Part shown: one piece after another, positions 1 to 64,000 of the stretch
Position numbering within the stretch: the first letter of the stretch is position 1
Layout: each line of letters opens with the position of its first letter
From: Escherichia coli
GTDB lineage: Bacteria > Pseudomonadota > Gammaproteobacteria > Enterobacterales > Enterobacteriaceae
Length of the DNA: 64,000 bases
NCBI RefSeq assembly: GCF_003334765.1
Contig: NZ_QOWT01000003.1
Direction: 5' to 3' (one strand)
Notes under the pieces: generated by a model
The model's input: the letters and a program-made list of their open reading frames with translations, nothing else
Told to the model about the DNA's origin: nothing
The model's database searches: none
Made by a program: the position numbers and the translations under genes

Positions 1-60
1 ATGATTTGCGTTAACGTGTTGAATCTGGACAGAAAATTAAGTTGATTATGAGGTCCGTGA

Positions 61-2949
61 ATGCCCCGCAGCACCTGGTTCAAAGCATTATTGTTGTTAG
101 TTGCCCTTTGGGCACCCTTAAGTCAGGCAGAAACGGGATGGCAGCCGATTCAGGAAACCATCCGTAAAAGTGATAAAGATAACCGCCAGTATCAGGCTAT
201 ACGTCTGGATAACGGTATGGTGGTCTTGCTGGTTTCTGATCCGCAGGCAGTTAAATCGCTCTCGGCGCTGGTGGTGCCCGTTGGGTCGCTGGAAGATCCC
301 GAGGCGTACCAGGGGCTGGCACATTACCTTGAACATATGAGTCTGATGGGGTCGAAAAAGTACCCGCAGGCTGACAGTCTGGCCGAATATCTCAAAATGC
401 ACGGCGGTAGTCACAATGCCAGCACTGCGCCGTATCGCACGGCTTTCTATCTGGAAGTTGAGAACGACGCCTTGCCTGGTGCGGTAGACCGCCTGGCCGA
501 TGCTATTGCTGAACCTTTGCTCGACAAGAAATATGCCGAACGTGAGCGTAATGCGGTGAACGCTGAATTAACCATGGCGCGTACGCGTGACGGGATGCGC
601 ATGGCACAGGTCAGCGCAGAAACCATTAACCCGGCACACCCCGGTTCAAAGTTTTCTGGTGGTAACCTCGAAACTTTAAGCGACAAACCTGGTAATCCGG
701 TGCAGCAGGCGCTGAAAGATTTCCACGAGAAGTACTATTCCGCCAATTTGATGAAGGCGGTTATTTACAGTAATAAACCGCTGCCGGAGTTGGCAAAAAT
801 GGCGGCGGACACCTTTGGTCGCGTGCCGAACAAAGAGAGCAAAAAACCGGAAATCACCGTGCCGGTAGTCACCGACGCGCAAAAGGGCATTATCATTCAT
901 TACGTCCCTGCGCTGCCGCGTAAAGTGTTGCGCGTTGAGTTTCGCATCGATAACAACTCAGCGAAGTTCCGTAGTAAAACCGATGAATTGATTACCTATC
1001 TGATTGGCAATCGCAGCCCAGGTACACTTTCTGACTGGCTGCAAAAGCAGGGATTAGTTGAGGGCATTAGCGCCAACTCCGATCCTATCGTCAACGGCAA
1101 CAGCGGCGTATTAGCGATCTCTGCGTCTTTAACCGATAAAGGCTTGGCTAATCGCGATCAGGTTGTGGCGGCAATTTTTAGCTATCTCAATCTGTTACGT
1201 GAAAAAGGCATTGATAAACAATACTTCGATGAACTGGCGAATGTGCTGGATATCGACTTCCGTTATCCGTCGATCACCCGTGATATGGATTACGTCGAAT
1301 GGCTGGCAGATACCATGATTCGCGTTCCTGTTGAGCATACGCTGGATGCAGTCAATATTGCCGATCGGTACGATGCTAAAGCAGTAAAGGAACGTCTGGC
1401 GATGATGACGCCGCAGAATGCGCGTATCTGGTATATCAGCCCGAAAGAGCCGCACAACAAAACGGCTTACTTTGTCGATGCGCCGTATCAGGTCGATAAA
1501 ATCAGCGCACAAACTTTCGCCGACTGGCAGAAAAAAGCCGCCGACATTGCGCTCTCTTTGCCAGAGCTTAACCCTTATATTCCTGATGATTTCTCGCTGA
1601 TTAAGTCAGAGAAGAAATACGACCATCCAGAGCTGATTGTTGATGAGTCGAATCTGCGCGTGGTGTATGCGCCAAGCCGTTATTTTGCCAGCGAGCCCAA
1701 AGCTGATGTCAGCCTGATTTTGCGTAATCCGAAAGCCATGGACAGCGCCCGCAATCAGGTGATGTTTGCGCTCAATGATTATCTCGCAGGGCTGGCGCTT
1801 GATCAGTTAAGCAACCAGGCGTCGGTTGGTGGCATAAGTTTTTCCACCAACGCTAACAACGGCCTTATGGTTAATGCTAATGGTTACACCCAGCGTCTGC
1901 CGCAGCTGTTCCAGGCATTGCTCGAGGGGTACTTTAGCTATACCGCTACGGAAGATCAGCTTGAGCAGGCGAAGTCCTGGTATAACCAGATGATGGATTC
2001 CGCAGAAAAGGGTAAAGCGTTTGAGCAGGCGATTATGCCCGCGCAGATGCTCTCGCAAGTGCCGTACTTCTCGCGAGATGAACGGCGTAAAATTTTGCCC
2101 TCCATTACGTTGAAAGAGGTGCTGGCCTATCGCGACGCCTTAAAATCAGGGGCTCGACCAGAGTTTATGGTTATCGGCAACATGACCGAGGCCCAGGCAA
2201 CAACGCTGGCACGCGATGTGCAAAAACAGTTGGGCGCTGATGGTTCAGAGTGGTGTCGAAACAAAGATGTAGTGGTCGATAAAAAACAATCCGTCATCTT
2301 TGAAAAAGCCGGTAACAGCACCGACTCCGCACTGGCAGCGGTATTTGTACCGACTGGCTACGATGAATACACCAGCTCAGCCTATAGCTCTCTGTTGGGG
2401 CAGATCGTACAGCCGTGGTTCTACAATCAGTTGCGTACCGAAGAACAATTGGGCTATGCCGTGTTTGCGTTTCCAATGAGCGTGGGGCGTCAGTGGGGCA
2501 TGGGCTTCCTTTTGCAAAGCAATGATAAACAGCCTTCATTCTTGTGGGAGCGTTACAAGGCGTTTTTCCCAACCGCAGAGGCAAAATTGCGAGCGATGAA
2601 GCCAGATGAGTTTGCGCAAATCCAGCAGGCGGTAATTACCCAGATGCTGCAGGCACCGCAAACGCTCGGCGAAGAAGCATCGAAGTTAAGTAAAGATTTC
2701 GATCGCGGCAATATGCGCTTCGATTCGCGTGATAAAATCGTGGCCCAGATAAAACTGCTGACGCCGCAAAAACTTGCTGATTTCTTCCATCAGGCGGTGG
2801 TCGAGCCGCAAGGCATGGCTATTCTGTCGCAGATTTCCGGCAGCCAGAACGGGAAAGCCGAATATGTACACCCTGAAGGCTGGAAAGTGTGGGAGAACGT
2901 CAGCGCGTTGCAGCAAACAATGCCCCTGATGAGTGAAAAGAATGAGTGA
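61..2949 (+). CDS. ptrA: Protease III (pitrilysin), M16 zinc metallopeptidase, periplasmic
   Basis: 962-aa ORF with N-terminal signal peptide and inverted zinc motif HxxEH (HYLEHM); sequence recognised as E. coli PtrA; sits upstream of recB as expected. Confidence 0.95.
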   Translation: MPRSTWFKALLLLVALWAPLSQAETGWQPIQETIRKSDKDNRQYQAIRLDNGMVVLLVSDPQAVKSLSALVVPVGSLEDPEAYQGLAHYLEHMSLMGSKKYPQADSLAEYLKMHGGSHNASTAPYRTAFYLEVENDALPGAVDRLADAIAEPLLDKKYAERERNAVNAELTMARTRDGMRMAQVSAETINPAHPGSKFSGGNLETLSDKPGNPVQQALKDFHEKYYSANLMKAVIYSNKPLPELAKMAADTFGRVPNKESKKPEITVPVVTDAQKGIIIHYVPALPRKVLRVEFRIDNNSAKFRSKTDELITYLIGNRSPGTLSDWLQKQGLVEGISANSDPIVNGNSGVLAISASLTDKGLANRDQVVAAIFSYLNLLREKGIDKQYFDELANVLDIDFRYPSITRDMDYVEWLADTMIRVPVEHTLDAVNIADRYDAKAVKERLAMMTPQNARIWYISPKEPHNKTAYFVDAPYQVDKISAQTFADWQKKAADIALSLPELNPYIPDDFSLIKSEKKYDHPELIVDESNLRVVYAPSRYFASEPKADVSLILRNPKAMDSARNQVMFALNDYLAGLALDQLSNQASVGGISFSTNANNGLMVNANGYTQRLPQLFQALLEGYFSYTATEDQLEQAKSWYNQMMDSAEKGKAFEQAIMPAQMLSQVPYFSRDERRKILPSITLKEVLAYRDALKSGARPEFMVIGNMTEAQATTLARDVQKQLGADGSEWCRNKDVVVDKKQSVIFEKAGNSTDSALAAVFVPTGYDEYTSSAYSSLLGQIVQPWFYNQLRTEEQLGYAVFAFPMSVGRQWGMGFLLQSNDKQPSFLWERYKAFFPTAEAKLRAMKPDEFAQIQQAVITQMLQAPQTLGEEASKLSKDFDRGNMRFDSRDKIVAQIKLLTPQKLADFFHQAVVEPQGMAILSQISGSQNGKAEYVHPEGWKVWENVSALQQTMPLMSEKNE

Positions 2950-5900
2950 TGTCGCCGAGACACTAGATCCTTTGCGCTTGCCCTTACAGGGTGAGCGCCT
3001 GATTGAAGCCTCTGCCGGCACAGGCAAAACCTTTACGATTGCGGCGCTCTATTTGCGCCTGTTACTTGGACTAGGCGGTTCCGCCGCCTTTCCCCGCCCG
3101 CTGACCGTTGAAGAACTGCTGGTGGTCACCTTTACCGAGGCTGCCACGGCAGAATTGCGCGGTCGTATCCGTAGCAATATCCACGAGTTGCGCATCGCCT
3201 GTCTGCGTGAAACCACCGACAATCCACTGTACGAACGCCTGCTGGAAGAGATCGACGATAAAGCGCAAGCCGCGCAGTGGTTGTTGTTAGCCGAACGGCA
3301 GATGGATGAAGCGGCAGTCTTTACTATTCACGGCTTTTGCCAGCGCATGCTCAACCTGAATGCCTTTGAATCCGGCATGCTGTTTGAGCAGCAGCTGATT
3401 GAAGATGAGTCTCTGCTACGCTACCAGGCCTGCGCCGATTTCTGGCGTCGCCACTGCTACCCGCTGCCGCGTGAAATAGCCCAGGTCGTCTTTGAAACCT
3501 GGAAAGGGCCGCAGGCGTTGCTGCGCGATATTAATCGTTATCTGCAAGGCGAAGCGCCGGTTATCAAAGCACCGCCGCCCGATGATGAAACGCTGGCTTC
3601 CCGTCACGCGCAAATTGTGGCGCGTATTGATACGGTAAAACAGCAGTGGCGCGACGCAGTGGGTGAACTGGATGCGCTGATCGAATCTTCTGGTATTGAT
3701 CGACGCAAGTTTAACCGTAGCAATCAGGCTAAATGGATCGACAAGATCAGCGCCTGGGCAGAAGAAGAGACAAACAGTTATCAGTTGCCGGAGTCGCTGG
3801 AAAAATTCTCCCAGCGTTTCTTAGAAGATCGCACGAAGGCCGGGGGGGGAACCCCGCGACATCCACTGTTTGAGGCGATCGATCAACTGCTTGCAGAACC
3901 ATTGTCGATCCGCGATCTGGTGATCACCCGCGCATTGGCTGAGATCCGCGAAACAGTAGCGCGTGAAAAACGCCGCCGTGGCGAATTGGGTTTTGATGAC
4001 ATGTTAAGTCGGCTCGATTCCGCGCTGCGTAGCGAAAGCGGTGAGGTGTTGGCAGCGGCGATCCGTACGCGATTCCCGGTGGCAATGATCGATGAATTTC
4101 AGGATACCGACCCCCAGCAGTACCGAATTTTTCGCCGTATCTGGCACCATCAGCCGGAAACCGCATTGTTGCTAATTGGCGACCCGAAGCAGGCCATATA
4201 TGCATTCCGGGGTGCGGATATCTTCACTTATATGAAGGCGCGTAGCGAAGTTCACGCCCACTACACTTTAGACACCAACTGGCGTTCCGCACCAGGAATG
4301 GTGAACAGCGTGAATAAGCTTTTCAGCCAGACTGATGACGCGTTCATGTTTCGCGAAATACCGTTTATTCCAGTGAAATCAGCCGGGAAAAATCAGGCGT
4401 TACGTTTTGTATTTAAAGGTGAAACACAGCCTGCGATGAAAATGTGGCTGATGGAAGGCGAAAGCTGCGGCGTTGGCGATTATCAAAGTACCATGGCGCA
4501 GGTATGTGCTGCGCAAATCCGCGACTGGCTACAAGCCGGACAGCGGGGCGAAGCGTTGCTGATGAACGGCGACGACGCGCGTCCGGTGCGTGCTTCGGAC
4601 ATCAGTGTGCTGGTGCGCAGCCGCCAGGAGGCCGCCCAGGTGCGCGATGCCTTAACGTTGCTGGAAATCCCTTCCGTTTACCTTTCGAACCGCGACAGTG
4701 TTTTTGAAACTCTGGAAGCGCAGGAAATGCTTTGGTTGTTGCAGGCGGTGATGACGCCCGAACGTGAGAACACCCTGCGTAGTGCGCTGGCAACGTCAAT
4801 GATGGGGCTGAACGCGCTGGATATCGAAACGCTGAACAATGACGAACATGCGTGGGATGTGGTAGTCGAAGAGTTCGATGGTTATCGGCAAATCTGGCGC
4901 AAACGTGGCGTTATGCCGATGCTGCGGGCGCTGATGTCGGCGCGTAACATTGCTGAAAACTTGCTGGCAACGGCAGGCGGTGAGCGGCGTCTTACCGATA
5001 TCTTGCATATCAGCGAACTGCTACAAGAAGCCGGAACGCAGCTGGAAAGTGAACATGCGCTGGTACGCTGGTTATCGCAACATATCCTCGAGCCAGACAG
5101 TAATGCCTCCAGCCAACAAATGCGTCTCGAAAGTGATAAACATCTGGTGCAGATTGTCACGATCCACAAATCGAAAGGGCTGGAATATCCATTGGTCTGG
5201 CTGCCGTTTATCACCAATTTCCGCGTCCAGGAGCAGGCGTTTTATCACGATCGCCACTCGTTTGAGGCAGTTCTGGATCTTAATGCTGCGCCAGAAAGCG
5301 TCGACCTCGCGGAGGCCGAACGTCTGGCGGAAGATCTGCGTTTGCTTTACGTGGCGCTGACACGTTCGGTTTGGCATTGCAGTCTCGGCGTTGCACCGCT
5401 GGTGCGCCGTCGTGGCGATAAAAAAGGTGACACCGACGTCCACCAAAGTGCGCTCGGGCGTTTGCTGCAAAAAGGGGAACCGCAAGATGCGGCAGGGCTT
5501 CGCACCTGTATTGAAGCGTTATGCGATGATGATATTGCCTGGCAAACGGCACAAACTGGTGATAACCAACCCTGGCAGGTTAATGATGTTTCTACAGCAG
5601 AGCTGAATGCGAAGACGTTACAACGATTGCCCGGCGATAACTGGCGCGTCACCAGCTACTCTGGTTTGCAACAGCGTGGTCACGGTATCGCCCAGGATTT
5701 GATGCCTCGGCTGGATGTCGATGCTGCAGGCGTTGCCAGCGTCGTTGAAGAACCGACGTTAACACCACATCAGTTTCCGCGCGGTGCGTCACCGGGGACG
5801 TTCTTGCACAGTTTGTTTGAAGACCTGGATTTTACCCAGCCGGTTGACCCGAACTGGGTGCGGGAAAAACTGGAACTCGGCGGCTTTGAATCGCAGTGGG

Positions 5901-6484
5901 AACCGGTATTGACCGAGTGGATCACGGCTGTCCTCCAGGCACCTCTCAATGAAACCGGCGTAAGCCTGAGTCAACTTTCCGCCCGCAATAAACAGGTGGA
6001 GATGGAGTTTTATCTGCCGATTAGTGAACCGCTTATCGCCAGTCAGCTTGATACGTTAATCCGCCAGTTTGACCCGCTATCCGCAGGCTGCCCGCCGCTG
6101 GAGTTCATGCAGGTACGTGGCATGTTAAAAGGCTTTATCGACCTGGTGTTCCGCCACGAAGGGCGTTATTACCTGCTCGACTATAAATCCAACTGGTTGG
6201 GTGAAGACAGTTCGGCTTACACCCAACAGGCTATGGCAGCGGCAATGCAGGCACACCGCTATGATCTGCAATATCAGCTTTATACCCTGGCGCTGCATCG
6301 TTATCTGCGCCATCGCATTGCTGATTACGACTATGAGCACCACTTTGGCGGCGTTATTTATCTGTTCCTGCGTGGCGTTGATAAAGAACATCCGCAACAG
6401 GGGATTTACACAACCCGACCCAACGCCGGGTTGATTGCCCTGATGGATGAGATGTTTGCCGGTATGACCCTGGAGGAGGCGTAA
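2942..6484 (+). CDS. recB: RecBCD helicase/nuclease subunit RecB
   Basis: ORF track gives 2933..6484 from a GTG; the recognised N-terminus [15 protein letters not shown] begins at ATG 2942, giving 1180 aa; Walker A motif AGTGKT; start overlaps ptrA stop by 8 nt. Confidence 0.95.
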
Positions 6485-8310
6485 TGAAATTGCAAAAGCA
6501 ATTACTGGAAGCTGTGGAGCACAAACAGCTACGCCCGCTGGATGTGCAATTTGCCCTGACCGTGGCGGGAGATGAACATCCTGCCGTCACCCTCGCGGCG
6601 GCACTGTTAAGTCATGATGCCGGAGAGGGACACGTTTGTTTGCCGCTTTCACGACTGGAAAATAACGAGGCGTCGCATCCGCTGTTGGCGACCTGTGTCA
6701 GTGAAATCGGTGAGCTACAAAATTGGGAAGAATGCTTGCTGGCTTCTCAAGCGGTCAGCAGGGGAGATGAACCCACGCCGATGATCCTCTGTGGCGATCG
6801 TCTTTATTTGAATCGCATGTGGTGTAACGAGCGCACAGTGGCACGCTTTTTCAACGAAGTGAATCATGCCATTGAGGTTGATGAAGCTCTACTGGCGCAA
6901 ACCCTGGACAAACTTTTTCCAGTAAGCGATGAAATTAACTGGCAAAAAGTTGCGGCGGCAGTGGCGCTGACGCGGCGGATCTCGGTGATTTCCGGCGGCC
7001 CTGGCACCGGTAAAACGACCACCGTAGCGAAGTTGCTGGCAGCGTTAATTCAAATGGCCGACGGCGAACGCTGCCGTATCCGTCTGGCTGCACCAACGGG
7101 TAAAGCTGCCGCGCGCTTAACCGAATCTCTCGGCAAGGCTTTGCGACAGTTACCGCTGACCGATGAACAAAAGAAACGCATTCCGGAAGATGCCAGCACT
7201 TTGCACCGATTGCTGGGCGCGCAGCCGGGTAGCCAGCGTTTACGTCATCATGCCGGTAACCCGCTGCATCTTGATGTGCTGGTGGTAGATGAAGCGTCAA
7301 TGATCGATCTGCCTATGATGTCGAGACTGATCGACGCCTTGCCCGATCATGCGCGAGTGATCTTTCTCGGCGATCGTGATCAACTGGCCTCGGTTGAGGC
7401 TGGGGCTGTGCTGGGCGATATCTGCGCTTATGCCAACGCGGGCTTTACCGCCGAGCGTGCCAGGCAGCTAAGCCGCCTGACGGGGACTCACGTTCCGGCA
7501 GGAACCGGCACAGAAGCGGCATCTTTGCGCGACAGTCTCTGCCTGCTGCAAAAAAGCTATCGTTTCGGCAGCGATTCTGGCATTGGTCAGTTAGCTGCGG
7601 CGATCAACCGTGGTGATAAAACGGCAGTGAAAACCGTTTTTCAGCAGGATTTTACTGATATCGAAAAACGGCTTTTACAGAGCGGCGAAGATTATATTGC
7701 GATGCTTGAGGAAGCTCTTGCGGGTTACGGACGTTATCTGGATCTGCTGCAAGCGCGTGCCGAGCCGGATTTAATCATTCAGGCGTTCAATGAGTACCAG
7801 CTTTTGTGCGCCCTGCGGGAAGGGCCGTTTGGCGTGGCTGGACTGAATGAGCGAATTGAGCAGTTTATGCAACAGAAGCGCAAAATTCATCGTCATCCGC
7901 ACTCTCGTTGGTACGAAGGTCGACCGGTGATGATTGCCCGTAATGACAGCGCGCTTGGGTTGTTTAATGGCGATATCGGTATTGCGCTGGATCGCGGGCA
8001 GGGGACGCGCGTCTGGTTTGCGATGCCGGACGGCAATATTAAGTCTGTGCAACCGAGTCGCTTGCCAGAGCACGAAACTACGTGGGCGATGACGGTACAT
8101 AAATCGCAGGGATCGGAGTTCGACCATGCGGCGTTGATTTTGCCGAGCCAACGCACGCCGGTAGTAACGCGAGAGCTGGTTTATACCGCGGTGACCCGCG
8201 CGCGTCGCCGTCTGTCGCTGTATGCCGATGAGCGCATATTAAGTGCGGCAATCGCCACTCGTACTGAGCGGCGCAGTGGTCTGGCGGCGTTGTTTAGTTC
8301 ACGGGAATAA
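6484..8310 (+). CDS. recD: RecBCD helicase subunit RecD
   Basis: 608-aa ORF with P-loop GGPGTGKTT; start ATG overlaps recB stop (TAATG); recognised as RecD. Confidence 0.95.
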
Positions 8311-8320
8311 ACGTAATTGC

Positions 8321-8358
8321 CGGATGCGACGTACGAGTGTTACGCATGTCGCATCCGA
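8321..8358. repeat. REP-like palindrome / bidirectional terminator hairpin between convergent recD and argA
   Basis: Inverted repeat CGGATGCGAC...GTCGCATCCG seen in sequence; resembles the REP consensus. Confidence 0.6.
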
Positions 8359-8371
8359 CGATTTTCATCGC

Positions 8372-9703
8372 TTACCCTAAATCCGCCATCAACACTTTGG
8401 ATTTACGCTGGTAGTTGTACAACTGCTTTTTGCTCTCGGGCAGTAAATCAATATCCACTGGGGTAAATCCACGTTCCTGGAACCAGTGAATACTGCGCGT
8501 GGTCAGCACAAACAATTTGCTTAAGCCGCTCTGCTTCGCCTGAGCGGCAATGCGTTCCAGCAGAACTTCACCCCTTGATGAACTGCGGTAATCCGGGTGA
8601 ACTGCCACACAGGCCATTTCCCCAATCTTCTCTTCCGGGAACGGATAGAGCGCGGCGCAGGCAATAGTCGTGTTATCGCGCTGAATAATGGTGAATTTGT
8701 CGATTTCCATCTCCAGCTGCTCGCGAGAACGGCGTACCAGAATACCTTGCTGCTCCAGTGGGCGAATCAACTCCAGAATACCGCCAATATCGTTGATTGT
8801 TGCGCGACGAATCTGCTCGGCGCTTTCCATCACAATCTGCGTACCGATACCGTCGCGTGAGAACAACTCTTGCAACAGCGCGCCATCTTCCTGATAACTG
8901 ATTAAATGACAGCGACGCACGCCGCTGCGGCAGGCTTTCACTGCGCCACGCAAAAAGCGCACCGTACCGGAGTTGTAATCGCCTTTCTCTTCCTGGGCTT
9001 CTACCCGCGCTTGCGCTTCGTTAGGGAAAAGTTCGGAGACAATATCACCGTCGTCATTAGTGACGCCCTGGGAAGAGCAAAAACCAATCATCTTTTCAGC
9101 TTTCAGTTTGATGGCCAGTTGAGTGGCAATCTCTTCCGAGGTCAGGTTAAAGCTCTCGCCAGTGACTGAAACAGCGACCGGCCCCATTAGCACTATTGCA
9201 CCGCTGTCCAGTTGACGATGGATCGCGTCTTCATCAATCCGCCGGATACGCCCGCTATGGCAGTAATCCACGCCGTCATCGACGCCCAGCGGCTGGGCAA
9301 TAATAAAATTGCCACTGACGACGTTGATATGCGCGCCCTGCAGCGGCGTGTTATTGAGACTCATCGACAGGCGAGCAGTAATATCCAGTTGCAATGTTCC
9401 CGCAGCCTGCTTCACCAGTTCCAGTGTTTTGGCGTCGGTCACACGTATATTCTTGTGATACAGCGGTTCGTGGTGATGCGCAGCCAGATTTGCGTCGATC
9501 TGCGGACGTGCGCCATAGACCACCACCAGACGGATGCCGAGGCTGTGCAACAACCCGATATCATTAACGATACTGGAGAAATTCTCATGCTCAATGGCTT
9601 CACCGCCGAGCATGATGACAAACGTTTTTCCCCGGTGGGTATTGATATAGGGAACCGAATGGCGGAATCCCTCGACCAACTCGGTTTTACGTTCCTTTAC
9701 CAC
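8372..9703 (-). CDS. argA: N-acetylglutamate synthase
   Basis: ORF track 8372..9769; the recognised ArgA N-terminus [19 protein letters not shown] starts at a GTG (plus-strand CAC at 9701-9703), giving 443 aa; C-terminal GNAT acetyltransferase domain. Confidence 0.92.
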
Positions 9704-9934
9704 GGCACACCTCTTTGCATGATTATTCGAAATTAGTGTATTTTTATTCTGTTTTTTCGCAGGGTGCAAGTGTAAATTTTATGCGAGAGCGACTTTTTTA
9801 TCAGTAATGCCGTGAATATAAAAAGAATGTTTACCGTTTATTAGATGACAGATTATGCGTCTTTCGCTAAAGTTTCCGGTCAAATTAGTCGTTTACTTGT
9901 TACACAGCTTAGATTTCTTTTGCTCGGGAGAGGC

Positions 9935-11188
9935 ATGTCAGGATCCAACACTGCAATCAGCCGTCGTCGTTTACTGCAAGGCGCGGGTGCCATGTGGCTA
10001 TTGAGCGTAAGTCAGGTCAGTCTGGCTGCGGTCAGCCAGGTCGTGGCGGTGCGCGTCTGGCCTGCGTCCAGCTACACCCGCGTGACGGTGGAATCAAATC
10101 GTCAGCTGAAATATAAGCAGTTCGCGTTGAGTAACCCTGAACGCGTGGTGGTGGATATCGAAGATGTAAACCTGAACTCGGTACTCAAGGGGATGGCGGC
10201 ACAAATTCGTGCAGACGACCCGTTCATCAAGTCGGCGCGCGTCGGGCAATTTGACCCGCAAACCGTACGGATGGTTTTTGAATTAAAGCAAAACGTAAAA
10301 CCGCAGCTGTTTGCCCTTGCGCCGGTCGCCGGGTTTAAAGAGCGTCTGGTGATGGACCTCTATCCGGCCAATGCACAGGATATGCAGGACCCGCTGCTGG
10401 CGCTGCTGGAGGATTACAACAAAGGCGACCTCGAAAAGCAGGTGCCGCCAGCGCAAAGTGGTCCACAACCGGGTAAAGCAGGGCGCGATCGTCCGATTGT
10501 CATTATGCTTGACCCTGGCCACGGTGGCGAAGACTCCGGTGCGGTGGGGAAATACAAAACGCGCGAAAAAGATGTGGTATTGCAAATAGCTCGCCGTTTG
10601 CGCTCTCTGATCGAGAAAGAGGGCAATATGAAGGTGTACATGACGCGCAATGAAGACATCTTCATTCCATTGCAAGTGCGCGTAGCAAAAGCCCAGAAAC
10701 AGCGTGCTGACCTGTTTGTCTCTATCCATGCCGACGCCTTTACCAGTCGTCAGCCGAGCGGTTCCTCTGTGTTTGCGCTCTCAACCAAAGGTGCAACCAG
10801 TACTGCGGCAAAATATCTGGCACAAACCCAGAACGCCTCGGACTTGATTGGTGGCGTGAGCAAAAGCGGTGACCGCTATGTCGACCACACCATGTTCGAT
10901 ATGGTACAGTCGCTGACCATTGCCGACAGCCTGAAGTTTGGTAAAGCGGTACTGAATAAGCTCGGTAAAATCAACAAGCTGCATAAAAATCAAGTTGAAC
11001 AGGCCGGGTTTGCCGTACTAAAGGCACCAGATATTCCCTCCATTCTGGTCGAAACGGCGTTTATCAGTAACGTTGAGGAAGAGCGTAAACTGAAAACGGC
11101 GACTTTCCAGCAGGAAGTTGCGGAGTCTATTCTTGCGGGGATTAAAGCGTATTTTGCCGATGGGGCGACGCTGGCGAGAAGGGGATGA
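9935..11188 (+). CDS. amiC: N-acetylmuramoyl-L-alanine amidase AmiC (Tat-exported)
   Basis: ORF track starts at 9845; the recognised start [19 protein letters not shown] (twin-arginine signal) is ATG 9935, giving 417 aa; Amidase_3 domain. Confidence 0.92.
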
Positions 11189-11261
11189 TAAAAAGGCGCT
11201 GAATGGCGCTTTTTTATGGGAGACCAGAAACAAAAAAACACCCGTTAGGGTGTTCAATAAT

Positions 11262-11338
<77 letters not shown>

Positions 11339-11546
11339 TCCGTGGATGCGCACTATACTCCGCTCGCGTTTTCATGCAACCTTTTTTTTACCCCGATCAC
11401 GGATTTGGCATGATTTTGAACAAAAACAAATCACTAAAGCCTATTTTTTGTGCAAAATTTGCGTCAGGGAGAGGCTGCTCATTTCATTAAACGCGGCGGT
11501 TTGTTATCTTCGTTGCGCCTTATTTTTTAACCTGAAGAAGAGAACA

Positions 11547-12644
11547 ATGAAAGGACGTTGGGTAAAGTACCTTCTTATGGGCACGGTTGTGGCAATGCTT
11601 GCCGCCTGCTCTTCCAAACCAACCGATCGCGGACAGCAATATAAAGACGGGAAATTTACCCAGCCTTTCTCTCTGGTGAACCAGCCAGATGCCGTTGGCG
11701 CGCCGATTAACGCCGGTGATTTTGCCGAGCAAATTAACCATATCCGTAATTCGTCACCGCGTCTGTATGGCAACCAGAGTAATGTTTATAACGCGGTGCA
11801 AGAGTGGCTGCGCGCAGGCGGTGATACCCGCAATATGCGCCAGTTCGGCATTGATGCCTGGCAGATGGAAGGTGCCGACAACTATGGTAACGTGCAGTTT
11901 ACCGGTTATTACACGCCGGTAATTCAGGCGCGCCATACCCGCCAGGGCGAGTTCCAGTATCCTATTTACCGTATGCCGCCAAAACGTGGTCGTCTGCCGT
12001 CTCGTGCGGAGATCTACGCGGGGGCATTGAGTGATAAATATATTCTCGCTTACAGTAACTCCCTGATGGATAACTTCATTATGGATGTGCAGGGTAGTGG
12101 GTATATCGACTTTGGTGATGGCAGTCCGCTTAACTTTTTCAGCTATGCAGGGAAAAACGGTCATGCCTATCGCAGCATTGGTAAGGTGCTGATCGACCGT
12201 GGCGAAGTGAAAAAAGAAGATATGTCGATGCAGGCGATTCGTCACTGGGGCGAAACACACAGTGAAGCCGAGGTTCGCGAGCTGCTGGAACAGAACCCGT
12301 CTTTCGTCTTCTTTAAACCGCAATCTTTTGCTCCGGTGAAAGGGGCAAGTGCGGTGCCGCTGGTTGGTCGCGCGTCAGTTGCCTCTGATCGTTCCATTAT
12401 TCCGCCAGGTACTACCTTGCTGGCAGAAGTGCCGTTGCTGGATAATAACGGCAAATTTAATGGTCAGTACGAACTGCGTCTGATGGTGGCGCTGGATGTC
12501 GGTGGTGCAATCAAAGGCCAACACTTCGATATCTATCAAGGGATCGGGCCGGAAGCCGGACACCGCGCAGGTTGGTACAACCACTATGGACGTGTCTGGG
12601 TGCTGAAAACCGCCCCGGGCGCAGGTAACGTCTTTAGCGGCTGA
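11547..12644 (+). CDS. mltA: Membrane-bound lytic murein transglycosylase A (lipoprotein)
   Basis: ORF track starts at 11118 and spuriously runs through the tRNA; the real start MKGRWVKYLLMGTVVAMLAACSS (lipobox LAAC) is ATG 11547, giving 365 aa. Confidence 0.93.
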   Translation: MKGRWVKYLLMGTVVAMLAACSSKPTDRGQQYKDGKFTQPFSLVNQPDAVGAPINAGDFAEQINHIRNSSPRLYGNQSNVYNAVQEWLRAGGDTRNMRQFGIDAWQMEGADNYGNVQFTGYYTPVIQARHTRQGEFQYPIYRMPPKRGRLPSRAEIYAGALSDKYILAYSNSLMDNFIMDVQGSGYIDFGDGSPLNFFSYAGKNGHAYRSIGKVLIDRGEVKKEDMSMQAIRHWGETHSEAEVRELLEQNPSFVFFKPQSFAPVKGASAVPLVGRASVASDRSIIPPGTTLLAEVPLLDNNGKFNGQYELRLMVALDVGGAIKGQHFDIYQGIGPEAGHRAGWYNHYGRVWVLKTAPGAGNVFSG

Positions 12645-12678
12645 TGTGATATTCTGTATGCCGTTTTTACGGATATGA

Positions 12679-12863
12679 CAGGGTGAGGGGTAACCTCACA
12701 TCCTGATTATTGACTAAGTGCGCGTTGTTCATGCCGGATGCGGCGTGAACGCCTTATCCGGCCTACAAATCATGCAAATCCAAAATATTGCAGGAGTTAT
12801 GTAGGCCTGATAAGCGTAGCGCATCAGGCATTTATGCGTTTAGGGTGAGGGATAACCTCGCCC
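12679..12863. repeat. BIME/REP cluster: two inverted REP palindromes flanked by near-identical hairpin-forming direct repeats
   Basis: REP copies GCCGGATGCGGCGTGAACGCCTTATCCGGCCTAC (12733-12766) and inverted GTAGGCCTGATAAGCGTAGCGCATCAGGC (12801-12829); flanking GGGTGAGGG(G/A)TAACCTC at 12681-12700 and 12843-12860. Confidence 0.8.
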
Positions 12864-12882
12864 TTTTTAATTCTGAGGTGCT

Positions 12883-13689
12883 ATGTCTGTGGTAATTAGT
12901 GATGCATGGCGTCAGCGTTTTGGTGGCACAGCGCGTCTGTATGGTGAAAAAGCGTTGCAACTGTTTGCTGACGCGCATATTTGTGTGGTTGGTATCGGTG
13001 GTGTCGGTTCCTGGGCGGCGGAAGCGCTGGCGCGCACGGGGATTGGCGCAATCACGCTTATCGATATGGATGATGTGTGCGTCACCAATACCAATCGGCA
13101 AATTCATGCCCTGCGCGATAACGTTGGGCTGGCAAAAGCGGAAGTTATGGCGGAGCGTATTCGCCAGATTAACCCGGAGTGCCGTGTAACGGTGGTGGAT
13201 GATTTCGTGACGCCGGATAACGTAGCGCAGTATATGAGCGTGGGTTATTCGTACGTGATTGATGCCATTGATAGTGTACGGCCCAAAGCGGCGCTGATTG
13301 CTTATTGTCGGCGCAATAAAATCCCACTGGTCACAACCGGTGGCGCGGGTGGGCAGATTGATCCGACGCAGATTCAGGTTACCGATCTGGCGAAAACGAT
13401 TCAGGACCCGCTGGCGGCGAAGTTGCGCGAGCGCCTGAAAAGCGATTTTGGCGTAGTGAAAAACAGTAAAGGTAAGCTCGGCGTGGATTGCGTGTTTTCT
13501 ACTGAAGCGCTGGTGTACCCGCAGTCAGACGGTACGGTGTGTGCGATGAAAGCCACGGCAGAAGGGCCGAAGCGGATGGATTGTGCATCTGGATTTGGCG
13601 CGGCAACGATGGTGACCGCCACCTTTGGGTTTGTTGCGGTTTCTCATGCGCTGAAGAAGATGATGGCGAAAGCGGCGCGTCAGGGTTAA
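12883..13689 (+). CDS. tcdA: tRNA threonylcarbamoyladenosine dehydratase (ThiF/MoeB-like E1 fold)
   Basis: 268-aa ORF with nucleotide-binding motif GIGGVGS; recognised as TcdA (CsdL/YgdL). Confidence 0.9.
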   Translation: MSVVISDAWRQRFGGTARLYGEKALQLFADAHICVVGIGGVGSWAAEALARTGIGAITLIDMDDVCVTNTNRQIHALRDNVGLAKAEVMAERIRQINPECRVTVVDDFVTPDNVAQYMSVGYSYVIDAIDSVRPKAALIAYCRRNKIPLVTTGGAGGQIDPTQIQVTDLAKTIQDPLAAKLRERLKSDFGVVKNSKGKLGVDCVFSTEALVYPQSDGTVCAMKATAEGPKRMDCASGFGAATMVTATFGFVAVSHALKKMMAKAARQG

Positions 13690-13739
13690 ACAATCAGGTC
13701 GGATGAGACGCGAACGTCTTATCCGACCCGGTTCTGTGC

Positions 13740-14183
13740 TTAAACCTGCTTCGTCGCAGCGATAATCGCCTCGCTTAACGCATTTAACCCCTGGCTGCGT
13801 GAGGCGCTAAGCTGCGCACGTAATCCCAGCTCATCAAACAATGCCAGTGGTGACTGTGCCTGCAACTCGGCGGCGGTTTTCCCCTCAACGGCAGTCAACA
13901 ACACCGCCAGCAGGCCGCGCACAATGCGCCCTTCGCTGTCGCCAAAGAAATGCATTTTGCCGTTTTCAGCCACTGTATATCCCAGCCAGACGCGGTTTTC
14001 GCATCCGGCAATCTCTTTAGCCTGCGCTTTTAACTCGTCTGGCAATGCCGGAAGCTGTTTCCCCAGCATGATCAACTGGCGATATTTATCTTCCCATTGC
14101 GTCAACGGTGCGAAGGTATTGCGTAACGTTTCTGCGGTTACGGTTGTGCCGAACGGATGTCCGGCGAATTGCGGGTTTGTCAT
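13740..14183 (-). CDS. csdE: Sulfur acceptor protein CsdE (SufE-like)
   Basis: 147-aa ORF recognised as CsdE; immediately downstream of csdA with overlapping stop/start. Confidence 0.9.
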
Positions 14184-15388
14184 TAATCCACCAATAATTC
14201 CAGCGCGCGGTCAACGGCATTCACCAGCGCATCCACATCACTCTTTGTATTATATGGCGCAAAAGAGGCGCGCAGTGTGCCGGTTACGCCTAATTCTGCC
14301 AGTAGCGGCTGAGCGCAATGCTGCCCGGCCCGCAGGGCAATACCGTACTCCGCCAGCAGCGTCACCATATCGCTATGATGAACGCCAGCAAAATCAAAGG
14401 CCAGCAGGCTGGAATCCTGGCAGCGGAATGAACGAAAGCCGGGACGTTTCGCCAGCGCATCTTCCGCCAGCGTTGCTAAGCTACGGCTCCAGCTTTCGGC
14501 CTGGTTGATATCGTAATCTGCCAGCCATTCCAGCGCCGCGCTTAATCCTATGACACCAGCGACATTTGGCGTTCCAGCTTCCAGTTTCCACGGCGCAGAT
14601 TGAGTCGTGAAGCCGTCAAAACTCACTTCGTGAACCATTTTGCCGCCGCCCAGCCAGGGCGACATCGCCTCCAGCAGTTCTGATTTACCATACAGCACGC
14701 CGATACCTGTCGGGCCATACAGTTTGTGACCTGAAAAAGCATAGAAATCAATATCCAGTTGCTGAACATCCGCGGGGAAATGCACTGCCCCCTGAGCACC
14801 ATCAACCATCACCACCATCCCGGCTGAATGAGCAAAGGTAATCGCTCGCGCCAGATCCGGGCAACCGCCAGTAACGTTCGACATCTGACCCAACGCCAGA
14901 ATCCGACTACGGGGAGTAATCAGTTCTGGCAACAAATCGACATCCGGCAGTCGCTGCGCATTAAGCGGCAATTTCACCACTTTGGCTCCAGTTTGTTGGG
15001 CGACCATCAGCCAGGGGACGAGGTTGGCGTGGTGTTCTGCCACGCTGACAATAATCTCATCGCCCGGTTGCAGACGCGGACGCGCATAGCATTGTGCCAC
15101 CATGTTGATGGATTCAGTGGTGCCGCGCGTCCAGACGATAGTTTTATCATCCGGTGCATTCAGTAATTGCGCCACTTTCTCTCGTGCAGCTTCATAACGC
15201 GCGGTCAGGCGTTGGGCTTCGGCAAACTGGCTGCGATGGACGTTTCCGGCGCTCAGACTGTAAAACTGTTGGGTGGCTTCAACCACGGCTTCAGGTTTAA
15301 GCGCGGTCGCGGCGCTGTCGAGATAGACGCCCGCATCCTGTAGTGCGGGAAACTGGGCGCGAAACTGCGCGGGATTAAAAACGTTCAT
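14183..15388 (-). CDS. csdA: Cysteine desulfurase/sulfinate desulfinase CsdA (PLP-dependent)
   Basis: ORF track 14183..15424; the recognised start [16 protein letters not shown] is plus-strand CAT 15386-15388, giving 401 aa; class V aminotransferase fold. Confidence 0.92.
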
Positions 15389-15579
15389 GGTACTCCTCGG
15401 CTTGATGCACCGATCGTGACGCAAAATTCACTTTGATACAAGGAGAGTGCTAACCATCAGAATTATCTGGATATCCTGGCGAAGCCGCGTAAGTAACATA
15501 TGCTGAATAGTGTTAGGCGTTAATTTTAGCCTGTTAATCAATACTATTAAGATTTATTAATCACTTTAAGGAGAAGATG

Positions 15580-15807
15580 ATGAAAAAGACTGCCGCAATT
15601 ATTTCTGCCTGTATGCTGACTTTTGCCCTGAGCGCCTGTTCCGGTTCGAACTATGTGATGCACACCAATGACGGACGTACCATCGTCTCTGACGGCAAAC
15701 CACAGACTGATAACGATACCGGTATGATTTCGTATAAAGACGCTAATGGCAACAAACAGCAGATCAACCGTACTGACGTGAAAGAGATGGTCGAACTGGA
15801 TCAGTAA
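15580..15807 (+). CDS. ygdI: Small DUF903-family lipoprotein
   Basis: 75-aa ORF with lipobox LSAC; recognised as YgdI; start taken at the second of two tandem ATGs. Confidence 0.8.
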
Positions 15808-15823
15808 TTCGCGATCGCAAGGT

Positions 15824-16029
15824 AAAAAAAAGCACCGCAATTAGGCGGTGCTACATTAATCACTATGGACAGACAGGGTAAATGTACAGGAAGTGAAAAA
15901 AGGTAGCTTTGCTACCATGGTCTGAATCGCAGACCAATTGCAAACACAACAACACAACATCACAACCGTAAGCCAAAAGTTCACCAGAACACGCATTCCG
16001 ATAAAACTTTTCGTTCCGGCTCAGGAAGT
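15824..16029 (-). ncRNA. gcvB: GcvB small regulatory RNA (Hfq-dependent, regulates amino-acid transporters)
   Basis: Reverse complement reads ACTTCCTGAGCCGGAACGAAAAG...GCACCGCCTAATTGCGGTGCTTTTTTT, the 206-nt GcvB sequence with GU-rich R1 region and intrinsic terminator; divergent from gcvA. Confidence 0.92.
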
Positions 16030-16157
16030 GCCGCCACTATAGGTATTTGCTGGTAGAAGCTCAACGGACAATTTATAATGGCTAAGATTAAAAAAACTAA
16101 TAGGTTACATAGTGTGATCTAATTGTTAAATTCATTTAACATCAAAGTTTAATAGCC

Positions 16158-17075
16158 ATGTCTAAACGATTACCACCGCTAAATGCCTTACGAGTTTTTG
16201 ATGCCGCAGCACGCCATTTAAGTTTCACTCGCGCAGCAGAAGAGCTTTTTGTGACCCAAGCCGCAGTAAGTCATCAAATCAAGTCTCTTGAGGATTTTTT
16301 GGGGCTAAAACTGTTCCGCCGCCGTAATCGTTCACTCCTGCTGACCGAGGAAGGGCAAAGCTATTTCCTCGATATCAAAGAGATATTTTCGCAATTAACC
16401 GAAGCGACGCGTAAACTCCAGGCCCGTAGCGCCAAGGGGGCGTTGACGGTCAGTTTACTCCCCAGTTTCGCCATTCATTGGTTGGTTCCGCGACTTTCCA
16501 GCTTTAATTCAGCTTATCCGGGAATTGACGTTCGAATCCAGGCGGTTGATCGTCAGGAAGATAAGCTGGCGGATGATGTTGATGTGGCGATATTTTATGG
16601 TCGGGGCAACTGGCCGGGGCTACGGGTGGAAAAACTGTACGCCGAATATTTATTGCCGGTGTGTTCGCCGCTACTGCTGACTGGCGAAAAACCCTTGAAG
16701 ACACCGGAAGATCTGGCTAAACATACGTTATTACATGATGCTTCGCGCCGTGACTGGCAGACATATACCCGACAGTTGGGGTTAAATCATATCAACGTTC
16801 AGCAAGGGCCAATTTTTAGCCATAGCGCCATGGTGCTGCAAGCGGCTATCCACGGGCAGGGAGTGGCGCTGGCAAATAACGTGATGGCGCAATCTGAAAT
16901 CGAGGCCGGACGTCTTGTTTGCCCGTTTAATGATGTTCTGGTCAGTAAAAATGCTTTTTATCTGGTTTGTCATGACAGTCAGGCAGAACTGGGTAAAATA
17001 GCCGCCTTTCGCCAATGGATCCTGGCGAAAGCCGCTGCTGAACAAGAAAAATTCCGCTTTCGTTATGAACAATAA
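16158..17075 (+). CDS. gcvA: LysR-family transcriptional regulator of the glycine cleavage system
   Basis: 305-aa ORF with N-terminal LysR helix-turn-helix; recognised as GcvA. Confidence 0.95.
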   Translation: MSKRLPPLNALRVFDAAARHLSFTRAAEELFVTQAAVSHQIKSLEDFLGLKLFRRRNRSLLLTEEGQSYFLDIKEIFSQLTEATRKLQARSAKGALTVSLLPSFAIHWLVPRLSSFNSAYPGIDVRIQAVDRQEDKLADDVDVAIFYGRGNWPGLRVEKLYAEYLLPVCSPLLLTGEKPLKTPEDLAKHTLLHDASRRDWQTYTRQLGLNHINVQQGPIFSHSAMVLQAAIHGQGVALANNVMAQSEIEAGRLVCPFNDVLVSKNAFYLVCHDSQAELGKIAAFRQWILAKAAAEQEKFRFRYEQ

Positions 17076-17093
17076 TTTACGTAGGGTACGACC

Positions 17094-17489
17094 ATGACCA
17101 GCCGTTTTATGCTGATTTTCGCCGCCATTAGCGGCTTCATTTTTGTGGCTCTGGGCGCTTTTGGCGCGCATGTGTTAAGTAAAACCATGGGGGCCGTTGA
17201 GATGGGCTGGATCCAGACCGGCCTCGAATACCAGGCGTTTCATACGCTGGCGATCTTAGGTCTGGCGGTGGCAATGCAGCGTCGCATCAGTATCTGGTTT
17301 TACTGGAGTAGCGTTTTCCTCGCGTTAGGCACGGTGTTGTTCAGCGGCAGCCTTTATTGCCTGGCGCTGTCCCATCTGCGTTTGTGGGCGTTTGTCACTC
17401 CGGTTGGCGGCGTGAGCTTCCTCGCGGGCTGGGCGTTAATGTTAGTTGGTGCTATCCGTTTAAAGCGCAAGGGCGTAAGTCATGAATAA
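17094..17489 (+). CDS. ygdD: DUF423 inner-membrane protein
   Basis: 131-aa hydrophobic ORF recognised as YgdD; overlaps rlmM start by 8 nt. Confidence 0.85.
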
Positions 17490-18582
17490 GGTTGTATTGC
17501 TGTGCCGTCCGGGCTTTGAAAAAGAGTGCGCCGCAGAAATTACCGATAAAGCCGGCCAGCGGGAAATTTTCGGTTTTGCCCGCGTGAAAGAGAATGCGGG
17601 TTATGTCATTTATGAATGTTATCAACCTGATGATGGCGATAAGTTAATCCGTGAGCTGCCGTTCAGTTCATTAATTTTTGCCCGCCAGTGGTTTGTGGTG
17701 GGGGAACTCCTGCAGCATTTGCCGCCAGAAGATCGTATTACCCCCATTGTCGGCATGTTACAGGGCGTAGTAGAGAAGGGCGGTGAACTGCGTGTTGAAG
17801 TTGCCGATACCAACGAAAGCAAAGAGTTACTGAAATTCTGCCGTAAATTTACTGTTCCGCTACGCGCTGCCTTGCGCGATGCCGGGGTGCTGGCGAACTA
17901 TGAAACGCCGAAGCGTCCGGTTGTGCATGTATTCTTTATTGCACCAGGCTGCTGCTATACCGGTTACTCATACAGCAACAATAATTCGCCGTTCTATATG
18001 GGCATTCCGCGCCTGAAATTTCCGGCAGATGCGCCGAGTCGTTCCACGCTCAAACTGGAAGAGGCATTTCATGTGTTTATTCCTGCGGATGAGTGGGATG
18101 AACGCCTGGCGAACGGGATGTGGGCGGTGGATTTAGGCGCTTGCCCTGGCGGCTGGACCTACCAACTGGTGAAGCGCAACATGTGGGTTTATTCCGTCGA
18201 CAACGGCCCGATGGCGCAAAGTCTGATGGATACCGGACAGGTGACGTGGCTGCGGGAAGACGGTTTCAAATTCCGTCCGACGCGCAGCAATATCTCCTGG
18301 ATGGTATGCGATATGGTTGAAAAACCGGCGAAAGTTGCGGCATTGATGGCGCAGTGGCTGGTTAATGGCTGGTGCCGTGAAACCATTTTCAACCTCAAAC
18401 TGCCGATGAAAAAACGCTACGAAGAAGTGTCACACAATCTGGCGTATATTCAGGCACAGCTTGATGAACATGGCATAAATGCTCAGATTCAGGCGCGGCA
18501 GTTGTATCACGATCGCGAAGAAGTGACGGTGCACGTCCGCCGCATCTGGGCTGCGGTGGGTGGTCGTCGCGACGAGCGATAA
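17482..18582 (+). CDS. rlmM: 23S rRNA 2'-O-ribose C2498 methyltransferase
   Basis: 366-aa ORF recognised as RlmM (YgdE). Confidence 0.9.
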
Positions 18583-18625
18583 CAGGCAAGGCCGGGGCGT
18601 CGTCTCCGGCCTGCTACCCTTTCCG

Positions 18626-19357
18626 TCAGGCTGTTACCAAAGAAGTTGCAACCTGGCGCTCATCAGAAATAATGTGCGTTACCTCATCCAGATGCCCGAT
18701 GCGGGCTTCCCCTGAACGATTAAATTTACTTTTATCAATCAATAACAACGATTGCGCGGCACGTTTTAATAGCATCGATTTGTAATCAGCGTTGATCGCA
18801 TTGGAGTCCCACAGTGCGCCGCTGCTATCGATCCCTTCACAAGAAAAAATAAACAGATCGATTTCCAGCGATTTAAGTTGGGAAATCAGCGAGGGATTGA
18901 CGTAACAGCCATATTTGCGCTCAAGTGTGCCGCCGGAACTGATCAGTTGAATGCGTTCGCGTTTACCGAGTTCATGGCAAATCGGATGGCTATTGGTGAA
19001 GACCTGAATGTTGATGTCAGGCAACTGGCGTGCCAGATACCAGCAAGTTGAACTGGCGTCTAAGGCTATCACCATCCCTTCTTCAATCCACGCGAGCGCC
19101 TCGCGCGCGATATCTGCTTTATGCGCATAATGGCTTTTCAGCCTGATGTGAAAGGGATCGCCACTGTCTTGATTTTGACGGTGGATATATTTAGCGCGTC
19201 CATGATTGCGCAGAATTTTACCCTGCGTCTGTAATTCATTGAGATCGCGACGAATGGTTTCTTTACTGACCTTTAGCTGTTCAGAGAGAGCTTCCGTGGT
19301 CAGGCTGGTATGGTTCAGCAGCAGGTCGACTATCGCTTGCTGGCGTGCCGCTTTCAT
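18626..19357 (-). CDS. fucR: DeoR-family activator of the L-fucose regulon
   Basis: ORF track begins MKNMKAARQQ; the recognised FucR N-terminus MKAARQQAIVDLL gives 243 aa; N-terminal DeoR HTH. Confidence 0.9.
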   Translation of the reverse strand: MKAARQQAIVDLLLNHTSLTTEALSEQLKVSKETIRRDLNELQTQGKILRNHGRAKYIHRQNQDSGDPFHIRLKSHYAHKADIAREALAWIEEGMVIALDASSTCWYLARQLPDINIQVFTNSHPICHELGKRERIQLISSGGTLERKYGCYVNPSLISQLKSLEIDLFIFSCEGIDSSGALWDSNAINADYKSMLLKRAAQSLLLIDKSKFNRSGEARIGHLDEVTHIISDERQVATSLVTA

Positions 19358-19414
19358 ATTTTTCACCCCATCATTCGATAACCGCCCGCGTCATGCGGGC
19401 GTACCGGTATGAGA

Positions 19415-19837
19415 TTACGGTGTTACCCCTTTTTTTAAAAGAATATTCCCGTACTTCGCTCGTTCGCCTGTGATAACGATCGCAAAGGCTTTTTGCGCCC
19501 GTTCATAAAACGCAAAACGATTGATGCGGATGATGTCAGGACACGGGGCTTGTAGTGAAAGCGCATTACGGTAACGTCGTTCTACTTCAGGATCGAGAGT
19601 GTCACCTTCTACCGCCGCCATCATCACCAGCGGCGGTGCATAACTGTCCAGTTCAAATAACGGGATAATCGCCTGGAGCAAGTCGCTCACCAACAGGCCA
19701 TCAGCGCGGATCACCTGCGGTCCCATCGAATGGGCGGGAAAGTGAGCATCGGAAAAAATAATTTCATCTCCATGTCCCATCTCTGCCAGCACTTTCAATA
19801 GTTCGGGAGAAATTAACGGCGAAATTGTTTTCAGCAT
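19415..19837 (-). CDS. fucU: L-fucose mutarotase
   Basis: 140-aa ORF recognised as FucU (RbsD/FucU family). Confidence 0.9.
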
Positions 19838-19838
19838 T

Positions 19839-21287
19839 TCACACTTCCTCTATAAATTCAGGTTCAGTTTGCGGGTAGAAATAACGGTACTGATAATGAA
19901 TCTGTGCGCGGGCTTCTTCCGGGCTGTTAAATTCCCCTACGCCATACCAACCGAACAGCGCAGCTCCTGCGACGGTCGTTTCGGCGTCGTCGAGAACTTT
20001 TACCGGAATATCAAGCATATTGGCTTTAATCTGATTCCACAATGTGTTGCGACTTCCTCCACCGACTAACAATAATTCAGAGGCCTTAAAGTGCCCGATT
20101 TTTTCCAGCATCTGTAGATTGCGCTGTAATTGCGCAGTTAACCCTTCCAGCGCCGCGCGATAGAAATGCCCCCGCGTGGTATTAAGCGTCACTCCTTGCC
20201 AGCCAGCGTTCTGACACGACAATAAATCACACTGCATTTTTACGCCATCCGCGCCAGGCGCGATCAGACGAGCTTCTTCAATCAACATTTGCCAGGGTGT
20301 TTCAGCCGTCCAGAACAGTTTTCTCACCCATTCCAGCACGCCGGATGCCAGCCATTGCATACCTGGGTTATACAACCCTGCCTGGCTATCCAGTTCGCAG
20401 GTGGAACCGGCGTACTGACTTAACAGCGAAGTATCAACCTGGGCGCTGCGAACCATTAAAATTTCCCATGTACCGGAAGAGAGCACGGGTTCATTTTGTT
20501 CAGCACCAGCGCCAAAAAGGGCGAACTGGGTATCGTGACCTGCGGAAATCACCGGTATGCCAACGGGTAAGCCGAGCATTGCTGCGGCGCTGTTCTGTAG
20601 CGTACCAATCTGTTCACCCGCTTCCACCAGACGAGGGAAGAGTCGGCGTGGAATACCGGTGGCTTGTAAAATTTGCGGACTGAAATCGCGTTGCTGGATA
20701 TCCAGCATCTGGCTGGTTCCGGCCATCGTGATATCAGTAGTGAATTCGCCGGTTAAACGGTGGTTAATCAGCGACGAAATAAAGAGCCAGGCGTGCGCGC
20801 GTTCCAGCAGTTGTGGATGATTTTCTTTCAACCACACCAACTTATATAACGTATTGAAACTAAAGGCTCCGACGCCAGAAATAGCCTGCAACCGCTGTGC
20901 GGAGATTAACCGTTCAATATTGTCCATAACCGCTGCTGTTCGCGGACATTTCCAGCTAATAATCGGATAGAGCAGATTGCCTTGCTTATCTACCAGAGCG
21001 CCATCCACACCAAAGGTGGTGACGGCGATACCGCGGATGTGGCATTCAGTCAGTTCACTATTGATTTGCCGACAGCAATCAGCAAAGCGTTGCAAAATGG
21101 CGTCTAAAGACCACTGGTGCCAGGTGTTGTTTTCCATCGCGATATCGCTGGCATTAGGCGTTGAGGCGCGGGCAACAATTTTGCCCTGCCGATTAACCGC
21201 GATGGCCCTGACATTGGTCGCGCCACAGTCGAGTACCAGGATAACTTCTTGTTTCATAATCGCTCCTGCAATATAGCCGGATAACAT
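19839..21287 (-). CDS. fucK: L-fuculokinase (FGGY carbohydrate kinase)
   Basis: 482-aa ORF; an internal Met at [17 protein letters not shown] (start 21257) is a plausible alternative start. Confidence 0.9.
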
Positions 21288-21365
21288 TGCTTATCCGGCT
21301 AACCACTCTTGCTTGTTCAGGCCCGGTAGCCGGAGCGACCGGGCATCACATCAGGGAGTAATGTA

Positions 21366-23141
21366 TTAACGCTTGTACAACGGACCGTAGTTCTGGCAAG
21401 CGCGGTAATCCTGGCCTTCAATATCCATGCCGTGCGCAGCCCAGGCAGAAGGACGATACACTTTGGTCTCTTCAACGTTGTGCATACATACCGGGATACG
21501 CAGCATGGAGGCGAGAGTGATAAAGTCTGCGCCAACGTGGCCGATGGTCAGAACCCCATGGTTAGCGCCCCAGTTCGCCATTACCGAGTACACATCCGTA
21601 AACGGCCCTTTACCGGTGAGGCGCGGTGCAAACCAGGTGGTTGGCCAGGTTGAGTTGGTGCGTTTGTTGAGGATGTCATGCACATCCTTCGGCAATTCCA
21701 CGCTCCAGCCTTCCGCGATTTGCAGTACCGGTCCCAGGCCTTTGATGATGTTGACACGAGTCATGGTGAACGGGACGCCGCCTTCGGTAAGGAAGCGGGA
21801 AGAGTAACCGCCGCCACGGAAGTATTCGTGGATCGCCGGGCACCATTCGGTAGCGGCGAGGCAAGCGTCAGCCTCTTGCTGAGAGATTTCCCAGTGTGGC
21901 TTCATCGTCGGGTTACCTTCGCTGTCGCGTTGTTTACAGGAACCGTCCAGCGCAGCAGAACCGGAGTTGATCAAATGGATGATGCCGTGTTCTGCCAGTC
22001 CATCCAGTTTATGCCCCGTTACACGCTCAATTGCTTCTGGTGACCAGTAGGTACGCACATCGGCAAATACCTGAGCGGTGCCGGTGAGCTGGTGACCCAT
22101 TAGCATTGCCACGCCGTTAAGACTGTCGTTTTCGGTCGCCACGACAAAGGGTTCGCGCACGCCATTCCAGTCAAATGAACTGTTGAGGATCGCTTCGGCG
22201 GTGTCACCATTGGGATATTGATCGGTCCAGTGACGTTGCCCCTGGAAGCCCGCAGCGATGGCGTTGTAGCCAAGTGATTCTTCCACGCGACCAATATCGG
22301 CCAGTTTGCTGTTGCCTTGCATCATGTCGCGGATACACATCGCCATCAGTAAACTTTCGCGCAGAACTGCGCGGCTTTGCTCGGCATTACGTTGATACTG
22401 TTTGTTATTTTCATCTTCGCCATAGCGGAAGTTTTTATCAGCCCAGGCCAGTGCCATTTCCAATTCGGCTTCGTCGTAAATCTTCTGATCGATACGGCGA
22501 CGCAGTTCGGTCATATCCACCGCCTGGACTTTCATTCCCAGCCAGGATTCAAAGAAGTTGTGATCAACAATGGAACCGGCGATACCCATCGAAACGCCGC
22601 CCAGCGACAGATAGCTTTTACCTTTCATGCTGGCGACGGCCAAACCGGCGCGGGCAAAGCGCAGCAGTTTTTCTTCAACATCGGCAGGAATCGATGTGTC
22701 ATCGGCATCCTGAACGTCATGACCGTAAATGGAGAATGCTGGGATGCCTTTCTGGCTGTGAGCTGCCAGAGCCGCTGCCAGGTAAACAGCGCCGGGGCGT
22801 TCAGTGCCGTTAAAGCCCCAAATGGCCTTCGGGCGGGTTGGATCCATGTCGATGGTTTCACTGCCATAGCACCAGCAAGGCGTTACCGTAATGGTGAGGC
22901 CTACATTCTGACTGCTGAATTTTTCTTCGCAAGCAGCGGCTTCAGCCATACCCGCGATACAGGTATCGGAAATGACACACTCGACGGCAGCTCCGCAGGC
23001 ATGGCGCAGTTTCTCGGTCAGCAGTGCGGCCGTAGCTTTCGCCATATTCATTGTTTGTTCTTCAAGCGACTCACGAACACCCATGCGACGACCGTCAATA
23101 ACCGGGCGGATACCAATTTTCGGTAAGCTGATTTTTTTCAT
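21366..23141 (-). CDS. fucI: L-fucose isomerase
   Basis: 591-aa ORF recognised as FucI. Confidence 0.95.
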
Positions 23142-23173
23142 TACAGATTCCTCACTTTATTCGGAAAATATGT

Positions 23174-24490
23174 TCAGTTAGTTGCCGTTTGAGAACGGAA
23201 ACGGGCAAAGATAAAGATGACCGCGAAGCAGAGTGCGGGGATCAGTTCAGCAGTGGGGATGTTGCCCGCCGCGTCACTGACAAAACCCATGACCGGAGTG
23301 ACAATACCGCCGCCAATAATGGTCATAACGATGAAGGACGAACCATATTTGGTGTCCTGGCCGAGATTCTTAATGCCCAGCGAGAAGATTGTTGGGTACT
23401 GAATCGACATAAAGGCGCTGCATAAAGTCAGGGCTATTAAGCCCACATGACCGCCAGCGAAGGCTGAGATCAGGCACAGTGCCATAGCGATTAATGCGTA
23501 GGCGGCCAGGACTTTGTGTGGTGCGAAGCGACTGATGAGCCAGGTACCGGTGAAACGACCAATAAAGAAGCACACCATGGTTCCGGTTAAATAGTTAGCG
23601 GCAAAGCCTGCAGTCATACCTGGAATTTCTTCTACAGCGTAGCGAATCAAATAGCTCCAGCAGGCCGTTTGTGCGCCGACATAGCAGAATTGCGCTAATA
23701 CCGCCCAGCGCCAGTGGCGAATACGCGCCAGGCGAGAAAGCGATGCGGAGAACGATCCTTGTTTGGCGTCACTGTGATTATCACTCTGCAATGCCGGGAA
23801 TTTCGTCAGCATGATCAGCAGGGCGACCAGTAACACGATAGCCACGATGATCATATAAGGTGTCTGTACCGATAATACCAGGCTGTGTTTATACGCACTC
23901 AATTGCTCTGGAGACATTTTATCGAGAACGTCTTGCGATTGATGTGGCACGTTAGACAAAATAAGACTTTGCCCAAAGACAACCGCGATAATTGCGCCAA
24001 ACGAGTTAAATGTTTGCGCAAGATTTAAGCGGAAGTGACCACTACTTTCCGGCCCTAATACCGTAACAAAAGGGTTTGCGGCAGTTTCCAGACAACCTAA
24101 TCCGGCTGCAATAATAAATAGGCCAACTAAAAATAAGGTGTAGTTCATTATTTCTGCGGCGGGCCAGAATAATGCAGCACCCAAGGCATATAAAAATAAC
24201 CCGGTAATAATCCCTGCTTTATAACTGAGTTTTTTCATCAATATCCCAGCAGGGATTGGGATAATGAAATAACCAAAGTAAAAGGCCGATTGGATCAGGC
24301 CAGCCTGGAAATTTGTCAGCGTAAAAGCCTGCTGGAATTGAGGTAATAAAATGTCGTTAAGGTTATTGGCTACCGCCCAAAGAAAAAACAGTGAGCACAG
24401 CAGCGCGAATGGAATAATGTAACTTCTGCTTTGCCCTGCATCTTTATCTACCGCACGGTAACTCTGCGTTTGTATTGATGTGTTTCCCAT
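23174..24490 (-). CDS. fucP: L-fucose:H+ symporter (MFS)
   Basis: 438-aa polytopic membrane ORF recognised as FucP. Confidence 0.95.
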   Translation of the reverse strand: MGNTSIQTQSYRAVDKDAGQSRSYIIPFALLCSLFFLWAVANNLNDILLPQFQQAFTLTNFQAGLIQSAFYFGYFIIPIPAGILMKKLSYKAGIITGLFLYALGAALFWPAAEIMNYTLFLVGLFIIAAGLGCLETAANPFVTVLGPESSGHFRLNLAQTFNSFGAIIAVVFGQSLILSNVPHQSQDVLDKMSPEQLSAYKHSLVLSVQTPYMIIVAIVLLVALLIMLTKFPALQSDNHSDAKQGSFSASLSRLARIRHWRWAVLAQFCYVGAQTACWSYLIRYAVEEIPGMTAGFAANYLTGTMVCFFIGRFTGTWLISRFAPHKVLAAYALIAMALCLISAFAGGHVGLIALTLCSAFMSIQYPTIFSLGIKNLGQDTKYGSSFIVMTIIGGGIVTPVMGFVSDAAGNIPTAELIPALCFAVIFIFARFRSQTATN

Positions 24491-24678
24491 AGCATCCTCT
24501 TAGGTTCAGAAGCTTAAGCACGTAATCGGTTATGTTTTCAAAAGTGCAAAACCAGCGAGTTCGGGCTTCATATCAGTGAATATTTGCCTGTCTGAAATGA
24601 ACTCATGGATTCATTTTCAAATAAAAAACGCTCTGTAATATGACGGCGGTCACACTTATTAGCTAGAAGGTGACTTTA

Positions 24679-24694
24679 TGTGACTACCATCACT
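24679..24694. promoter_or_regulatory. CRP-like site in the fucPIK/fucAO divergent control region
   Basis: TGTGA-CTACCA-TCACT seen in sequence; one mismatch from the TGTGA-N6-TCACA consensus. Confidence 0.5.
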
Positions 24695-24752
24695 TTAATA
24701 ATCGAAATTTCATGCCCGTTTCAGAAAATAAATCATAAAAAACACAAATCAG

Positions 24753-24847
24753 ATGACCGTATTAATTGTTTGTGCCGAAAACGGTCATTCCGGGCTTGGA
24801 GGAATAGAAAAATGACCGTTTTGATAAATATTTTTAAGAGCGGTCAT
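24753..24847. promoter_or_regulatory. Four evenly spaced ATGACCGT/ACGGTCAT half-sites in alternating orientation (putative FucR operators)
   Basis: ATGACCGT at 24753-24760 and 24812-24819; ACGGTCAT at 24781-24788 and (C)GGTCAT at 24841-24847; about 30-bp periodicity. Confidence 0.45.
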
Positions 24848-25036
24848 TTTTAATGGGGTTATAAAAAGAGAACTTGCAGTTATTTACTGTGATTAGTTGA
24901 ACCAGGTCACAAAATATAAGCTTGTGAATTTCTTTCTTGTTAATCAGGAAGAAGATGGTGGGTAATTAAACGGCTAATTCAATAGTGTGAAAGGAACAAC
25001 ATTATTGCCCTGTTTTGAATCAGAGAGAGGTAGCTA

Positions 25037-25684
25037 ATGGAACGAAATAAACTTGCTCGTCAGATTATTGACACTTGCCTGGAAATGACCCGCCTGGGAC
25101 TGAACCAGGGGACAGCGGGGAACGTCAGTGTACGTTATCAGGATGGGATGCTGATTACGCCTACAGGCATTCCATATGAAAAACTGACGGAGTCGCATAT
25201 TGTCTTTATTGATGGCAACGGTAAACATGAGGAAGGAAAGCTCCCCTCAAGCGAATGGCGTTTCCATATGGCAGCCTATCAAAGCAGACCGGATGCCAAC
25301 GCGGTTGTTCACAATCATGCCGTTCATTGCACGGCAGTTTCCATTCTTAACCGATCGATCCCCGCTATTCACTACATGATTGCGGCGGCTGGCGGTAATT
25401 CTATTCCTTGCGCGCCTTATGCGACCTTTGGAACACGCGAACTTTCTGAACATGTTGCGCTGGCTCTCAAAAATCGTAAGGCAACTTTGTTACAACATCA
25501 TGGGCTTATCGCTTGTGAGGTGAATCTGGAAAAAGCGTTATGGCTGGCGCATGAAGTTGAAGTGCTGGCGCAACTTTACCTGACGACCCTGGCGATTACG
25601 GACCCGGTGCCAGTGCTGAGCGATGAAGAGATTGCCGTAGTGCTGGAGAAATTCAAAACCTATGGGTTACGAATTGAAGAGTAA
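25037..25684 (+). CDS. fucA: L-fuculose-1-phosphate aldolase (class II)
   Basis: 215-aa ORF recognised as FucA. Confidence 0.95.
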   Translation: MERNKLARQIIDTCLEMTRLGLNQGTAGNVSVRYQDGMLITPTGIPYEKLTESHIVFIDGNGKHEEGKLPSSEWRFHMAAYQSRPDANAVVHNHAVHCTAVSILNRSIPAIHYMIAAAGGNSIPCAPYATFGTRELSEHVALALKNRKATLLQHHGLIACEVNLEKALWLAHEVEVLAQLYLTTLAITDPVPVLSDEEIAVVLEKFKTYGLRIEE

Positions 25685-25711
25685 TTTCGTAAAGCAACAA
25701 GGAGAAGGATG

Positions 25712-26860
25712 ATGGCTAACAGAATGATTCTGAACGAAACGGCATGGTTTGGTCGGGGTGCTGTTGGGGCTTTAACCGATGAGGTGAAACGCCGTGGTTA
25801 TCAGAAGGCGCTGATCGTCACCGATAAAACGCTGGTGCAATGCGGCGTGGTGGCGAAAGTGACCGATAAGATGGATGCTGCAGGGCTGGCATGGGCGATT
25901 TACGACGGCGTAGTGCCCAACCCAACAATTACTGTCGTCAAAGAAGGGCTCGGTGTATTCCAGAATAGCGGCGCGGATTACCTGATCGCTATTGGTGGTG
26001 GTTCTCCACAGGATACTTGTAAAGCGATTGGCATTATCAGCAACAACCCGGAGTTTGCCGATGTGCGTAGCCTGGAAGGGCTTTCCCCGACCAATAAACC
26101 CAGTGTACCGATTCTGGCAATTCCTACCACAGCAGGTACTGCGGCAGAAGTGACCATTAACTACGTGATCACTGACGAAGAGAAACGGCGCAAGTTTGTT
26201 TGCGTTGATCCGCATGATATCCCGCAGGTGGCGTTTATTGACGCTGACATGATGGATGGTATGCCTCCAGCGCTGAAAGCTGCGACGGGTGTCGATGCGC
26301 TCACTCATGCTATTGAGGGGTATATTACCCGTGGCGCGTGGGCGCTAACCGATGCACTGCACATTAAAGCGATTGAAATCATTGCTGGGGCGCTGCGAGG
26401 ATCGGTTGCTGGTGATAAGGATGCCGGAGAAGAAATGGCGCTCGGGCAGTATGTTGCGGGTATGGGCTTCTCGAATGTTGGGTTAGGGTTGGTGCATGGT
26501 ATGGCGCATCCACTGGGCGCGTTTTATAACACTCCACACGGTGTTGCGAACGCCATCCTGTTACCGCATGTCATGCGTTATAACGCTGACTTTACCGGTG
26601 AGAAGTACCGCGATATCGCGCGCGTTATGGGCGTGAAAGTGGAAGGTATGAGCCTGGAAGAGGCGCGTAATGCCGCTGTTGAAGCGGTGTTTGCTCTCAA
26701 CCGTGATGTCGGTATTCCGCCACATTTGCGTGATGTTGGTGTACGCAAGGAAGACATTCCGGCACTGGCGCAGGCGGCACTGGATGATGTTTGTACCGGT
26801 GGCAACCCGCGTGAAGCAACGCTTGAGGATATTGTAGAGCTTTACCATACCGCCTGGTAA
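25712..26860 (+). CDS. fucO: L-1,2-propanediol oxidoreductase / lactaldehyde reductase (iron-containing ADH)
   Basis: ORF track starts one codon earlier (MMANRM); the recognised start MANRMILNETAWFGRG gives 382 aa. Confidence 0.95.
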   Translation: MANRMILNETAWFGRGAVGALTDEVKRRGYQKALIVTDKTLVQCGVVAKVTDKMDAAGLAWAIYDGVVPNPTITVVKEGLGVFQNSGADYLIAIGGGSPQDTCKAIGIISNNPEFADVRSLEGLSPTNKPSVPILAIPTTAGTAAEVTINYVITDEEKRRKFVCVDPHDIPQVAFIDADMMDGMPPALKAATGVDALTHAIEGYITRGAWALTDALHIKAIEIIAGALRGSVAGDKDAGEEMALGQYVAGMGFSNVGLGLVHGMAHPLGAFYNTPHGVANAILLPHVMRYNADFTGEKYRDIARVMGVKVEGMSLEEARNAAVEAVFALNRDVGIPPHLRDVGVRKEDIPALAQAALDDVCTGGNPREATLEDIVELYHTAW

Positions 26861-26914
26861 ATGCGCTGATGTGATAATGCCGGATACGACGTTTGCGGCG
26901 TATCCGGCTCGCCG

Positions 26915-27781
<867 letters not shown>

Positions 27782-29149
27782 TTAATCGCAGGCAACGATC
27801 TTCATTGCCAGGCCGCCGCGAGAGGTTTCGCGGTACTTGGCGTTCATATCTTTACCTGTTTCGTACATGGTTTCGATAACTTTATCGAGGCAGACGCGCG
27901 GCTCGCTGGTACGGCGCAGCGCCATACGTGCGGCGTTCACCGCTTTTACTGCCGCAATGGCGTTACGCTCGATGCATGGCACCTGTACCTGTCCGGCGAC
28001 CGGGTCACACGTCAGACCGAGGTTGTGCTCCATGGCGATTTCCGCCGCGATGCACACCTGCGCCGGGCTTGCGCCTAATAGTTCTGCCAGACCAGCCGCC
28101 GCCATTGAGCACGCCACGCCAACTTCACCCTGGCAACCCACTTCAGCACCAGAAATCGACGCGTTCATCTTATAAAGAGAACCAATGGCGCTGGCTACCA
28201 GCAGGTAACGAGCCAGTGAGTTAGCGTTCACTTCGCGGATAAACTTGTCGTAGTACGCCAGAACTGCCGGGATAATCCCGCACGCACCGTTAGTCGGCGC
28301 AGTCACCACGCGACCGCCAGCAGCGTTCTCTTCGTTCACTGCCAGTGCAAACATGTTGATCCAGTCAACAACCGCCATCGGGTCAGTGGTGGTTTTATCC
28401 TGGCTGACCAGCATCCGGCGTAGTGCCGCAGCACGGCGTGGAACGCGCAGTTTGCCAGGCAACACGCCTTCGGTGGAAATACCGCGCTCAATACCGCCGC
28501 GCATGACTTCCCAGACGTTCGCCAGGTGCTGTTCCAGCTCTTCTTTGCTGTGCAGCGCCAGCTCGTTTTTCATCATCAGGCCAGAGAGTGACAGCCCGGT
28601 TTCCTGACAATGTTTTTGCAGATCGGCTGCTGAACTGTACGGATAAGGAACTTCAACCGGTGCGCTATCCTGCTGGCCAAAATGCTCTTCATCAACGATA
28701 AAGCCACCGCCAATAGAGTAGTAAGTCTGGCTGTAAACGACTTTATCGCCCGCCAGCGCGGTAATGCGCATACCGTTTTCATGCAGAGAAAGGTTGTCGG
28801 CGTGGAAGTTCATGCACTGATCAACCGGGAACTCCACTTCATGCTGACCGTTTGCCAGCATCAGGCGACCATGAGTATTCACATCCTGAATAAAACTGGG
28901 GATGGAATCGATATCCACGGTATCCGGCAGGTTACCCGCCAGGCCCATAATAATGGCGATATCAGTGTGGTGGCCTTTACCGGTCAGAGAGAGCGAGCCG
29001 TACACGTCAACCACCACGCGGGTCACGTCTTTAAGCAGGTTACGGGCAATCAGATCGTCGGTAAATTGTTTACCCGCTTTCATTGGTCCAACGGTATGAG
29101 AACTGGAAGGGCCAATGCCGATTTTGAAAATATCGAATACGCTAATCAT
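27782..29149 (-). CDS. sdaB: L-serine dehydratase 2 (Fe-S)
   Basis: 455-aa ORF recognised as SdaB. Confidence 0.95.
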   Translation of the reverse strand: MISVFDIFKIGIGPSSSHTVGPMKAGKQFTDDLIARNLLKDVTRVVVDVYGSLSLTGKGHHTDIAIIMGLAGNLPDTVDIDSIPSFIQDVNTHGRLMLANGQHEVEFPVDQCMNFHADNLSLHENGMRITALAGDKVVYSQTYYSIGGGFIVDEEHFGQQDSAPVEVPYPYSSAADLQKHCQETGLSLSGLMMKNELALHSKEELEQHLANVWEVMRGGIERGISTEGVLPGKLRVPRRAAALRRMLVSQDKTTTDPMAVVDWINMFALAVNEENAAGGRVVTAPTNGACGIIPAVLAYYDKFIREVNANSLARYLLVASAIGSLYKMNASISGAEVGCQGEVGVACSMAAAGLAELLGASPAQVCIAAEIAMEHNLGLTCDPVAGQVQVPCIERNAIAAVKAVNAARMALRRTSEPRVCLDKVIETMYETGKDMNAKYRETSRGGLAMKIVACD

Positions 29150-29206
29150 AGGAAATACATCGCGTTAAAACGGAGGAAGCGCCGCCCGAAAGCGGCGCGA
29201 AAGGAC

Positions 29207-30496
29207 TTAGCTGAACAGAGAGTAGAAGATTGCGGAGATTGCAATCAGACCCATCACGACAACGAATACGTTGCTGATGTGACCGCTGTACTTACGCATT
29301 GCCGGTACTTTCTGAATTGCGTACATCGGCATCAGGAACAGGATCATCGCGATGATTGGACCGCCCAGGGTTTCAATCATACCCAGGATGCTCGGGTTCA
29401 GGGTGGCAACAATCCAGGTCGTTACCAGCATGAACAGCGCAGTGATACGGTTCAGCTTGTTGATTTCGATAGACTTACCTTTACCACGCAGAGATTTAAT
29501 CACCATACCGTTGAAGCCTTCACGTGCGCCCAGGTAGTGACCGAGGAAGGATTTGGTGATAGCGATAATCGCGATAATCGGAGCCATCCACGCGATAACC
29601 GGTGCGTTAAAGTGGTTAGCCAGGTAAGACAGAATCGAGATGTTCTGCTCTTTAGCCGCAGCCAGGTCTGCCGGAGTCAGGCTCAGTACACAGCTGAAGA
29701 CGAAGAACATTACGGTCAGCACCATCATGATGTGTGCGAATGCCAGGATCTTCGAGCATTTCTGTTCTGCCATATCGCCGTACTCTTCACGCTTCGCAAC
29801 GGCGAAAGAAGAGATGATCGGAGAGTGGTTGAACGAGAACACCATTACCGGAATTGCCAGCCACAGGGTCATCCACAGACCGTTTCCGGTTGCAGATGCA
29901 GTGTCCAGAGACAGCGTTTCCAGTGCAGCGCCGTTCCACTGCGGGATCAGGTACAGAGCCAGCAGCATCAGTACGCCAACAAACGGGAATACCAGAATAC
30001 TCATCGCTTTAACGATCATCTGCTCACCGAAGCGAACGATGGTCATCATACCCACGATCAGGATCAGCGACAGAATCGCACGCGGCGGTGGCGTCATACC
30101 CAGCTGGTGAGACATGAAGCTTTCAACGGTATTGGTGATTGCCACGCTATAAACCAGCAGGATCGGGTAGATAGCGAAGAAGTAGAGCAGGGTAATCAGT
30201 TTACCTGCGCCAATACCAAAGTGTTCTTCTACAACCTCGGTGATGTCTTCGCCCGGGTTTTTACCAGACAGTACGAAGCGAGTCAGGCCGCGGTGAGCAA
30301 AAAACGTCATCGGGAACGCAAGGATAGCCATGATGATCAGCGGGATCATACCGCCAACACCGGCGTTGATTGGCAGGAACAGCACGCCCGCGCCGATTGC
30401 CGTGCCGTAAAGGCCCAGCATCCACATGGTGTCTGTCTTGCGCCAGGCACTACGAGAGTCTTTCGACGCAATCGTGCTGGTTTGAGTCGTTTCCAT
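29207..30496 (-). CDS. sdaC: Serine:H+ symporter (HAAAP family)
   Basis: 429-aa polytopic membrane ORF recognised as SdaC. Confidence 0.95.
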
Positions 30497-31052
30497 CTAT
30501 TTCTCCTGGAGGAATGCAAATAATTCAGCTTTTAGCCAGTTCAGCCCGGGAAGGTGCCTGACCGTAAAAATGAAATCTGTCTATCGGCGATGGCTTAATC
30601 ATTTACCGCCGTAATAATTTGAGGGCGGAAAGATACACACAAGTTATGTATCTATCAGTGATCTTGATCTCAAATACAATAATCTACTTGGAAGATAGAT
30701 TATCCCAACGCTTTACTCTGTAAATCAAAAGTAAAAGAGAATTTAAGGGCAATATTTGCCCATTAAACGACATCTGACTTCTTCCGGGGCGCGCAATATA
30801 TGTAGGTTGAACTGAAAAAATCAATACTTTTAGTTAATCATGGCGATAATTTCTTTTTCATAGCGATAAAATACGGTTTATGAAAATAGGGAAACGTTTG
30901 CGTTGCAACATAAATTGTATGACATATTAACTGTGATGATATTTGTCGCGTGAGGGTGGTAAGAAACATTCATATAACAAATGAAATGAGTTGATGAGTA
31001 AGTGACCAAAAACGAGAAAACCCGGCAACAAACGTCACCGGGGGAGCGGAGA

Positions 31053-32417
31053 TTACGTGCAGATTTCGTAGCAAGGGATGTAGGCTGAGCCTGGCAACTT
31101 CATACGATGCTGGGCAACAAAACCCTGTAGCAGGTCGTCCATACGACGCATAATCTCTTTATCGCCGTTGATTTTGTAAGGACCAAACTCTTCAATGGCG
31201 CGAATACCGACTTCTTTTACGTTACCCGCCACAATACCGGAGAACGCACGGCGCAGGTCGGCAGCCAGCACTTCAACAGGTTGATCCGGGTAAAGCTTCA
31301 GATTAGCCATATTCTCGTGAGACGGCTCAAACGGCATTTGCAAATCTGGCGCAATGCGCATTGACCAGTTAAAGCTGTAGGCATCGCCTGTATCACGGCG
31401 ATTTTCTTTCACCAGCGGCATCGATTTTTTCATCTGACGAGCGACTTCAGCTGCGTCATCAATGATGATGCGGTAATGGCGGCGCGCGTTTTCACCCAGC
31501 GTATGCACGACAAACTCGTCCAGTACGCGGAAGTAGTCGGCGCTCTCTTTCGGGCCGGTGAGGATCAATGGTAAAACCTGATCTTTGTTGGCCGGGTTCA
31601 TTAAAATTCCCAGCAAATAGAGCAACTCTTCTGCCGTACCCACACCGCCAGGGAAGATAATGATACCGTGAGCGATACGGACAAACGCTTCCAGACGTTT
31701 TTCGATATCTGGCATGATGATCAATTCGTTGACCAGCGGGTTAGGCGGTTCAGCGGCGATAATCGACGGCTCTGTCATACCAATAAAACGACTGTCTTTG
31801 TAACGCTGCTGCGCGTGTCCGACCGCAGCACCTTTCATCGGCGCTTCCATCGCTCCCGGACCACAGCCGGTGCAGATATTCAGCTCACGCAGGCCCAGCT
31901 GGTTTCCGACGCGACGGGCATACAAATACTCGTTTTCGTTAATTGAGTGACCGCCCCAGCAGACCACCATATTTGGCGCTTCACCCACATGCAGCGCGCG
32001 AGCGTTACGCAAGATGGAAAAGACCAGGTTAGTGATGTGGACGGAGTTGTCGAGATTCAGGTTGGGAAAACGAACGGTGTTATGGATTTGCCCGTAAACG
32101 AAGAGAATGTCACGCAGGACCGCGAACAAGTTGGCCTGCAAAGCGCGAATAATTCGCCCATCGACAAAAGCCTCTTCCGGGGGATTAATCAGTTCCAGCT
32201 TTACGCCGCGTTCACGGCGCAAGACGTTAATATCGAAATTTTCAAAACGAGACAGCAATTCTTTGCTGTTATCGGTCAAACTACCGGAGTTCAGTACGGC
32301 AAGTGAACAGTTGCGAAACAGTTGATAGAGGTCGCTGCTGGCGGTGCGTTTAAGCATATCCACTTCCAGCTGCGACAACATATCCATGGAGCCAAGCGGG
32401 CTAATATGTGTAATCAA
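31053..32417 (-). CDS. ppnN: Pyrimidine/purine nucleotide 5'-monophosphate nucleosidase (LOG-like)
   Basis: 454-aa ORF recognised as PpnN (YgdH); downstream hairpin plus T-run on the minus strand at about 31008-31045. Confidence 0.9.
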
Positions 32418-32528
32418 GAAAAACTCCTTATGGGACGAATATCGTCATTCCCTTTGATTACAATAGCCCTGCCTGATGACCTTTCACAACCTTCTGCGTG
32501 AATCCAGCACGCAAAATTGAGAAAAAAT

Positions 32529-33377
32529 TTATTGCCGAACCAGTCTTGTGGTCGATGGGACAAAATCGCTATTACTGCGCCACGGGTTAATGTCCAGACC
32601 GCCACGACGGGTATAACGTGCGTAAACGCTCAATTTTTCTGGCTGGCAGAAGCGTAACAGGTCATTAAAGATGCGTTCCACGCACTGTTCGTGGAACTCG
32701 TTGTGATGACGGAATGAGACCAGGTAACGCAGCAGTTTTTCTCTGTCAATTTGGCGTCCACGATACTGAATTTGGAGCGAACCCCAATCTGGTTGATGGG
32801 TGATCAGGCAGTTTGATTTCAGCAGGTGGCTGACAAGCGTCTCTTCCACTACTTTTTCACCACAGGTGGCATTCTCCAGATAGTCAGTAGTGAATTCATA
32901 GTTATCGATAGTGATATCCTGGTCATCAATGCAAGTGCCATTAAAATGACCTATCGGCTGGCCTTCCAGTTCATCAAGACGATATAACGCCACGCTAATC
33001 TTACCCTGAGCGCAAGTGCTTAAGTCGCGCTCCAGCGTCTGGCGCACCTCATCCCAGTTATTAAAACGCGTCTGGTTAAAACTGTTGAGATAGAGCTTAA
33101 AACTCTTCGACTCAATCAGATTTACGCTGGTGTAATCAAGTTCAACATGACCGACAGCGACCTGCGGCAAACCTTTCGCATTCAGCCAGGAAAGTTCATA
33201 CAGCGTCCAGATATCCGTACCGTGAAAAGGCAGGTTATCCGCTTTCAGACCCAGCGGGTCGCGATTCAGGCTGCGTGGAACGCCTTGCAGTAGGCTGGCG
33301 TCATAGGTATCCCGGTAATCGGTTGATTTTCCAAGAGTCAGGCCCGCAAGTGCCTGATGGTTTGCATAAGAAGACAT
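32529..33377 (-). CDS. queF: NADPH-dependent 7-cyano-7-deazaguanine reductase (queuosine pathway)
   Basis: 282-aa ORF recognised as QueF. Confidence 0.92.
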
Positions 33378-33444
33378 GTTTCACCGTCATAAACCAGATA
33401 AACTAAACGACAAGTGTATCTGGTTTAAGTGAAGAGAGAAATTA

Positions 33445-33990
33445 GTGGACGATTTGACCGCACAAGCCCTGAAAGATTTTACTGCACGCTACTGCGATGC
33501 GTGGCATGAAGAGCATAAAAGCTGGCCGTTAAGTGAGGAACTGTACGGTGTTCCTTCACCGTGCATTATTTCAACTACCGAAGATGCCGTATACTGGCAA
33601 CCCCAGCCGTTTACCGGGGAACAAAATGTAAACGCGGTTGAACGCGCTTTTGATATTGTGATACAACCCACAATTCATACCTTTTATACGACTCAGTTTG
33701 CCGGGGATATGCACGCGCAGTTTGGCGATATCAAACTGACATTGCTGCAAACCTGGAGTGAAGACGACTTCCGTCGGGTGCAGGAAAATCTGATTGGTCA
33801 TCTGGTGACTCAGAAAAGGCTAAAACTGCCGCCCACACTATTTATCGCGACGCTGGAAGAAGAGTTAGAGGTCATCTCGGTGTGTAATCTCTCCGGTGAA
33901 GTGTGCAAAGAGACGCTGGGAACACGTAAACGGACGCATTTAGCCTCAAATCTTGCGGAATTCCTTAATCAACTTAAGCCTCTTCTGTAA
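33445..33990 (+). CDS. syd: SecY-interacting protein Syd
   Basis: 181-aa ORF recognised as Syd. Confidence 0.9.
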
Positions 33991-34009
33991 TCCAAATACC
34001 CCATCTGGT

Positions 34010-34027
34010 TGTGAGAGATCTCTTACA
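34010..34027. promoter_or_regulatory. UvrY (SirA) response-regulator box upstream of csrB
   Basis: Near-perfect 18-bp palindrome TGTGAGAGATCTCTTACA seen in sequence about 175 bp upstream of the csrB start. Confidence 0.85.
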
Positions 34028-34200
34028 GACTCTGTAGGAGATCGCCAGGAAATAAGCGAATACTTAAAAAGATAAGAATCGTTATTTTCATTTAAAATCA
34101 AAATGTTGATTGTTAATTCTTAACTTTCATATGAAATTTTCCTTAAGGCATTGTCTGTAAGCGCCTTGTAAGACTTCGCGAAAAAGACGATTCTATCTTC

Positions 34201-34569
34201 GTCGACAGGGAGTCAGACAACGAAGTGAACATCAGGATGATGACACTTCTGCAGGACACACCAGGATGGTGTTTCAGGGAAAGGCTTCTGGATGAAGCGA
34301 AGAGGATGACGCAGGACGCGTTAAAGGACACCTCCAGGATGGAGAATGAGAACCGGTCAGGATGATTCGGTGGGTCAGGAAGGCCAGGGACACTTCAGGA
34401 TGAAGTATCACATCGGGGTGGTGTGAGCAGGAAGCAATAGTTCAGGATGAACGATTGGCCGCAAGGCCAGAGGAAAAGTTGTCAAGGATGAGCAGGGAGC
34501 AACAAAAGTAGCTGGAATGCTGCGAAACGAACCGGGAGCGCTGTGAATACAGTGCTCCCTTTTTTTATT
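34201..34569 (+). ncRNA. csrB: CsrB sRNA, CsrA-sequestering decoy
   Basis: About 369 nt beginning GTCGACAGGGAGTCAGACAACGAAG with roughly 18-22 GGA motifs, mostly CAGGA(U/A)G in predicted loops; ends in hairpin GGGAGCGCTGTGAATACAGTGCTCCC plus T7. Confidence 0.93.
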
Positions 34570-34611
34570 CCTGCTATCCTTCGCGGCAGTTTTTCTTATT
34601 GAGGTTGCTTT

Positions 34612-34941
34612 ATGACCACTCATGACCGCGTTCGTCTCCAGTTGCAGGCGCTTGAAGCGTTACTGCGTGAACATCAGCACTGGCGAAACGATGAACCCCA
34701 GCCGCATCAATTTAATAGTACCCAACCGTTCTTTATGGACACCATGGAACCACTGGAGTGGTTGCAGTGGGTGCTGATCCCGCGAATGCACGATTTGTTA
34801 GATAACAAACAGCCGTTACCGGGCGCTTTTGCCGTTGCACCCTATTATGAAATGGCGCTGGCGACGGACCATCCGCAACGCGCGCTTATTCTGGCTGAGC
34901 TGGAAAAACTGGATGCTCTTTTTGCGGATGATGCGAGCTAA
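34612..34941 (+). CDS. yqcC: DUF446-family protein
   Basis: 109-aa ORF recognised as YqcC; stop overlaps truC start (TAATG). Confidence 0.85.
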   Translation: MTTHDRVRLQLQALEALLREHQHWRNDEPQPHQFNSTQPFFMDTMEPLEWLQWVLIPRMHDLLDNKQPLPGAFAVAPYYEMALATDHPQRALILAELEKLDALFADDAS

Positions 34942-35723
34942 TGCTGGAAATACTCTATCAGGATGAATGGCTGGTTGCGGTAAATAAACCCTCCGGCTGG
35001 CTGGTTCACCGCAGCTGGCTGGATCGCGACGAGAAAGTAGTGGTCATGCAAACCGTGCGTGACCAGATAGGCCAGCATGTTTTTACTGCTCATCGTCTGG
35101 ACCGACCCACTTCTGGTGTGTTGTTGATGGGATTATCCAGCGAGGCCGGACGGCTGCTGGCACAACAGTTTGAACAGCACCAAATCCAGAAACGTTACCA
35201 TGCGATTGTGCGCGGCTGGTTGATGGAAGAAGCGGTGCTGGATTATCCACTGGTGGAAGAACTGGACAAAATCGCTGATAAATTTGCCCGCGAAGATAAA
35301 GGCCCGCAGCCAGCAGTGACGCATTATCGCGGTCTGGCGACCGTAGAAATGCCGGTAGCGACCGGACGTTACCCGACCACGCGCTACGGCCTGGTGGAAC
35401 TGGAGCCGAAAACCGGACGCAAACATCAGCTTCGCCGACATCTTGCCCATTTGCGTCATCCGATTATTGGCGATAGCAAACATGGCGATTTACGCCAGAA
35501 TCGCAGCGGTGCTGAGCATTTTGGCCTCCAGCGGTTAATGCTACATGCCAGTCAGTTGTCATTGACGCATCCTTTTACTGGCGAGCCGCTGACTATTCAC
35601 GCGGGCCTGGACGACACCTGGATGCAGGCGTTATCACAATTTGGCTGGCGCGGTCTGCTTCCTGAAAATGAAAGGGTTGAGTTCAGTGCGCCATCGGGTC
35701 AGGATGGAGAGATAAGTTCCTAA
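34941..35723 (+). CDS. truC: tRNA pseudouridine(65) synthase
   Basis: 260-aa ORF with catalytic motif [11 protein letters not shown]; recognised as TruC. Confidence 0.92.
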
Positions 35724-35740
35724 TCCAGGGAGAAAACGGT

Positions 35741-36190
35741 ATGGCGGAAATTGGTATTTTTGTCGGCACCATGTACGGGAATTCACTGTTAGTGGCCGAA
35801 GAAGCGGAAGCGATTCTGACCGCGCAGGGCCACAAAGCAACGGTATTTGAAGATCCTGAATTAAGCGACTGGCTGCCCTATCAGGATAAGTATGTTCTGG
35901 TGGTTACGTCCACGACCGGGCAGGGCGACCTTCCTGATAGCATTGTGCCACTCTTTCAGGGAATCAAAGATAGTCTGGGCTTCCAGCCGAATCTGCGTTA
36001 TGGCGTGATTGCGCTCGGCGACAGTAGTTATGTGAATTTCTGCAATGGCGGCAAACAGTTCGATGCCTTGTTGCAGGAACAGAGCGCTCAGCGGGTTGGC
36101 GAAATGCTGTTGATTGACGCCAGTGAGAACCCGGAACCGGAAACGGAATCAAATCCGTGGGTCGAACAGTGGGGCACGCTGTTGTCCTGA
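35741..36190 (+). CDS. yqcA: Flavodoxin-like FMN-binding protein
   Basis: 149-aa ORF with flavodoxin fold signature; recognised as YqcA. Confidence 0.88.
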
Positions 36191-36624
36191 TATGTTCAGC
36201 GAGCGGTAAATGTCGTTTTAGCGGTGCTGAATCGAATCTTTTCAGGCAAATGTCAGTAAAAACTGCTTCATAGCGCGGATTTTTACTGGCGTTTGCCTGG
36301 AGTCAAGCGATCCATTTCATACTCTTCTTTATTTCTTCGTTTTAACCCTTCCTTTCTTGTTCTTGTTTTCATTTCCGTGAAGTGGATTCCACCGTCCAGG
36401 GCTAATGCCAAAATCGGGCCTCATTGAACGCATTAATGTTGTGTTGTTGCACGGTGAGCCGCTATGGCGCGCTTTTTATACTGCTATTGCCAGATATAAA
36501 CACGCGCCGTATTCGGCGAACGACCTATAAAAACGGCAAAAAACACCCTACGTCACCTCTGATTTCCTGGCGATGTCGCAGTCCAGAGTGAGCGTGGCTA
36601 ACGCGAATTTTCAGGAGTGCAACA

Positions 36625-37977
36625 ATGAGTTCTTTAAGTCAGGCTGCGAGCAGTGTGGAAAAACGCACAAATGCTCGTTACTGGATAGTGGTGATGTTGT
36701 TTATCGTCACATCCTTCAACTACGGCGACCGCGCTACGCTCTCTATCGCCGGTTCGGAAATGGCCAAAGATATCGGCCTTGATCCCGTGGGAATGGGCTA
36801 TGTGTTCTCTGCTTTCTCATGGGCTTATGTTATCGGGCAGATCCCTGGTGGCTGGTTGCTGGACCGTTTTGGTTCAAAACGCGTCTACTTCTGGTCGATC
36901 TTTATCTGGTCGATGTTTACCTTGCTGCAAGGCTTCGTCGATATCTTTAGTGGATTCGGCATTATCGTTGCCCTGTTTACGCTGCGCTTCCTGGTCGGGC
37001 TTGCTGAAGCGCCATCTTTCCCCGGCAACAGTCGCATTGTTGCGGCCTGGTTTCCGGCGCAGGAAAGGGGAACGGCGGTGTCGATTTTTAACTCCGCTCA
37101 ATACTTCGCAACGGTGATCTTCGCGCCGATTATGGGCTGGCTGACGCATGAAGTGGGCTGGTCACACGTCTTCTTCTTTATGGGCGGTCTGGGGATTGTC
37201 ATCAGCTTTATCTGGTTGAAAGTCATCCACGAGCCAAATCAACATCCGGGGGTAAATAAGAAAGAGCTGGAGTACATCGCCGCGGGTGGTGCGCTGATCA
37301 ATATGGATCAGCAAAACACCAAAGTTAAAGTGCCGTTCAGCGTGAAGTGGGGGCAGATCAAACAGCTGCTAGGGTCACGGATGATGATCGGCGTTTATAT
37401 CGGTCAGTACTGTATCAACGCCCTGACTTACTTCTTTATTACCTGGTTCCCGGTTTATCTGGTGCAGGCACGCGGGATGTCGATTCTGAAAGCGGGCTTT
37501 GTGGCTTCCGTGCCGGCGGTTTGCGGTTTTATCGGCGGTGTGCTGGGTGGGATTATTTCCGACTGGCTGATGCGCCGCACGGGATCGCTGAACATTGCGC
37601 GTAAAACACCGATCGTAATGGGCATGTTGCTGTCGATGGTGATGGTGTTCTGCAACTACGTCAACGTTGAGTGGATGATCATCGGCTTTATGGCGCTGGC
37701 CTTCTTCGGTAAGGGCATCGGGGCGCTGGGTTGGGCAGTAATGGCAGATACCGCGCCAAAAGAGATCAGCGGTCTTTCCGGTGGCCTGTTCAACATGTTC
37801 GGTAACATTTCTGGCATCGTCACGCCAATCGCAATTGGTTATATCGTTGGCACGACTGGCTCGTTTAATGGGGCGCTGATTTATGTTGGTGTTCATGCCT
37901 TAATCGCGGTACTGAGCTACCTGGTGCTGGTGGGCGATATCAAGCGTATCGAGTTGAAACCTGTTGCGGGGCAATAA
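36625..37977 (+). CDS. gudP: Glucarate/galactarate transporter (MFS)
   Basis: 450-aa polytopic membrane ORF recognised as GudP. Confidence 0.92.
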
Positions 37978-37978
37978 G

Positions 37979-39319
37979 ATGGCGACACAATCCAGTCCTG
38001 TTATTACTGATATGAAAGTCATTCCGGTGGCCGGGCATGACAGCATGTTGCTTAATATTGGTGGGGCACATAACGCATATTTCACCCGCAATATTGTGGT
38101 ACTCACCGATAACGCCGGGCATACCGGCATTGGTGAAGCGCCGGGCGGAGATGTGATTTATCAGACGCTTGTCGATGCTATTCCGATGGTTCTGGGCCAG
38201 GAAGTTGCGCGACTGAATAAAGTGGTCCAGCAGGTGCATAAAGGTAATCAGGCCGCCGATTTTGATACCTTCGGTAAAGGTGCCTGGACCTTTGAATTAC
38301 GCGTTAACGCCGTGGCGGCGCTGGAAGCCGCTTTGCTTGACCTGCTAGGTAAGGCGCTGAATGTTCCGGTCTGCGAACTGTTAGGGCCAGGCAAGCAACG
38401 CGAGGCTATTACCGTCCTCGGTTATCTGTTTTATATCGGTGATCGGACCAAAACCGATCTTCCTTATGTGGAAAATACGCCGGGCAACCATGAGTGGTAT
38501 CAGTTGCGGCATCAGAAAGCAATGAACAGCGAAGCCGTTGTGCGTCTGGCGGAAGCCTCACAGGATCGCTACGGCTTTAAAGATTTCAAACTTAAGGGCG
38601 GCGTGTTACCTGGCGAGCAAGAAATCGACACTGTTCGTGCATTGAAGAAACGCTTCCCGGATGCGCGGATTACCGTTGATCCCAACGGTGCATGGCTGCT
38701 TGATGAAGCCATTTCTTTATGCAAAGGGCTGAATGATGTTCTTACCTATGCCGAAGATCCATGCGGCGCAGAACAGGGCTTCTCCGGACGTGAAGTGATG
38801 GCGGAATTTCGACGGGCGACCGGCTTGCCCGTCGCGACTAACATGATCGCCACCAACTGGCGCGAAATGGGTCATGCGGTGATGCTCAATGCGGTAGATA
38901 TTCCACTTGCCGATCCGCACTTCTGGACGCTTTCCGGTGCAGTCCGTGTGGCGCAGCTTTGCGACGACTGGGGGCTGACCTGGGGCTGCCATTCTAATAA
39001 CCATTTCGATATCTCTCTGGCGATGTTTACCCATGTGGGCGCGGCGGCACCGGGTAATCCTACCGCTATCGATACCCACTGGATTTGGCAGGAGGGCGAT
39101 TGTCGCCTGACCCAAAATCCGCTGGAGATTAAAAACGGAAAAATTGCCGTTCCTGATGCGCCCGGTCTGGGCGTGGAACTGGACTGGGAACAGGTACAAA
39201 AGGCACATGAGGCCTATAAACGTCTGCCTGGCGGTGCGCGTAACGACGCAGGTCCGATGCAGTACCTGATCCCCGGCTGGACCTTTGACCGTAAACGTCC
39301 CGTTTTCGGCCGTCATTGA
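37979..39319 (+). CDS. gudX: Glucarate dehydratase-related protein (enolase superfamily)
   Basis: ORF track starts at 37964; the recognised start [14 protein letters not shown] is ATG 37979, giving 446 aa; paralogous to the next gene. Confidence 0.9.
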
Positions 39320-39339
39320 TTCTGAAAAAGGACATAAAT

Positions 39340-40680
39340 ATGAGTTCTCAATTTACGACGCCTGTTGTTACTGAAATGCAGGTTATCCCGGTGGCGGGTC
39401 ATGACAGTATGCTGATGAATCTGAGTGGTGCACACGCACCGTTCTTTACGCGTAATATTGTGATTATCAAAGATAATTCTGGTCACACTGGCGTAGGGGA
39501 AATTCCCGGCGGCGAGAAAATCCGTAAAACGCTGGAAGATGCGATTCCGCTGGTGGTAGGTAAAACGCTGGGTGAATACAAAAACGTTCTGACGCTGGTG
39601 CGTAATACTTTTGCCGATCGTGATGCTGGTGGGCGCGGTTTGCAGACATTTGACCTACGTACCACTATTCATGTAGTTACCGGGATAGAAGCGGCAATGC
39701 TGGATCTGCTGGGGCAGCATCTGGGGGTAAACGTGGCATCGCTGCTGGGCGATGGTCAACAGCGTAGCGAAGTCGAAATGCTCGGTTATCTGTTCTTCGT
39801 CGGTAATCGCAAAGCCACGCCGCTGCCGTATCAAAGCCAGCCGGATGACTCATGCGACTGGTATCGCCTGCGTCATGAAGAAGCGATGACGCCGGATGCG
39901 GTGGTGCGCCTGGCGGAAGCGGCATATGAAAAATATGGCTTCAACGATTTCAAACTGAAGGGCGGTGTACTGGCCGGGGAAGAAGAGGCCGAGTCTATTG
40001 TGGCACTGGCGCAACGCTTCCCGCAGGCGCGTATTACGCTCGATCCTAACGGTGCCTGGTCGCTGAACGAAGCGATTAAAATCGGTAAATACCTGAAAGG
40101 TTCGCTGGCTTATGCAGAAGATCCGTGTGGTGCGGAGCAAGGTTTCTCCGGGCGTGAAGTGATGGCAGAGTTCCGTCGCGCGACAGGTCTACCGACTGCA
40201 ACCAATATGATCGCCACCGACTGGCGGCAAATGGGCCATACGCTCTCCCTGCAATCCGTTGATATCCCGCTGGCGGATCCGCATTTCTGGACAATGCAAG
40301 GTTCGGTACGTGTGGCGCAAATGTGCCATGAATTTGGCCTGACCTGGGGTTCACACTCTAACAACCACTTCGATATTTCCCTGGCGATGTTTACCCATGT
40401 TGCCGCCGCTGCACCGGGTAAAATTACTGCTATTGATACGCACTGGATTTGGCAGGAAGGCAATCAGCGCCTGACCAAAGAACCGTTTGAGATCAAAGGC
40501 GGGCTGGTACAGGTGCCAGAAAAACCGGGGCTGGGTGTAGAAATCGATATGGATCAAGTGATGAAAGCCCATGAGCTGTATCAGAAACACGGGCTTGGCG
40601 CGCGTGACGATGCGATGGGAATGCAGTATCTGATTCCTGGCTGGACGTTCGATAACAAGCGCCCGTGCATGGTGCGTTAA
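39340..40680 (+). CDS. gudD: D-glucarate dehydratase (enolase superfamily)
   Basis: ORF track starts at 39316; the recognised start [15 protein letters not shown] is ATG 39340, giving 446 aa; followed by hairpin AAACCGGCTC...GAGCCGGTTT. Confidence 0.93.
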
Positions 40681-40803
40681 GACAGAAAACCAAAACCGGC
40701 TCTATCTGGAGCCGGTTTGAGACTGATGCTAAACGCAAAATAGCCTGTTGTGCTATGTATCAGGTCTACATCATTTTTTAATTCATTGAATTTAATTGGT
40801 TTT

Positions 40804-40839
40804 GTAGGCCGGATAAGGCGTTAACGCCGCATCCGGCAT
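40804..40839. repeat. REP palindrome
   Basis: GTAGGCCGGATAAGGCGTTAACGCCGCATCCGGCAT seen in sequence. Confidence 0.8.
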
Positions 40840-40911
40840 AAACACAGGCACTTTGTCACCAATCTGAAACCAGCGTCATAAAAAGCCGATTGCTACTCGA
40901 CAAGACATCCA

Positions 40912-43668
40912 TTACCCGAGAATTTTGCTGGCTTCGCGCGCGACATTATCCATCTCGTCCAACAGTTCCAGCAGCTCCGGTTCCAAATCTTCTTCTTTAG
41001 TACCGCTACGTAGCTGTTGTTCGATCAGTTGGCAGAGATTCTTCATACGTGGCACACCGCTATAGCCGCAACTGCCATGCAGTTTATGAATCAAATCAAC
41101 CAGGCCTTCCGGGTTTTCTCCAACCAGCTGTTCCTCAACTTTGTTGCGAACTTCAGGCAGGAAATCGAGTAACATTTGCAGCATATCGCGCGCTAAATCG
41201 GTTTTTCCTGCTGCCTGGCGTAGTGCCAGTTGCCAGTCGAGGGTCGCATTCGGGTTCACCACAATTTCGTTGACTTCGGGCGTCACGACGCGAGAGGAAA
41301 TACCGCTGCCAGGCTTGTAGCGCAACAACAAATTATGCAATCGCTCTTCTTCAATCGGTTTCGCCAGATAATCGCTCATCCCTGCGCCAAGCAGCTTCTC
41401 TTTTTGCCCGGCCATTGCATGCGCCGTTACCGCGATAACCGGCGTTTGTTGCTGATGCGGGAGTTGGTGGATGAGTTCGCAGGCCCGAATGCCATCCATG
41501 TCCGGCATTTGAATATCCATTAAGATCAAATCGAACGGCATCTGTTTCGCCCGTTCAACCGCCTGATGCCCGCTATCGCAAAGTTCCACATGTTGCACCA
41601 TATCTTCCAGCAATGCGCCGATAAGTTTCAGGTTAGCGGGGTTGTCATCAACCGCCATGACTGTCATTGCCAGCTTACTTTCATCGGTTACAGGCAAAAG
41701 CGTGTTTTGTTTGTGATGACAAAATTCCGTCAGGGCAGGCAACAGGCGTGTAGGTGTTAATGGTTTCAGCAGACACGCGCCGATACCATCTTGCTTGAGT
41801 TTTTCAGCATTGACTTGTGCATGGCAAGGAAGTGCCAGCATCAGGAAATCGGTCATCGATACCGCTTTCGCTAATCGCTCATGTTGCATTGTTAGCGGCT
41901 CGCGGAAGGTCACCGCGATGCCTAACAACATCATGTCGTAATGCGCGGGAGGCAGCGCGGAGAACGTTGGGCTATAAACCACTTCCAGCGGCGTTTCACT
42001 TAAAATATCCAGCGTGCATTGCGCTGCTGCGGAGTTTGGTTCGACATAGGCCAGGCGCTTACCTGCGAGGCACTGGGTGGATGGCCCTTCGATAATAATG
42101 TTCGGGTTCAGATCGAGATTAATGTGGAACCAGAAAGTTGAACCGCGATTCGGCTGGCTATGGAACGAAATATCGCCGCCCATTTCATTAACCAGTTTTT
42201 GTGTAATCACCAGCCCCAGCCCGGTGCCACCATGACGGCGGGAAATACTGGCATCAGCCTGTCGGAAGGCCTGGAATAAGCGCGATTGATCGCGTTCAGG
42301 AATACCAATGCCGGTATCCCGAATCTGCACTTCAATCTGCACTTTGGTATTACTCAGCGCACGTTTTTCTACCAGAATATCAATGTTGCCATTCTCGGTG
42401 AATTTAATTGCATTCCCCACCAGGTTAGTGATGATTTGCTGTAATCGCAGCGGGTCGCCGATCACGTTATCAGGCACGTCGCTTTTAATATTGAGCGTCA
42501 GTTCTAACCCTTTATCGTGAGAAGAATGTGCCAGCAGAGTAACGACTTCATCCAGCGTGCTGCGTAGTGGGAATGGAATACTTTCCAGAATCAGCTTACC
42601 TGCTTCCAGTTTCGAGAAGTCGAGAACATCATTAATAATTGCCAGCAAATTATTTGCCGAACGTTCAATCGTATTCAGGTGATCGCGCTGCGTTGGTGTT
42701 AATTCTGTTTTCAGCGTCAGGCGGGTAAAGCCAATAACACCATTCAGTGGTGTACGCAGCTCGTGTGACATATTTGCCAGAAACTCGGATTTAATACGCG
42801 CCGCTTCCTGGGCGCGCTTTTTCGCCAGATCTAACTCAACGTTCTGAATTTCCATCTGCTCCAGCGTTTCACGCAGATCGGACGTCGCCTGGTCGATATT
42901 GTGCTGCATCTCTTCGTGATAAGCAGCCAGCGACATTGCCATCGAGTTGATACCGTTTTTCAGCATATCCAGCTCGCCGAGCATAAATCCTTCCACCCGG
43001 CTGTCGAGTTGCCCGCGACGGATGCGGTCGACGGTATTCACCATGTTGCGAATCGGACCGGTTACATCGCGCATTAAGCGCCAGCCAAAAATAAGCGCAA
43101 TACCGATACAAAACAGCATCATCACGCTGGAAATAAAGATCTCTTTATATTGCTGCAAGCGAACCGATTTAAGATCCAGCTCCAGCGCAATATATCCCAA
43201 CATATTTTGACTATTTTTGGCATCGCTACTGGGCGATTCGTCGGGGGAGTAACTCTCAGAAATAATCGGCGTGCGGAGGATCATAATATCGCCGTCACGA
43301 GTGACAGTGAGCTGGCGAGGAAACGGCACGTTGCTGCCGAGCTGCATTGATGAGGGATCAAGATGAAAATTGGAGGTGACAAAGAGTCGGTTATTTTCAT
43401 CATAAACCGAAATCGCGCGAACAATATCGGAATGGCGACGATGCAGTACGCTTATTAACTGACCGATAGATTCGCGATTTTGCAGGCTCATGCCATATTC
43501 AGTAGAAACTGCAAGCGGCTCAATAATGCTGGCACCGGCATCTTCCAGTTGACGCTGCAAGTCGTTATAGCGATGCACGACGAAAAAGATACTCAGCAAT
43601 AAACCAATAAGGACGGTCGGTGCCAGGATCAGAATCATCATGCGTGCGCGCAGGCTGTAGTTGGTCAT
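40912..43668 (-). CDS. barA: Hybrid sensor histidine kinase BarA (tripartite HK-REC-HPt)
   Basis: 918-aa ORF with HAMP, H-box SHELRTPLN, receiver domain and C-terminal HPt; recognised as BarA. Confidence 0.95.
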
Positions 43669-43724
43669 GGAGTTCCGTTATGGGACAATTAAGGTCACAC
43701 TGTTAAATTGAGAAAGTCTCGCCA

Positions 43725-45026
43725 ATGGCGCAATTCTACTCTGCAAAACGACGCACGACGACGCGTCAGATCATAACCGTTTCAGTCAACGACCTCGACT
43801 CTTTTGGTCAGGGCGTGGCGCGACATAACGGCAAAACGCTATTTATCCCCGGATTATTGCCGCAGGAAAACGCGGAAGTTACTGTTACTGAAGATAAAAA
43901 ACAGTATGCCCGCGCTAAAGTCGTACGCCGGTTAAGCGATAGCCCGGAACGCGAAACGCCACGCTGTCCTCATTTTGGCGTATGCGGTGGCTGTCAGCAA
44001 CAACACGCCAGCGTGGATTTACAGCAGCGAAGCAAAAGTGCGGCACTCGCCCGATTAATGAAACACGATGTCTCTGAAGTGATCGCCGATGTTCCCTGGG
44101 GCTATCGCCGTCGCGCGCGTTTAAGTCTGAACTACTTACCGAAAACACAGCAACTTCAGATGGGGTTTCGCAAAGCGGGCTCCAGTGACATTGTCGACGT
44201 CAAACAATGCCCCATTTTAGCGCCCCAACTTGAAGCATTGCTGCCCAAAGTCAGGGCATGTCTGGGCAGCTTACAAGCTATGCGCCATCTTGGTCATGTT
44301 GAACTGGTACAGGCAACCAGCGGCACGCTGATGATTTTGCGCCATACCGCACCGCTAAGTTCGGCAGATCGCGAAAAACTGGAACGCTTTTCGCATTCTG
44401 AAGGCCTGGATCTGTATCTCGCCCCCGATAGTGAGATACTCGAAACCGTCTCTGGTGAGATGCCCTGGTATGACTCAAACGGGTTGCGCTTAACTTTTAG
44501 CCCGCGCGATTTTATTCAGGTCAATGCGGGTGTGAACCAAAAAATGGTAGCGCGTGCGTTGGAATGGCTGGATGTGCAACCTGAAGATCGCGTACTGGAT
44601 CTGTTCTGCGGTATGGGCAACTTTACACTGCCATTGGCGACACAAGCTGCCAGTGTGGTCGGTGTAGAAGGTGTTCCGGCGCTGGTGGAAAAAGGCCAGC
44701 AGAATGCGCGTCTTAATGGCTTACAGAATGTGACGTTTTATCACGAAAATCTTGAAGAAGATGTCACAAAGCAGCCGTGGGCGAAAAACGGCTTCGATAA
44801 AGTGTTGCTGGACCCGGCGCGAGCAGGTGCCGCAGGTGTTATGCAGCAAATTATAAAACTGGAACCTATTCGTATAGTTTATGTATCCTGTAACCCTGCA
44901 ACGCTGGCTCGGGATAGCGAAGCGTTATTAAAAGCAGGATATACCATTGCGCGACTGGCGATGCTGGATATGTTCCCACACACGGGACATCTGGAATCGA
45001 TGGTACTTTTCTCGCGCGTTAAATAG
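43725..45026 (+). CDS. rlmD: 23S rRNA m5U1939 methyltransferase (RumA)
   Basis: 433-aa ORF with Cys cluster [11 protein letters not shown] and SAM-MTase fold; recognised as RlmD. Confidence 0.92.
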
Positions 45027-45073
45027 TTGCGATTTGCCGATTTCGGCAGGTCTGGTCCCTAAAGGAGAGGACG

Positions 45074-47308
45074 ATGGTTGCGGTAAGAAGTGCACATATC
45101 AATAAGGCTGGTGAATTTGATCCGGAAAAATGGATCGCAAGTCTGGGTATTACCAGCCAGAAGTCGTGTGAGTGCTTAGCCGAAACCTGGGCGTATTGTC
45201 TGCAACAGACGCAGGGGCATCCGGATGCCAGTCTGTTATTGTGGCGTGGTGTTGAGATGGTGGAGATCCTCTCGACATTAAGTATGGACATTGACACGCT
45301 GCGGGCGGCGCTGCTTTTCCCTCTGGCGGATGCCAACGTAGTCAGCGAAGATGTGCTGCGTGAGAGCGTCGGTAAGTCGGTCGTTAACCTTATTCACGGC
45401 GTGCGTGATATGGCGGCGATCCGCCAGCTGAAAGCGACGCACACTGATTCTGTTTCCTCCGAACAGGTCGATAACGTTCGCCGGATGTTATTGGCGATGG
45501 TCGATGATTTTCGCTGCGTAGTCATCAAACTGGCGGAGCGTATTGCTCATCTGCGCGAAGTAAAAGATGCGCCGGAAGATGAACGTGTACTGGCGGCAAA
45601 AGAGTGTACCAACATCTACGCACCGCTGGCTAACCGTCTCGGAATCGGACAACTGAAATGGGAACTGGAAGATTACTGCTTCCGTTACCTCCATCCAACC
45701 GAATACAAACGAATTGCCAAACTGCTGCATGAACGGCGTCTCGACCGCGAACACTACATCGAAGAGTTCGTTGGTCATCTGCGCGCTGAGATGAAAGCTG
45801 AAGGCGTTAAAGCGGAAGTGTATGGTCGTCCGAAACACATCTACAGCATCTGGCGTAAAATGCAGAAAAAGAACCTCGCCTTTGATGAGCTGTTTGATGT
45901 GCGTGCGGTACGTATTGTCGCCGAGCGTTTACAGGATTGCTATGCCGCACTGGGGATAGTGCACACTCACTATCGCCACCTGCCGGATGAGTTTGACGAT
46001 TACGTCGCTAACCCGAAACCAAACGGTTATCAGTCTATTCATACCGTGGTTCTGGGGCCGGGTGGAAAAACCGTTGAGATCCAAATCCGCACCAAACAGA
46101 TGCATGAAGATGCAGAGTTGGGTGTTGCTGCGCACTGGAAATATAAAGAGGGCGCGGCTGCTGGCGGCGCACGTTCGGGACATGAAGACCGGATTGCCTG
46201 GCTGCGTAAACTGATTGCGTGGCAGGAAGAGATGGCTGATTCCGGCGAAATGCTCGACGAAGTACGTAGTCAGGTCTTTGACGACCGGGTGTACGTCTTT
46301 ACGCCGAAAGGTGATGTCGTTGATTTGCCTGCGGGATCAACGCCGCTGGACTTCGCTTACCACATCCACAGTGATGTCGGACACCGCTGCATCGGGGCAA
46401 AAATTGGCGGGCGCATTGTGCCGTTCACCTACCAGCTGCAGATGGGCGACCAGATTGAAATTATCACCCAGAAACAGCCGAACCCCAGCCGTGACTGGTT
46501 AAACCCAAACCTCGGTTACGTCACAACCAGCCGTGGGCGTTCGAAAATTCACGCCTGGTTCCGTAAACAGGACCGTGACAAAAACATTCTGGCTGGGCGG
46601 CAAATCCTTGACGACGAGCTGGAACATCTGGGGATCAGCCTGAAAGAAGCAGAAAAACATCTGCTGCCGCGTTACAACTTCAATGATGTCGACGAGTTGC
46701 TGGCGGCGATTGGTGGCGGGGATATCCGTCTCAATCAGATGGTGAACTTCCTGCAATCGCAATTTAATAAGCCGAGTGCCGAAGAGCAGGACGCCGCCGC
46801 GCTGAAGCAACTTCAGCAAAAAAGCTACACGCCGCAAAACCGCAGTAAAGATAACGGTCGCGTGGTAGTCGAAGGTGTTGGCAACCTGATGCACCACATC
46901 GCGCGCTGCTGCCAGCCGATTCCTGGAGATGAGATTGTCGGCTTCATTACCCAGGGGCGCGGTATTTCAGTACACCGCGCCGATTGCGAACAACTGGCGG
47001 AACTGCGCTCCCATGCGCCAGAACGCATTGTTGACGCGGTATGGGGTGAGAGCTACTCCGCCGGATATTCGCTGGTGGTCCGCGTGGTAGCTAATGATCG
47101 TAGTGGGTTGTTACGTGATATCACGACCATTCTCGCCAACGAGAAGGTGAACGTGCTTGGCGTTGCCAGCCGTAGCGACACCAAACAGCAACTGGCGACC
47201 ATCGACATGACCATTGAGATTTACAACCTGCAAGTGCTGGGGCGCGTGCTGGGTAAACTCAACCAGGTGCCGGATGTTATCGACGCGCGTCGGTTGCACG
47301 GGAGTTAG
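45074..47308 (+). CDS. relA: GTP pyrophosphokinase, (p)ppGpp synthetase I
   Basis: 744-aa ORF recognised as RelA. Confidence 0.95.
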   Translation: MVAVRSAHINKAGEFDPEKWIASLGITSQKSCECLAETWAYCLQQTQGHPDASLLLWRGVEMVEILSTLSMDIDTLRAALLFPLADANVVSEDVLRESVGKSVVNLIHGVRDMAAIRQLKATHTDSVSSEQVDNVRRMLLAMVDDFRCVVIKLAERIAHLREVKDAPEDERVLAAKECTNIYAPLANRLGIGQLKWELEDYCFRYLHPTEYKRIAKLLHERRLDREHYIEEFVGHLRAEMKAEGVKAEVYGRPKHIYSIWRKMQKKNLAFDELFDVRAVRIVAERLQDCYAALGIVHTHYRHLPDEFDDYVANPKPNGYQSIHTVVLGPGGKTVEIQIRTKQMHEDAELGVAAHWKYKEGAAAGGARSGHEDRIAWLRKLIAWQEEMADSGEMLDEVRSQVFDDRVYVFTPKGDVVDLPAGSTPLDFAYHIHSDVGHRCIGAKIGGRIVPFTYQLQMGDQIEIITQKQPNPSRDWLNPNLGYVTTSRGRSKIHAWFRKQDRDKNILAGRQILDDELEHLGISLKEAEKHLLPRYNFNDVDELLAAIGGGDIRLNQMVNFLQSQFNKPSAEEQDAAALKQLQQKSYTPQNRSKDNGRVVVEGVGNLMHHIARCCQPIPGDEIVGFITQGRGISVHRADCEQLAELRSHAPERIVDAVWGESYSAGYSLVVRVVANDRSGLLRDITTILANEKVNVLGVASRSDTKQQLATIDMTIEIYNLQVLGRVLGKLNQVPDVIDARRLHGS

Positions 47309-47324
47309 GCCGAAATTTGCTCGT

Positions 47325-47367
47325 ATCTACAATGTAGATTGATATATACTGTATCTACATATGATAG
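47325..47367. promoter_or_regulatory. mazEF promoter region with alternating palindrome (MazE/MazF autoregulation site)
   Basis: ATCTACAATGTAGAT and GTATCTACATATGATAG palindromic elements seen immediately upstream of mazE. Confidence 0.7.
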
Positions 47368-47385
47368 CGGTTTGAGGAAAGGGTT

Positions 47386-47634
47386 ATGATCCACAGTAGC
47401 GTAAAGCGTTGGGGAAATTCACCGGCGGTGCGGATCCCGGCTACGTTAATGCAGGCGCTCAATCTGAATATTGATGATGAAGTGAAGATTGACCTGGTGG
47501 ATGGCAAATTAATTATTGAGCCAGTGCGTAAAGAGCCCGTATTTACGCTTGCTGAACTGGTCAACGACATCACGCCGGAAAACCTCCACGAGAATATCGA
47601 CTGGGGAGAGCCGAAAGATAAGGAAGTCTGGTAA
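47386..47634 (+). CDS. mazE: Antitoxin MazE
   Basis: 82-aa ORF (AbrB/SpoVT fold) recognised as MazE; stop overlaps mazF start. Confidence 0.93.
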
Positions 47635-47969
47635 TGGTAAGCCGATACGTACCCGATATGGGCGATCTGATTTGGGTTGATTTTGACCCGACAAAAGGTA
47701 GCGAGCAAGCTGGACATCGTCCAGCTGTTGTCCTGAGTCCTTTCATGTACAACAACAAAACAGGTATGTGTCTGTGTGTTCCTTGTACAACGCAATCAAA
47801 AGGATATCCGTTCGAAGTTGTTTTATCCGGTCAGGAACGTGATGGCGTAGCGTTAGCTGATCAGGTAAAAAGTATCGCCTGGCGGGCAAGAGGAGCAACG
47901 AAGAAAGGAACAGTTGCCCCAGAGGAATTACAACTCATTAAAGCCAAAATTAACGTACTGATTGGGTAG
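47634..47969 (+). CDS. mazF: Toxin MazF, ACA-specific mRNA interferase
   Basis: 111-aa ORF recognised as MazF (PemK/CcdB fold). Confidence 0.93.
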   Translation: MVSRYVPDMGDLIWVDFDPTKGSEQAGHRPAVVLSPFMYNNKTGMCLCVPCTTQSKGYPFEVVLSGQERDGVALADQVKSIAWRARGATKKGTVAPEELQLIKAKINVLIG

Positions 47970-48039
47970 TGTTACTAACTCACTTCTATTCTGGTCACAG
48001 GTTTCCACCTGACAGACCCGCAATTTTCAGGACAATTCA

Positions 48040-48831
48040 ATGAATCAAATCGACCGTTTGCTCACTATTATGCAGCGCCTGCGCGATCCGGAAAACGGCT
48101 GCCCGTGGGATAAAGAGCAGACATTTGCCACCATTGCGCCTTACACCCTTGAAGAAACCTACGAAGTGCTGGACGCCATCGCCCGTGAAGATTTTGACGA
48201 TCTTCGCGGTGAACTGGGCGATCTGCTATTCCAGGTGGTGTTTTACGCGCAAATGGCTCAGGAAGAAGGGCGCTTTGACTTTAATGATATTTGCGCTGCT
48301 ATTAGCGATAAATTAGAGCGTCGCCATCCGCATGTTTTTGCTGATAGTTCTGCCGAAAACAGTAGTGAAGTGCTTGCCCGTTGGGAGCAAATCAAAACCG
48401 AAGAGCGCGCGCAGAAAGCGCAGCATTCGGCGCTGGACGATATTCCTCGTAGTTTACCGGCTTTAATGCGTGCGCAAAAAATCCAGAAACGTTGCGCCAA
48501 CGTTGGCTTCGATTGGACGACGCTTGGTCCGGTAGTCGATAAAGTCTACGAAGAGATCGACGAGGTGATGTACGAAGCGCGGCAGGCTGTTGTCGACCAG
48601 GCTAAACTGGAGGAGGAAATGGGGGACCTGCTGTTTGCCACGGTTAATCTGGCTCGCCATTTAGGGACGAAAGCAGAAATCGCATTGCAAAAAGCGAACG
48701 AAAAATTCGAGCGTCGTTTTCGCGAAGTGGAGCGTATTGTTGCCGCGCGTGGACTGGAAATGACAGGTGTTGACCTCGAAACAATGGAAGAAGTCTGGCA
48801 ACAGGTAAAACGGCAGGAAATTGATCTCTAA
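48040..48831 (+). CDS. mazG: Nucleoside triphosphate pyrophosphohydrolase MazG
   Basis: 263-aa ORF with tandem MazG domains; recognised as MazG. Confidence 0.93.
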   Translation: MNQIDRLLTIMQRLRDPENGCPWDKEQTFATIAPYTLEETYEVLDAIAREDFDDLRGELGDLLFQVVFYAQMAQEEGRFDFNDICAAISDKLERRHPHVFADSSAENSSEVLARWEQIKTEERAQKAQHSALDDIPRSLPALMRAQKIQKRCANVGFDWTTLGPVVDKVYEEIDEVMYEARQAVVDQAKLEEEMGDLLFATVNLARHLGTKAEIALQKANEKFERRFREVERIVAARGLEMTGVDLETMEEVWQQVKRQEIDL

Positions 48832-49043
48832 GGGAATTACGCGGTCAAGCGCCATTTGTGTCATTTTTTAAATGACAAGCGCTTGATTTGCGTCAAAAAC
48901 ATTTACCCCAAAGGGGCTATTTTCTCACTCCTGATTTCAATAGTGCGCTGGCGAAGAGGAGGGATAATGAAAGTTTGTGGCACAGGTCATGTTCGGGTAT
49001 ACTGCTTTCCCGTCTTGGTTATTCCATCGTCTTTTCAACCTAA

Positions 49044-50696
<1,653 letters not shown>

Positions 50697-50768
50697 GTAA
50701 AAAAGTTAGAGCGGCAACGCGTACCCTGGGTACGCGTTGTTTGTCTGGAGTTTCAGTTTAACTAGTGA

Positions 50769-52082
<1,314 letters not shown>

Positions 52083-52105
52083 GACTGACTTTATCTGATT
52101 TAAAA

Positions 52106-52132
52106 ATGCCAGCCTCCGGGCTGGCATTTTTT
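52106..52132 (+). terminator. Rho-independent terminator of eno
   Basis: Hairpin GCCAGCC-TCCGG-GCTGGC followed by a T-run. Confidence 0.85.
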
Positions 52133-52141
52133 ATGGTTGAG

Positions 52142-53014
52142 TTACCAGCGGCCGGATGCGCCGCCACCTCCAGAAGAACCGCCCCCGCCGCTAAATCCGC
52201 CGCTATCTGAGCCTCCAGCGGAACCGCTGTTGTCTGAATGATAACTTCTACCAGATGCTCTTTTCTGAAGTACACATAAACAGGTAAAGACCATAAATAT
52301 GGTGAAAGTAAAAAAGAAGGAAAATACAGCAATGGAAAAAATTTTATCGGAGAACAGGAATAAATCTAAAAGATAGATTGCTGAAATACAGACTCCACTT
52401 TTACATGCGCGACAAAAATTACTGCCTTGATGAAAAAACCAGAAAGGGAAGAACATCACTGCAAATACCCAAAAAATAGCAAAGTAATAATGATCACTGG
52501 AAGACGCTGATTCACTTTCTGAAGGATTAGTCGGATATTGGTGTTGTGAAGTGAGTTGGTTATTCAAAGCGTTTATAGCTAGCTCTAATCCCTTAGCTAA
52601 TTTTTGTTGTTTAAATGCGGGTATCATGTTGCTACGGATGATATCTCCAGCCAGAGCATCGGTTACCTTTTCTTCCAGCCCATAACCTACCTGGATGCGG
52701 ACAGTGCGATCCGACCAGGCAACAACGATCAGTATCCCATCATTACGTTTGGCATCTCCTAAACGCCAATTGTCAAAAACTCTTGTAGCATATTGTTCAA
52801 TTGTCTCGTCTTTGGTTGTGGGAACAATTAATACGGCAATTTGCACTTGGGTATTATTGAAAATAGATTCTAACTTGTGCGTCAGTTCTTTCTTTTCTTG
52901 TGAGTTTAAGCTACTCGTAAGATCCGTAACTTGTTGCTGTAATTGTGGGACAATAGTTGGTTGGGCTGCAACAAAGGAACATACGAAAGTGAACATTAGT
53001 ATGAAATAGCGCAT
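52142..53014 (-). CDS. ygcG: TPM-domain membrane protein with Gly/Ser-rich C-terminal tail
   Basis: ORF track 52142..53083; likely start [18 protein letters not shown] (signal peptide; plus-strand CAT 53012-53014) gives 290 aa; TPM/phosphatase-like domain, TM segments, then [16 protein letters not shown] tail; AT-rich codons. Confidence 0.8.
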
Positions 53015-53306
53015 TATAAATTTCTCATTAAATCTGGATAAATAAATTGACGGCGGCATCGGTAATTTTATATTCGTTATCATTAAAAACTAATACAGAA
53101 AAAATAAATATAATTTTGGTGAATGTTTTGACATGATTAAATCCATTTTCTTTATTTTCTTCTGACATAATACGTTACTCCCTTTAATTATTAACGATAT
53201 GTTTCGCATTTTTCTTTAAACCTGCCTGTAACAGAATGTTAATAAGACATGATTGTTGTGGCAGGATCTGCAATAATTAACAATTATCCACTTCACAGAG
53301 AATGCT

Positions 53307-53978
53307 ATGCAGTACCCGATTAACGAGATGTTCCAGACCCTGCAAGGTGAGGGTTACTTTACCGGCGTTCCCGCCATTTTTATTCGTTTACAGGGATGCC
53401 CGGTTGGCTGTGCCTGGTGCGACACCAAACACACCTGGGAAAAGCTTGAGGATCGGGAAGTCTCCCTTTTCAGCATTCTGGCGAAGACCAAAGAGAGTGA
53501 TAAGTGGGGGGCTGCGAGCAGTGAAGATTTGCTGGCTGTCATTGGTCGCCAGGGATACACCGCGCGGCATGTGGTGATTACGGGTGGTGAGCCTTGCATT
53601 CATGATTTGCTGCCACTGACTGATCTGCTCGAAAAGAACGGTTTTAGCTGCCAGATCGAAACCAGTGGTACTCATGAGGTACGCTGCACACCGAATACCT
53701 GGGTTACCGTATCGCCAAAGCTGAACATGCGCGGCGGCTATGAAGTGTTGTCACAGGCACTGGAGCGAGCCAACGAAATCAAGCATCCAGTGGGGCGCGT
53801 ACGCGATATTGAAGCACTGGATGAACTACTGGCAACGCTGACCGATGATAAACCGCGAGTCATTGCACTGCAGCCGATTAGCCAAAAGGATGATGCCACA
53901 CGTTTGTGCATTGAAACCTGCATTGCGCGTAATTGGCGTTTGTCGATGCAAACACATAAATATCTAAATATTGCCTGA
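53307..53978 (+). CDS. queE: 7-carboxy-7-deazaguanine synthase (radical SAM, queuosine pathway)
   Basis: 223-aa ORF with cysteine motif CxxxCxxC (RLQGCPVGCAWCDT); recognised as QueE (YgcF). Confidence 0.92.
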   Translation: MQYPINEMFQTLQGEGYFTGVPAIFIRLQGCPVGCAWCDTKHTWEKLEDREVSLFSILAKTKESDKWGAASSEDLLAVIGRQGYTARHVVITGGEPCIHDLLPLTDLLEKNGFSCQIETSGTHEVRCTPNTWVTVSPKLNMRGGYEVLSQALERANEIKHPVGRVRDIEALDELLATLTDDKPRVIALQPISQKDDATRLCIETCIARNWRLSMQTHKYLNIA

Positions 53979-54099
53979 TTAAACATTTATAAGCGTTATA
54001 AATGGGTGGAACCTGTAAAGACTTCTACTCATTTATATTGTTTGTCGCCTCTGAAAACTCCTCCATTTTACCCATCCAGGGCTAATCATTAGCATTCTC

Positions 54100-54317
54100 T
54101 ACAAATTCTGTGGCATTAATTTTTCGCTGGAGTGAAAATTATTGCGGTAAAGTTTGGTAGATTTTAGTTTGTATAGAGTTATTTTAAATATTTACCTTTT
54201 TAATCAATGGATTAAGTGCTCTTTAACATAATGGATGTGTTGTTTGTGTGATACTATAAAGTTGGTAGATTGTGACTGGCTTAAAAAATCATTAATTAAT
54301 AATAGGTTATGTTTAGA
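54100..54317 (+). promoter_or_regulatory. AT-rich CRISPR leader (promoter-containing) directly upstream of the first repeat
   Basis: AT-rich tract ending ...CTGGCTTAAAAAATCATTAATTAATAATAGGTTATGTTTAGA immediately before repeat 1; upstream boundary approximate. Confidence 0.7.
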
Positions 54318-54712
54318 GTGTTCCCCGCGCCAGCGGGGATAAACCGGCAAAAACCGGGCAATCGCAAAAAGGCGTAATGTGTTCCCCGCGCCAGCGGGGA
54401 TAAACCTGTGTTTGCGGCATTAACGCTCACCAGCATTTCGTGTTCCCCGCGCCAGCGGGGATAAACCGACGTGGTCATGGGTGCTGCTGTTGCAGAGCCA
54501 GTGTTCCCCGCGCCAGCGGGGATAAACCGAGCAGATACACGGCTTTGTATTCCGTGCGCCCGTGTTCCCCGCGCCAGCGGGGATAAACCGAATAGCAATA
54601 GTCCATAGATTTGCGAAAACAGGTGTTCCCCGCGCCAGCGGGGATAAACCGGAGCCTGACGAGACTACTGAGGCCGTTCTGTCGAGTTCCCCGCGCCAGC
54701 GGGGATAAACCA
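54318..54712 (+). CRISPR. Type I-E CRISPR array, 7 repeats and 6 spacers of 32 bp, leader-proximal end at 54318
   Basis: 29-bp repeat GTGTTCCCCGCGCCAGCGGGGATAAACCG at 54318, 54379, 54440, 54501, 54562, 54623 and 54684 with 61-bp period; repeat 2 ends CCT; terminal repeat is degenerate (GAG...ACCA). Confidence 0.96.
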
Positions 54713-55166
54713 CCATATAACCCGTTATCTCTTTCTCAAGTTTTTATATTAGCAGTACTTGTAATAAGCAACATATCCACGTAACACCTCATGTTCAAAA
54801 TAGTTCTCCATGCCAGAGAGGTTCACAATTATCGATACAAAAAATTAAATTTAATCAAAGTGTTATTTGTATGATTCTTAAATCGTTAAGAAATTTTAAT
54901 CTATTATTTTTTTAATATTGAATTAATGCCTGTTAATTTTTTCTTTAGAATAACAGTATATTTTTTAAGCTTGTTATTCATTGGTTAAGTAATAAATCTG
55001 GAAGTTTGTCTTTGTTTTGAGGCTAATGAGTGGTTTTACATAACCGCCTCTATACGCTGTTGATGAATAGTTCTTATGAATAAAGATATCCAGTTCATAC
55101 TTTAAGTGAAAATTGATAAAGTGCGATTCGTATTGTCTTTTATTCTAAAGACATCGAGTGTAGTTA

Positions 55167-55304
55167 ATATTCCTTGTAAAAACAGGGATAAACCGAACTA
55201 GTTAAAGTTTTTATTATGTTCCCTGCATCAGCGGGGATAAACCGGACTTGTTATCATTTTTTAAGTTGTCGAACTTATGTTCCCCGCGTCAGCGGGGATA
55301 ACCA
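55167..55304 (+). CRISPR. Degenerate I-E mini-array: 2 recognisable repeats, 1 clean 32-bp spacer, 1 eroded repeat
   Basis: ATGTTCCCTGCATCAGCGGGGATAAACCG (55216-55244), spacer GACTTGTTATCATTTTTTAAGTTGTCGAACTT (55245-55276), ATGTTCCCCGCGTCAGCGGGGATAACC (55277-55303); eroded repeat ending GGGATAAACCG at about 55195. Confidence 0.75.
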
Positions 55305-55350
55305 TTCAGGTATGTTCAGGCCGGGCAGTTTCCCGCCCGGCCTTCCTCAC

Positions 55351-56829
55351 TTACGCATTCGACCAGCTCTGGATCGAATCCACATTCCCCAATTCCCCAT
55401 GCATCACTTCATACGATTTTTTCAGGATCACATCAGTATGTTTGGTTAGGTCTTTGAAAATGCCTTTATTCATCGCGTCGTAGCGTTTGGCATTGCTCTC
55501 AATCGGTATAAAGATATCTTTCACGCGAACCATGTTATCGACAGCCGTTGCGTAATCCGGGTATAGCCCCAGACCTACCGCTGTATTAATCGCTGCCCCC
55601 AGGCTTGCACAACCGTTAATGGCGTTACGTCGTGCCGGAAGGTTGAACACGTCGGCAAAAATCTGCATAAACAGATCGCTGTTCGAACCGCCGCCAGTAA
55701 TGATCACATGCTTCGCAAAGTGATTCATTTCATTACACATATTGTCGTAATTGTTCTTCAGCGTCAGCGCCACGCTTTCCAGTATCGAACGATATATCCA
55801 TGCGTAATCCATGCTGGAATCAAAGCCGATCATAATCCCGCGTTTGTACGGTTCCCACGGATTGGTCAGCCAGTCCAGCACCGTCATCAGACCATTACAG
55901 CCTGGCGGCACACAAGAAGCTTTTTTGTTGAGTAAATCTTCCGGTGAAAGATCCTGCGCCCTGGCATCCTGAATTAACGACTCGCCTAGCATGTCGCGCA
56001 GCCAGCTCACCGTCCACATGCCTTTGCGAATACCGTAACCTTCATACAGCAATGTTTGCGGAATAGAAGACATAATCGGCCAGTACGCTACTGGATCTTT
56101 CGGCAGTGCTTTGCCGTTCATCATCAATGCGATGTAAGTGCCAAGAGAAATTACCGCCGTTTCATCATCCAGTAATCCGGCCCCCAGAGCTTCTACCGGT
56201 TTATCACTGGTGGTACAAACAACCGGCAGTCCTGCCGGGAAATGTGTCGCCAGTGCGGCTTGTGGTGTGATATGTCCGAGGACGGTGCCAGGCATTTGCA
56301 CATCAAACAGCATATGACGGGGGATATTAAACTTATCCATTACCGCAGCATCTTCGCTCCATGCCCAGCTCTTATAATCCACCGGCCACTGACCAAAATA
56401 GTTGGCGATATTGTCTTTAAACTCGCCGGTTAAGCGATGCGTCAGATAACCCGAAAAAGAGGTGACATATGCCACGTCAGGGTTAGTGTGTTCGTAAGGG
56501 CGTGTAACGCGTGCATCCTGCCAGCTAATCAACGGCGCAGCAGGCGTGCCATCGGCTTTCAATAACGCACGGCAGCAACGGATGGATCCCAGACCAATAC
56601 CGACAATATCTTCTTTATTCCCGGCAAACTGACTCATCAAATCGTGACCGGCAAAACATAATGATGCCCATAAATCGTCGTCAGGATGTTCTGCAGTATC
56701 GGCATCTGGCGTGTGCATCGGCTGTAATAAGCCTTTGCCTTCGCAAACCACGTTACCTTCCAGATCGTACATCACCACTTTTGTGCTCTGACTTCCGCCA
56801 TCAATCCCTATGATGTATTTTTTCGACAT
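55351..56829 (-). CDS. ygcE: FGGY-family carbohydrate kinase, substrate unknown
   Basis: 492-aa ORF recognised as YgcE; FGGY N- and C-terminal domains. Confidence 0.88.
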   Translation of the reverse strand: MSKKYIIGIDGGSQSTKVVMYDLEGNVVCEGKGLLQPMHTPDADTAEHPDDDLWASLCFAGHDLMSQFAGNKEDIVGIGLGSIRCCRALLKADGTPAAPLISWQDARVTRPYEHTNPDVAYVTSFSGYLTHRLTGEFKDNIANYFGQWPVDYKSWAWSEDAAVMDKFNIPRHMLFDVQMPGTVLGHITPQAALATHFPAGLPVVCTTSDKPVEALGAGLLDDETAVISLGTYIALMMNGKALPKDPVAYWPIMSSIPQTLLYEGYGIRKGMWTVSWLRDMLGESLIQDARAQDLSPEDLLNKKASCVPPGCNGLMTVLDWLTNPWEPYKRGIMIGFDSSMDYAWIYRSILESVALTLKNNYDNMCNEMNHFAKHVIITGGGSNSDLFMQIFADVFNLPARRNAINGCASLGAAINTAVGLGLYPDYATAVDNMVRVKDIFIPIESNAKRYDAMNKGIFKDLTKHTDVILKKSYEVMHGELGNVDSIQSWSNA

Positions 56830-56855
56830 GATTTTTCTCCTGTAATTTTCCTGGC

Positions 56856-58133
56856 TTACTTGCTGCTAGCCATTGCGGGGGCGCTATCAGCAGTACGAAT
56901 TTTTTGGAACAGCAAAAAGGTAAAGACAATCACCATGCCAAGCGCCGCCATGCCCATCAGCCACATATTGCGGTAGGCTTCTGCAGCGGGCAGGGTGTCT
57001 TGCCAGTGGCCGATAATTGGGTAAACGAAGACATCCGGCAGGAATCCAATCACCGAACAAATACCTACCGTGGTGCCCATAATGTAAGACGGTGTTCTCG
57101 CTTCGCCAGGGCAGGCCCAGTACAGCCCGCGTGAGGCGTAACAGGTGAATCCCAGCAGTAAAATCAGGCCAATCCCCATCGCGACCGATTGCGGGTTAGA
57201 GTTCGTGACGAGCAGGGCAGTTAACGTCAGCAGGCCGAGTACGGAAAGGATTTGGATCACGCGGGTAGGGGATTTCACTTTGCTGTAGGTGGTGATTATG
57301 CCGCCAAGTGGGCCGCACAGCGCGCGGAATATTTTGTTGATCACAATCCCCATGTAGCTCGCCGCCACCAGCGACATGCCATACATTTCGGTCAGATAGT
57401 TGGTGGAGTAACTCAGAATGGCGTAGATGGTGAAGACGCCAAAAATCACCATGCTGCAATACCAGGTGGTGCTGATACGCAAAACGGCCAGGATGTCGCT
57501 AAGCTGGAATGACTGTTTTTCTTCGTTATTGGCACTGCGCAGGTTGTTGTTATCGCTAACAAAAAACCAGCACAGAATCCCCAACAAGATGTAAACCACA
57601 CTATAGATGATAATGACCGTTTTCAGGCTGGTGCTGTCATCCGGTGCAAAGCGAGAAAAGACCCACATGGTAAACACCGCCAGCGACATTACACCGACGC
57701 CGCGCAGCCCTTCCATCCAGCCCATAATTTTCCCTTGCTCGCTATGATCGCCAAGCAACGATGCAGCTTTAATCGACACCGACCACAGCATTAAAATCGT
57801 CGTTATCGCAAAGGCGATCTGAATACAGAGCATTACCCACAGCGGTGGATACGTTGCCATTAACAGACCCAGTAATCCGGTAATGATCATCGCGGAAGTA
57901 ATCATTTTGCGGTGTGAAAATTTATCGGCAATAACGCCGCTGGGGGCATAAAGAATAATGGCCGCAATACCAAAGGTACTCATTATTAAACCTATCTCGG
58001 TATTGCTGAATCCCATAAATTTCGCCATGGGAATTTGATAAATATAACGTAAATAAGCCAGGTCGAAACTAACGCCGCCGCTAAAACTAATTATCGCGAG
58101 GGTTATCCAACGGCGATATGAGTTGTGTTGCAT
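56856..58133 (-). CDS. yqcE: MFS transporter, substrate unknown
   Basis: 425-aa polytopic membrane ORF recognised as YqcE. Confidence 0.85.
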   Translation of the reverse strand: MQHNSYRRWITLAIISFSGGVSFDLAYLRYIYQIPMAKFMGFSNTEIGLIMSTFGIAAIILYAPSGVIADKFSHRKMITSAMIITGLLGLLMATYPPLWVMLCIQIAFAITTILMLWSVSIKAASLLGDHSEQGKIMGWMEGLRGVGVMSLAVFTMWVFSRFAPDDSTSLKTVIIIYSVVYILLGILCWFFVSDNNNLRSANNEEKQSFQLSDILAVLRISTTWYCSMVIFGVFTIYAILSYSTNYLTEMYGMSLVAASYMGIVINKIFRALCGPLGGIITTYSKVKSPTRVIQILSVLGLLTLTALLVTNSNPQSVAMGIGLILLLGFTCYASRGLYWACPGEARTPSYIMGTTVGICSVIGFLPDVFVYPIIGHWQDTLPAAEAYRNMWLMGMAALGMVIVFTFLLFQKIRTADSAPAMASSK

Positions 58134-58311
58134 ATCGTATTCCCATTTGTAATAGACAAAAAAAAGAGAAAAGTAAGCCGCCCTTTCAGGTGGATTACTT
58201 TTCTCAGGTCTCTAGTAATTGAAATAATAAATAACATGGAAAGCAGAGGTGTTGTGTGAGAGTAATCACGCTTCTGCTTTTTAAAATTATTTGACAATAC
58301 GAATATCACAC

Positions 58312-58327
58312 TGTGATTACGATCACA
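58312..58327. promoter_or_regulatory. Consensus CRP site in the yqcE/ygcW divergent region
   Basis: TGTGA-TTACGA-TCACA, a perfect match to both CRP half-sites, overlapped by a second palindrome TCACACTGTGA; TTGACA at 58291-58296. Confidence 0.6.
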
Positions 58328-58380
58328 TTAGCAGTTATGCCCTTATGCTAAAAATTATCTCCAGTTACCAGAGATAATGA

Positions 58381-58427
58381 GAAAGGTAACTTCCCTCTCG
58401 CGGGGGAAGTTACCTTTCTTTTTTTTT
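58381..58427 (+). terminator. Intrinsic-terminator-like hairpin about 25 nt upstream of the ygcW start codon (possible attenuator or leader structure)
   Basis: Perfect 15-bp stem GAAAGGTAACTTCCC / GGGAAGTTACCTTTC with 8-nt loop, followed by 9 consecutive T. Confidence 0.6.
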
Positions 58428-58451
58428 GCCTTACGGAAATTGGAGCTAACT

Positions 58452-59237
58452 ATGTCAATCGAATCTCTCAATGCGTTCTCAATGGATTTTTTCTCCCTGA
58501 AAGGTAAAACCGCAATTGTTACCGGTGGGAATAGCGGTTTAGGCCAGGCATTTGCCATGGCGTTGGCCAAAGCTGGCGCAAATATCTTTATTCCTAGTTT
58601 CGTCAAAGATAACGGCGAAACAAAGGAAATGATTGAAAAACAGGGTGTTGAGGTGGACTTCATGCAGGTGGATATCACCGCAGAAGGCGCGCCGCAGAAG
58701 ATTATCGCTGCTTGCTGTGAGCGTTTCGGTACAGTTGATATTCTGGTTAACAATGCCGGTATTTGTAAGCTGAATAAGGTGCTGGACTTCGGTCGTGCCG
58801 ACTGGGATCCGATGATTGATGTGAACCTGACCGCCGCATTCGAGTTAAGCTATGAAGCTGCAAAAATTATGATCCCGCAGAAAAGCGGCAAAATTATTAA
58901 TATCTGTTCATTGTTCTCTTACTTAGGTGGACAATGGTCACCTGCATATTCTGCCACTAAACATGCTCTTGCCGGGTTCACCAAAGCTTATTGTGATGAA
59001 CTAGGTCAATATAATATTCAGGTAAATGGTATCGCCCCTGGCTATTATGCAACAGATATTACGCTGGCGACACGCAGTAATCCAGAAACCAATCAGCGCG
59101 TTCTTGATCATATTCCGGCAAACCGTTGGGGCGATACTCAGGATTTAATGGGCGCAGCCGTATTCCTCGCAAGTCCGGCATCGAATTATGTCAACGGGCA
59201 TTTATTAGTGGTTGATGGCGGTTATTTAGTGCGCTAA
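58452..59237 (+). CDS. ygcW: Short-chain dehydrogenase/reductase (SDR), substrate unknown
   Basis: ORF track starts at 58377; the likely start MSIESLNAFSMDFFSLKGKTAIVTGGNSGLG gives 261 aa; Rossmann motif TGGNSGLG; catalytic YxxxK. Confidence 0.85.
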   Translation: MSIESLNAFSMDFFSLKGKTAIVTGGNSGLGQAFAMALAKAGANIFIPSFVKDNGETKEMIEKQGVEVDFMQVDITAEGAPQKIIAACCERFGTVDILVNNAGICKLNKVLDFGRADWDPMIDVNLTAAFELSYEAAKIMIPQKSGKIINICSLFSYLGGQWSPAYSATKHALAGFTKAYCDELGQYNIQVNGIAPGYYATDITLATRSNPETNQRVLDHIPANRWGDTQDLMGAAVFLASPASNYVNGHLLVVDGGYLVR

Positions 59238-59306
59238 CCCATAACGGTGGTTTCTGTTTTCTCTTATTAATGATTATTCCATTTTTATTATCAGGAAGGA
59301 ATTACT

Positions 59307-60761
59307 ATGTCTTTATCTCGCGCAGCGATTGTCGACCAGCTAAAGGAAATTGTTGGTGCAGATCGCGTAATTACCGATGAAACAGTATTAAAGAAAAACA
59401 GTATTGACCGTTTTCGTAAATTTCCGGATATTCATGGCATTTATACTTTGCCGATTCCGGCAGCGGTCGTAAAACTCGGTTCCACAGAGCAAGTATCCCG
59501 TGTGCTGAATTTTATGAATGCGCACAAAATTAACGGTGTGCCGCGTACCGGTGCTTCCGCCACCGAAGGTGGGCTGGAAACTGTTGTAGAAAACTCGGTG
59601 GTGCTCGACGGCTCCGCCATGAATCAAATCATTAATATTGATATTGAGAATATGCAGGCGACGGCGCAATGTGGTGTTCCGCTGGAAGTGCTGGAAAACG
59701 CGTTGCGTGAAAAAGGTTACACCACGGGGCATTCTCCGCAGTCAAAGCCGCTGGCGCAGATGGGCGGCCTGGTAGCAACCCGAAGTATCGGGCAGTTCTC
59801 CACACTCTACGGCGCAATCGAAGATATGGTCGTTGGTCTGGAAGCAGTATTGGCTGATGGCACCGTCACACGCATTAAAAACGTGCCACGCCGCGCGGCT
59901 GGCCCGGACATTCGTCACATCATCATCGGCAACGAAGGTGCATTGTGCTATATCACTGAAGTAACAGTGAAAATCTTTAAATTCACCCCGGAAAACAACC
60001 TCTTCTACGGCTATATCCTGGAAGACATGAAAACCGGCTTCAACATCCTGCGTGAAATCATGGTGGAAGGGTATCGTCCGTCAATCGCTCGTTTGTATGA
60101 CGCTGAAGATGGCACCCAACACTTCACCCATTTTGCCGACGGAAAATGCGTGCTGATCTTTATGGCTGAAGGTAACCCTCGCATTGCGAAGGTGACGGGC
60201 GAAGGGATTGCGGAAATCGTTGCCCGCTACCCGCAATGCCAGCGCGTGGACAGCAAGCTGATCGAAACCTGGTTTAACAACCTGAACTGGGGACCGGATA
60301 AAGTGGCTGCCGAACGTGTGCAGATCCTCAAAACCGGCAACATGGGCTTTACCACCGAAGTATCCGGCTGCTGGAGCTGCATCCACGAAATCTACGAAAG
60401 CGTTATTAACCGTATTCGTACTGAGTTCCCGCACGCCGACGACATCACCATGCTGGGCGGTCATTCCTCTCATAGCTATCAGAACGGCACCAACATGTAC
60501 TTCGTCTACGATTACAACGTCGTTGACTGTAAGCCGGAAGAGGAAATCGACAAGTACCACAATCCGCTCAACAAGATCATCTGTGAAGAAACCATTCGCC
60601 TCGGCGGTTCGATGGTGCACCACCACGGTATCGGTAAACATCGCGTTCACTGGAGCAAACTGGAACACGGCAGCGCGTGGGCGTTGCTGGAAGGGCTGAA
60701 AAAGCAGTTCGATCCTAATGGCATTATGAATACGGGTACTATCTATCCGATTGAAAAATAA
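59307..60761 (+). CDS. ygcU: FAD-linked oxidase (GlcD/D-lactate dehydrogenase-like)
   Basis: 484-aa ORF recognised as YgcU; FAD-binding PCMH-type domain. Confidence 0.85.
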   Translation: MSLSRAAIVDQLKEIVGADRVITDETVLKKNSIDRFRKFPDIHGIYTLPIPAAVVKLGSTEQVSRVLNFMNAHKINGVPRTGASATEGGLETVVENSVVLDGSAMNQIINIDIENMQATAQCGVPLEVLENALREKGYTTGHSPQSKPLAQMGGLVATRSIGQFSTLYGAIEDMVVGLEAVLADGTVTRIKNVPRRAAGPDIRHIIIGNEGALCYITEVTVKIFKFTPENNLFYGYILEDMKTGFNILREIMVEGYRPSIARLYDAEDGTQHFTHFADGKCVLIFMAEGNPRIAKVTGEGIAEIVARYPQCQRVDSKLIETWFNNLNWGPDKVAAERVQILKTGNMGFTTEVSGCWSCIHEIYESVINRIRTEFPHADDITMLGGHSSHSYQNGTNMYFVYDYNVVDCKPEEEIDKYHNPLNKIICEETIRLGGSMVHHHGIGKHRVHWSKLEHGSAWALLEGLKKQFDPNGIMNTGTIYPIEK

Positions 60762-60854
60762 TGTGTCAGGCAGCGTTCCGCGATGACGGGGCGTTGCCTT
60801 TTCGGCTTCTCAGGCGAGAAGCCGTTCTTATTACCGGACAATGAAGGGGTAAAG

Positions 60855-62192
60855 ATGAACACTTCACCGGTGCGAATGGATGATTTACCGCTTAACCGTT
60901 TTCACTGCCGCATTGCTGCGCTCACTTTCGGCGCACACCTGACCGACGGTTATGTTCTCGGCGTCATTGGTTACGCCATTATTCAGCTTACGCCCGCCAT
61001 GCAACTGACGCCGTTTATGGCGGGAATGATCGGCGGCTCGGCGCTCCTTGGTTTGTTCCTTGGCAGCCTGGTTCTTGGGTGGATCTCCGACCATATTGGT
61101 CGGCAAAAAATCTTCACCTTCAGCTTTTTGCTGATTACGCTTGCTTCGTTTTTACAATTTTTTGCCACCACGCCAGAGCATCTTATTGGACTGCGCATTT
61201 TGATTGGCATTGGTCTGGGAGGCGATTATTCAGTAGGTCACACCTTGCTGGCTGAATTTTCCCCGCGCCGCCATCGCGGTATTTTGCTGGGCGCATTCAG
61301 CGTGGTGTGGACCGTAGGCTATGTGCTGGCAAGTATTGCCGGACATCACTTTATTTCCGAAAACCCGGAGGCCTGGCGCTGGCTACTGGCATCGGCAGCT
61401 CTGCCCGCGTTGTTGATTACGTTATTACGCTGGGGAACGCCAGAATCACCACGCTGGCTACTGCGCCAGGGGCGTTTTGCAGAAGCTCACGCTATCGTGC
61501 ATCGCTATTTTGGTCCCCATGTTTTACTGGGCGATGAAGTGGTAACGGCGACCCATAAACACATCAAAACCTTGTTCTCTTCGCGTTACTGGCGGCGCAC
61601 GGCGTTTAACAGCGTCTTCTTTGTCTGCCTCGTAATCCCATGGTTTGTGATTTATACCTGGCTGCCAACTATCGCCCAGACTATTGGTCTGGAAGATGCG
61701 CTGACTGCCAGCCTGATGCTTAATGCGTTGTTAATTGTGGGCGCGCTGCTGGGATTAGTTCTGACGCACCTGCTGGCACATCGCAAATTTTTGCTGGGAA
61801 GTTTTTTGCTGCTGGCGGCAACGCTGGTAGTCATGGCCTGTTTGCCTTCCGGCAGTTCATTAACGCTGCTGCTTTTTGTTCTCTTCAGCACCACCATTTC
61901 GGCAGTCAGTAATCTGGTGGGCATTTTGCCTGCGGAAAGTTTTCCTACTGACATTCGCTCGCTGGGCGTCGGTTTTGCCACTGCCATGAGTCGACTTGGC
62001 GCGGCGGTAAGTACTGGCCTGCTGCCGTGGGTGCTGGCGCAGTGGGGAATGCAAGTCACCTTATTGCTCCTGGCGACAGTGTTGTTGGTTGGTTTTGTTG
62101 TGACCTGGCTATGGGCACCAGAAACTAAAGCCCTCCCGCTGGTGGCGGCGGGAAATGTAGGAGGTGCGAATGAACATTCTGTTAGCGTTTAA
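60855..62192 (+). CDS. ygcS: MFS transporter (sugar porter-like), substrate unknown
   Basis: ORF track starts at 60783; the likely start MNTSPVRMDDLPLNRFH gives 445 aa. Confidence 0.85.
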   Translation: MNTSPVRMDDLPLNRFHCRIAALTFGAHLTDGYVLGVIGYAIIQLTPAMQLTPFMAGMIGGSALLGLFLGSLVLGWISDHIGRQKIFTFSFLLITLASFLQFFATTPEHLIGLRILIGIGLGGDYSVGHTLLAEFSPRRHRGILLGAFSVVWTVGYVLASIAGHHFISENPEAWRWLLASAALPALLITLLRWGTPESPRWLLRQGRFAEAHAIVHRYFGPHVLLGDEVVTATHKHIKTLFSSRYWRRTAFNSVFFVCLVIPWFVIYTWLPTIAQTIGLEDALTASLMLNALLIVGALLGLVLTHLLAHRKFLLGSFLLLAATLVVMACLPSGSSLTLLLFVLFSTTISAVSNLVGILPAESFPTDIRSLGVGFATAMSRLGAAVSTGLLPWVLAQWGMQVTLLLLATVLLVGFVVTWLWAPETKALPLVAAGNVGGANEHSVSV

Positions 62193-62949
62193 AGCCGAAC
62201 CGGATGCCGGAATGCTGGCGGAAAAAGAGTGGCAGGCGGCGGCTCAGGGTAAAAGCGGACCGGATATTTCGCTACTGCGAAGTTTACTCGGTGCTGATGA
62301 ACAGGCCGCTGCCGCGCTGCTGTTGGCGCAGAGAAAAAACGGTACGCCGATGTCTTTAACCGCGTTGAGCATGGGGGATGAACGGGCATTGCACTGGCTG
62401 CGCTATCTCATGGCTCTTGGGTTTGAGGAAGCTGTATTGCTGGAGACGGCGGCAGATCTGCGCTTTGCGCCGGAATTTGTCGCTCGCCATATTGCCGAAT
62501 GGCAGCATCAGAATCCGCTGGATCTGATAATTACCGGCTGCCAAAGCAGCGAAGGGCAGAATGGGCAAACGCCATTTTTGCTGGCGGAAATGCTGGGCTG
62601 GCCCTGCTTCACCCAGGTGGAGCGTTTCACTCTCGACGCGCTGTTTATCACCCTCGAACAGCGTACTGAACATGGGTTGCGTTGTTGCCGGGTTCGCTTG
62701 CCTGCGGTGATTGCCGTGCGTCAGTGCGGTGAAGTGGCCTTGCCAGTACCGGGAATGCGCCAGCGAATGGCTGCGGGGAAAGCAGAAATTATCCGTAAAA
62801 CTGTTGCTGCCGAAATGCCAGCGATGCAGTGTCTGCAACTGGCAAGAGCAGAGCAACGACGCGGAGCGACGCTGATTGATGGGCAAACGGTAGCAGAAAA
62901 AGCTCAAAAGCTATGGCAGGACTATTTACGCCAAAGGATGCAGCCATGA
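62170..62949 (+). CDS. ygcR: Electron-transfer flavoprotein beta-subunit-like protein
   Basis: ORF track begins MRMNILL; the recognised start MNILLAFKAEPDAG gives 259 aa; overlaps ygcS stop and ygcQ start. Confidence 0.82.
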   Translation: MNILLAFKAEPDAGMLAEKEWQAAAQGKSGPDISLLRSLLGADEQAAAALLLAQRKNGTPMSLTALSMGDERALHWLRYLMALGFEEAVLLETAADLRFAPEFVARHIAEWQHQNPLDLIITGCQSSEGQNGQTPFLLAEMLGWPCFTQVERFTLDALFITLEQRTEHGLRCCRVRLPAVIAVRQCGEVALPVPGMRQRMAAGKAEIIRKTVAAEMPAMQCLQLARAEQRRGATLIDGQTVAEKAQKLWQDYLRQRMQP

Positions 62950-63806
62950 ATATCGCAATTGTGACAATAAATCAGGAGAATGCCGCAATAGCAAGCTGGC
63001 TGGCGGCGCAGGATTTCAGCGGTTGTACCCTGGCGCACTGGCAGATTGAACCTCAGCCTGTAGTGGCGGAACAGGTGCTGGATGCGTTGGTGGAACAGTG
63101 GCAGCGAACGCCTGCGGACGTTGTTCTCTTTCCGCCGGGAACGTTTGGCGATGAACTGTCGACCCGGCTGGCCTGGCGTTTACATGGTGCAAGCATCTGC
63201 CAGGTGACTTCGTTAGATATTCCAACCGTAAGCGTGCGCAAATCCCACTGGGGAAATGCGCTAACGGCGACGCTGCAAACAGAAAAACGCCCGCTATGCC
63301 TTTCCCTGGCGCGTCAGGCGGGAGCAGCGAAAAACGCCACGTTGCCCTCTGGAATGCAACAACTGAACATTGTCCCGGGTGCGCTTCCGGACTGGCTGGT
63401 TAGCACAGAGGATCTGAAAAATGTTACCCGCGACCCATTAGCTGAGGCCAGACGGGTGCTGGTGGTGGGGCAGGGCGGAGAGGCAGATAACCAGGAAATC
63501 GCTATGCTGGCAGAAAAGCTGGGAGCCGAAGTGGGCTACAGTCGGGCGCGAGTGATGAACGGTGGCGTTGATGCTGAAAAAGTGATTGGTATTTCCGGAC
63601 ATCTGCTGGCACCTGAGGTGTGTATTGTTGTTGGCGCTTCTGGCGCAGCAGCGTTAATGGCGGGCGTACGCAATAGCAAGTTTGTGGTGGCGATTAATCA
63701 TGACGCCAGCGCTGCGGTATTTTCACAGGCAGATGTTGGCGTGGTTGATGACTGGAAAGTGGTGCTGGAGGCACTGGTGACAAACATTCACGCAGATTGC
63801 CAATAA
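62946..63806 (+). CDS. ygcQ: Electron-transfer flavoprotein alpha-subunit-like protein
   Basis: ORF track starts at 62913; the likely start MNIAIVTINQENAAIASWL gives 286 aa; FAD-binding ETF-alpha C-terminal region. Confidence 0.82.
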   Translation: MNIAIVTINQENAAIASWLAAQDFSGCTLAHWQIEPQPVVAEQVLDALVEQWQRTPADVVLFPPGTFGDELSTRLAWRLHGASICQVTSLDIPTVSVRKSHWGNALTATLQTEKRPLCLSLARQAGAAKNATLPSGMQQLNIVPGALPDWLVSTEDLKNVTRDPLAEARRVLVVGQGGEADNQEIAMLAEKLGAEVGYSRARVMNGGVDAEKVIGISGHLLAPEVCIVVGASGAAALMAGVRNSKFVVAINHDASAAVFSQADVGVVDDWKVVLEALVTNIHADCQ

Positions 63807-63808
63807 CG

Positions 63809-63917
63809 TGTTGCCGGATGATCCTGCCTACGGTTCTGGCCTGGGGACTTGTAGGCCTGATAAGACGCGTCAAGCGTCGCATCAGGCGCTGAATGTCGGA
63901 TGTGGCGTGCGGCCTAC
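63809..63917. repeat. BIME/REP cluster downstream of ygcQ
   Basis: REP copies in alternating orientation, e.g. GTAGGCCTGATAAGACGCGTCAAGCGTCGCATCAGGC and TGTCGGATGTGGCGTGCGGCCTAC. Confidence 0.8.
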
Positions 63918-64000
63918 AAATCAAACCAAATTCAATTGGTTACGATTATCCCGTCAAAGTAATTTTTTCGCTAACGTCCAGACCCCGGTATTCGTGGTGG

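Follow-up and report, generated by a model that had tools for sequence, protein, structure and literature searches.

The type I-E CRISPR2.3 array in a K-12-like segment of the Escherichia coli chromosome: a known array, probably a fossil in its present lineage

Between queE (ygcF) and ygcE, the 64-kb stretch of Escherichia coli DNA analysed here (hereafter the window) carries a CRISPR array of seven 29-nt repeats and six 32-nt spacers at 54318-54712, whose crRNA sense is that of the plus strand and which is followed 0.45 kb downstream by the remnant of a second array (Table 1). The neighbouring genes were placed by mapping MG1655 coordinates, which bears out the position given in a preliminary description of this DNA. 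The order queE, CRISPR2.3, CRISPR2.2, ygcE is that of the CRISPR-II locus, which lies between ygcE and ygcF and consists of CRISPR2.3 and CRISPR2.2 at a distance of 0.5 kb (PMC3903273). No cas gene was found in the window, as had been stated, and none is annotated in the K-12 interval colinear with it.

The repeats share a 26-nt core, GTTCCCCGCGCCAGCGGGGATAAACC, which occurs in seven exact copies at 61-nt spacing between 54320 and 54711 and was found in none of 100 dinucleotide-preserving shuffles of the window. The array is thus composed of six units of exactly 61 nt, and no two of its spacers are related. All seven repeats fit the type I-E consensus GWGTTCCCCGCGCCAGCGGGGATAAACCG, the published 29-nt form (PMC3338789), with repeats 2 and 7 differing at the last base only; in the E. 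coli I-E system this base derives from the PAM (PMC3338789). A fold with a 7-bp stem and a 4-nt loop is predicted for both repeat variants (-15.1 to -15.2 kcal/mol), and the palindromic repeat is accordingly predicted to be able to form a stem-loop of the Cas6e type. The count of seven repeats and six spacers, the assignment to type I-E and the six spacer sequences listed in the preliminary description are all exactly as found here. Every feature of a type I-E array which can be tested on sequence is present.

Table 1. Features of the CRISPR-II locus and its surroundings, in window coordinates
Feature	Position	Strand	Remarks
queE (ygcF)	53307..53978	+	placed by MG1655 coordinate mapping
queE-array intergenic region incl. 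CRISPR2.3 leader	53979..54317	+	339 bp, 30% G+C
leader box, -59..-44	54259..54274	+	AAGTTGGTAGATTGTG; 12/16 identical to K-12 CRISPR-I leader at the same offset
leader region, -35..-9	54283..54309	+	17/27 identical to CRISPR-I leader at the same offset
repeat 1	54318..54346	+	GTGTTCCCCGCGCCAGCGGGGATAAACCG; predicted 7-bp hairpin, -15.2 kcal/mol
spacer S1	54347..54378	+	leader-proximal, newest
repeat 2	54379..54407	+	ends CCT, not CCG (T at 54407)
spacer S2	54408..54439	+	related to HK97-type portal genes
repeat 3	54440..54468	+	
spacer S3	54469..54500	+	
repeat 4	54501..54529	+	
spacer S4	54530..54561	+	32/32 to prophage tail-sheath gene
repeat 5	54562..54590	+	
spacer S5	54591..54622	+	32/32 to E. 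albertii lambdoid prophage integrase gene
repeat 6	54623..54651	+	
spacer S6	54652..54683	+	trailer end; oldest, most widely shared
repeat 7	54684..54712	+	terminal degenerate form GAG...CCA, GAGTTCCCCGCGCCAGCGGGGATAAACCA
inter-array region CRISPR2.3-CRISPR2.2	54713..55166	.	AT-rich, 28% G+C
CRISPR2.2 remnant ('CRISPR III' in some authors)	55167..55305	+	3 degenerate repeats
ygcE	55351..56829	-	placed by MG1655 coordinate mapping

It is vanishingly improbable that the structure is a chance repetition or a tandem repeat of some other kind, such as a minisatellite or a REP-like element. Tandem repetition as such is all that such an element would share with the array, whereas exact repeats separated by mutually unrelated 32-nt spacers, the absence of the core from shuffled sequence, the canonical I-E hairpin repeat and the spacer matches to prophage genes with PAMs described below all speak against it. 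Furthermore, related genomes carry, between queE and ygcE, the same feature of 395 nt, which RefSeq annotates as CRISPR. A scan of the window at Rfam gathering thresholds returned CsrB, GcvB, one tRNA and ES036 only, and no CRISPR repeat family.

The CRISPR2.2 remnant consists of repeats at 55167-55195, 55216-55244 and 55277-55305, separated by spacers of 20 nt and 32 nt. It differs from CRISPR2.3 in its degenerate repeats, in its one truncated spacer of 20 nt and in having no recognised leader; the 7-bp hairpin is still predicted for all three of its repeats. This remnant, the CCT end of repeat 2, the degenerate form of the last repeat and the difference of the window from K-12 itself all escaped the preliminary description.

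The G+C content of the array is 60%, compared with 51% for the window and 30% for the intergenic region upstream. This AT-rich region, taken as the leader in the preliminary description, is 100% identical to MG1655 and contains the CRISPR2.3 leader of K-12, whose function has experimental backing (PMC3338789, PMC3737337). Expansion of the array in BL21-AI, which lacks cas genes, depends on the first 40-60 bp of this leader (PMC3737337), and the repeat-proximal 60 bp of the leader at 54258-54317 are the stretch reported as needed for spacer integration. Two parts of it resemble the leader of CRISPR-I, in which boxes for integrase anchoring and for IHF have been defined (PMC5224486). The box at -59 to -44 is, judged by its sequence and offset, the positional counterpart of the CRISPR-I box which holds the integrase anchoring site, and the region from -35 to -9 may correspond in position to the region bound by IHF. 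Published CRISPR2.3 primers map as expected, with BG3414 at 54156-54178 in the leader and BG3415 at 54474-54492 in S3. When the spacer sequences were sought in the text of published papers, one paper proved to print S3. A scan for sigma-70 promoters and terminators around the array produced nothing better than was obtained with shuffled sequence.

The identity of the array is established by comparison with K-12. The window is colinear with MG1655 2,894,725-2,958,944 at 99.98% identity, and the sole gap is a 220-bp deletion amounting to two tandem copies of tRNA-fMet, of which the window has one copy and K-12 three. The array itself corresponds to MG1655 2,904,013-2,904,407 and is 100% identical to it, base for base; the six spacers stand in the same order, and K-12 has the same CCT at the close of repeat 2 and the same terminal repeat. 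Over the array and the 15 kb around it there is one SNP relative to MG1655, and this lies outside the array. Swarts et al. described in K-12 a 'locus 2.3 (6 spacers)' without nearby cas genes, as well as a CCG to CCT polymorphism in repeat 2 of CRISPR locus 2.3 (PMC3338789). The array is therefore the type I-E CRISPR2.3 (CRISPR-II) array of E. coli, which is already known and well studied. Position, leader, seven repeats and six spacers are shared with CRISPR2.3 of K-12, and the difference between the two lies only in the genomic background.

The preliminary description presented the array as an orphan. As a discovery this does not stand, since the split layout, with CRISPR-I beside the cas genes and CRISPR-II between ygcE and ygcF, is standard for the I-E system of E. 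coli (PMC3903273). In MG1655 the array is separated by 16.8 kb from cas3 (2,884,553-2,887,219), a gene whose position falls 7.5 kb outside the right end of the window, and by about 24 kb from cas1-cas2. The accompanying suggestion that acquisition and interference would have to operate at a distance is correct, and has already been demonstrated in K-12. In a K-12 strain deleted for hns, new spacers had entered CRISPR2.3, in every case beside the leader, in 74% of the plasmid-immune clones (PMC3338789), and spacers of either CRISPR locus in K-12 give equal interference (PMC3338789). Sequencing of CRISPR-II has since come into routine use as a read-out of adaptation, both naive and primed, in cells given Cas1-Cas2 on a plasmid (PMC11879090). 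Since the Cas proteins and IHF are diffusible, a distance of 17-24 kb between array and cas genes is immaterial. The notion that distance from cas is mechanistically special was considered and rejected, the action of Cas proteins in trans having been shown experimentally (PMC3338789).

The course of events at such an array can be outlined from the literature on K-12 and BL21, from which transcription, crRNA processing, acquisition and interference are all taken here. Given an I-E cas operon which is both present and expressed, a leader promoter would drive transcription of the array on the plus strand of the window, and Cas6e would cut each hairpin repeat to yield crRNAs of 61 nt. Guided by these, Cascade and Cas3 would attack DNA bearing a protospacer beside a PAM of the AAG or ATG type, whilst Cas1-Cas2, with IHF on the leader, would insert new spacers at repeat 1.

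The two arrays of the split layout are alike in many respects. CRISPR2.1 (CRISPR-I, next to cas2) has the same repeat family and 61-nt unit as CRISPR2.3 and a related leader, identical at 12/16 and 17/27 positions in the two boxes, and one set of Cas proteins serves them both (PMC3338789). They differ in that CRISPR2.1 is immediately adjacent to the cas operon, with a leader which co-varies with the cas variant (PMC3903273), while a single form of the CRISPR2.3 leader is found in E1, E2 and cas-less strains alike, and its locus tracks the phylogeny of the strains more closely (PMC3903273).

Comparison across strains shows how the array has grown. When the spacers alone were used as query, 1701 of 5426 complete E. 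coli genomes proved to carry one or more of the six; S5 is present in arrays of 1365 of the 5426. The pattern of sharing was read from an evenly spaced sample of 60 rows, all of which fell in a chromosomal array and 58 of which were annotated as CRISPR. Of the two without annotation, one is a minimal array at this locus: the lone match to S3 in Z1323PEC0013, where the annotation read 'none', was considered as a protospacer and rejected, as it proved to be an array of one spacer. The other, in MS 196-1, lies at the usual position of the array. Within the sample the spacers are shared in a nested fashion, beginning at the trailer: some genomes have S6 alone (for example BL21(DE3)), and others have S5-S6, S4-S6 or S3-S6, with all six spacers occurring together in about one third of the rows. 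The array thus grows at the leader end, and the spacers held in common are the old ones near the trailer. In UMNK88, where cas3 and casA are present (the sequence compared ends within casA), S1-S6 are joined by two extra spacers next to the leader, and in BE2-5, with intact cas3 and casA, the array at this locus has reached 2.35 kb and retains S5. These two arrays and the nested sharing are evidence that the locus has been active in nature.

The targets of the spacers were sought among INPHARED phages, PLSDB plasmids, IMG/VR, JGI metagenomes, GTDB representatives and the 5426 E. coli genomes. The preliminary description looked to the targets to make the array informative, and protospacers or close relatives of them could indeed be traced for three of the six spacers (S2, S4 and S5). 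S5 agrees at 32/32 positions with a lambdoid prophage, in the antisense strand of its integrase gene, where the PAM is ATG. The prophage lies beside nudL-sdaA on contig BBVG01000029.1 and has genes for Cro, O, P, KilR, Gam, exonuclease, excisionase and integrase. Escherichia albertii is the species to which this integrase (WP_059216020.1) belongs, and the core genes of the host are 87.7% identical to those of E. coli. Its gene has no megablast match in the 5426 complete E. coli genomes and no near-identical megablast match in INPHARED, and a 24-mer of S5 is absent from the GTDB species representatives. Integrases labelled as E. coli, with 90% identity or more to the target, are found at NCBI in draft assemblies. 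Furthermore, the CRISPR-II array of strain 165 contains a different spacer against this same integrase, with a PAM of AAG. Two independent acquisitions have therefore been directed at the integrase, which makes it a real natural target.

For S4 the match is again 32/32 and antisense, and lies in the tail-sheath gene carried by a contractile-tailed phage on metagenome contig ULSO01073812.1. Among complete E. coli genomes, STEC384 and STEC379 alone contain this 14.6 kb of phage DNA at 100% identity, as a prophage which ends beside ttcA. The PAM of the S4 protospacer is ATC, which is not the consensus. The end of the repeat at S4 implies that the donor had G at position -1, where ATC has C. This position is the wobble base of a leucine codon, so that CTG to CTC would give ATG and leave the amino acid unchanged. 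ATC has been listed among interfering or intermediate PAMs (PMC6568314). The ATC of the S4 target may be a trace of interference in the wild, that is, a PAM escape variant selected by this remote array, but such a reading appears rather improbable.

S2 has no perfect match; it agrees at 28-30 of 32 positions with portal genes of HK97-type temperate phages of Klebsiella and E. coli. The matches lie in 82 phage or prophage sequences and are accompanied by GCG, GCC or GTT, which are non-functional as PAMs. Compared with the commonest variant of the portal gene, three of four differences fall at wobble positions, position -1 among them. These differences fit a homologous donor phage and a last repeat base derived from its PAM. 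A check for PAMs beside the protospacers, proposed at the outset, was thus borne out for S5 and, with ATC, for S4, and failed for S2.

For S1 no target was found in INPHARED, PLSDB, IMG/VR or the JGI metagenomes, and its seed is absent from the latter; S3 and S6 likewise gave no target in the databases searched. In IMG/VR, 18-mer seeds of S1, S3 and S4 yielded chance matches only (21-24/32, with unrelated flanks) and that of S6 none. BLASTN with the whole array against INPHARED and PLSDB recovered repeat-to-repeat matches, the portal matches of S2, and short chance matches running into repeats. The targets which were identified are all genes of temperate phages or prophages, in agreement with the recent view that spacers of E. 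coli are mainly directed at prophages (PMC10910852). The preliminary description had proposed that spacers all identical to a reference strain array, and without identifiable protospacers, would mark an ordinary fossil. The spacer set is indeed identical to that of the reference K-12 array, which makes the array an ordinary one by this reckoning, but identifiable protospacers do exist.

Whether the array is served by Cas proteins in its own genome depends upon the strain from which the window comes. Ten SNPs separate the window from MG1655 over 64 kb. At none of the five K-12-specific SNPs does the window have the K-12 allele, and five further SNPs are private to it; it does not come from K-12 itself. 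No complete genome in the collection reproduces the window exactly. The closest complete genomes have at least 3 mismatches over window positions 1-25000, and none has both of the private SNPs at 36253 and 37512. The presence of cas genes was scored at the iap-cysH region in eleven close wild relatives. No cas operon is present there in nine of these (EC416, SCPM-O-B-12142, BR1220, WP5-S17-ESBL-10, ECCTRSRTH03, WP7-S17-ESBL-04, RM10410, Z217-2 and FORC 064), in which the layout is cysH-hok-IS421-short CRISPR-iap; the arrangement cysH-hok-IS421-CRISPR-iap is that described as a deletion by Almendros et al. (PMC3903273). N18-04097 has cas3 and casA of the other variant at iap-cysH, and MIN9 has a decayed operon of the K-12 type, with casA interrupted and casB cut by IS1. 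K-12 has the cas operon, in marked contrast to most of the closest wild relatives of the window.

The sequence at the right end of the window points the same way. The 9.3 kb from the array to this end are identical to those of three cas-less genomes, and differ by at least one SNP from every compared genome with cas genes at iap-cysH, a set which includes M217 (cas3::IS1) and W5-6 (cas3 frameshifted). Taken together, the cas-less relatives and the right-end haplotype make it probable that the source genome has no I-E cas genes, in which case the array is a fossil as far as the whole genome is concerned.

It is possible, though unlikely, that the array is instead a live remote array, served as in K-12 by an I-E cas operon just past the right end of the window. 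The position of cas3 and cas1-cas2 in MG1655 is what would be expected of such an arrangement, cas3 and casA are found downstream of the array locus in K-12, UMNK88, N18-04097 and BE2-5, and function in trans is an experimental fact (PMC3338789). S1-S6 are carried by K-12 and UMNK88, both of which bear cas genes, and at least S5 by BE2-5. Against this stand the window's lack of every K-12-specific allele, the absence of cas genes from nine of the eleven close wild relatives together with the decay of the operon in a tenth, MIN9, and a right-end haplotype which is that of cas-less genomes. Moreover, silencing under laboratory conditions is reported even for the operon of K-12 (PMC10910852). The preliminary description placed the cas operon beyond the right end of the window, in line with the organisation of E. 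coli genomes; this is correct for K-12 but may not apply to the present genome.

Loss of the cas genes thus remains the preferred reading for the source genome, and the source strain would then probably belong to the group A lineages which lost the cas operon through a deletion associated with IS421 (IS4-like). In a genome without cas genes the array would be inert, preserving by inheritance a record of prophages met in the past, and only cas genes supplied to it, as in BL21-AI, would reactivate it. BL21 and BL21-AI, which have no I-E cas genes, likewise possess an array of type 2 repeats with the CRISPR2.3 leader, and that of BL21-AI takes up spacers once Cas1-Cas2 are supplied (PMC3737337). 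The array of BL21(DE3) has only S6 in common with the six spacers of the window.

The leader and repeats are perfectly conserved in cas-less genomes and spacers of the set are widespread among E. coli genomes, from which it might be argued that the array is kept in cas-less lineages for a role independent of Cas proteins of its own type, as a regulatory RNA or for use by another type of CRISPR system. The close genomes compared diverge by only a few SNPs per 10 kb, however, and at such low divergence the conservation of the array can be explained without selection. Some genomes have arrays of a single spacer at this locus, which resembles neutral loss, and the I-F system of E. coli has a different type of repeat (PMC3903273). 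Such a role is accordingly very improbable.

Overall, the evidence is almost certainly best explained by the known CRISPR2.3 array, served in trans where cas genes exist and probably a fossil in the present genome. The array reported in the preliminary description is real, was correctly described and was already known; as a standard experimental tool which has been studied in detail, it has little weight as a discovery. Most of the wild strains examined which carry this exact array have lost cas, so that one and the same sequence can be a working remote array or an inert fossil. It is a served remote array in K-12 and most likely a fossil in the lineage of the window, and sequence resembling that of K-12 is thus no guarantee of the K-12 cas operon.

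What remains of interest in the array is this caution over cas status, the newly traced protospacers and the possible signature of PAM escape at the S4 target. Three of the six classic spacers of K-12 CRISPR-II can now be tied to genes of temperate phages, encoding an integrase, a tail sheath and a portal. If the PAM-escape reading were true, then together with the two spacers against the integrase it would mean that the 'silent' I-E system of E. coli excludes specific prophages in nature.

In CRISPR2.2, the degenerate remnant array downstream of the main array CRISPR2.3, several stem positions of the three degenerate repeats deviate from the consensus, the pairing CCCCGC/GCGGGG becoming for example CCUUGU/ACAGGG, yet the same 7-bp hairpin is still predicted for all three. 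This may be a sign that the changes compensated one another or that selection once acted on the structure.

In strain BE2-5 the queE–ygcE locus holds a CRISPR array of 2.35 kb with roughly 38 spacers. Spacer S5 is still present there and cas3 is intact; BE2-5 thereby shows the same 'remote' array in a highly active form. In strain 720632 the S1–S6 array is apparently found in two copies, one with an IS1 nearby; either a segment of the genome was duplicated or the second copy could be an artefact of assembly. In WP5-S17-ESBL-10, a close relative without the cas operon, the IS421 and hok adjoining cysH border rpiA and argP, not iap. This arrangement points to a large-scale inversion or other rearrangement, one breakpoint of which would lie at the IS element now occupying the place of the cas operon.

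Features within the window and in related records
Feature	Record	Position	Remark
ptrA, recB, recD	window	1-8300	recC just upstream
tRNA-fMet	window	11265-11338	single gene
ES036 (CssrF) sRNA family	window	12766-12808	Rfam, 46.5 bits (gathering score 37.6)
GcvB	window	15824-16029	Rfam, as expected
CsrB	window	34210-34569	Rfam, as expected
Private single-base alleles (n=5)	window	1144, 15563, 16084, 36253, 37512	
CRISPR2.2	window	55167-55305	
queE–ygcE array, BE2-5	NZ_CP032986.1	1,036,702-1,039,050	
IS421/hok, WP5-S17-ESBL-10	NZ_AP022105.1	875,599-877,056	
S1–S6 array copies, 720632	NZ_CP025842.1	around 1,565,409-1,565,745; around 4,077,512-4,079,889	
S4 target	L120 (ULSO01073812.1)	3565-3599	
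S4 target prophage region	NZ_CP091029.1	2637859-2652461	

The recBCD genes and CRISPR2.3 lie within one window, and the recBCD product supplies DNA fragments for naive type I-E adaptation. Their co-occurrence almost certainly just reflects the gene order of K-12 rather than any functional linkage.

The tandem tRNA-fMet genes (metZWV) number three in MG1655, EC416 and SCPM-O-B-12142 versus one in the window, which shows a 220-bp gap relative to these strains; BR1220 has one copy. Several K-12 assemblies also appear to have one, since they align across this stretch as a single ungapped piece of 25,000 bp. Copy number is either variable between assemblies or collapsed in some of them. Alleles were judged private to the window by comparison with K-12, EC416, SCPM-O-B-12142 and BR1220. 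Two of them, 36253T and 37512G, occur together in none of 5426 complete E. coli genomes, and therefore either the window derives from a lineage absent from these genomes or the private alleles are sequencing errors.

The prophage targeted by spacer S4, in its tail-sheath gene, adjoins ttcA and is found only in STEC384 and STEC379 (two of 5426 genomes). If these strains also carry S4, the spacer would be self-targeting, and tolerated through the ATC PAM.

Follow-up and report, generated by a model that had tools for sequence, protein, structure and literature searches.

The CRISPR-II Locus

The window, that is, the whole 64,000-nucleotide stretch of Escherichia coli DNA analysed here, contains the CRISPR-II locus of this species in the intergenic region between queE and ygcE. 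Sequence comparison of this region with E. coli K-12 MG1655 gave 0 mismatches over 3300 bp, and MG1655 positions are obtained as 2958725 minus the window position. The cas-E operon of K-12 lies about 20 kb away, past the right end of the window. The features of the locus are collected in Table 1.

Table 1. Features of the CRISPR-II locus, in window coordinates.
Feature	Position	Strand	Basis
queE (ygcF), left flanking gene of CRISPR-II	53307..53978	+	223-aa ORF; queE by annotation in MG1655, where the region is identical, and in strain W60
leader2.3, leader of the main array, 30% G+C	53979..54317	+	composition; literature (PMC3903273, PMC7665894)
Main array CRISPR2.3 (K-12 "CRISPR II"), 7 repeats and 6 spacers, 61-nt period	54318..54712	+	repeat search
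AT-rich tract, 0.45 kb, splitting the CRISPR-II array	54713..55166	.	composition, strain alignment
Decayed repeat within the tract, TAGTTCTCCATGCCAGAGAGGTTCACAAT, hairpin lost	54801..54829	+	core identity, folding
R0, most degenerate repeat, ATATTCCTTGTAAAAACAGGGATAAACCG	55167..55195	+	19/29 to consensus
S0, 20-nt spacer, AACTAGTTAAAGTTTTTATT	55196..55215	+	sequence
R1, ATGTTCCCTGCATCAGCGGGGATAAACCG	55216..55244	+	25/29 to consensus; loop AUCA
S1, canonical 32-nt spacer, GACTTGTTATCATTTTTTAAGTTGTCGAACTT	55245..55276	+	sequence
R2, terminal repeat, 28 nt, ATGTTCCCCGCGTCAGCGGGGATAACCA	55277..55304	+	24/29; one A of ATAAACC deleted
GC-rich hairpin between R2 and the ygcE stop codon	55319..55342	.	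minimum-energy and centroid folds
ygcE, FGGY-family sugar kinase, right flank, convergent with the arrays	55351..56829	-	ORF and annotation

The initial annotation had reported a second, degenerate type I-E mini-array downstream of the main array, with eroded repeats, one 32-nt spacer and a single-base deletion in the last repeat. All of this is present: three repeats (R0, R1, and R2) begin after a gap of 454 nt, and R2 is short of one A. The mini-array (55167-55304) is CRISPR2.2 of the E. coli CRISPR-II locus and is already known under that name, which follows the nomenclature of Diez-Villasenor et al. (2010) and is used in PMC3903273, PMC4489801, and PMC3737337. CRISPR2.2 has been described with three repeats and two invariable spacers (PMC4489801). 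We found the same content in the same place, on the ygcE side of the ygcE-queE interval and close to the expected distance of about 0.5 kb from CRISPR2.3, likewise with no leader, and saw no difference from the published array. Possible additions to its description are the decayed repeat in the tract, its presence in the Escherichia lineage of strain E69, which is divergent at the species level, and a slower divergence than that of the neighbouring DNA. RefSeq restricts its CRISPR annotation to CRISPR2.3 and leaves the mini-array unmarked. The mini-array is a real, old, and ordinary remnant with three repeats, frozen at the far end of this second type I-E locus.

The last repeat of CRISPR2.3 (54684-54712) ends in ...ATAAACCA, not in ...CCG, in K-12 and in all seven other aligned E. 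coli strains; bordering the tract on the left, it behaves like another "terminal" repeat. At the other end of the locus, the GC-rich hairpin (GGCCGGGCAG...CGCCCGGCC) lies just past the stop codon of ygcE, and neither strand carries a U-run. In L036 (E. coli SCPM-O-B-8794, a GTDB species representative), a lineage without the array, the stem of this hairpin differs yet stays complementary (GAGCGGGCGG/CCGCCCGCTC). Judging from these sequences, the hairpin seems to be under selection and probably forms the 3' end of ygcE.

Repeats of the Mini-Array

Compared with the type I-E consensus GWGTTCCCCGCGYCAGCGGGGATAAACCG, R1 matches at 25 of 29 positions, R2 at 24, and R0 at 19. A search of the 64-kb window with the 25-nt repeat core, allowing up to three mismatches, returned nine sites where 0.00 were expected; these are the seven repeats of the main array together with R1 and R2, and the same search found no further I-E repeats in the window. 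R1 and R2 are separated by the canonical start-to-start distance of 61 nt, with a spacer of 32 nt. The distance from R0 to R1 is 49 nt and the spacer between them 20 nt, as against the canonical 61-nt period and spacers of 32-33 nt.

Taken alone, R0 is a weak repeat: with both strands of the window counted, its score of 19/29 recurs at just one other site. It is nevertheless credible because it lies on the strand of R1, 49 nt upstream, and because of its exact 11-nt 3' block (GGGATAAACCG) and its stem-loop geometry, which is that of the other repeats. One could argue from the low score of R0, and from the unrelated site that equals it, that the mini-array owes its likeness to repeats to chance and is no CRISPR remnant. 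We regard this as extremely improbable: it is refuted by the excess of core matches, with R1 and R2 at 25/29 and 24/29 against an expectation of 0, and by the orthology between R2 and the repeat that terminates the arrays of other species, and it is further at odds with the canonical spacing of R1 and R2.

The erosion of the repeats had been ascribed to C-to-T and G-to-A changes. The substitutions are indeed mostly of these kinds, but the T in the loop of R2 has to be taken off the list, as it is the E. coli consensus allele (PMC3737337). Two small ORFs, one of 77 aa from the ATG in R1 and one of 68 aa from that in R2, were dismissed, since they run antisense into ygcE and R1 is missing in E69. 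An Rfam scan of 53900-55500 gave nothing beyond one sub-threshold chance match.

Predicted Hairpins and Processing by Cas6e

The same degeneracy had led to the suggestion that the array may no longer be processed by Cas6e, and folding of the repeats ran against such a decay. R0, R1, and R2 are all predicted to form a 7-bp stem with a 4-nt loop, in the structure ....(((((((....)))))))... of the canonical repeat, and all three hairpins are found in both the minimum-energy and the centroid folds of a 201-nt transcript. The predicted energies are -7.9 kcal/mol for R0, -12.1 for R1, and -15.1 for R2, the canonical repeats having -15.1 to -15.2. The stem of R0 has U-A instead of C-G at two pairs and a G.U wobble instead of C-G at one, with the predicted fold kept. 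The stem of R1 carries a single change, C>U, which gives a G.U wobble. R2 has a perfect stem, the loop GUCA, and a 1-nt deletion in its 3' tail, and its handle position reads AUAACCA. R0 and R1 retain the complete 8-nt 5' handle AUAAACCG. With GUCA, the loop of R2 has the consensus sequence of the species (CGGTTTATCCCCGCTGACGCGGGGAACWC; PMC3737337), and the loops GCGA, GTTA, and ACCA were found in ordinary arrays of the other strains and species compared. On these predictions, the repeats, R1 and R2 among them, seem less eroded than their appearance suggests, and loss of processing is not indicated. The decayed repeat at 54801-54829 has no fold (-3.2 kcal/mol, z -0.29).

Cascade loading depends on a complete 8-nt 5' handle but tolerates any base at the start of the 3' handle (PMC4288178), and a 20-nt spacer, the length of S0, is at the lower edge of function (PMC5159557). 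With the handle of R1 intact and the hairpin of R2 in place, a crRNA made from S1 would be standard. Our literature search found no report of crRNA from the mini-array, and no main text of a paper giving the sequence of S1 or R0. In K-12, CRISPR-II is weakly transcribed and repressed by H-NS, and ChIP-seq in that strain assigned the off-target binding of Cascade to spacers of CRISPR-I and one spacer of CRISPR-II, none of it to the mini-array (PMC5904413). The orthologous CRISPR-II array of Salmonella is subject to BoxA antitermination, and the spacers that Rho termination takes away are leader-distal ones (PMC7665894).

The AT-Rich Tract

In the initial annotation, the mini-array was preceded by its own AT-rich leader-like tract (54720-55166). 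The composition of the tract agrees with this, its G+C content of about 28% being close to the 30% of leader2.3 and far from the 51% of the window. Beyond composition the resemblance fails. Local alignment of the tract with leader2.3 gave a score of 29; shuffled sequences averaged 23 +/- 2.9 and scored as high in 12 of 300 cases, so the similarity is not significant, and the 150 nt nearest the repeats gave 18 against 18.4, the level of chance. leader2.3 contains a boxA-like element, GCTCTTTAACAT, at 54218-54229 on the + strand, about 90 nt upstream of the first repeat, with one mismatch to GCTCTTTAACAA. This is the sole boxA match with at most one mismatch in the 64-kb window, and the scan found none on the + strand ahead of R0. 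The element of leader2.3 is conserved in E69 and E. albertii, and by analogy it fits the Nus/BoxA antitermination of the orthologous Salmonella array (PMC7665894). The tract holds three promoter-like sites where shuffles predict 4.3, hence no excess, and no terminator-like sites, so that no intrinsic terminator is predicted between CRISPR2.3 and the mini-array. Leaders have been assigned only to CRISPR2.1 and CRISPR2.3 (PMC3903273; PMC3737337).

The tract also contains remains of repeats. The decayed repeat at 54801-54829 has an identity of 16/27 with the repeat core (P=0.001 against dinucleotide shuffles), the maximum on the minus strand being 13, and other E. coli strains have a more repeat-like form of it, AGTTCCCCATGCCAG. 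In E69 the tract has another decayed repeat (15/27, P=0.014), which follows the last good repeat at a distance of 61 nt. The idea that the whole tract is a run of decayed repeats with kept hairpins was rejected: hairpins of 7 bp and 4 nt occur at 54875 and 54921, that is, two against 0.9 in shuffles (P=0.23), and both, as candidate repeat remnants, are missing in E69. A score combining identity and transitions was uninformative for decayed repeats, as the minus strand and shuffled sequences score as high in AT-rich DNA. The remainder of the tract has no detectable relationship to repeats, and no homologue of the tract was found in phages or plasmids.

Across eight E. coli strains, the middle of the tract (about 54801-54990) is hypervariable, with 38 substituted and 4 indel columns in 190 nt and a pairwise diversity of 0.079, and the last 176 nt beside R0 have a diversity of 0.009. 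Megablast detected the tract middle in 3018 genomes versus 4155 for the 176 nt adjoining R0, and in about 1100 genomes with both flanks it did not find the tract middle.

An independent second array with its own leader at 54720-55166, now decaying, could claim the AT-richness of the tract and the conservation of the 176 nt next to R0 relative to the mid-tract. It seems to us very unlikely in view of the missing similarity to leader2.3, the lack of a boxA on the + strand, promoter-like sites at chance level, the decayed repeats inside the tract (at 54801 in K-12 and behind the last good repeat in E69), spacers that never vary, and a literature that recognises no CRISPR2.2 leader.

Distribution in E. 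coli and Other Escherichia

Among 5426 complete E. coli genomes, 4129 carry an entire 191-bp block around the mini-array (55140-55330), and in 3388 of these its identity is >=99%. Roughly another 400 genomes match from R2 onward only, and in about 24% of E. coli genomes the block is either missing entirely or reduced to R2. In every listed match that spans the whole mini-array, the annotation underneath it is "none". S1 is 100% identical in 4049 of the 4063 E. coli carriers and never lies on a plasmid, and R0, S0, and S1 have no variable site in eight diverse E. coli strains. We observed no turnover of spacers, the sole variants being deletions, which upholds the view of a static array: no spacer has been gained, and change comes only through deletions between repeats.

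One such change is the form R0-S0-R2 in an O145 strain. In strains VTB96933v and ATCC 25922 there is one array only, R2 is its last repeat as well, and the tract is absent together with R0, S0, R1, and S1. Single arrays of this kind, named CRISPR2.2-3 (e.g., in the B2 strains LF82 and ATCC 25922), share with the locus studied here its position, leader2.3, and the terminal repeat CGCGTCAGCGGGGATAACCA beside ygcE, and differ in the absence of the tract and of these four units. Strain C10 has T>A at the wobble position of R1.

Other species and lineages of Escherichia were gathered via ygcE. E. albertii and E. whittamii have single arrays that end in the ...CGCGTCAGCGGGGATAACCA repeat, without the tract. 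The tract is likewise absent from Escherichia sp. MOD1-EC7003, whose single array has a terminal repeat reduced to the remnant GGGGATAACCA. In E. whittamii, leader2.3 is truncated by an internal deletion and is followed by a single degenerate terminal repeat, the array being down to one unit. L036 lacks both the CRISPR-II array and its leader, and the stretch from queE to the ygcE hairpin is filled by about 150 bp of unrelated sequence. The strain E69, deposited as "E. coli", has a ygcE gene with 92.2% nucleotide identity to that of K-12, which makes it as distant as E. whittamii (92.3%). It has a diverged tract, then R0 (29/29) directly followed by S1 (30/32) and R2, R1 and S0 being missing. 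No E69-like genomes were found among the RefSeq complete E. coli genomes.

Since the same repeat ends the single arrays of other strains and species, R2 is the ancient degenerate terminal repeat that ends the CRISPR-II array across the genus. The occurrence of the block in E69 and of R2 across species indicates, from these sequence comparisons, that the stranded block is older than the E. coli radiation and has varied by recombination between repeats rather than by acquisition. Aligned in the same register, S0 and the first 20 nt of S1 agree at 12 of 20 positions (P=0.02), and R1 resembles a fusion in which the 5' part comes from R2 and the 3' part from R0. Given these two likenesses, the E. 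coli form may derive from an E69-like R0-S1-R2 arrangement by unequal crossing-over; the reverse order, with a deletion in E69, is equally possible.

Spacer Targets

The 32-nt spacer had been described as phage- or plasmid-like in appearance. Our searches for its targets gave this no backing, as no credible protospacer was found in INPHARED, PLSDB, IMG/VR, the JGI metagenomes, or E. coli genomes. The best match of S1 among the INPHARED phages had E=0.3, and full-length 100% matches among the PLSDB plasmids were only to "plasmids" of 4.8-4.9 Mb, which are mislabelled chromosomes. The IMG/VR scan, with a pattern ignoring every sixth position, returned a single match, an E. coli chromosomal fragment carrying the array itself. 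The metagenome scan, with a pattern demanding a non-C at PAM position -3 to exclude the array, also returned a single match, which is the array with a SNP. E. coli genomes contain no second S1 site outside the locus. The "viral" entry IMGVR_UViG_2531839665_000019 and three PLSDB "plasmids" are E. coli chromosome including the CRISPR locus, and give false protospacer matches.

A Probable Stranded Trailer End

With a probability of about 0.8, we interpret CRISPR2.2 as a fossil of the type I-E array's leader-distal (trailer) end, one that has no leader and acquires no spacers. R0-S0-R1-S1 are old units, cut off by 0.45 kb of AT-rich DNA with at least one further decayed repeat in it, and the block is fixed and nearly invariant in about three quarters of E. 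coli genomes, varying by deletion between repeats only. As there is no leader, boxA, or convincing promoter of its own, transcription would come only from read-through of the weak, H-NS-repressed, BoxA-carrying CRISPR2.3 transcript. Such a transcript could be cut into a standard 61-nt S1 crRNA and a short 49-nt S0 crRNA, because the three Cas6e hairpins are predicted to be intact and both R0 and R1 keep their AUAAACCG handle. These crRNAs would at present serve no immune function, as no target could be identified for them.

This arrangement recalls the "fossil" spacers at the trailer end of arrays generally, in which the oldest leader-distal units are common to all strains, the last repeat is mutated, and loss occurs by recombination between repeats. 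It differs from them in that 0.45 kb of non-repeat DNA separates the old units from the active part, and in that the most decayed copy, R0, is still predicted to fold. As in orphan or leaderless arrays such as those of the cas-less E. coli BL21, repeats and spacers persist without acquisition; unlike BL21, K-12 has the cognate cas-E operon, so that processing is possible in principle.

Possible Selective Constraint

The divergence between K-12 and E69 counts against a mere relic. R0, S1, and R2 together are identical at 86 of 90 positions (95.6%), more than the third codon positions of ygcE (79.7%), the conserved part of the tract (80%), or its remainder (63-68%), leader2.3 being at 93.5%; the binomial probability of 86/90 is about 2e-5 against an identity of 0.797 and 1.5e-3 against 0.85. 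A pure relic should drift like its surroundings, so this slow divergence suggests constraint, as seen with a single outgroup lineage. Also against a relic, the hairpin of R0 survives two double changes from C-G to U-A, whereas the decayed repeat at 54801 has lost its hairpin. We set these paired substitutions of R0 aside as evidence of selection, since by hand count the compensatory pattern has a chance probability of about 0.14-0.3.

The mini-array might accordingly be imagined as kept by purifying selection, either as the source of a conserved non-immune crRNA (from S1 and perhaps S0, e.g., for Cascade-guided regulation) or as a structural DNA or RNA hairpin element at the end of ygcE. Besides the slow divergence, the invariance of S1 in more than 4000 genomes and the predicted integrity of the hairpins and handles speak for this. 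One of the two S1 differences in E69 falls at position 24, a spacer position that in Cascade is flipped out of the guide-target duplex. We nevertheless consider selection unlikely. The block is dispensable, about a quarter of E. coli genomes (24%) doing with R2 or nothing at all, and S1 is unchanged in the cas-less BL21 (PMC3737337). No target turned up in any of the collections searched, and the K-12 ChIP-seq data assign no off-target Cascade binding to the mini-array (PMC5904413). The absence of variable sites in 81 nt within E. coli is not significant, about two being expected, and the signal from one outgroup lineage could be mimicked by a short gene-conversion tract.

Significance

The mini-array is a long-catalogued CRISPR remnant of a textbook strain, not a discovery, and in its present standing matters little. 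Because RefSeq/PGAP leaves it unmarked, automated scans will keep rediscovering it. Mis-binned fragments of the E. coli chromosome put it into "viral" and "plasmid" collections, where it may cause false protospacer matches. Its invariant spacer offers a stable marker of the split CRISPR-II configuration. If the constraint suggested by the comparison with E69 is true, it would bear on the role of the E. coli type I-E system, which shows little immunity-driven turnover.

Follow-up and report, generated by a model that had tools for sequence, protein, structure and literature searches.

The ygc locus of Escherichia coli raises two linked questions: which compound its enzymes handle, and what switches its genes on. 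In the 64,000-nucleotide stretch of DNA analyzed here (the window), the initial annotation had read seven adjacent genes, ygcE to ygcQ, as a co-regulated catabolic locus with a dedicated electron-transfer flavoprotein (ETF) pair, a reading that comparative evidence now supports. The seven open reading frames (ORFs) are present as described and agree with RefSeq, and the proposed families (FGGY kinase, two MFS transporters, SDR, FAD_binding_4 oxidase, ETF beta/alpha) stand. The minus-strand operon comprises yqcE (56856–58133), encoding an MFS transporter resembling anion:cation symporters (ORF list, RefSeq, and NCBIfam), and, as its second gene, ygcE (55351–56829), encoding an FGGY-family kinase (ORF list and RefSeq). 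On the plus strand lie ygcW (58452–59237), encoding an SDR oxidoreductase similar to KduD and gluconate-5-dehydrogenase; ygcU (59307–60761), encoding an FAD-linked flavoenzyme of the alkyl-DHAP-synthase (ADPS) type; ygcS (60783–62192), encoding an MFS transporter similar to sugar porters and aromatic-acid symporters (ORF list, RefSeq, and NCBIfam); ygcR (62170–62949), ETF beta/FixA-like with weak scores under the NCBIfam cut-offs; and ygcQ (62946–63806), ETF alpha/FixB-like (RefSeq and NCBIfam). The reported frame overlaps measured 23 nt for ygcS/ygcR and 4 nt for ygcR/ygcQ. A mechanically called ygcW start at 58377 was rejected as an over-extension through the leader terminator described below, the real start being 58452. 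The cluster indeed runs off the right edge of the window: the 3′ end of ygcP, a GlpP-family antiterminator gene, occupies 63954–64000 on the minus strand and continues beyond it, and the suggested rightward search for ETF-QO or ferredoxin-like genes found the FixX-like ygcO and the FixC-like ygcN past ygcP (annotation and NCBIfam family matches). Of 5426 complete E. coli genomes, 5401 contain the 8.4 kb ygc block. The earlier statement that neither substrate nor pathway had been established agrees with our literature search, in which no paper naming a substrate was found.

The ygc cluster is a cassette conserved in three bacterial phyla. Co-occurrence of its genes, proposed initially as a check, was found in Enterobacterales and also in Vibrio, Firmicutes, and Streptomyces. 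YgcP, the FGGY kinase, the SDR, and the YgcU-type flavoenzyme occurred together in Enterobacterales, Vibrio, Clostridium, Sporomusa, Thalassobacillus, Fodinisporobacter, and Streptomyces; in the partly read Enterococcus locus, YgcP, the SDR, and the flavoenzyme were seen, and no kinase in the part that was read. YgcW orthologues share 63–93% identity across phyla. The transporters vary: ygcS is restricted to enterobacterial versions, and those of the Firmicute and Vibrio versions are of the BCCT or Opu type. ETF genes are absent from the aerobic versions in Pantoea, Izhakiella, Thalassobacillus, Fodinisporobacter, and Streptomyces. The conserved core is a transporter, YgcE, YgcW, and YgcU, to which facultative and strict anaerobes add a dedicated ETF (YgcRQ), and E. 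coli and its close relatives also the ETF-oxidizing FixC/FixX pair (YgcN/YgcO).

Regarding the enzymes, none reached an NCBIfam equivalog cut-off. The best NCBIfam matches of YgcE were XylB, LsrK, and GlpK (99–142 bits, all well under the cut-offs), with LsrK and glycerol kinases ranking best among solved structures, and YgcW scored 350.6 bits against a KduD-model cut-off of 369. The best solved relatives of YgcU were the ADPS entries 4bby and 2uuu (E 1e-40), whose FAD_binding_4 and cap domains align with it. An ADPS-like active site in YgcU had not been remarked on in the initial annotation. Arg262, Tyr398, and His438–440 of YgcU align with the catalytic Arg419, Tyr578, and His615–617 loop of ADPS, and none of the five varies among 11 orthologues. 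In ordinary GlcD/LctD-type relatives, the His-His-His position reads (A/S)EHG. YgcU differs from ADPS in lacking an N-terminal region of about 170 residues (484 vs. 658 aa) and in being a cytosolic, bacterial protein whose partners are a kinase, an SDR, and in many cases an ETF. Since there are no lipid genes near ygcU, the enzyme presumably acts on a soluble substituted DHAP and not on acyl-DHAP. The ETF genes recall the FixABCX system of the E. coli carnitine locus (with CaiT) and LctBCD, where ETF beta/alpha and FixC/FixX paralogues likewise stand beside a substrate-specific flavoenzyme. The order flavoenzyme–ETFbeta–ETFalpha in Vibrio, Clostridium, and Sporomusa matches the Lct-type component set, and the BCCT transporters of the Firmicute and Vibrio versions are a further likeness to cai/fix. 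In contrast to both systems, all ygc scores fall far under the equivalog cut-offs, and the ETF is dispensable in the aerobic versions.

The control region lies between the divergent yqcE and ygcW genes. The perfect CRP consensus announced there was confirmed: the core TGTGATTACGATCACA at 58312–58327, positioned for the ygcW promoter, is the only zero-mismatch CRP match in the window. This site is already known in the literature, being bound by CRP in vitro with a Kd of about 1.7 nM (PMC12871828) and in vivo according to ChIP in ETEC (PMC4287617). Its center lies 44.5 nt from the GUUAC of the ygcW leader, a distance kept at 43.5–45.5 nt in 11 loci. A second CRP-like site, which the initial annotation did not list, serves the yqcE promoter (TGTGAGAGTAATCACG, 58255–58270, one mismatch); its center is 43.5 nt from the AUUAC of the yqcE leader, and an equivalent was found at 42.5–44.5 nt in 11 of 11 enterobacterial and Vibrio loci examined. 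Both divergent promoters carry a CRP site of their own, placed at a class-II-like distance, and CRP activation of yqcE-ygcE has been reported (PMC8085971).

Two leader terminators, together with the GlpP-family gene ygcP, were likewise not part of the initial annotation. Each divergent operon opens with a conserved leader composed of A-GUUAC, AGAGA-N3-4-GAGAAAAG, a strong intrinsic terminator, and a U-run. In the ygcW leader (58358–58431, plus strand; covariance model 78 bits, E 8e-15), A-GUUACC occupies 58363–58369, AGAGA 58370–58374, GAGAAAGG 58379–58386, and GGUAACU 58385–58391; the terminator stem spans 58379–58420, the U-run ends at 58427, and a scan recovered a 19-pair terminator followed by a T-run. 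In the yqcE leader (58156–58219, minus strand; 67.6 bits, E 2e-12), AUUAC (58219–58215) is followed by AGAGA..GAGAAAAG, GUAAU lies at 58198–58194, the stem at 58205–58166, and a U8 run at 58165–58158. The terminator hairpins fold at −30.6 kcal/mol (z −7.8) for ygcW and −20.5 kcal/mol (z −5.0) for yqcE; further folding of the leader terminators gave −42.3 kcal/mol with z −7.1, and z −3.6. The covariance model recovered exactly two copies in the window, with no further copy elsewhere in it and none upstream of ygcN. Table S5 of PMC4681348 contains two orphan small RNAs of E. coli that correspond to these leaders, namely ecr2774 (73 nt, ygcW leader) and ecr2775 (63 nt, yqcE leader; 2898527–2898590, Northern-confirmed), which map to the window as divergent RNAs in the ygcW–yqcE intergenic region and accumulate as discrete species in LB and M9 medium (PMC4681348). 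In ordinary media both transcripts end at the leader terminators, and because the leaders match these RNAs, termination is the default state.

The same leaders offer a competing fold. GUAAC, which is part of the terminator's 5′ arm, can also base-pair with the GUUAC upstream of it, and this pairing would give a weak antiterminator of −6.7 kcal/mol for ygcW and −1.4 kcal/mol for yqcE; the latter is barely stable alone, as 68 of 200 shuffles fold equally well. Given terminators of −30.6 and −20.5 kcal/mol, the default is therefore off. The pairing covaries: 93.8% of the cells of the antiterminator helix are paired, compared with at most 54.6% in slid controls, in an alignment fitted to a covariance model that encodes the terminator and not the antiterminator helix. 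Pair 2–34 is GC in 33 sequences, AU in 6, and unpaired in none, the AU form representing about two lineages and hence few independent events. For the two A's of GUAAC, pairing with the upstream GUUAC is seen in 39/39 and 38/39 sequences and pairing with the 3′ arm of the terminator in just 31/37 and 22/37, counts that are inflated by relatedness and, in part, horizontal transfer.

The candidate for stabilizing this helix is YgcP, which matches PF04309 over its full length (E 1.6e-62) and PDB 3kts at 1e-27. GlpP of Bacillus subtilis, of the same family, acts on the glpD, glpFK, and glpTQ leaders by ligand-dependent protein antitermination (PMC9604022, PMC10573289). Both systems have an intrinsic terminator in the 5′ leader of the target operons, a regulator gene sharing its locus with the kinase that makes the likely phosphorylated inducer, and an added layer of catabolite control (CcpA in Bacillus, CRP in ygc). 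The purine-rich tandem AGAGA..GAGA abutting the 5′ arm of the terminator also occurs in the three canonical GlpP leaders on which this likeness is based (two from Cytobacillus, one from B. thuringiensis); leaders of the Listeria and C. butyricum glp loci had no clear motif. YgcP nevertheless belongs to a separate subfamily, with 43–65% identity inside it across three phyla and 28–40% to canonical GlpP, and it is found in Proteobacteria and Actinobacteria besides Firmicutes. Its proposed regulon is the kinase/SDR/ADPS-like flavoenzyme cassette and not glpFK, glpD, or glpT, and the leaders are set apart by an additional GUUAC/GUAAC helix, which is conserved, and by a fixed GAGAAAAG..CUUUUCUC terminator foot. 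The arrangement also resembles BglG, SacY, and LicT with their RAT elements, as in the E. coli bgl operon, where the 5′ arm of the leader terminator is overlapped by a weak antiterminator hairpin that cannot form unless a sugar-responsive RNA-binding protein stabilizes it; there, however, the protein family (CAT-PRD domains under PTS phosphorylation) and the RNA motif are unrelated. In the literature, we found no description of YgcP-type antitermination in E. coli.

The ygc cluster thus appears to be switched on by CRP together with a GlpP-like antiterminator that binds RNA and works at the two conserved leader terminators, the terminators and ygcP probably being the specific switch. By analogy with B. 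subtilis GlpP, from which the mechanism is carried over, YgcP, whose gene closes the convergent ygcNOP unit, would bind the purine-rich AGAGA-N4-GAGAAAAG segment once YgcP itself carries a phosphorylated intermediate of the pathway. That intermediate is probably what YgcE produces, and it would be an analogue of glycerol-3-phosphate (G3P). Bound YgcP would stabilize the short GUUAC/GUAAC helix and so make the 5′ arm of the terminator unavailable, allowing polymerase to read into yqcE-ygcE and ygcW-U-S-R-Q. As a whole, a catabolic cassette gated by CRP and by YgcP antitermination at both leaders of about 65 nt is the account we favor, with reasonable though not high confidence.

YgcP could simply sense G3P itself, and the locus might then be an alternative, anaerobic glycerol/G3P route with YgcE as a glycerol kinase paralogue and YgcU plus ETF as a G3P dehydrogenase. 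The G3P-responsive family of YgcP, the resemblance of YgcE to glycerol kinases, and a YgcU active site like that of an enzyme handling DHAP derivatives all fit this reading, but we regard it as improbable: glpK, glpD, and glpABC already exist in E. coli, an SDR that plain glycerol does not need is part of every version of the cassette, the transporters belong to the MFS, BCCT, or Opu types and never include GlpF or GlpT, the YgcP clade is separate from canonical GlpP, and YgcE reaches just 99 bits where the GlpK cut-off is 590. Plain G3P is an unlikely inducer.

Two other explanations, both quite improbable and about equally so, concern the RNA. The leader could be a riboswitch that itself binds a small molecule, with YgcP acting elsewhere, e.g., enzymatically or at the protein level. 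It has mutually exclusive terminator and antiterminator forms, matches no Rfam family, and is conserved in sequence across three phyla, being found in Lelliottia, Leminorella, Pantoea, Izhakiella, Vibrio, Clostridium, Sporomusa, Thalassobacillus, Enterococcus, Streptomyces (61 bits in a GC-rich genome), and 18 metagenome instances, mostly as two copies per locus. The sensing part, however, is just a 5–7 bp helix closing a purine-rich loop of 14–18 nt, with no additional conserved structure and much simpler than most aptamers; its GAGA repeats are common to canonical GlpP leaders; and a YgcP-type PF04309 gene lies beside the element in every locus with enough sequence to judge, including six of the six loci found through the RNA alone with both flanks covered. 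Alternatively, ecr2774 and ecr2775 could be independent trans-acting sRNAs, the hairpins their own terminators and the downstream genes separately promoted, as their discrete accumulation in LB and M9 would allow. Against this, only 22–24 nt separate the ends of the U-runs from the start codons, too little space for a further promoter, and the spacing of the CRP sites is fixed to these transcripts and not to the coding sequences. The element is also always in cis, 5′ of a cluster gene: all 35 regular-expression instances lie 0–110 nt 5′ of a YqcE, YgcW, YgcE, or YgcU homologue, the copies immediately 5′ of yqcE homologues occurring in Enterobacterales and Enterococcus, and others are found at internal cluster positions in Clostridium and, in the case of one Sporomusa copy, upstream of a BCCT transporter gene. 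The two small RNAs could additionally act in trans. That the genes are unrelated neighbors separated by ordinary terminators or insulators, a notion favored by nothing beyond the absence of a known function, is very improbable and already contradicted by the recurrence of gene set and RNA element in three phyla with varied gene orders, and by the hairpins, which are oriented toward the genes and have their U-runs exclusively on the sense strand.

As for the substrate, it may be a small polar alcohol, which phosphorylation and oxidation would turn into a substituted dihydroxyacetone phosphate for YgcU; electrons, if any, might pass via ETF and FixCX to quinone or, in aerobes, to O2. Leaders controlled by an antiterminator would give a direct route to the substrate of the cluster.

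The 8.4 kb ygc block was found in 5401 of 5426 complete E. coli genomes, chromosomal in every case, and its genes are among the long-standing uncharacterised members of the E. coli core genome. The seven genes within the window lie where the initial annotation had placed them, and the ORF list and the RefSeq annotation agree on each: ygcE (FGGY kinase) and yqcE (MFS transporter) on the minus strand, and ygcW (SDR), ygcU (FAD-linked oxidoreductase), ygcS (MFS transporter, 60783-62192), ygcR (ETF beta) and ygcQ (ETF alpha) on the plus strand, with overlaps of 23 nt between ygcS and ygcR and of 4 nt between ygcR and ygcQ. According to its homologues and RefSeq, ygcW starts at 58452; the mechanical ORF list opens it at the ATG at 58377, which would translate the leader terminator and T-run (58377-58451). 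In an E. coli strain identical to the window over the whole 8.4 kb block, ygcQ is followed on the right by ygcP, ygcO and ygcN, and then by queD and cysJIH. The further electron-transfer parts anticipated past the right edge are therefore present, namely a FixX-like ferredoxin (ygcO) and a FixC-like flavoprotein (ygcN), accompanied by ygcP, and the interpretation of the locus as a carbon-source catabolic system is supported.

Regarding the surroundings, the cluster of E. coli and Lelliottia is wedged between queE/CRISPR-2 and queD-cysJIH (22796-27796 of the E. coli locus L001, right of the window). The ygcNOP genes are situated 77 nt downstream of queD, adjoining the sulfite reductase genes, and no terminator was detected in this 77-nt queD-ygcN gap. 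Directly left of ygcE, between queE and ygcE, is a CRISPR array (54319-54732) of seven 29-nt type I-E repeats (GTGTTCCCCGCGCCAGCGGGGATAAACCG) with 61-nt spacing, which we take to be the known E. coli CRISPR-2 locus. A short degenerate array is located closer to ygcE (55167-55301), and the CRISPR region gave no match to Rfam at E values up to 0.1. In the convergent ygcQ/ygcP spacer, a REP-type palindromic element at 63854-63927 resembled Rfam naRNA4 below threshold (34 bits vs. a gathering score of 59.5).

The perfect CRP consensus that had been noticed in the divergent yqcE/ygcW region is present at 58312-58327 (TGTGATTACGATCACA) and is the sole perfect CRP core within the 64-kb window. This site was predicted in 2007 (PMC1794230) and is bound by CRP in vitro with a Kd of about 1.7 nM (PMC12871828) and in vivo in ETEC (PMC4287617); yqcE-ygcE has been entered as CRP-activated (PMC8085971). 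Neither the cluster, as a set of uncharacterised genes, nor its CRP site is new. A further site, one mismatch away from the consensus, is situated at 58255-58270, and two CRP sites were found in 11 of 11 readable enterobacterial and Vibrio divergent regions. Across these 11 regions, the paired sites are 36-204 nt apart, whereas the centre of each site lies 43.5-45.5 nt from the start (GUUAC) of the leader motif on its own side. Because the site-to-leader spacing is fixed and the inter-site distance is variable, each promoter appears to have its own CRP site in a class-II-like position. Measured from the RNA-seq 5' ends at 58358 and 58219, which are known to a few nt, the CRP centres are at about -38.5 and -43.5, compared with near -41.5 for class II.

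Each of the two operons carries a long perfect hairpin directly before the start codon of its first gene, located at 58379-58420 (+) and followed by a T-run for ygcW, and at 58205-58166 (-) and followed by T8 for yqcE, with both T-runs on the sense strand of the downstream gene. In the intergenic regions of loci encoding YgcP homologues, the same leader element precedes every cluster operon. Its consensus consists of A-GUUAC(U/C), 0-4 nt, AGAGA, 3-4 nt, GAGAAAAG-GUAAC, a variable upper stem-loop, CUUUUCUC and U7-10. A pattern scan of metagenomes yielded 18 additional instances, and all 35 regular-expression instances (35/35) sit 0-110 nt upstream of a YqcE, YgcW, YgcE or YgcU homologue. Of the 56 loci from the metagenome scan, about two thirds were unrelated GA-rich palindromic repeats, and only loci with both GUUAC and GUAAC were retained. 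The GA-rich palindromes form two families unrelated to the ygc leader that turn up in many contigs from soil and freshwater, one flank type each, CTAAGAG...CTCTTAG or CACACAGAG...CTCTGTGTG. One family was seen at loci L009, L010, L028, L034, L036, L038-L040, L050-L052, L055 and L062, and the other at L017, L019, L025, L026, L035, L041, L042, L044, L049, L056 and L061.

A covariance model was built from 22 well-aligned leaders. Since the MAFFT alignments (A1, A2) misplaced the GUUAC box where spacers were longer, all leaders were realigned with this model (alignment A5). The model recovered exactly two copies within the window (78 and 67.6 bits), a 61-bit copy in the GC-rich Streptomyces clavuligerus and a 34-bit copy ahead of an MFS gene in Enterococcus; it detected no third copy ahead of ygcN or ygcP. 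No Rfam family matched the ygcW and yqcE leaders, the sub-threshold naRNA4 match to the REP element being the only one.

Covariation supports the terminator stem, in which 94.8% of cells were paired and 8 pairs had changed on both sides. The upstream GUUAC and the GUAAC within the terminator's 5' arm can pair with each other, and this alternative helix was paired in 93.8% of cells, compared with at most 54.6% with a slid partner, in a model-made alignment for which the GUUAC/GUAAC helix was not encoded in the model. Pair 2-34 was G-C in 33 sequences, A-U in 6 and unpaired in none, the remaining variants being G-U wobbles. The two A residues of GUAAC were paired with the upstream box in 39/39 and 38/39 sequences, and with the terminator 3' arm in 31/37 and 22/37. 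The independent events are few, so the covariation is supportive and not conclusive. Upon folding, the antiterminators (-6.7 and -1.4 kcal/mol) were weak relative to the terminators (-30.6 and -20.5 kcal/mol), so that termination is the default state.

Both leaders coincide with RNAs already on record. The published positions were placed through the MG1655 annotation and version-2 MG1655 coordinates, which give back the 318-nt spacer. On that mapping, ecr2774 falls at 58358-58431 (+) and ecr2775 at 58219-58156 (-), i.e., on both leaders from start to U-run. Their 5' ends are separated by 139 nt, and together they cover 276 of the 318 intergenic nt. They are the two "novel sRNAs" reported in the ygcW-yqcE spacer by Romero et al. 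in 2014, the 73-nt ecr2774 on the ygcW strand and the 63-nt ecr2775, confirmed by Northern blot, on the yqcE strand (PMC4681348). Their match to the leaders therefore indicates that both promoters fire and that transcription ends at the leader terminators in LB and in glucose medium.

The protein partner of these leaders is probably encoded by ygcP. Residues 12-184 of YgcP correspond to the full PF04309 (G3P_antiterm) model (positions 1-173 of 173, E 1.6e-62), the family of GlpP antiterminators, and the protein matches the solved GlpP-like protein 3kts at 1.2e-27. YgcP-type proteins from three phyla share 43-65% identity among themselves and 28-40% with canonical GlpP, and the leader RNA element and YgcP co-occur across loci. 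GlpP of B. subtilis, together with G3P, overrides the leader terminators of glpD, glpFK and glpTQ (PMC9604022; PMC10573289). The intrinsic terminators on which GlpP-type antitermination depends are found in the ygc leaders, both as U-run hairpins and as discrete 63/73-nt RNAs in vivo (PMC4681348). A tandem AGAGA..GAGA abuts the terminator 5' arm in three canonical leaders, those of Cytobacillus glpF and glpD and of B. thuringiensis glpP-ugp. The ygc covariance model gave these three leaders only 10-15 bits, and the canonical GlpP loci of Listeria and C. butyricum showed no clear leader motif. The regulons differ, comprising glpFK, glpD and glpTQ in GlpP systems, and yqcE-ygcE, ygcWUSRQ and their homologues in the ygc case. 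We propose that YgcP, once it carries a phosphorylated intermediate, would bind the purine-rich stretch of the leader, and that the bound protein would stabilise the GUUAC/GUAAC helix and block terminator formation. New here are the conserved pair of leader attenuators, identical with two orphan small RNAs, and the linkage of these leaders, in three phyla, to YgcP proteins that form a subfamily of their own among the GlpP antiterminators.

As for the enzymes, all score below the NCBIfam equivalog cut-offs, which precludes the transfer of a specific function to any of them. The assignment of YgcW as KduD was rejected (350.6 vs. a cut-off of 369), as were those of YgcE as XylB, LsrK or GlpK (best 141.8 vs. 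380) and of YgcU as GlcD (142.6 vs. 568). The parts of a FixABCX-type module are present, with ETF matches for YgcR and YgcQ, a FixC-like YgcN (359-380 bits to the FixC/PRK10015 subfamilies) and a FixX-like YgcO (82 bits to FixX); because all are below the equivalog cut-offs, they are regarded as paralogues and not as Fix itself. The closest solved relatives of YgcU are alkyl-DHAP synthases (ADPS). Arg262, Tyr398 and His438-440 of YgcU align with Arg419, Tyr578 and the His615-His616-His617 loop of ADPS, the Tyr578 column being confirmed by the Y578F mutant entry 4bca. These catalytic residues are invariant in 11 YgcU orthologues that are 62-90% identical, whereas ordinary relatives, including a second flavoenzyme of Clostridium and Sporomusa, have (A/S)EHG at the HHH position. 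ADPS comprises about 580-660 aa with an N-terminal domain, which presumably forms the lipid tunnel; in contrast, YgcU has 484 aa and lacks this domain, its alignment beginning at ADPS residue 138 (2uuu) or about 194-215 (4bby). The ADPS-type active site predicted from the YgcU sequence is also new.

Across lineages, the conserved core of the cluster consists of YgcP, the kinase, the SDR and YgcU. ETF is found in the E. coli, Lelliottia, Leminorella, Vibrio, Clostridium and Sporomusa versions, and those of Pantoea, Izhakiella, Thalassobacillus, Fodinisporobacter and Streptomyces lack it. FixCX was seen in the E. coli, Lelliottia and Leminorella clusters and in the metagenome loci L013 and L058, and aerobes carry a minimal three-enzyme cassette. 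The transporters of the enteric versions are of the MFS type. A BCCT transporter, nearest to trimethylamine, betaine and choline carriers, is present in Vibrio, Clostridium, Sporomusa and Thalassobacillus, and in Sporomusa it is situated behind its own copy of the leader. The Fodinisporobacter and Enterococcus versions have Opu-type ABC systems, with a binding protein nearest to choline, ergothioneine and carnitine binders. Signs of decay were observed in Leminorella (L003), where the yqcE and ETF-beta homologues are each split into two ORFs (17290-18578; 12257-13098), and in Enterococcus raffinosus (L067), where an IS110 transposase lies between ygcP and the SDR operon (8828-10057). The second flavoenzyme of Clostridium (L006, 422-3909) and Sporomusa (L007, 14954-16495) is of the ordinary GlcD/LctD type with an SEHG motif. 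In Clostridium it is accompanied by a second ETF pair whose alpha subunit includes a ferredoxin domain, an arrangement resembling lactate dehydrogenase/ETF complexes.

The literature search returned no paper naming a ygc substrate, only screens, promoter catalogues and one report on YgcS and NMN. In that report, up to 68% more NMN was produced from nicotinamide when YgcS, a distant NiaP relative, was overexpressed, and nicotinamide uptake was suggested (PMC8601175); this is indirect and assigns no pathway. Tentatively, the substrate could be a small polar compound with a glycerol-like end that, after phosphorylation, would be oxidised to a substituted DHAP, on which YgcU would then act; with similarly low confidence, it may bear a quaternary-ammonium group, at least outside enterics. 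A more detailed version, which we consider rather unlikely, is that YgcE and YgcW make a substituted DHAP from a trimethylammonium-type, glycerol-headed solute, such as a glycerophosphocholine-like compound or a deacylated betaine-lipid head group, and that soluble YgcU removes the C1 substituent. The three enzymes would then constitute a complete, previously undescribed route to DHAP and a choline- or betaine-type product, sensed as a G3P-like phosphate ester by the GlpP-type riboregulator. This version is put forward because the ADPS catalytic residues are conserved, because six lineages have BCCT or choline/ergothioneine-type Opu transporters, in one case behind a copy of the leader, and because aerobes have the minimal three-enzyme cassette. 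That riboregulator would be, as far as we found, the first of the GlpP type described in Proteobacteria.

The leader attenuators supply a function for two orphan small RNAs, ecr2774 and ecr2775. If their terminators hold the locus off, this would explain the scant yield of ordinary expression and phenotype screens. Control by the leaders and YgcP would give E. coli a second specific protein antiterminator besides BglG, and GlpP-type control would no longer be limited to glycerol or to Firmicutes. The function of the locus becomes directly testable, as YgcP and the 63/73-nt RNAs could be used as a ligand sensor for the inducer, and forced ygc expression is conceivable through hairpin removal or YgcP overproduction. 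Finally, unexplored chemistry on quaternary-ammonium solutes, a subject of relevance to gut metabolism, is suggested by the ADPS-like active site together with the betaine/choline-type transporters.

Follow-up and report, generated by a model that had tools for sequence, protein, structure and literature searches.

The ygc cluster of E. coli has no known substrate, regulator or inducing condition, although the 381 bp studied here, lying between yqcE and ygcW on the chromosome, have a counterpart of 95-100% identity in 93% of complete genomes (5068 of 5426). The genes form two divergent operons, yqcE-ygcE on the minus strand and ygcW-ygcU-ygcS-ygcR-ygcQ on the plus strand, whose first genes, yqcE and ygcW, are separated by an intergenic region of 318 bp. 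The ygcN-ygcO-ygcP genes constitute a separate operon (ygcNOP) about 6 kb past ygcW, beyond the window, by which we mean the whole 64-kb stretch of DNA that was analysed. An earlier note, made from the sequence of the window alone, pointed to a strong terminator-like hairpin standing between a promoter and ygcW. Why should a terminator be placed between a promoter with a perfect CRP site and the gene that it serves, and what would allow RNA polymerase to pass it?

The intergenic region contains two mirror-image intrinsic terminators, located within the 5' leaders of two CRP-activated promoters (Table 1). The hairpin preceding ygcW had been described as a perfect stem of 15 bp starting at 58381 and followed by T9 up to 58427. 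The stem and the end of T9 are as described, but the perfect stem comprises 16 bp and starts at 58380, with 58380-58395 pairing with 58404-58419. From the end of T9 to the ygcW ATG at 58452 there are 24 nt, in agreement with the roughly 25 nt noted before. An inverted repeat, GAGAAAAGTAA-N18-TTACTTTTCTC, had been recorded on the yqcE side at 58156-58195 as a distinct third element. The repeat exists, but those coordinates are 10 nt too low and it sits at 58166-58205; nor is it a distinct element, as the T8 that follows it on the minus strand makes it the yqcE-leader twin of the ygcW-leader terminator. It extends to 17 nt per arm with 88% complementarity, and the end of its U-tract likewise lies 24 nt from the yqcE ATG. 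Folding energies are -31.6 kcal/mol (z = -6.3) for the ygcW hairpin and -22.3 kcal/mol (z = -3.8) for the yqcE hairpin, and none of 200 shuffled sequences folded as well as either. Both hairpins are versions of one sequence, GAGAAA(A/G)GTAA ... TTAC(C/T)TTTCT(C)T8-9, and a repeat search shows that their flanks are partly symmetric too. The pattern GAGAAARGTAA..TTACYTTTCT has three matches in the window, with 0.00 expected, and a terminator scan of the region returned 8 sites against 0.8 expected.

Table 1. Features of the yqcE/ygcW intergenic region and its two flanking genes, in window coordinates.
Feature	Position	Strand	Basis
yqcE CDS, MFS transporter	56856..58133	-	ORF list; RefSeq annotation of identical DNA
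yqcE ribosome-binding site GGGA, 7 nt before ATG	58141..58144	-	predicted from sequence
Terminated yqcE leader transcript = ecr2775	58157..58222	-	start ~58220-58222; PMC4681348 Table S5
U-tract T8 of yqcE-leader terminator	58158..58165	-	sequence; T7-T9 in all orthologous leaders
yqcE-leader terminator hairpin GAGAAAAGTAATCCACC / GGCGGCTTACTTTTCTC	58166..58205	-	inverted repeat, fold, covariance-model match, Term-seq
Putative antiterminator hairpin, yqcE leader	58194..58219	-	ATTACT 58214-58219 with AGTAAT 58194-58199; 14-nt loop AGAGACCTGAGAAA
Extended -10 of yqcE promoter, TGtTATTTA	58228..58236	-	sequence, conserved block; predicted from spacing to start and CRP site
CRP site 1 TGTGAGAGTAATCACG, 9/10	58255..58270	.	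centre 41.5 bp upstream of yqcE-leader start, class II position
CRP site 2 TGTGATTACGATCACA, 10/10	58312..58327	.	centre 41.5 bp upstream of ygcW-leader start
Extended -10 of ygcW promoter, TGcTAAAAA	58346..58354	+	sequence, conserved GCTAAAAAT block; predicted
Terminated ygcW leader transcript = ecr2774	58359..58432	+	start ~58359-58361; PMC4681348 Table S5
Putative antiterminator hairpin, ygcW leader	58363..58391	+	AGTTACC 58363-58369 with GGTAACT 58385-58391; 15-nt loop AGAGATAATGAGAAA
ygcW-leader terminator hairpin, 19 pairs with G-U, 16 perfect	58379..58420	+	terminator scan, fold, covariation, Term-seq
U-tract T9 of ygcW-leader terminator	58419..58427	+	sequence; conserved
ygcW ribosome-binding site GGAG	58442..58445	+	sequence; GGAG block invariant
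ygcW CDS, SDR oxidoreductase	58452..59237	+	ORF list, annotation, sequence

Published data from E. coli K-12 show that transcripts end at both hairpins in vivo. Romero et al. (2014) reported two novel small RNAs in the ygcW/yqcE intergenic region, one per strand, ecr2774 of 73 nt and ecr2775 of 63 nt, the latter verified by northern blot, and filed them as 'single extended stem-loop, perhaps REP-like' (PMC4681348, Table S5). Likewise, the Term-seq data of Adams et al. (2021) contain a 3' end 38 nt upstream of ygcW, with 40,640 reads, and another 36 nt upstream of yqcE, with 1,557 reads. Both exceed the threshold of 3 for an intrinsic terminator, with scores of 15.8 and 11.4, respectively; the Rho scores are 0.50 and 0.61, both called 'No' and outside Rho regions, and neither 3' end was assigned a regulatory element (PMC7815308). 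K-12 positions (k) and window positions (w) are related by k = 2958725 - w, which puts the ygcW-leader 3' end (K-12 2900311) at 58414 and the yqcE-leader 3' end (K-12 2900556) at 58169. For ecr2774 and ecr2775 we took the offset between U00096.2 and U00096.3 to be 1976-1978, and the two RNAs so placed run from the predicted starts through to the U-tracts. Term-seq had been proposed as a check of the ygcW hairpin, with 3' ends expected at about 58427; there is indeed a published intrinsic 3' end in the hairpin, but its position is 58414. Both Term-seq ends fall inside the A-U-rich lower stems and outside the U-tracts, as post-termination 3' trimming would explain. The two small RNAs and the two orphan 5'-UTR 3' ends are the same molecules as the terminated leaders. 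Whereas both publications list them without function, regulator or conservation, we read them here as products of the off state of an antitermination switch.

Each leader is served by its own CRP site. The site TGTGATTACGATCACA lies exactly where it had been noted, at 58312-58327; it is bound in vitro, as seen by Footprint-seq (PMC12871828), and in vivo, as seen by ChIP in ETEC (PMC4287617), and it is predicted by PhyloScan. The CRP-like site TGTGAGAGTAATCACG at 58255-58270, absent from the earlier note, gives one site per promoter. In all 56 intergenic regions compared, the centre of each CRP site lies 43.5-46.5 nt from the first T of its own TTACY, with 43.5-45.5 nt for site 1, and the gap between both sites varies from 36 to 173 nt. 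This fixed distance places each CRP site at about -41.5, the class II position, relative to a start 2-4 nt before the conserved leader element. The locus thereby has the marks of class II CRP-dependent promoters: consensus sites near -41.5, starts supported by RNA-seq and, for site 2, documented binding of CRP. Furthermore, yqcE-ygcE is listed as Crp-activated (PMC8085971). The second palindrome reported over the CRP site, ATCACA-C-TGTGAT, is real and sits at 58305-58317, but it is not conserved outside E. coli and probably arose by chance. A AAAGCAGA/TCTGCTTT repeat surrounds CRP site 1; both it and this palindrome occur in a subset of the Escherichia sequences only and are not retained in other genera, and we consider them incidental.

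We examined conservation of the leaders by using YqcE as a probe, taking one locus per species from 59 Enterobacterales and mapping the cluster genes. An element of about 75 nt is present in 114 of 114 leaders, that is, in both leaders of all 57 loci (57 species) that hold both genes. Its layout is RTTACY - AGAGA - N3-4 - GAGAAA(A/G)GTAA - variable upper stem/loop - TTRCYTTTCTC - T7-9. A covariance model built on 37 of the leaders finds exactly two strong matches per locus, at 59-87 bits. Those in the window are the ygcW leader (58357-58432, 77.2 bits) and the yqcE leader (70 bits), and no comparable match occurs elsewhere in the 1.2 Mb of loci or in the window. There are no extra copies upstream of ygcN, ygcS or ygcP, the best extra match reaching 21.8 bits (E = 0.21), and ygcP itself has no leader motif. 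The median E. coli genome carries two copies, both at the ygcW/yqcE locus, with none on plasmids and no overlapping annotation. Rfam 15 gave only sub-threshold chance matches in this region of the window and no gathering-level matches in eight related loci.

The element extends beyond the Enterobacterales. Loci in Vibrio, Clostridium and Thalassobacillus carry the RNA motif before the same gene set, with scores of 52-68 bits. In Firmicutes, it is likewise placed behind sigma-A promoters, as TTGACA-17-TATACT-6 nt-AGTTACC. A blind scan of 241 million metagenome records with an exact DNA pattern retrieved 26 loci; all 24 with recognisable neighbours are ygc-type clusters, and the other two are short contigs without a match. 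A YgcP homologue, 41-75% identical, is encoded on every one of these contigs that is long enough. In every phylum, catabolic genes follow the motif immediately, their ribosome-binding site lying 10-15 nt past the U-tract. An upstream ATG at 58377, in frame with ygcW, might have been another start for this gene or that of a leader peptide; we rejected it because the ATG is not conserved (other leaders have TGAG, AGAG or CGAG at this place).

Could the short RNAs themselves be the functional output? The terminators would then be constitutive, ecr2774 and ecr2775 would act as trans-acting sRNAs or protein decoys, and the downstream operons would be cryptic. The RNAs do accumulate, as the Term-seq read count of the ygcW leader and the northern signal for ecr2775 show, a hairpin with a U-tail is the usual 3' end of an sRNA, and the inducing condition of the operons is not known. 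We nevertheless hold this explanation to be improbable, given that the motif is always found directly upstream of catabolic genes with a ribosome-binding site, in every phylum, and that conservation peaks in the terminator and antiterminator and not in a free seed region. The yqcE-ygcE mRNA moreover responds to Crp, and the supplementary files of one RIL-seq-based sRNA prediction paper mention neither ygcW nor yqcE.

The terminator is maintained as an RNA structure. Across the leaders, 96% of the cells of the terminator helix are paired and changes on both sides are seen at 8 of 16 pairs, with none of 500 shuffles reaching the observed covariation. The lower stem has an invariant sequence; in the upper stem the bases change freely with pairing preserved. 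About half of the leaders have U-G at one stem position, and the others have U-A there. Since U-G pairs work on the sense RNA strand only and leave an A-C mismatch on the other strand, this position indicates pairing at the RNA level. Covariation in orthologous loci was another check proposed earlier, and the hairpin proved both conserved and covarying. Together with the published 73-nt RNA and the Term-seq 3' end, this supports the suggestion that the ygcW leader is an attenuation or antitermination leader that gives rise to a short transcript.

The same data bear on the view that a dimeric transcription factor uses the inverted repeats as operators in the DNA, or that they belong to REP- or ERIC-like repeats, with the RNA structures being incidental. 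Their arms are palindromic at the DNA level, as this view would have it. Its probability is nonetheless negligible in our judgement, because of the U-G pair found in about half of the leaders, the upper stem that varies with its pairing kept, the invariant U-tract and the 3' ends seen in vivo; the cluster has no DNA-binding regulator, and there are only two copies per genome, both here. We rejected a REP-like or mobile-element identity because of the copy number, and that of a DNA operator because of the G-U pairs, the U-tract and the 3' ends in vivo.

The leaders can form a second helix. The 5' RTTACY is a copy of the terminator 3' arm and is complementary to the RGTAAY in the 5' arm, so that it could pair with the latter as an antiterminator. 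We counted these pairs in 112 leaders after correcting the register, and found the six core pairs of the antiterminator helix paired in 96-100%. The pair x5-a6 changes from C-G (30 leaders) to U-A (78) and x0-a11 from G-C (77) to A-U (34). For position a11, the 5' element offers a pairing partner in 111 of the 112 leaders, versus 43 of 112 for its nominal partner in the terminator 3' arm, and in one species (L022) all three strands have changed together. An automated pair count on an alignment with about 15 misaligned rows agrees: none of 500 shuffles scored as high, and slid controls scored much lower. The independent covariation events are few because GUUAC and GUAAC are nearly invariant, and this invariance could reflect recognition of the single strands by a protein in place of pairing.

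The minimum-free-energy structure of the nascent 36-mer is the antiterminator helix, and it is weak: -6.7 kcal/mol in the ygcW leader and -1.4 kcal/mol in the yqcE leader, where it is no more stable than shuffled sequence. The full leaders fold as terminators, at -33.8 kcal/mol (ygcW) and -21.6 kcal/mol (yqcE). The loop of the antiterminator is 14-18 nt long, conserved and purine-rich, and its AGAGA-N3-4-GAGAAA contains two GAGA motifs. The covariation supports the terminator together with a weak alternative helix that would sequester the terminator 5' arm. Overlap of a weak hairpin with a strong terminator, together with a conserved loop on display, is typical of antitermination that depends on a protein, and we infer such control here.

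A candidate for this protein is encoded in the cluster. YgcP, a full-length protein, covers the entire PF04309 domain (E = 1.6e-62), its PGAP name is 'glycerol-3-phosphate responsive antiterminator', and its relatives with solved structures, 3KTS and 1VKF, carry the annotation of glycerol-uptake antiterminators. No other regulator is encoded in the ygc cluster. YgcP is also among the best-conserved proteins of the cluster, being for example 95% identical in Klebsiella versus 58-77% for the ETF genes. Nearly all of the 57 species loci contain its gene, as do those of Vibrio, Clostridium and Thalassobacillus. The ETF genes have disappeared from Serratia, Erwinia and Pantoea, in which ygcP adjoins ygcE and stays with the ygcW/yqcE/ygcE/ygcU core. 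The homologues in Vibrio hannami, Clostridium sediminicola and a Thalassobacillus are 58-61% identical to YgcP; their genes adjoin those for an SDR, an FGGY kinase and a FAD oxidase and, in Vibrio hannami and Clostridium sediminicola, ETF. Our literature search, with ygcP, ygcU, ygcE, ygcQ, ygcN, ecr2774, ecr2775 and PF04309 as terms, returned no paper with functional data, no report of operon induction and no paper on the function of YgcP.

The earlier note also offered a riboswitch-like leader; the likely effector is instead a protein, YgcP of the GlpP family. A protein-independent riboswitch or attenuator, in which the RNA itself senses a metabolite, the NTP level or temperature, would fit the conservation of two mutually exclusive helices and of their sequence across phyla. 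The part that would do the sensing, however, measures only about 30 nt and has one unstructured purine loop, whereas known aptamers are more complex; we found neither an Rfam match nor a leader peptide ORF, and an antiterminator-family protein is encoded in every cluster with enough contig. We regard such an RNA-only device as highly improbable.

Canonical GlpP leaders were sampled by way of six distant homologues. Leaders next to such homologues (34-37% identical), in glycerol-type contexts, matched the model at 31.3 bits (E = 5e-5), 22.1 bits (E = 0.006) and 17.9 bits, and have a GAGA-rich element right before the terminator. This handful of loci is a lead and suggests that the tandem GAGA may be a recognition feature of the whole family. 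The distant leaders also raise the possibility that no helix takes part: YgcP or another factor would bind the single-stranded GAGA..GAGAAA and the 5' arm in the way that HutP or TRAP engage repeated triplets, and RTTACY would be a second contact with the protein. They keep the GAGA element with no obvious helix, GUUAC and GUAAC are almost invariant even across phyla, and the yqcE helix does not exceed shuffled sequence in stability. Against this, pairing survives the two-sided changes at x0-a11 and x5-a6 as well as the joint change of three strands in L022, a11 tracks the 5' element and not the 3' arm, and U-G wobbles are tolerated. Binding without a helix therefore seems unlikely to us, though it is the most credible of the alternatives.

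We think it probable that the two operons are controlled by GlpP-type, protein-dependent antitermination by YgcP on top of activation by CRP. In each of the two back-to-back units, CRP-cAMP bound at about -41.5 would activate a sigma-70 promoter with an extended -10, and transcription would start 2-4 nt before the RTTACY-AGAGA-N3-4-GAGAAA element. Some 65 nt on, RNA polymerase would meet the strong intrinsic terminator, whose end is separated from the start codon by about 24 nt. By default it would stop in the leader, yielding the RNAs of 63 and 73 nt and leaving the operons off. RTTACY and RGTAAY would form the weak antiterminator hairpin, whose 14-18-nt loop would display the two GAGA motifs. 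YgcP would either stabilise this hairpin or clamp the region of the GAGA motifs and the 5' arm; in both cases the terminator would be blocked, and polymerase would read into ygcW-ygcUSRQ and yqcE-ygcE. The ligand of YgcP would probably be a phosphorylated product of the FGGY kinase YgcE, an idea that comes from the analogy with GlpK, which makes the glycerol-3-phosphate (G3P) for GlpP. Of this model, the terminators with their 3' ends in vivo, the starts, the CRP binding, the conservation, the covariation of both helices and the co-occurrence with YgcP are observed, whereas the binding of YgcP to the leader, its dependence on a ligand and the nature of this ligand are inferred.

Conditional terminators would explain why these genes are silent despite a perfect CRP site, and would also account for the 'sRNAs' and Term-seq 3' ends of K-12, two of each, that had been orphans. 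The bgl operon is the known protein-dependent catabolic antitermination system of E. coli. If the ygc leader is indeed an RNA target of the GlpP/PF04309 family, K-12 would have a second such system, metabolite-sensing and conserved from Enterobacterales to Clostridia and Bacilli, whose protein would sense a phospho-metabolite made by YgcE. The leader would then be a ready-made reporter for working out the orphan ygc pathway: its read-through could serve as an inducer screen, and the PF04309 family would gain a sequence-defined RNA element. B. subtilis GlpP and the glpD leader have been proposed as a switch for synthetic biology (PMC9604022), and the cross-phylum ygc RNA-protein pair is a candidate portable switch of this kind. 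The individual pieces were already public, namely the CRP site, both short RNAs, the 3' ends and the name that YgcP had been given by homology; in the literature and Rfam we found nothing that links them.

Among known systems, the closest is GlpP of B. subtilis, which acts on the glpD, glpFK and glpTQ leaders in dependence on glycerol-3-phosphate and belongs to the same Pfam family as YgcP, PF04309. As in GlpP-type systems, a PF04309 protein accompanies the regulated genes, an intrinsic terminator lies in the 5' leader just past the promoter, and element and protein co-occur across genomes. The genes controlled likewise include an FGGY kinase, a flavin-dependent dehydrogenase and a transporter, and, as in the B. 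subtilis glp regulon, catabolite control at initiation would be combined with antitermination in the leader. The GAGA-rich element before the terminator is shared with the leaders of the distant GlpP homologues. Unlike the GlpP system, the ygc system resides in a Gram-negative host, uses class II CRP activation instead of CcpA and has two mirror-image leaders sharing one intergenic region. Its enzymes also differ, being an SDR and a FAD oxidase with ETF, so the ligand of YgcP is probably not glycerol-3-phosphate; YgcP itself shares only some 35% identity with the glp-linked homologues in our sample. In the literature searched we found no defined RNA consensus for GlpP, and the ygc site is defined here by sequence. 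With its weak 5' hairpin, tandem GAGA and borrowed terminator 5' arm, the ygc leader may give the GlpP/PF04309 family as a whole its first clearly defined RNA target, a proposal we put forward tentatively, at somewhat less than even chances.

The BglG/SacY/LicT systems resemble the ygc leaders in mechanism only. In their RAT (ribonucleic antiterminator), a weak hairpin in the leader shares sequence with the 5' arm of a strong terminator, and it takes a protein for the hairpin to win, as it would here. The ygc cluster, however, has no gene with a CAT_RBD or PRD domain and no PTS link, and the loops differ in sequence and size. HutP of B. subtilis is likewise a ligand-activated protein; in the hut leader it binds short purine-containing motifs that are repeated upstream of the terminator and also overlap it, and so keeps the terminator from forming (PMC2425495). 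HutP differs from YgcP in being unrelated in sequence, in recognising two sets of NAG triplets versus tandem GAGA, and in being a hexamer with its own fold. What is unusual about the ygc system as a GlpP-type system is the mirror-image dual leader, the Gram-negative CRP context and an RNA element that is sharply defined and conserved across phyla.

The 3' ends that published Term-seq data assign to the ygcW and yqcE leaders do not fall in the U-tract of the terminators but in the A-U-rich lower stem, 5 nt (58414) and 3 nt (58169) inside it, respectively. By RNA-seq, in contrast, ecr2774 and ecr2775, the published short RNAs that correspond to these terminated leaders (PMC4681348), extend as far as the U-tract. 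Exonucleolytic trimming may have produced the Term-seq ends within the lower stem.

Mapped 3' ends of the two leaders and model matches in distant loci (L-numbers)
Feature	Position	Strand	Basis
Term-seq 3' end, ygcW leader	window 58414 = K-12 2900311	+	published Term-seq
Term-seq 3' end, yqcE leader	window 58169 = K-12 2900556	-	published Term-seq
Leader beside distant GlpP homologue	L091 6650-6732		match to ygc model
Leader beside distant GlpP homologue	L097 3651-3719		match to ygc model
Leader beside distant GlpP homologue	L098 2865-2933		match to ygc model
Leader beside distant GlpP homologue	L099 2679-2735		match to ygc model
Leader beside distant GlpP homologue	L094 1320-1375		match to ygc model

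The palindrome ATCACA-C-TGTGAT (58305-58317) overlaps CRP site 2. CRP site 1, in turn, is enclosed by the repeat AAAGCAGA..TCTGCTTT (58240-58280). Both the palindrome and the repeat are present in some Escherichia sequences only and are not retained in other genera.

One E. coli strain retains only a 47-nt remnant of the yqcE/ygcW intergenic region (NZ_CP080133.1 1026933-1026979, no gene annotated there), equivalent to window 58243-58289 around CRP site 1, which suggests that the ygc cluster was deleted and left a scar. In Limnobaculum eriocheiris (L035 9897-9970) the region has shrunk to 136 nt, without both promoters and both CRP sites, and one hairpin flanked by A9 and T9 serves both directions; the arrangement has the appearance of either a recombination event that joined the two inverted copies of the leader or an assembly artefact. 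In Klebsiella spallanzanii and Citrobacter youngae (L007 and L009), an insertion of ~130 nt separates the terminator of the yqcE leader from the ATG, and its sequence resembles the ERIC/IRU consensus. A contig labelled as a Planctomycetota metagenome-assembled genome (L060) shares 662 nt with the E. coli intergenic region at 100% identity, almost certainly E. coli contamination.

Elsewhere in the window, the gap between queE and ygcE contains a short CRISPR array (54440-54591; period 61 nt, repeat GTGTTCCCCGCGCCAGCGGGGATAAACCG), which is also labelled CRISPR in the matching RefSeq record. The K-12 Term-seq listing places 3' ends at its repeats.

YgcP, the proposed antiterminator, is accompanied in both Proteobacteria and Firmicutes by a core of an SDR (or Fe-ADH), an FGGY kinase and a FAD-linked oxidase, with or without ETF (L062, L063, L064, L099). 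The transporter differs, being MFS in enterics whereas the Vibrio, Clostridium and Thalassobacillus loci examined have BCCT. This pattern could be a clue to the cluster's substrate.

The covariance model built from the leader motif also matched five leaders beside distant GlpP homologues (18-31 bits; 34-37% identity to YgcP), in glycerol-type surroundings with DAO, Fe-ADH, FGGY and MIP genes. In these leaders the terminator comes after a related element, AGA..GAGA(A/G), which may be an RNA recognition code common to the whole GlpP family.
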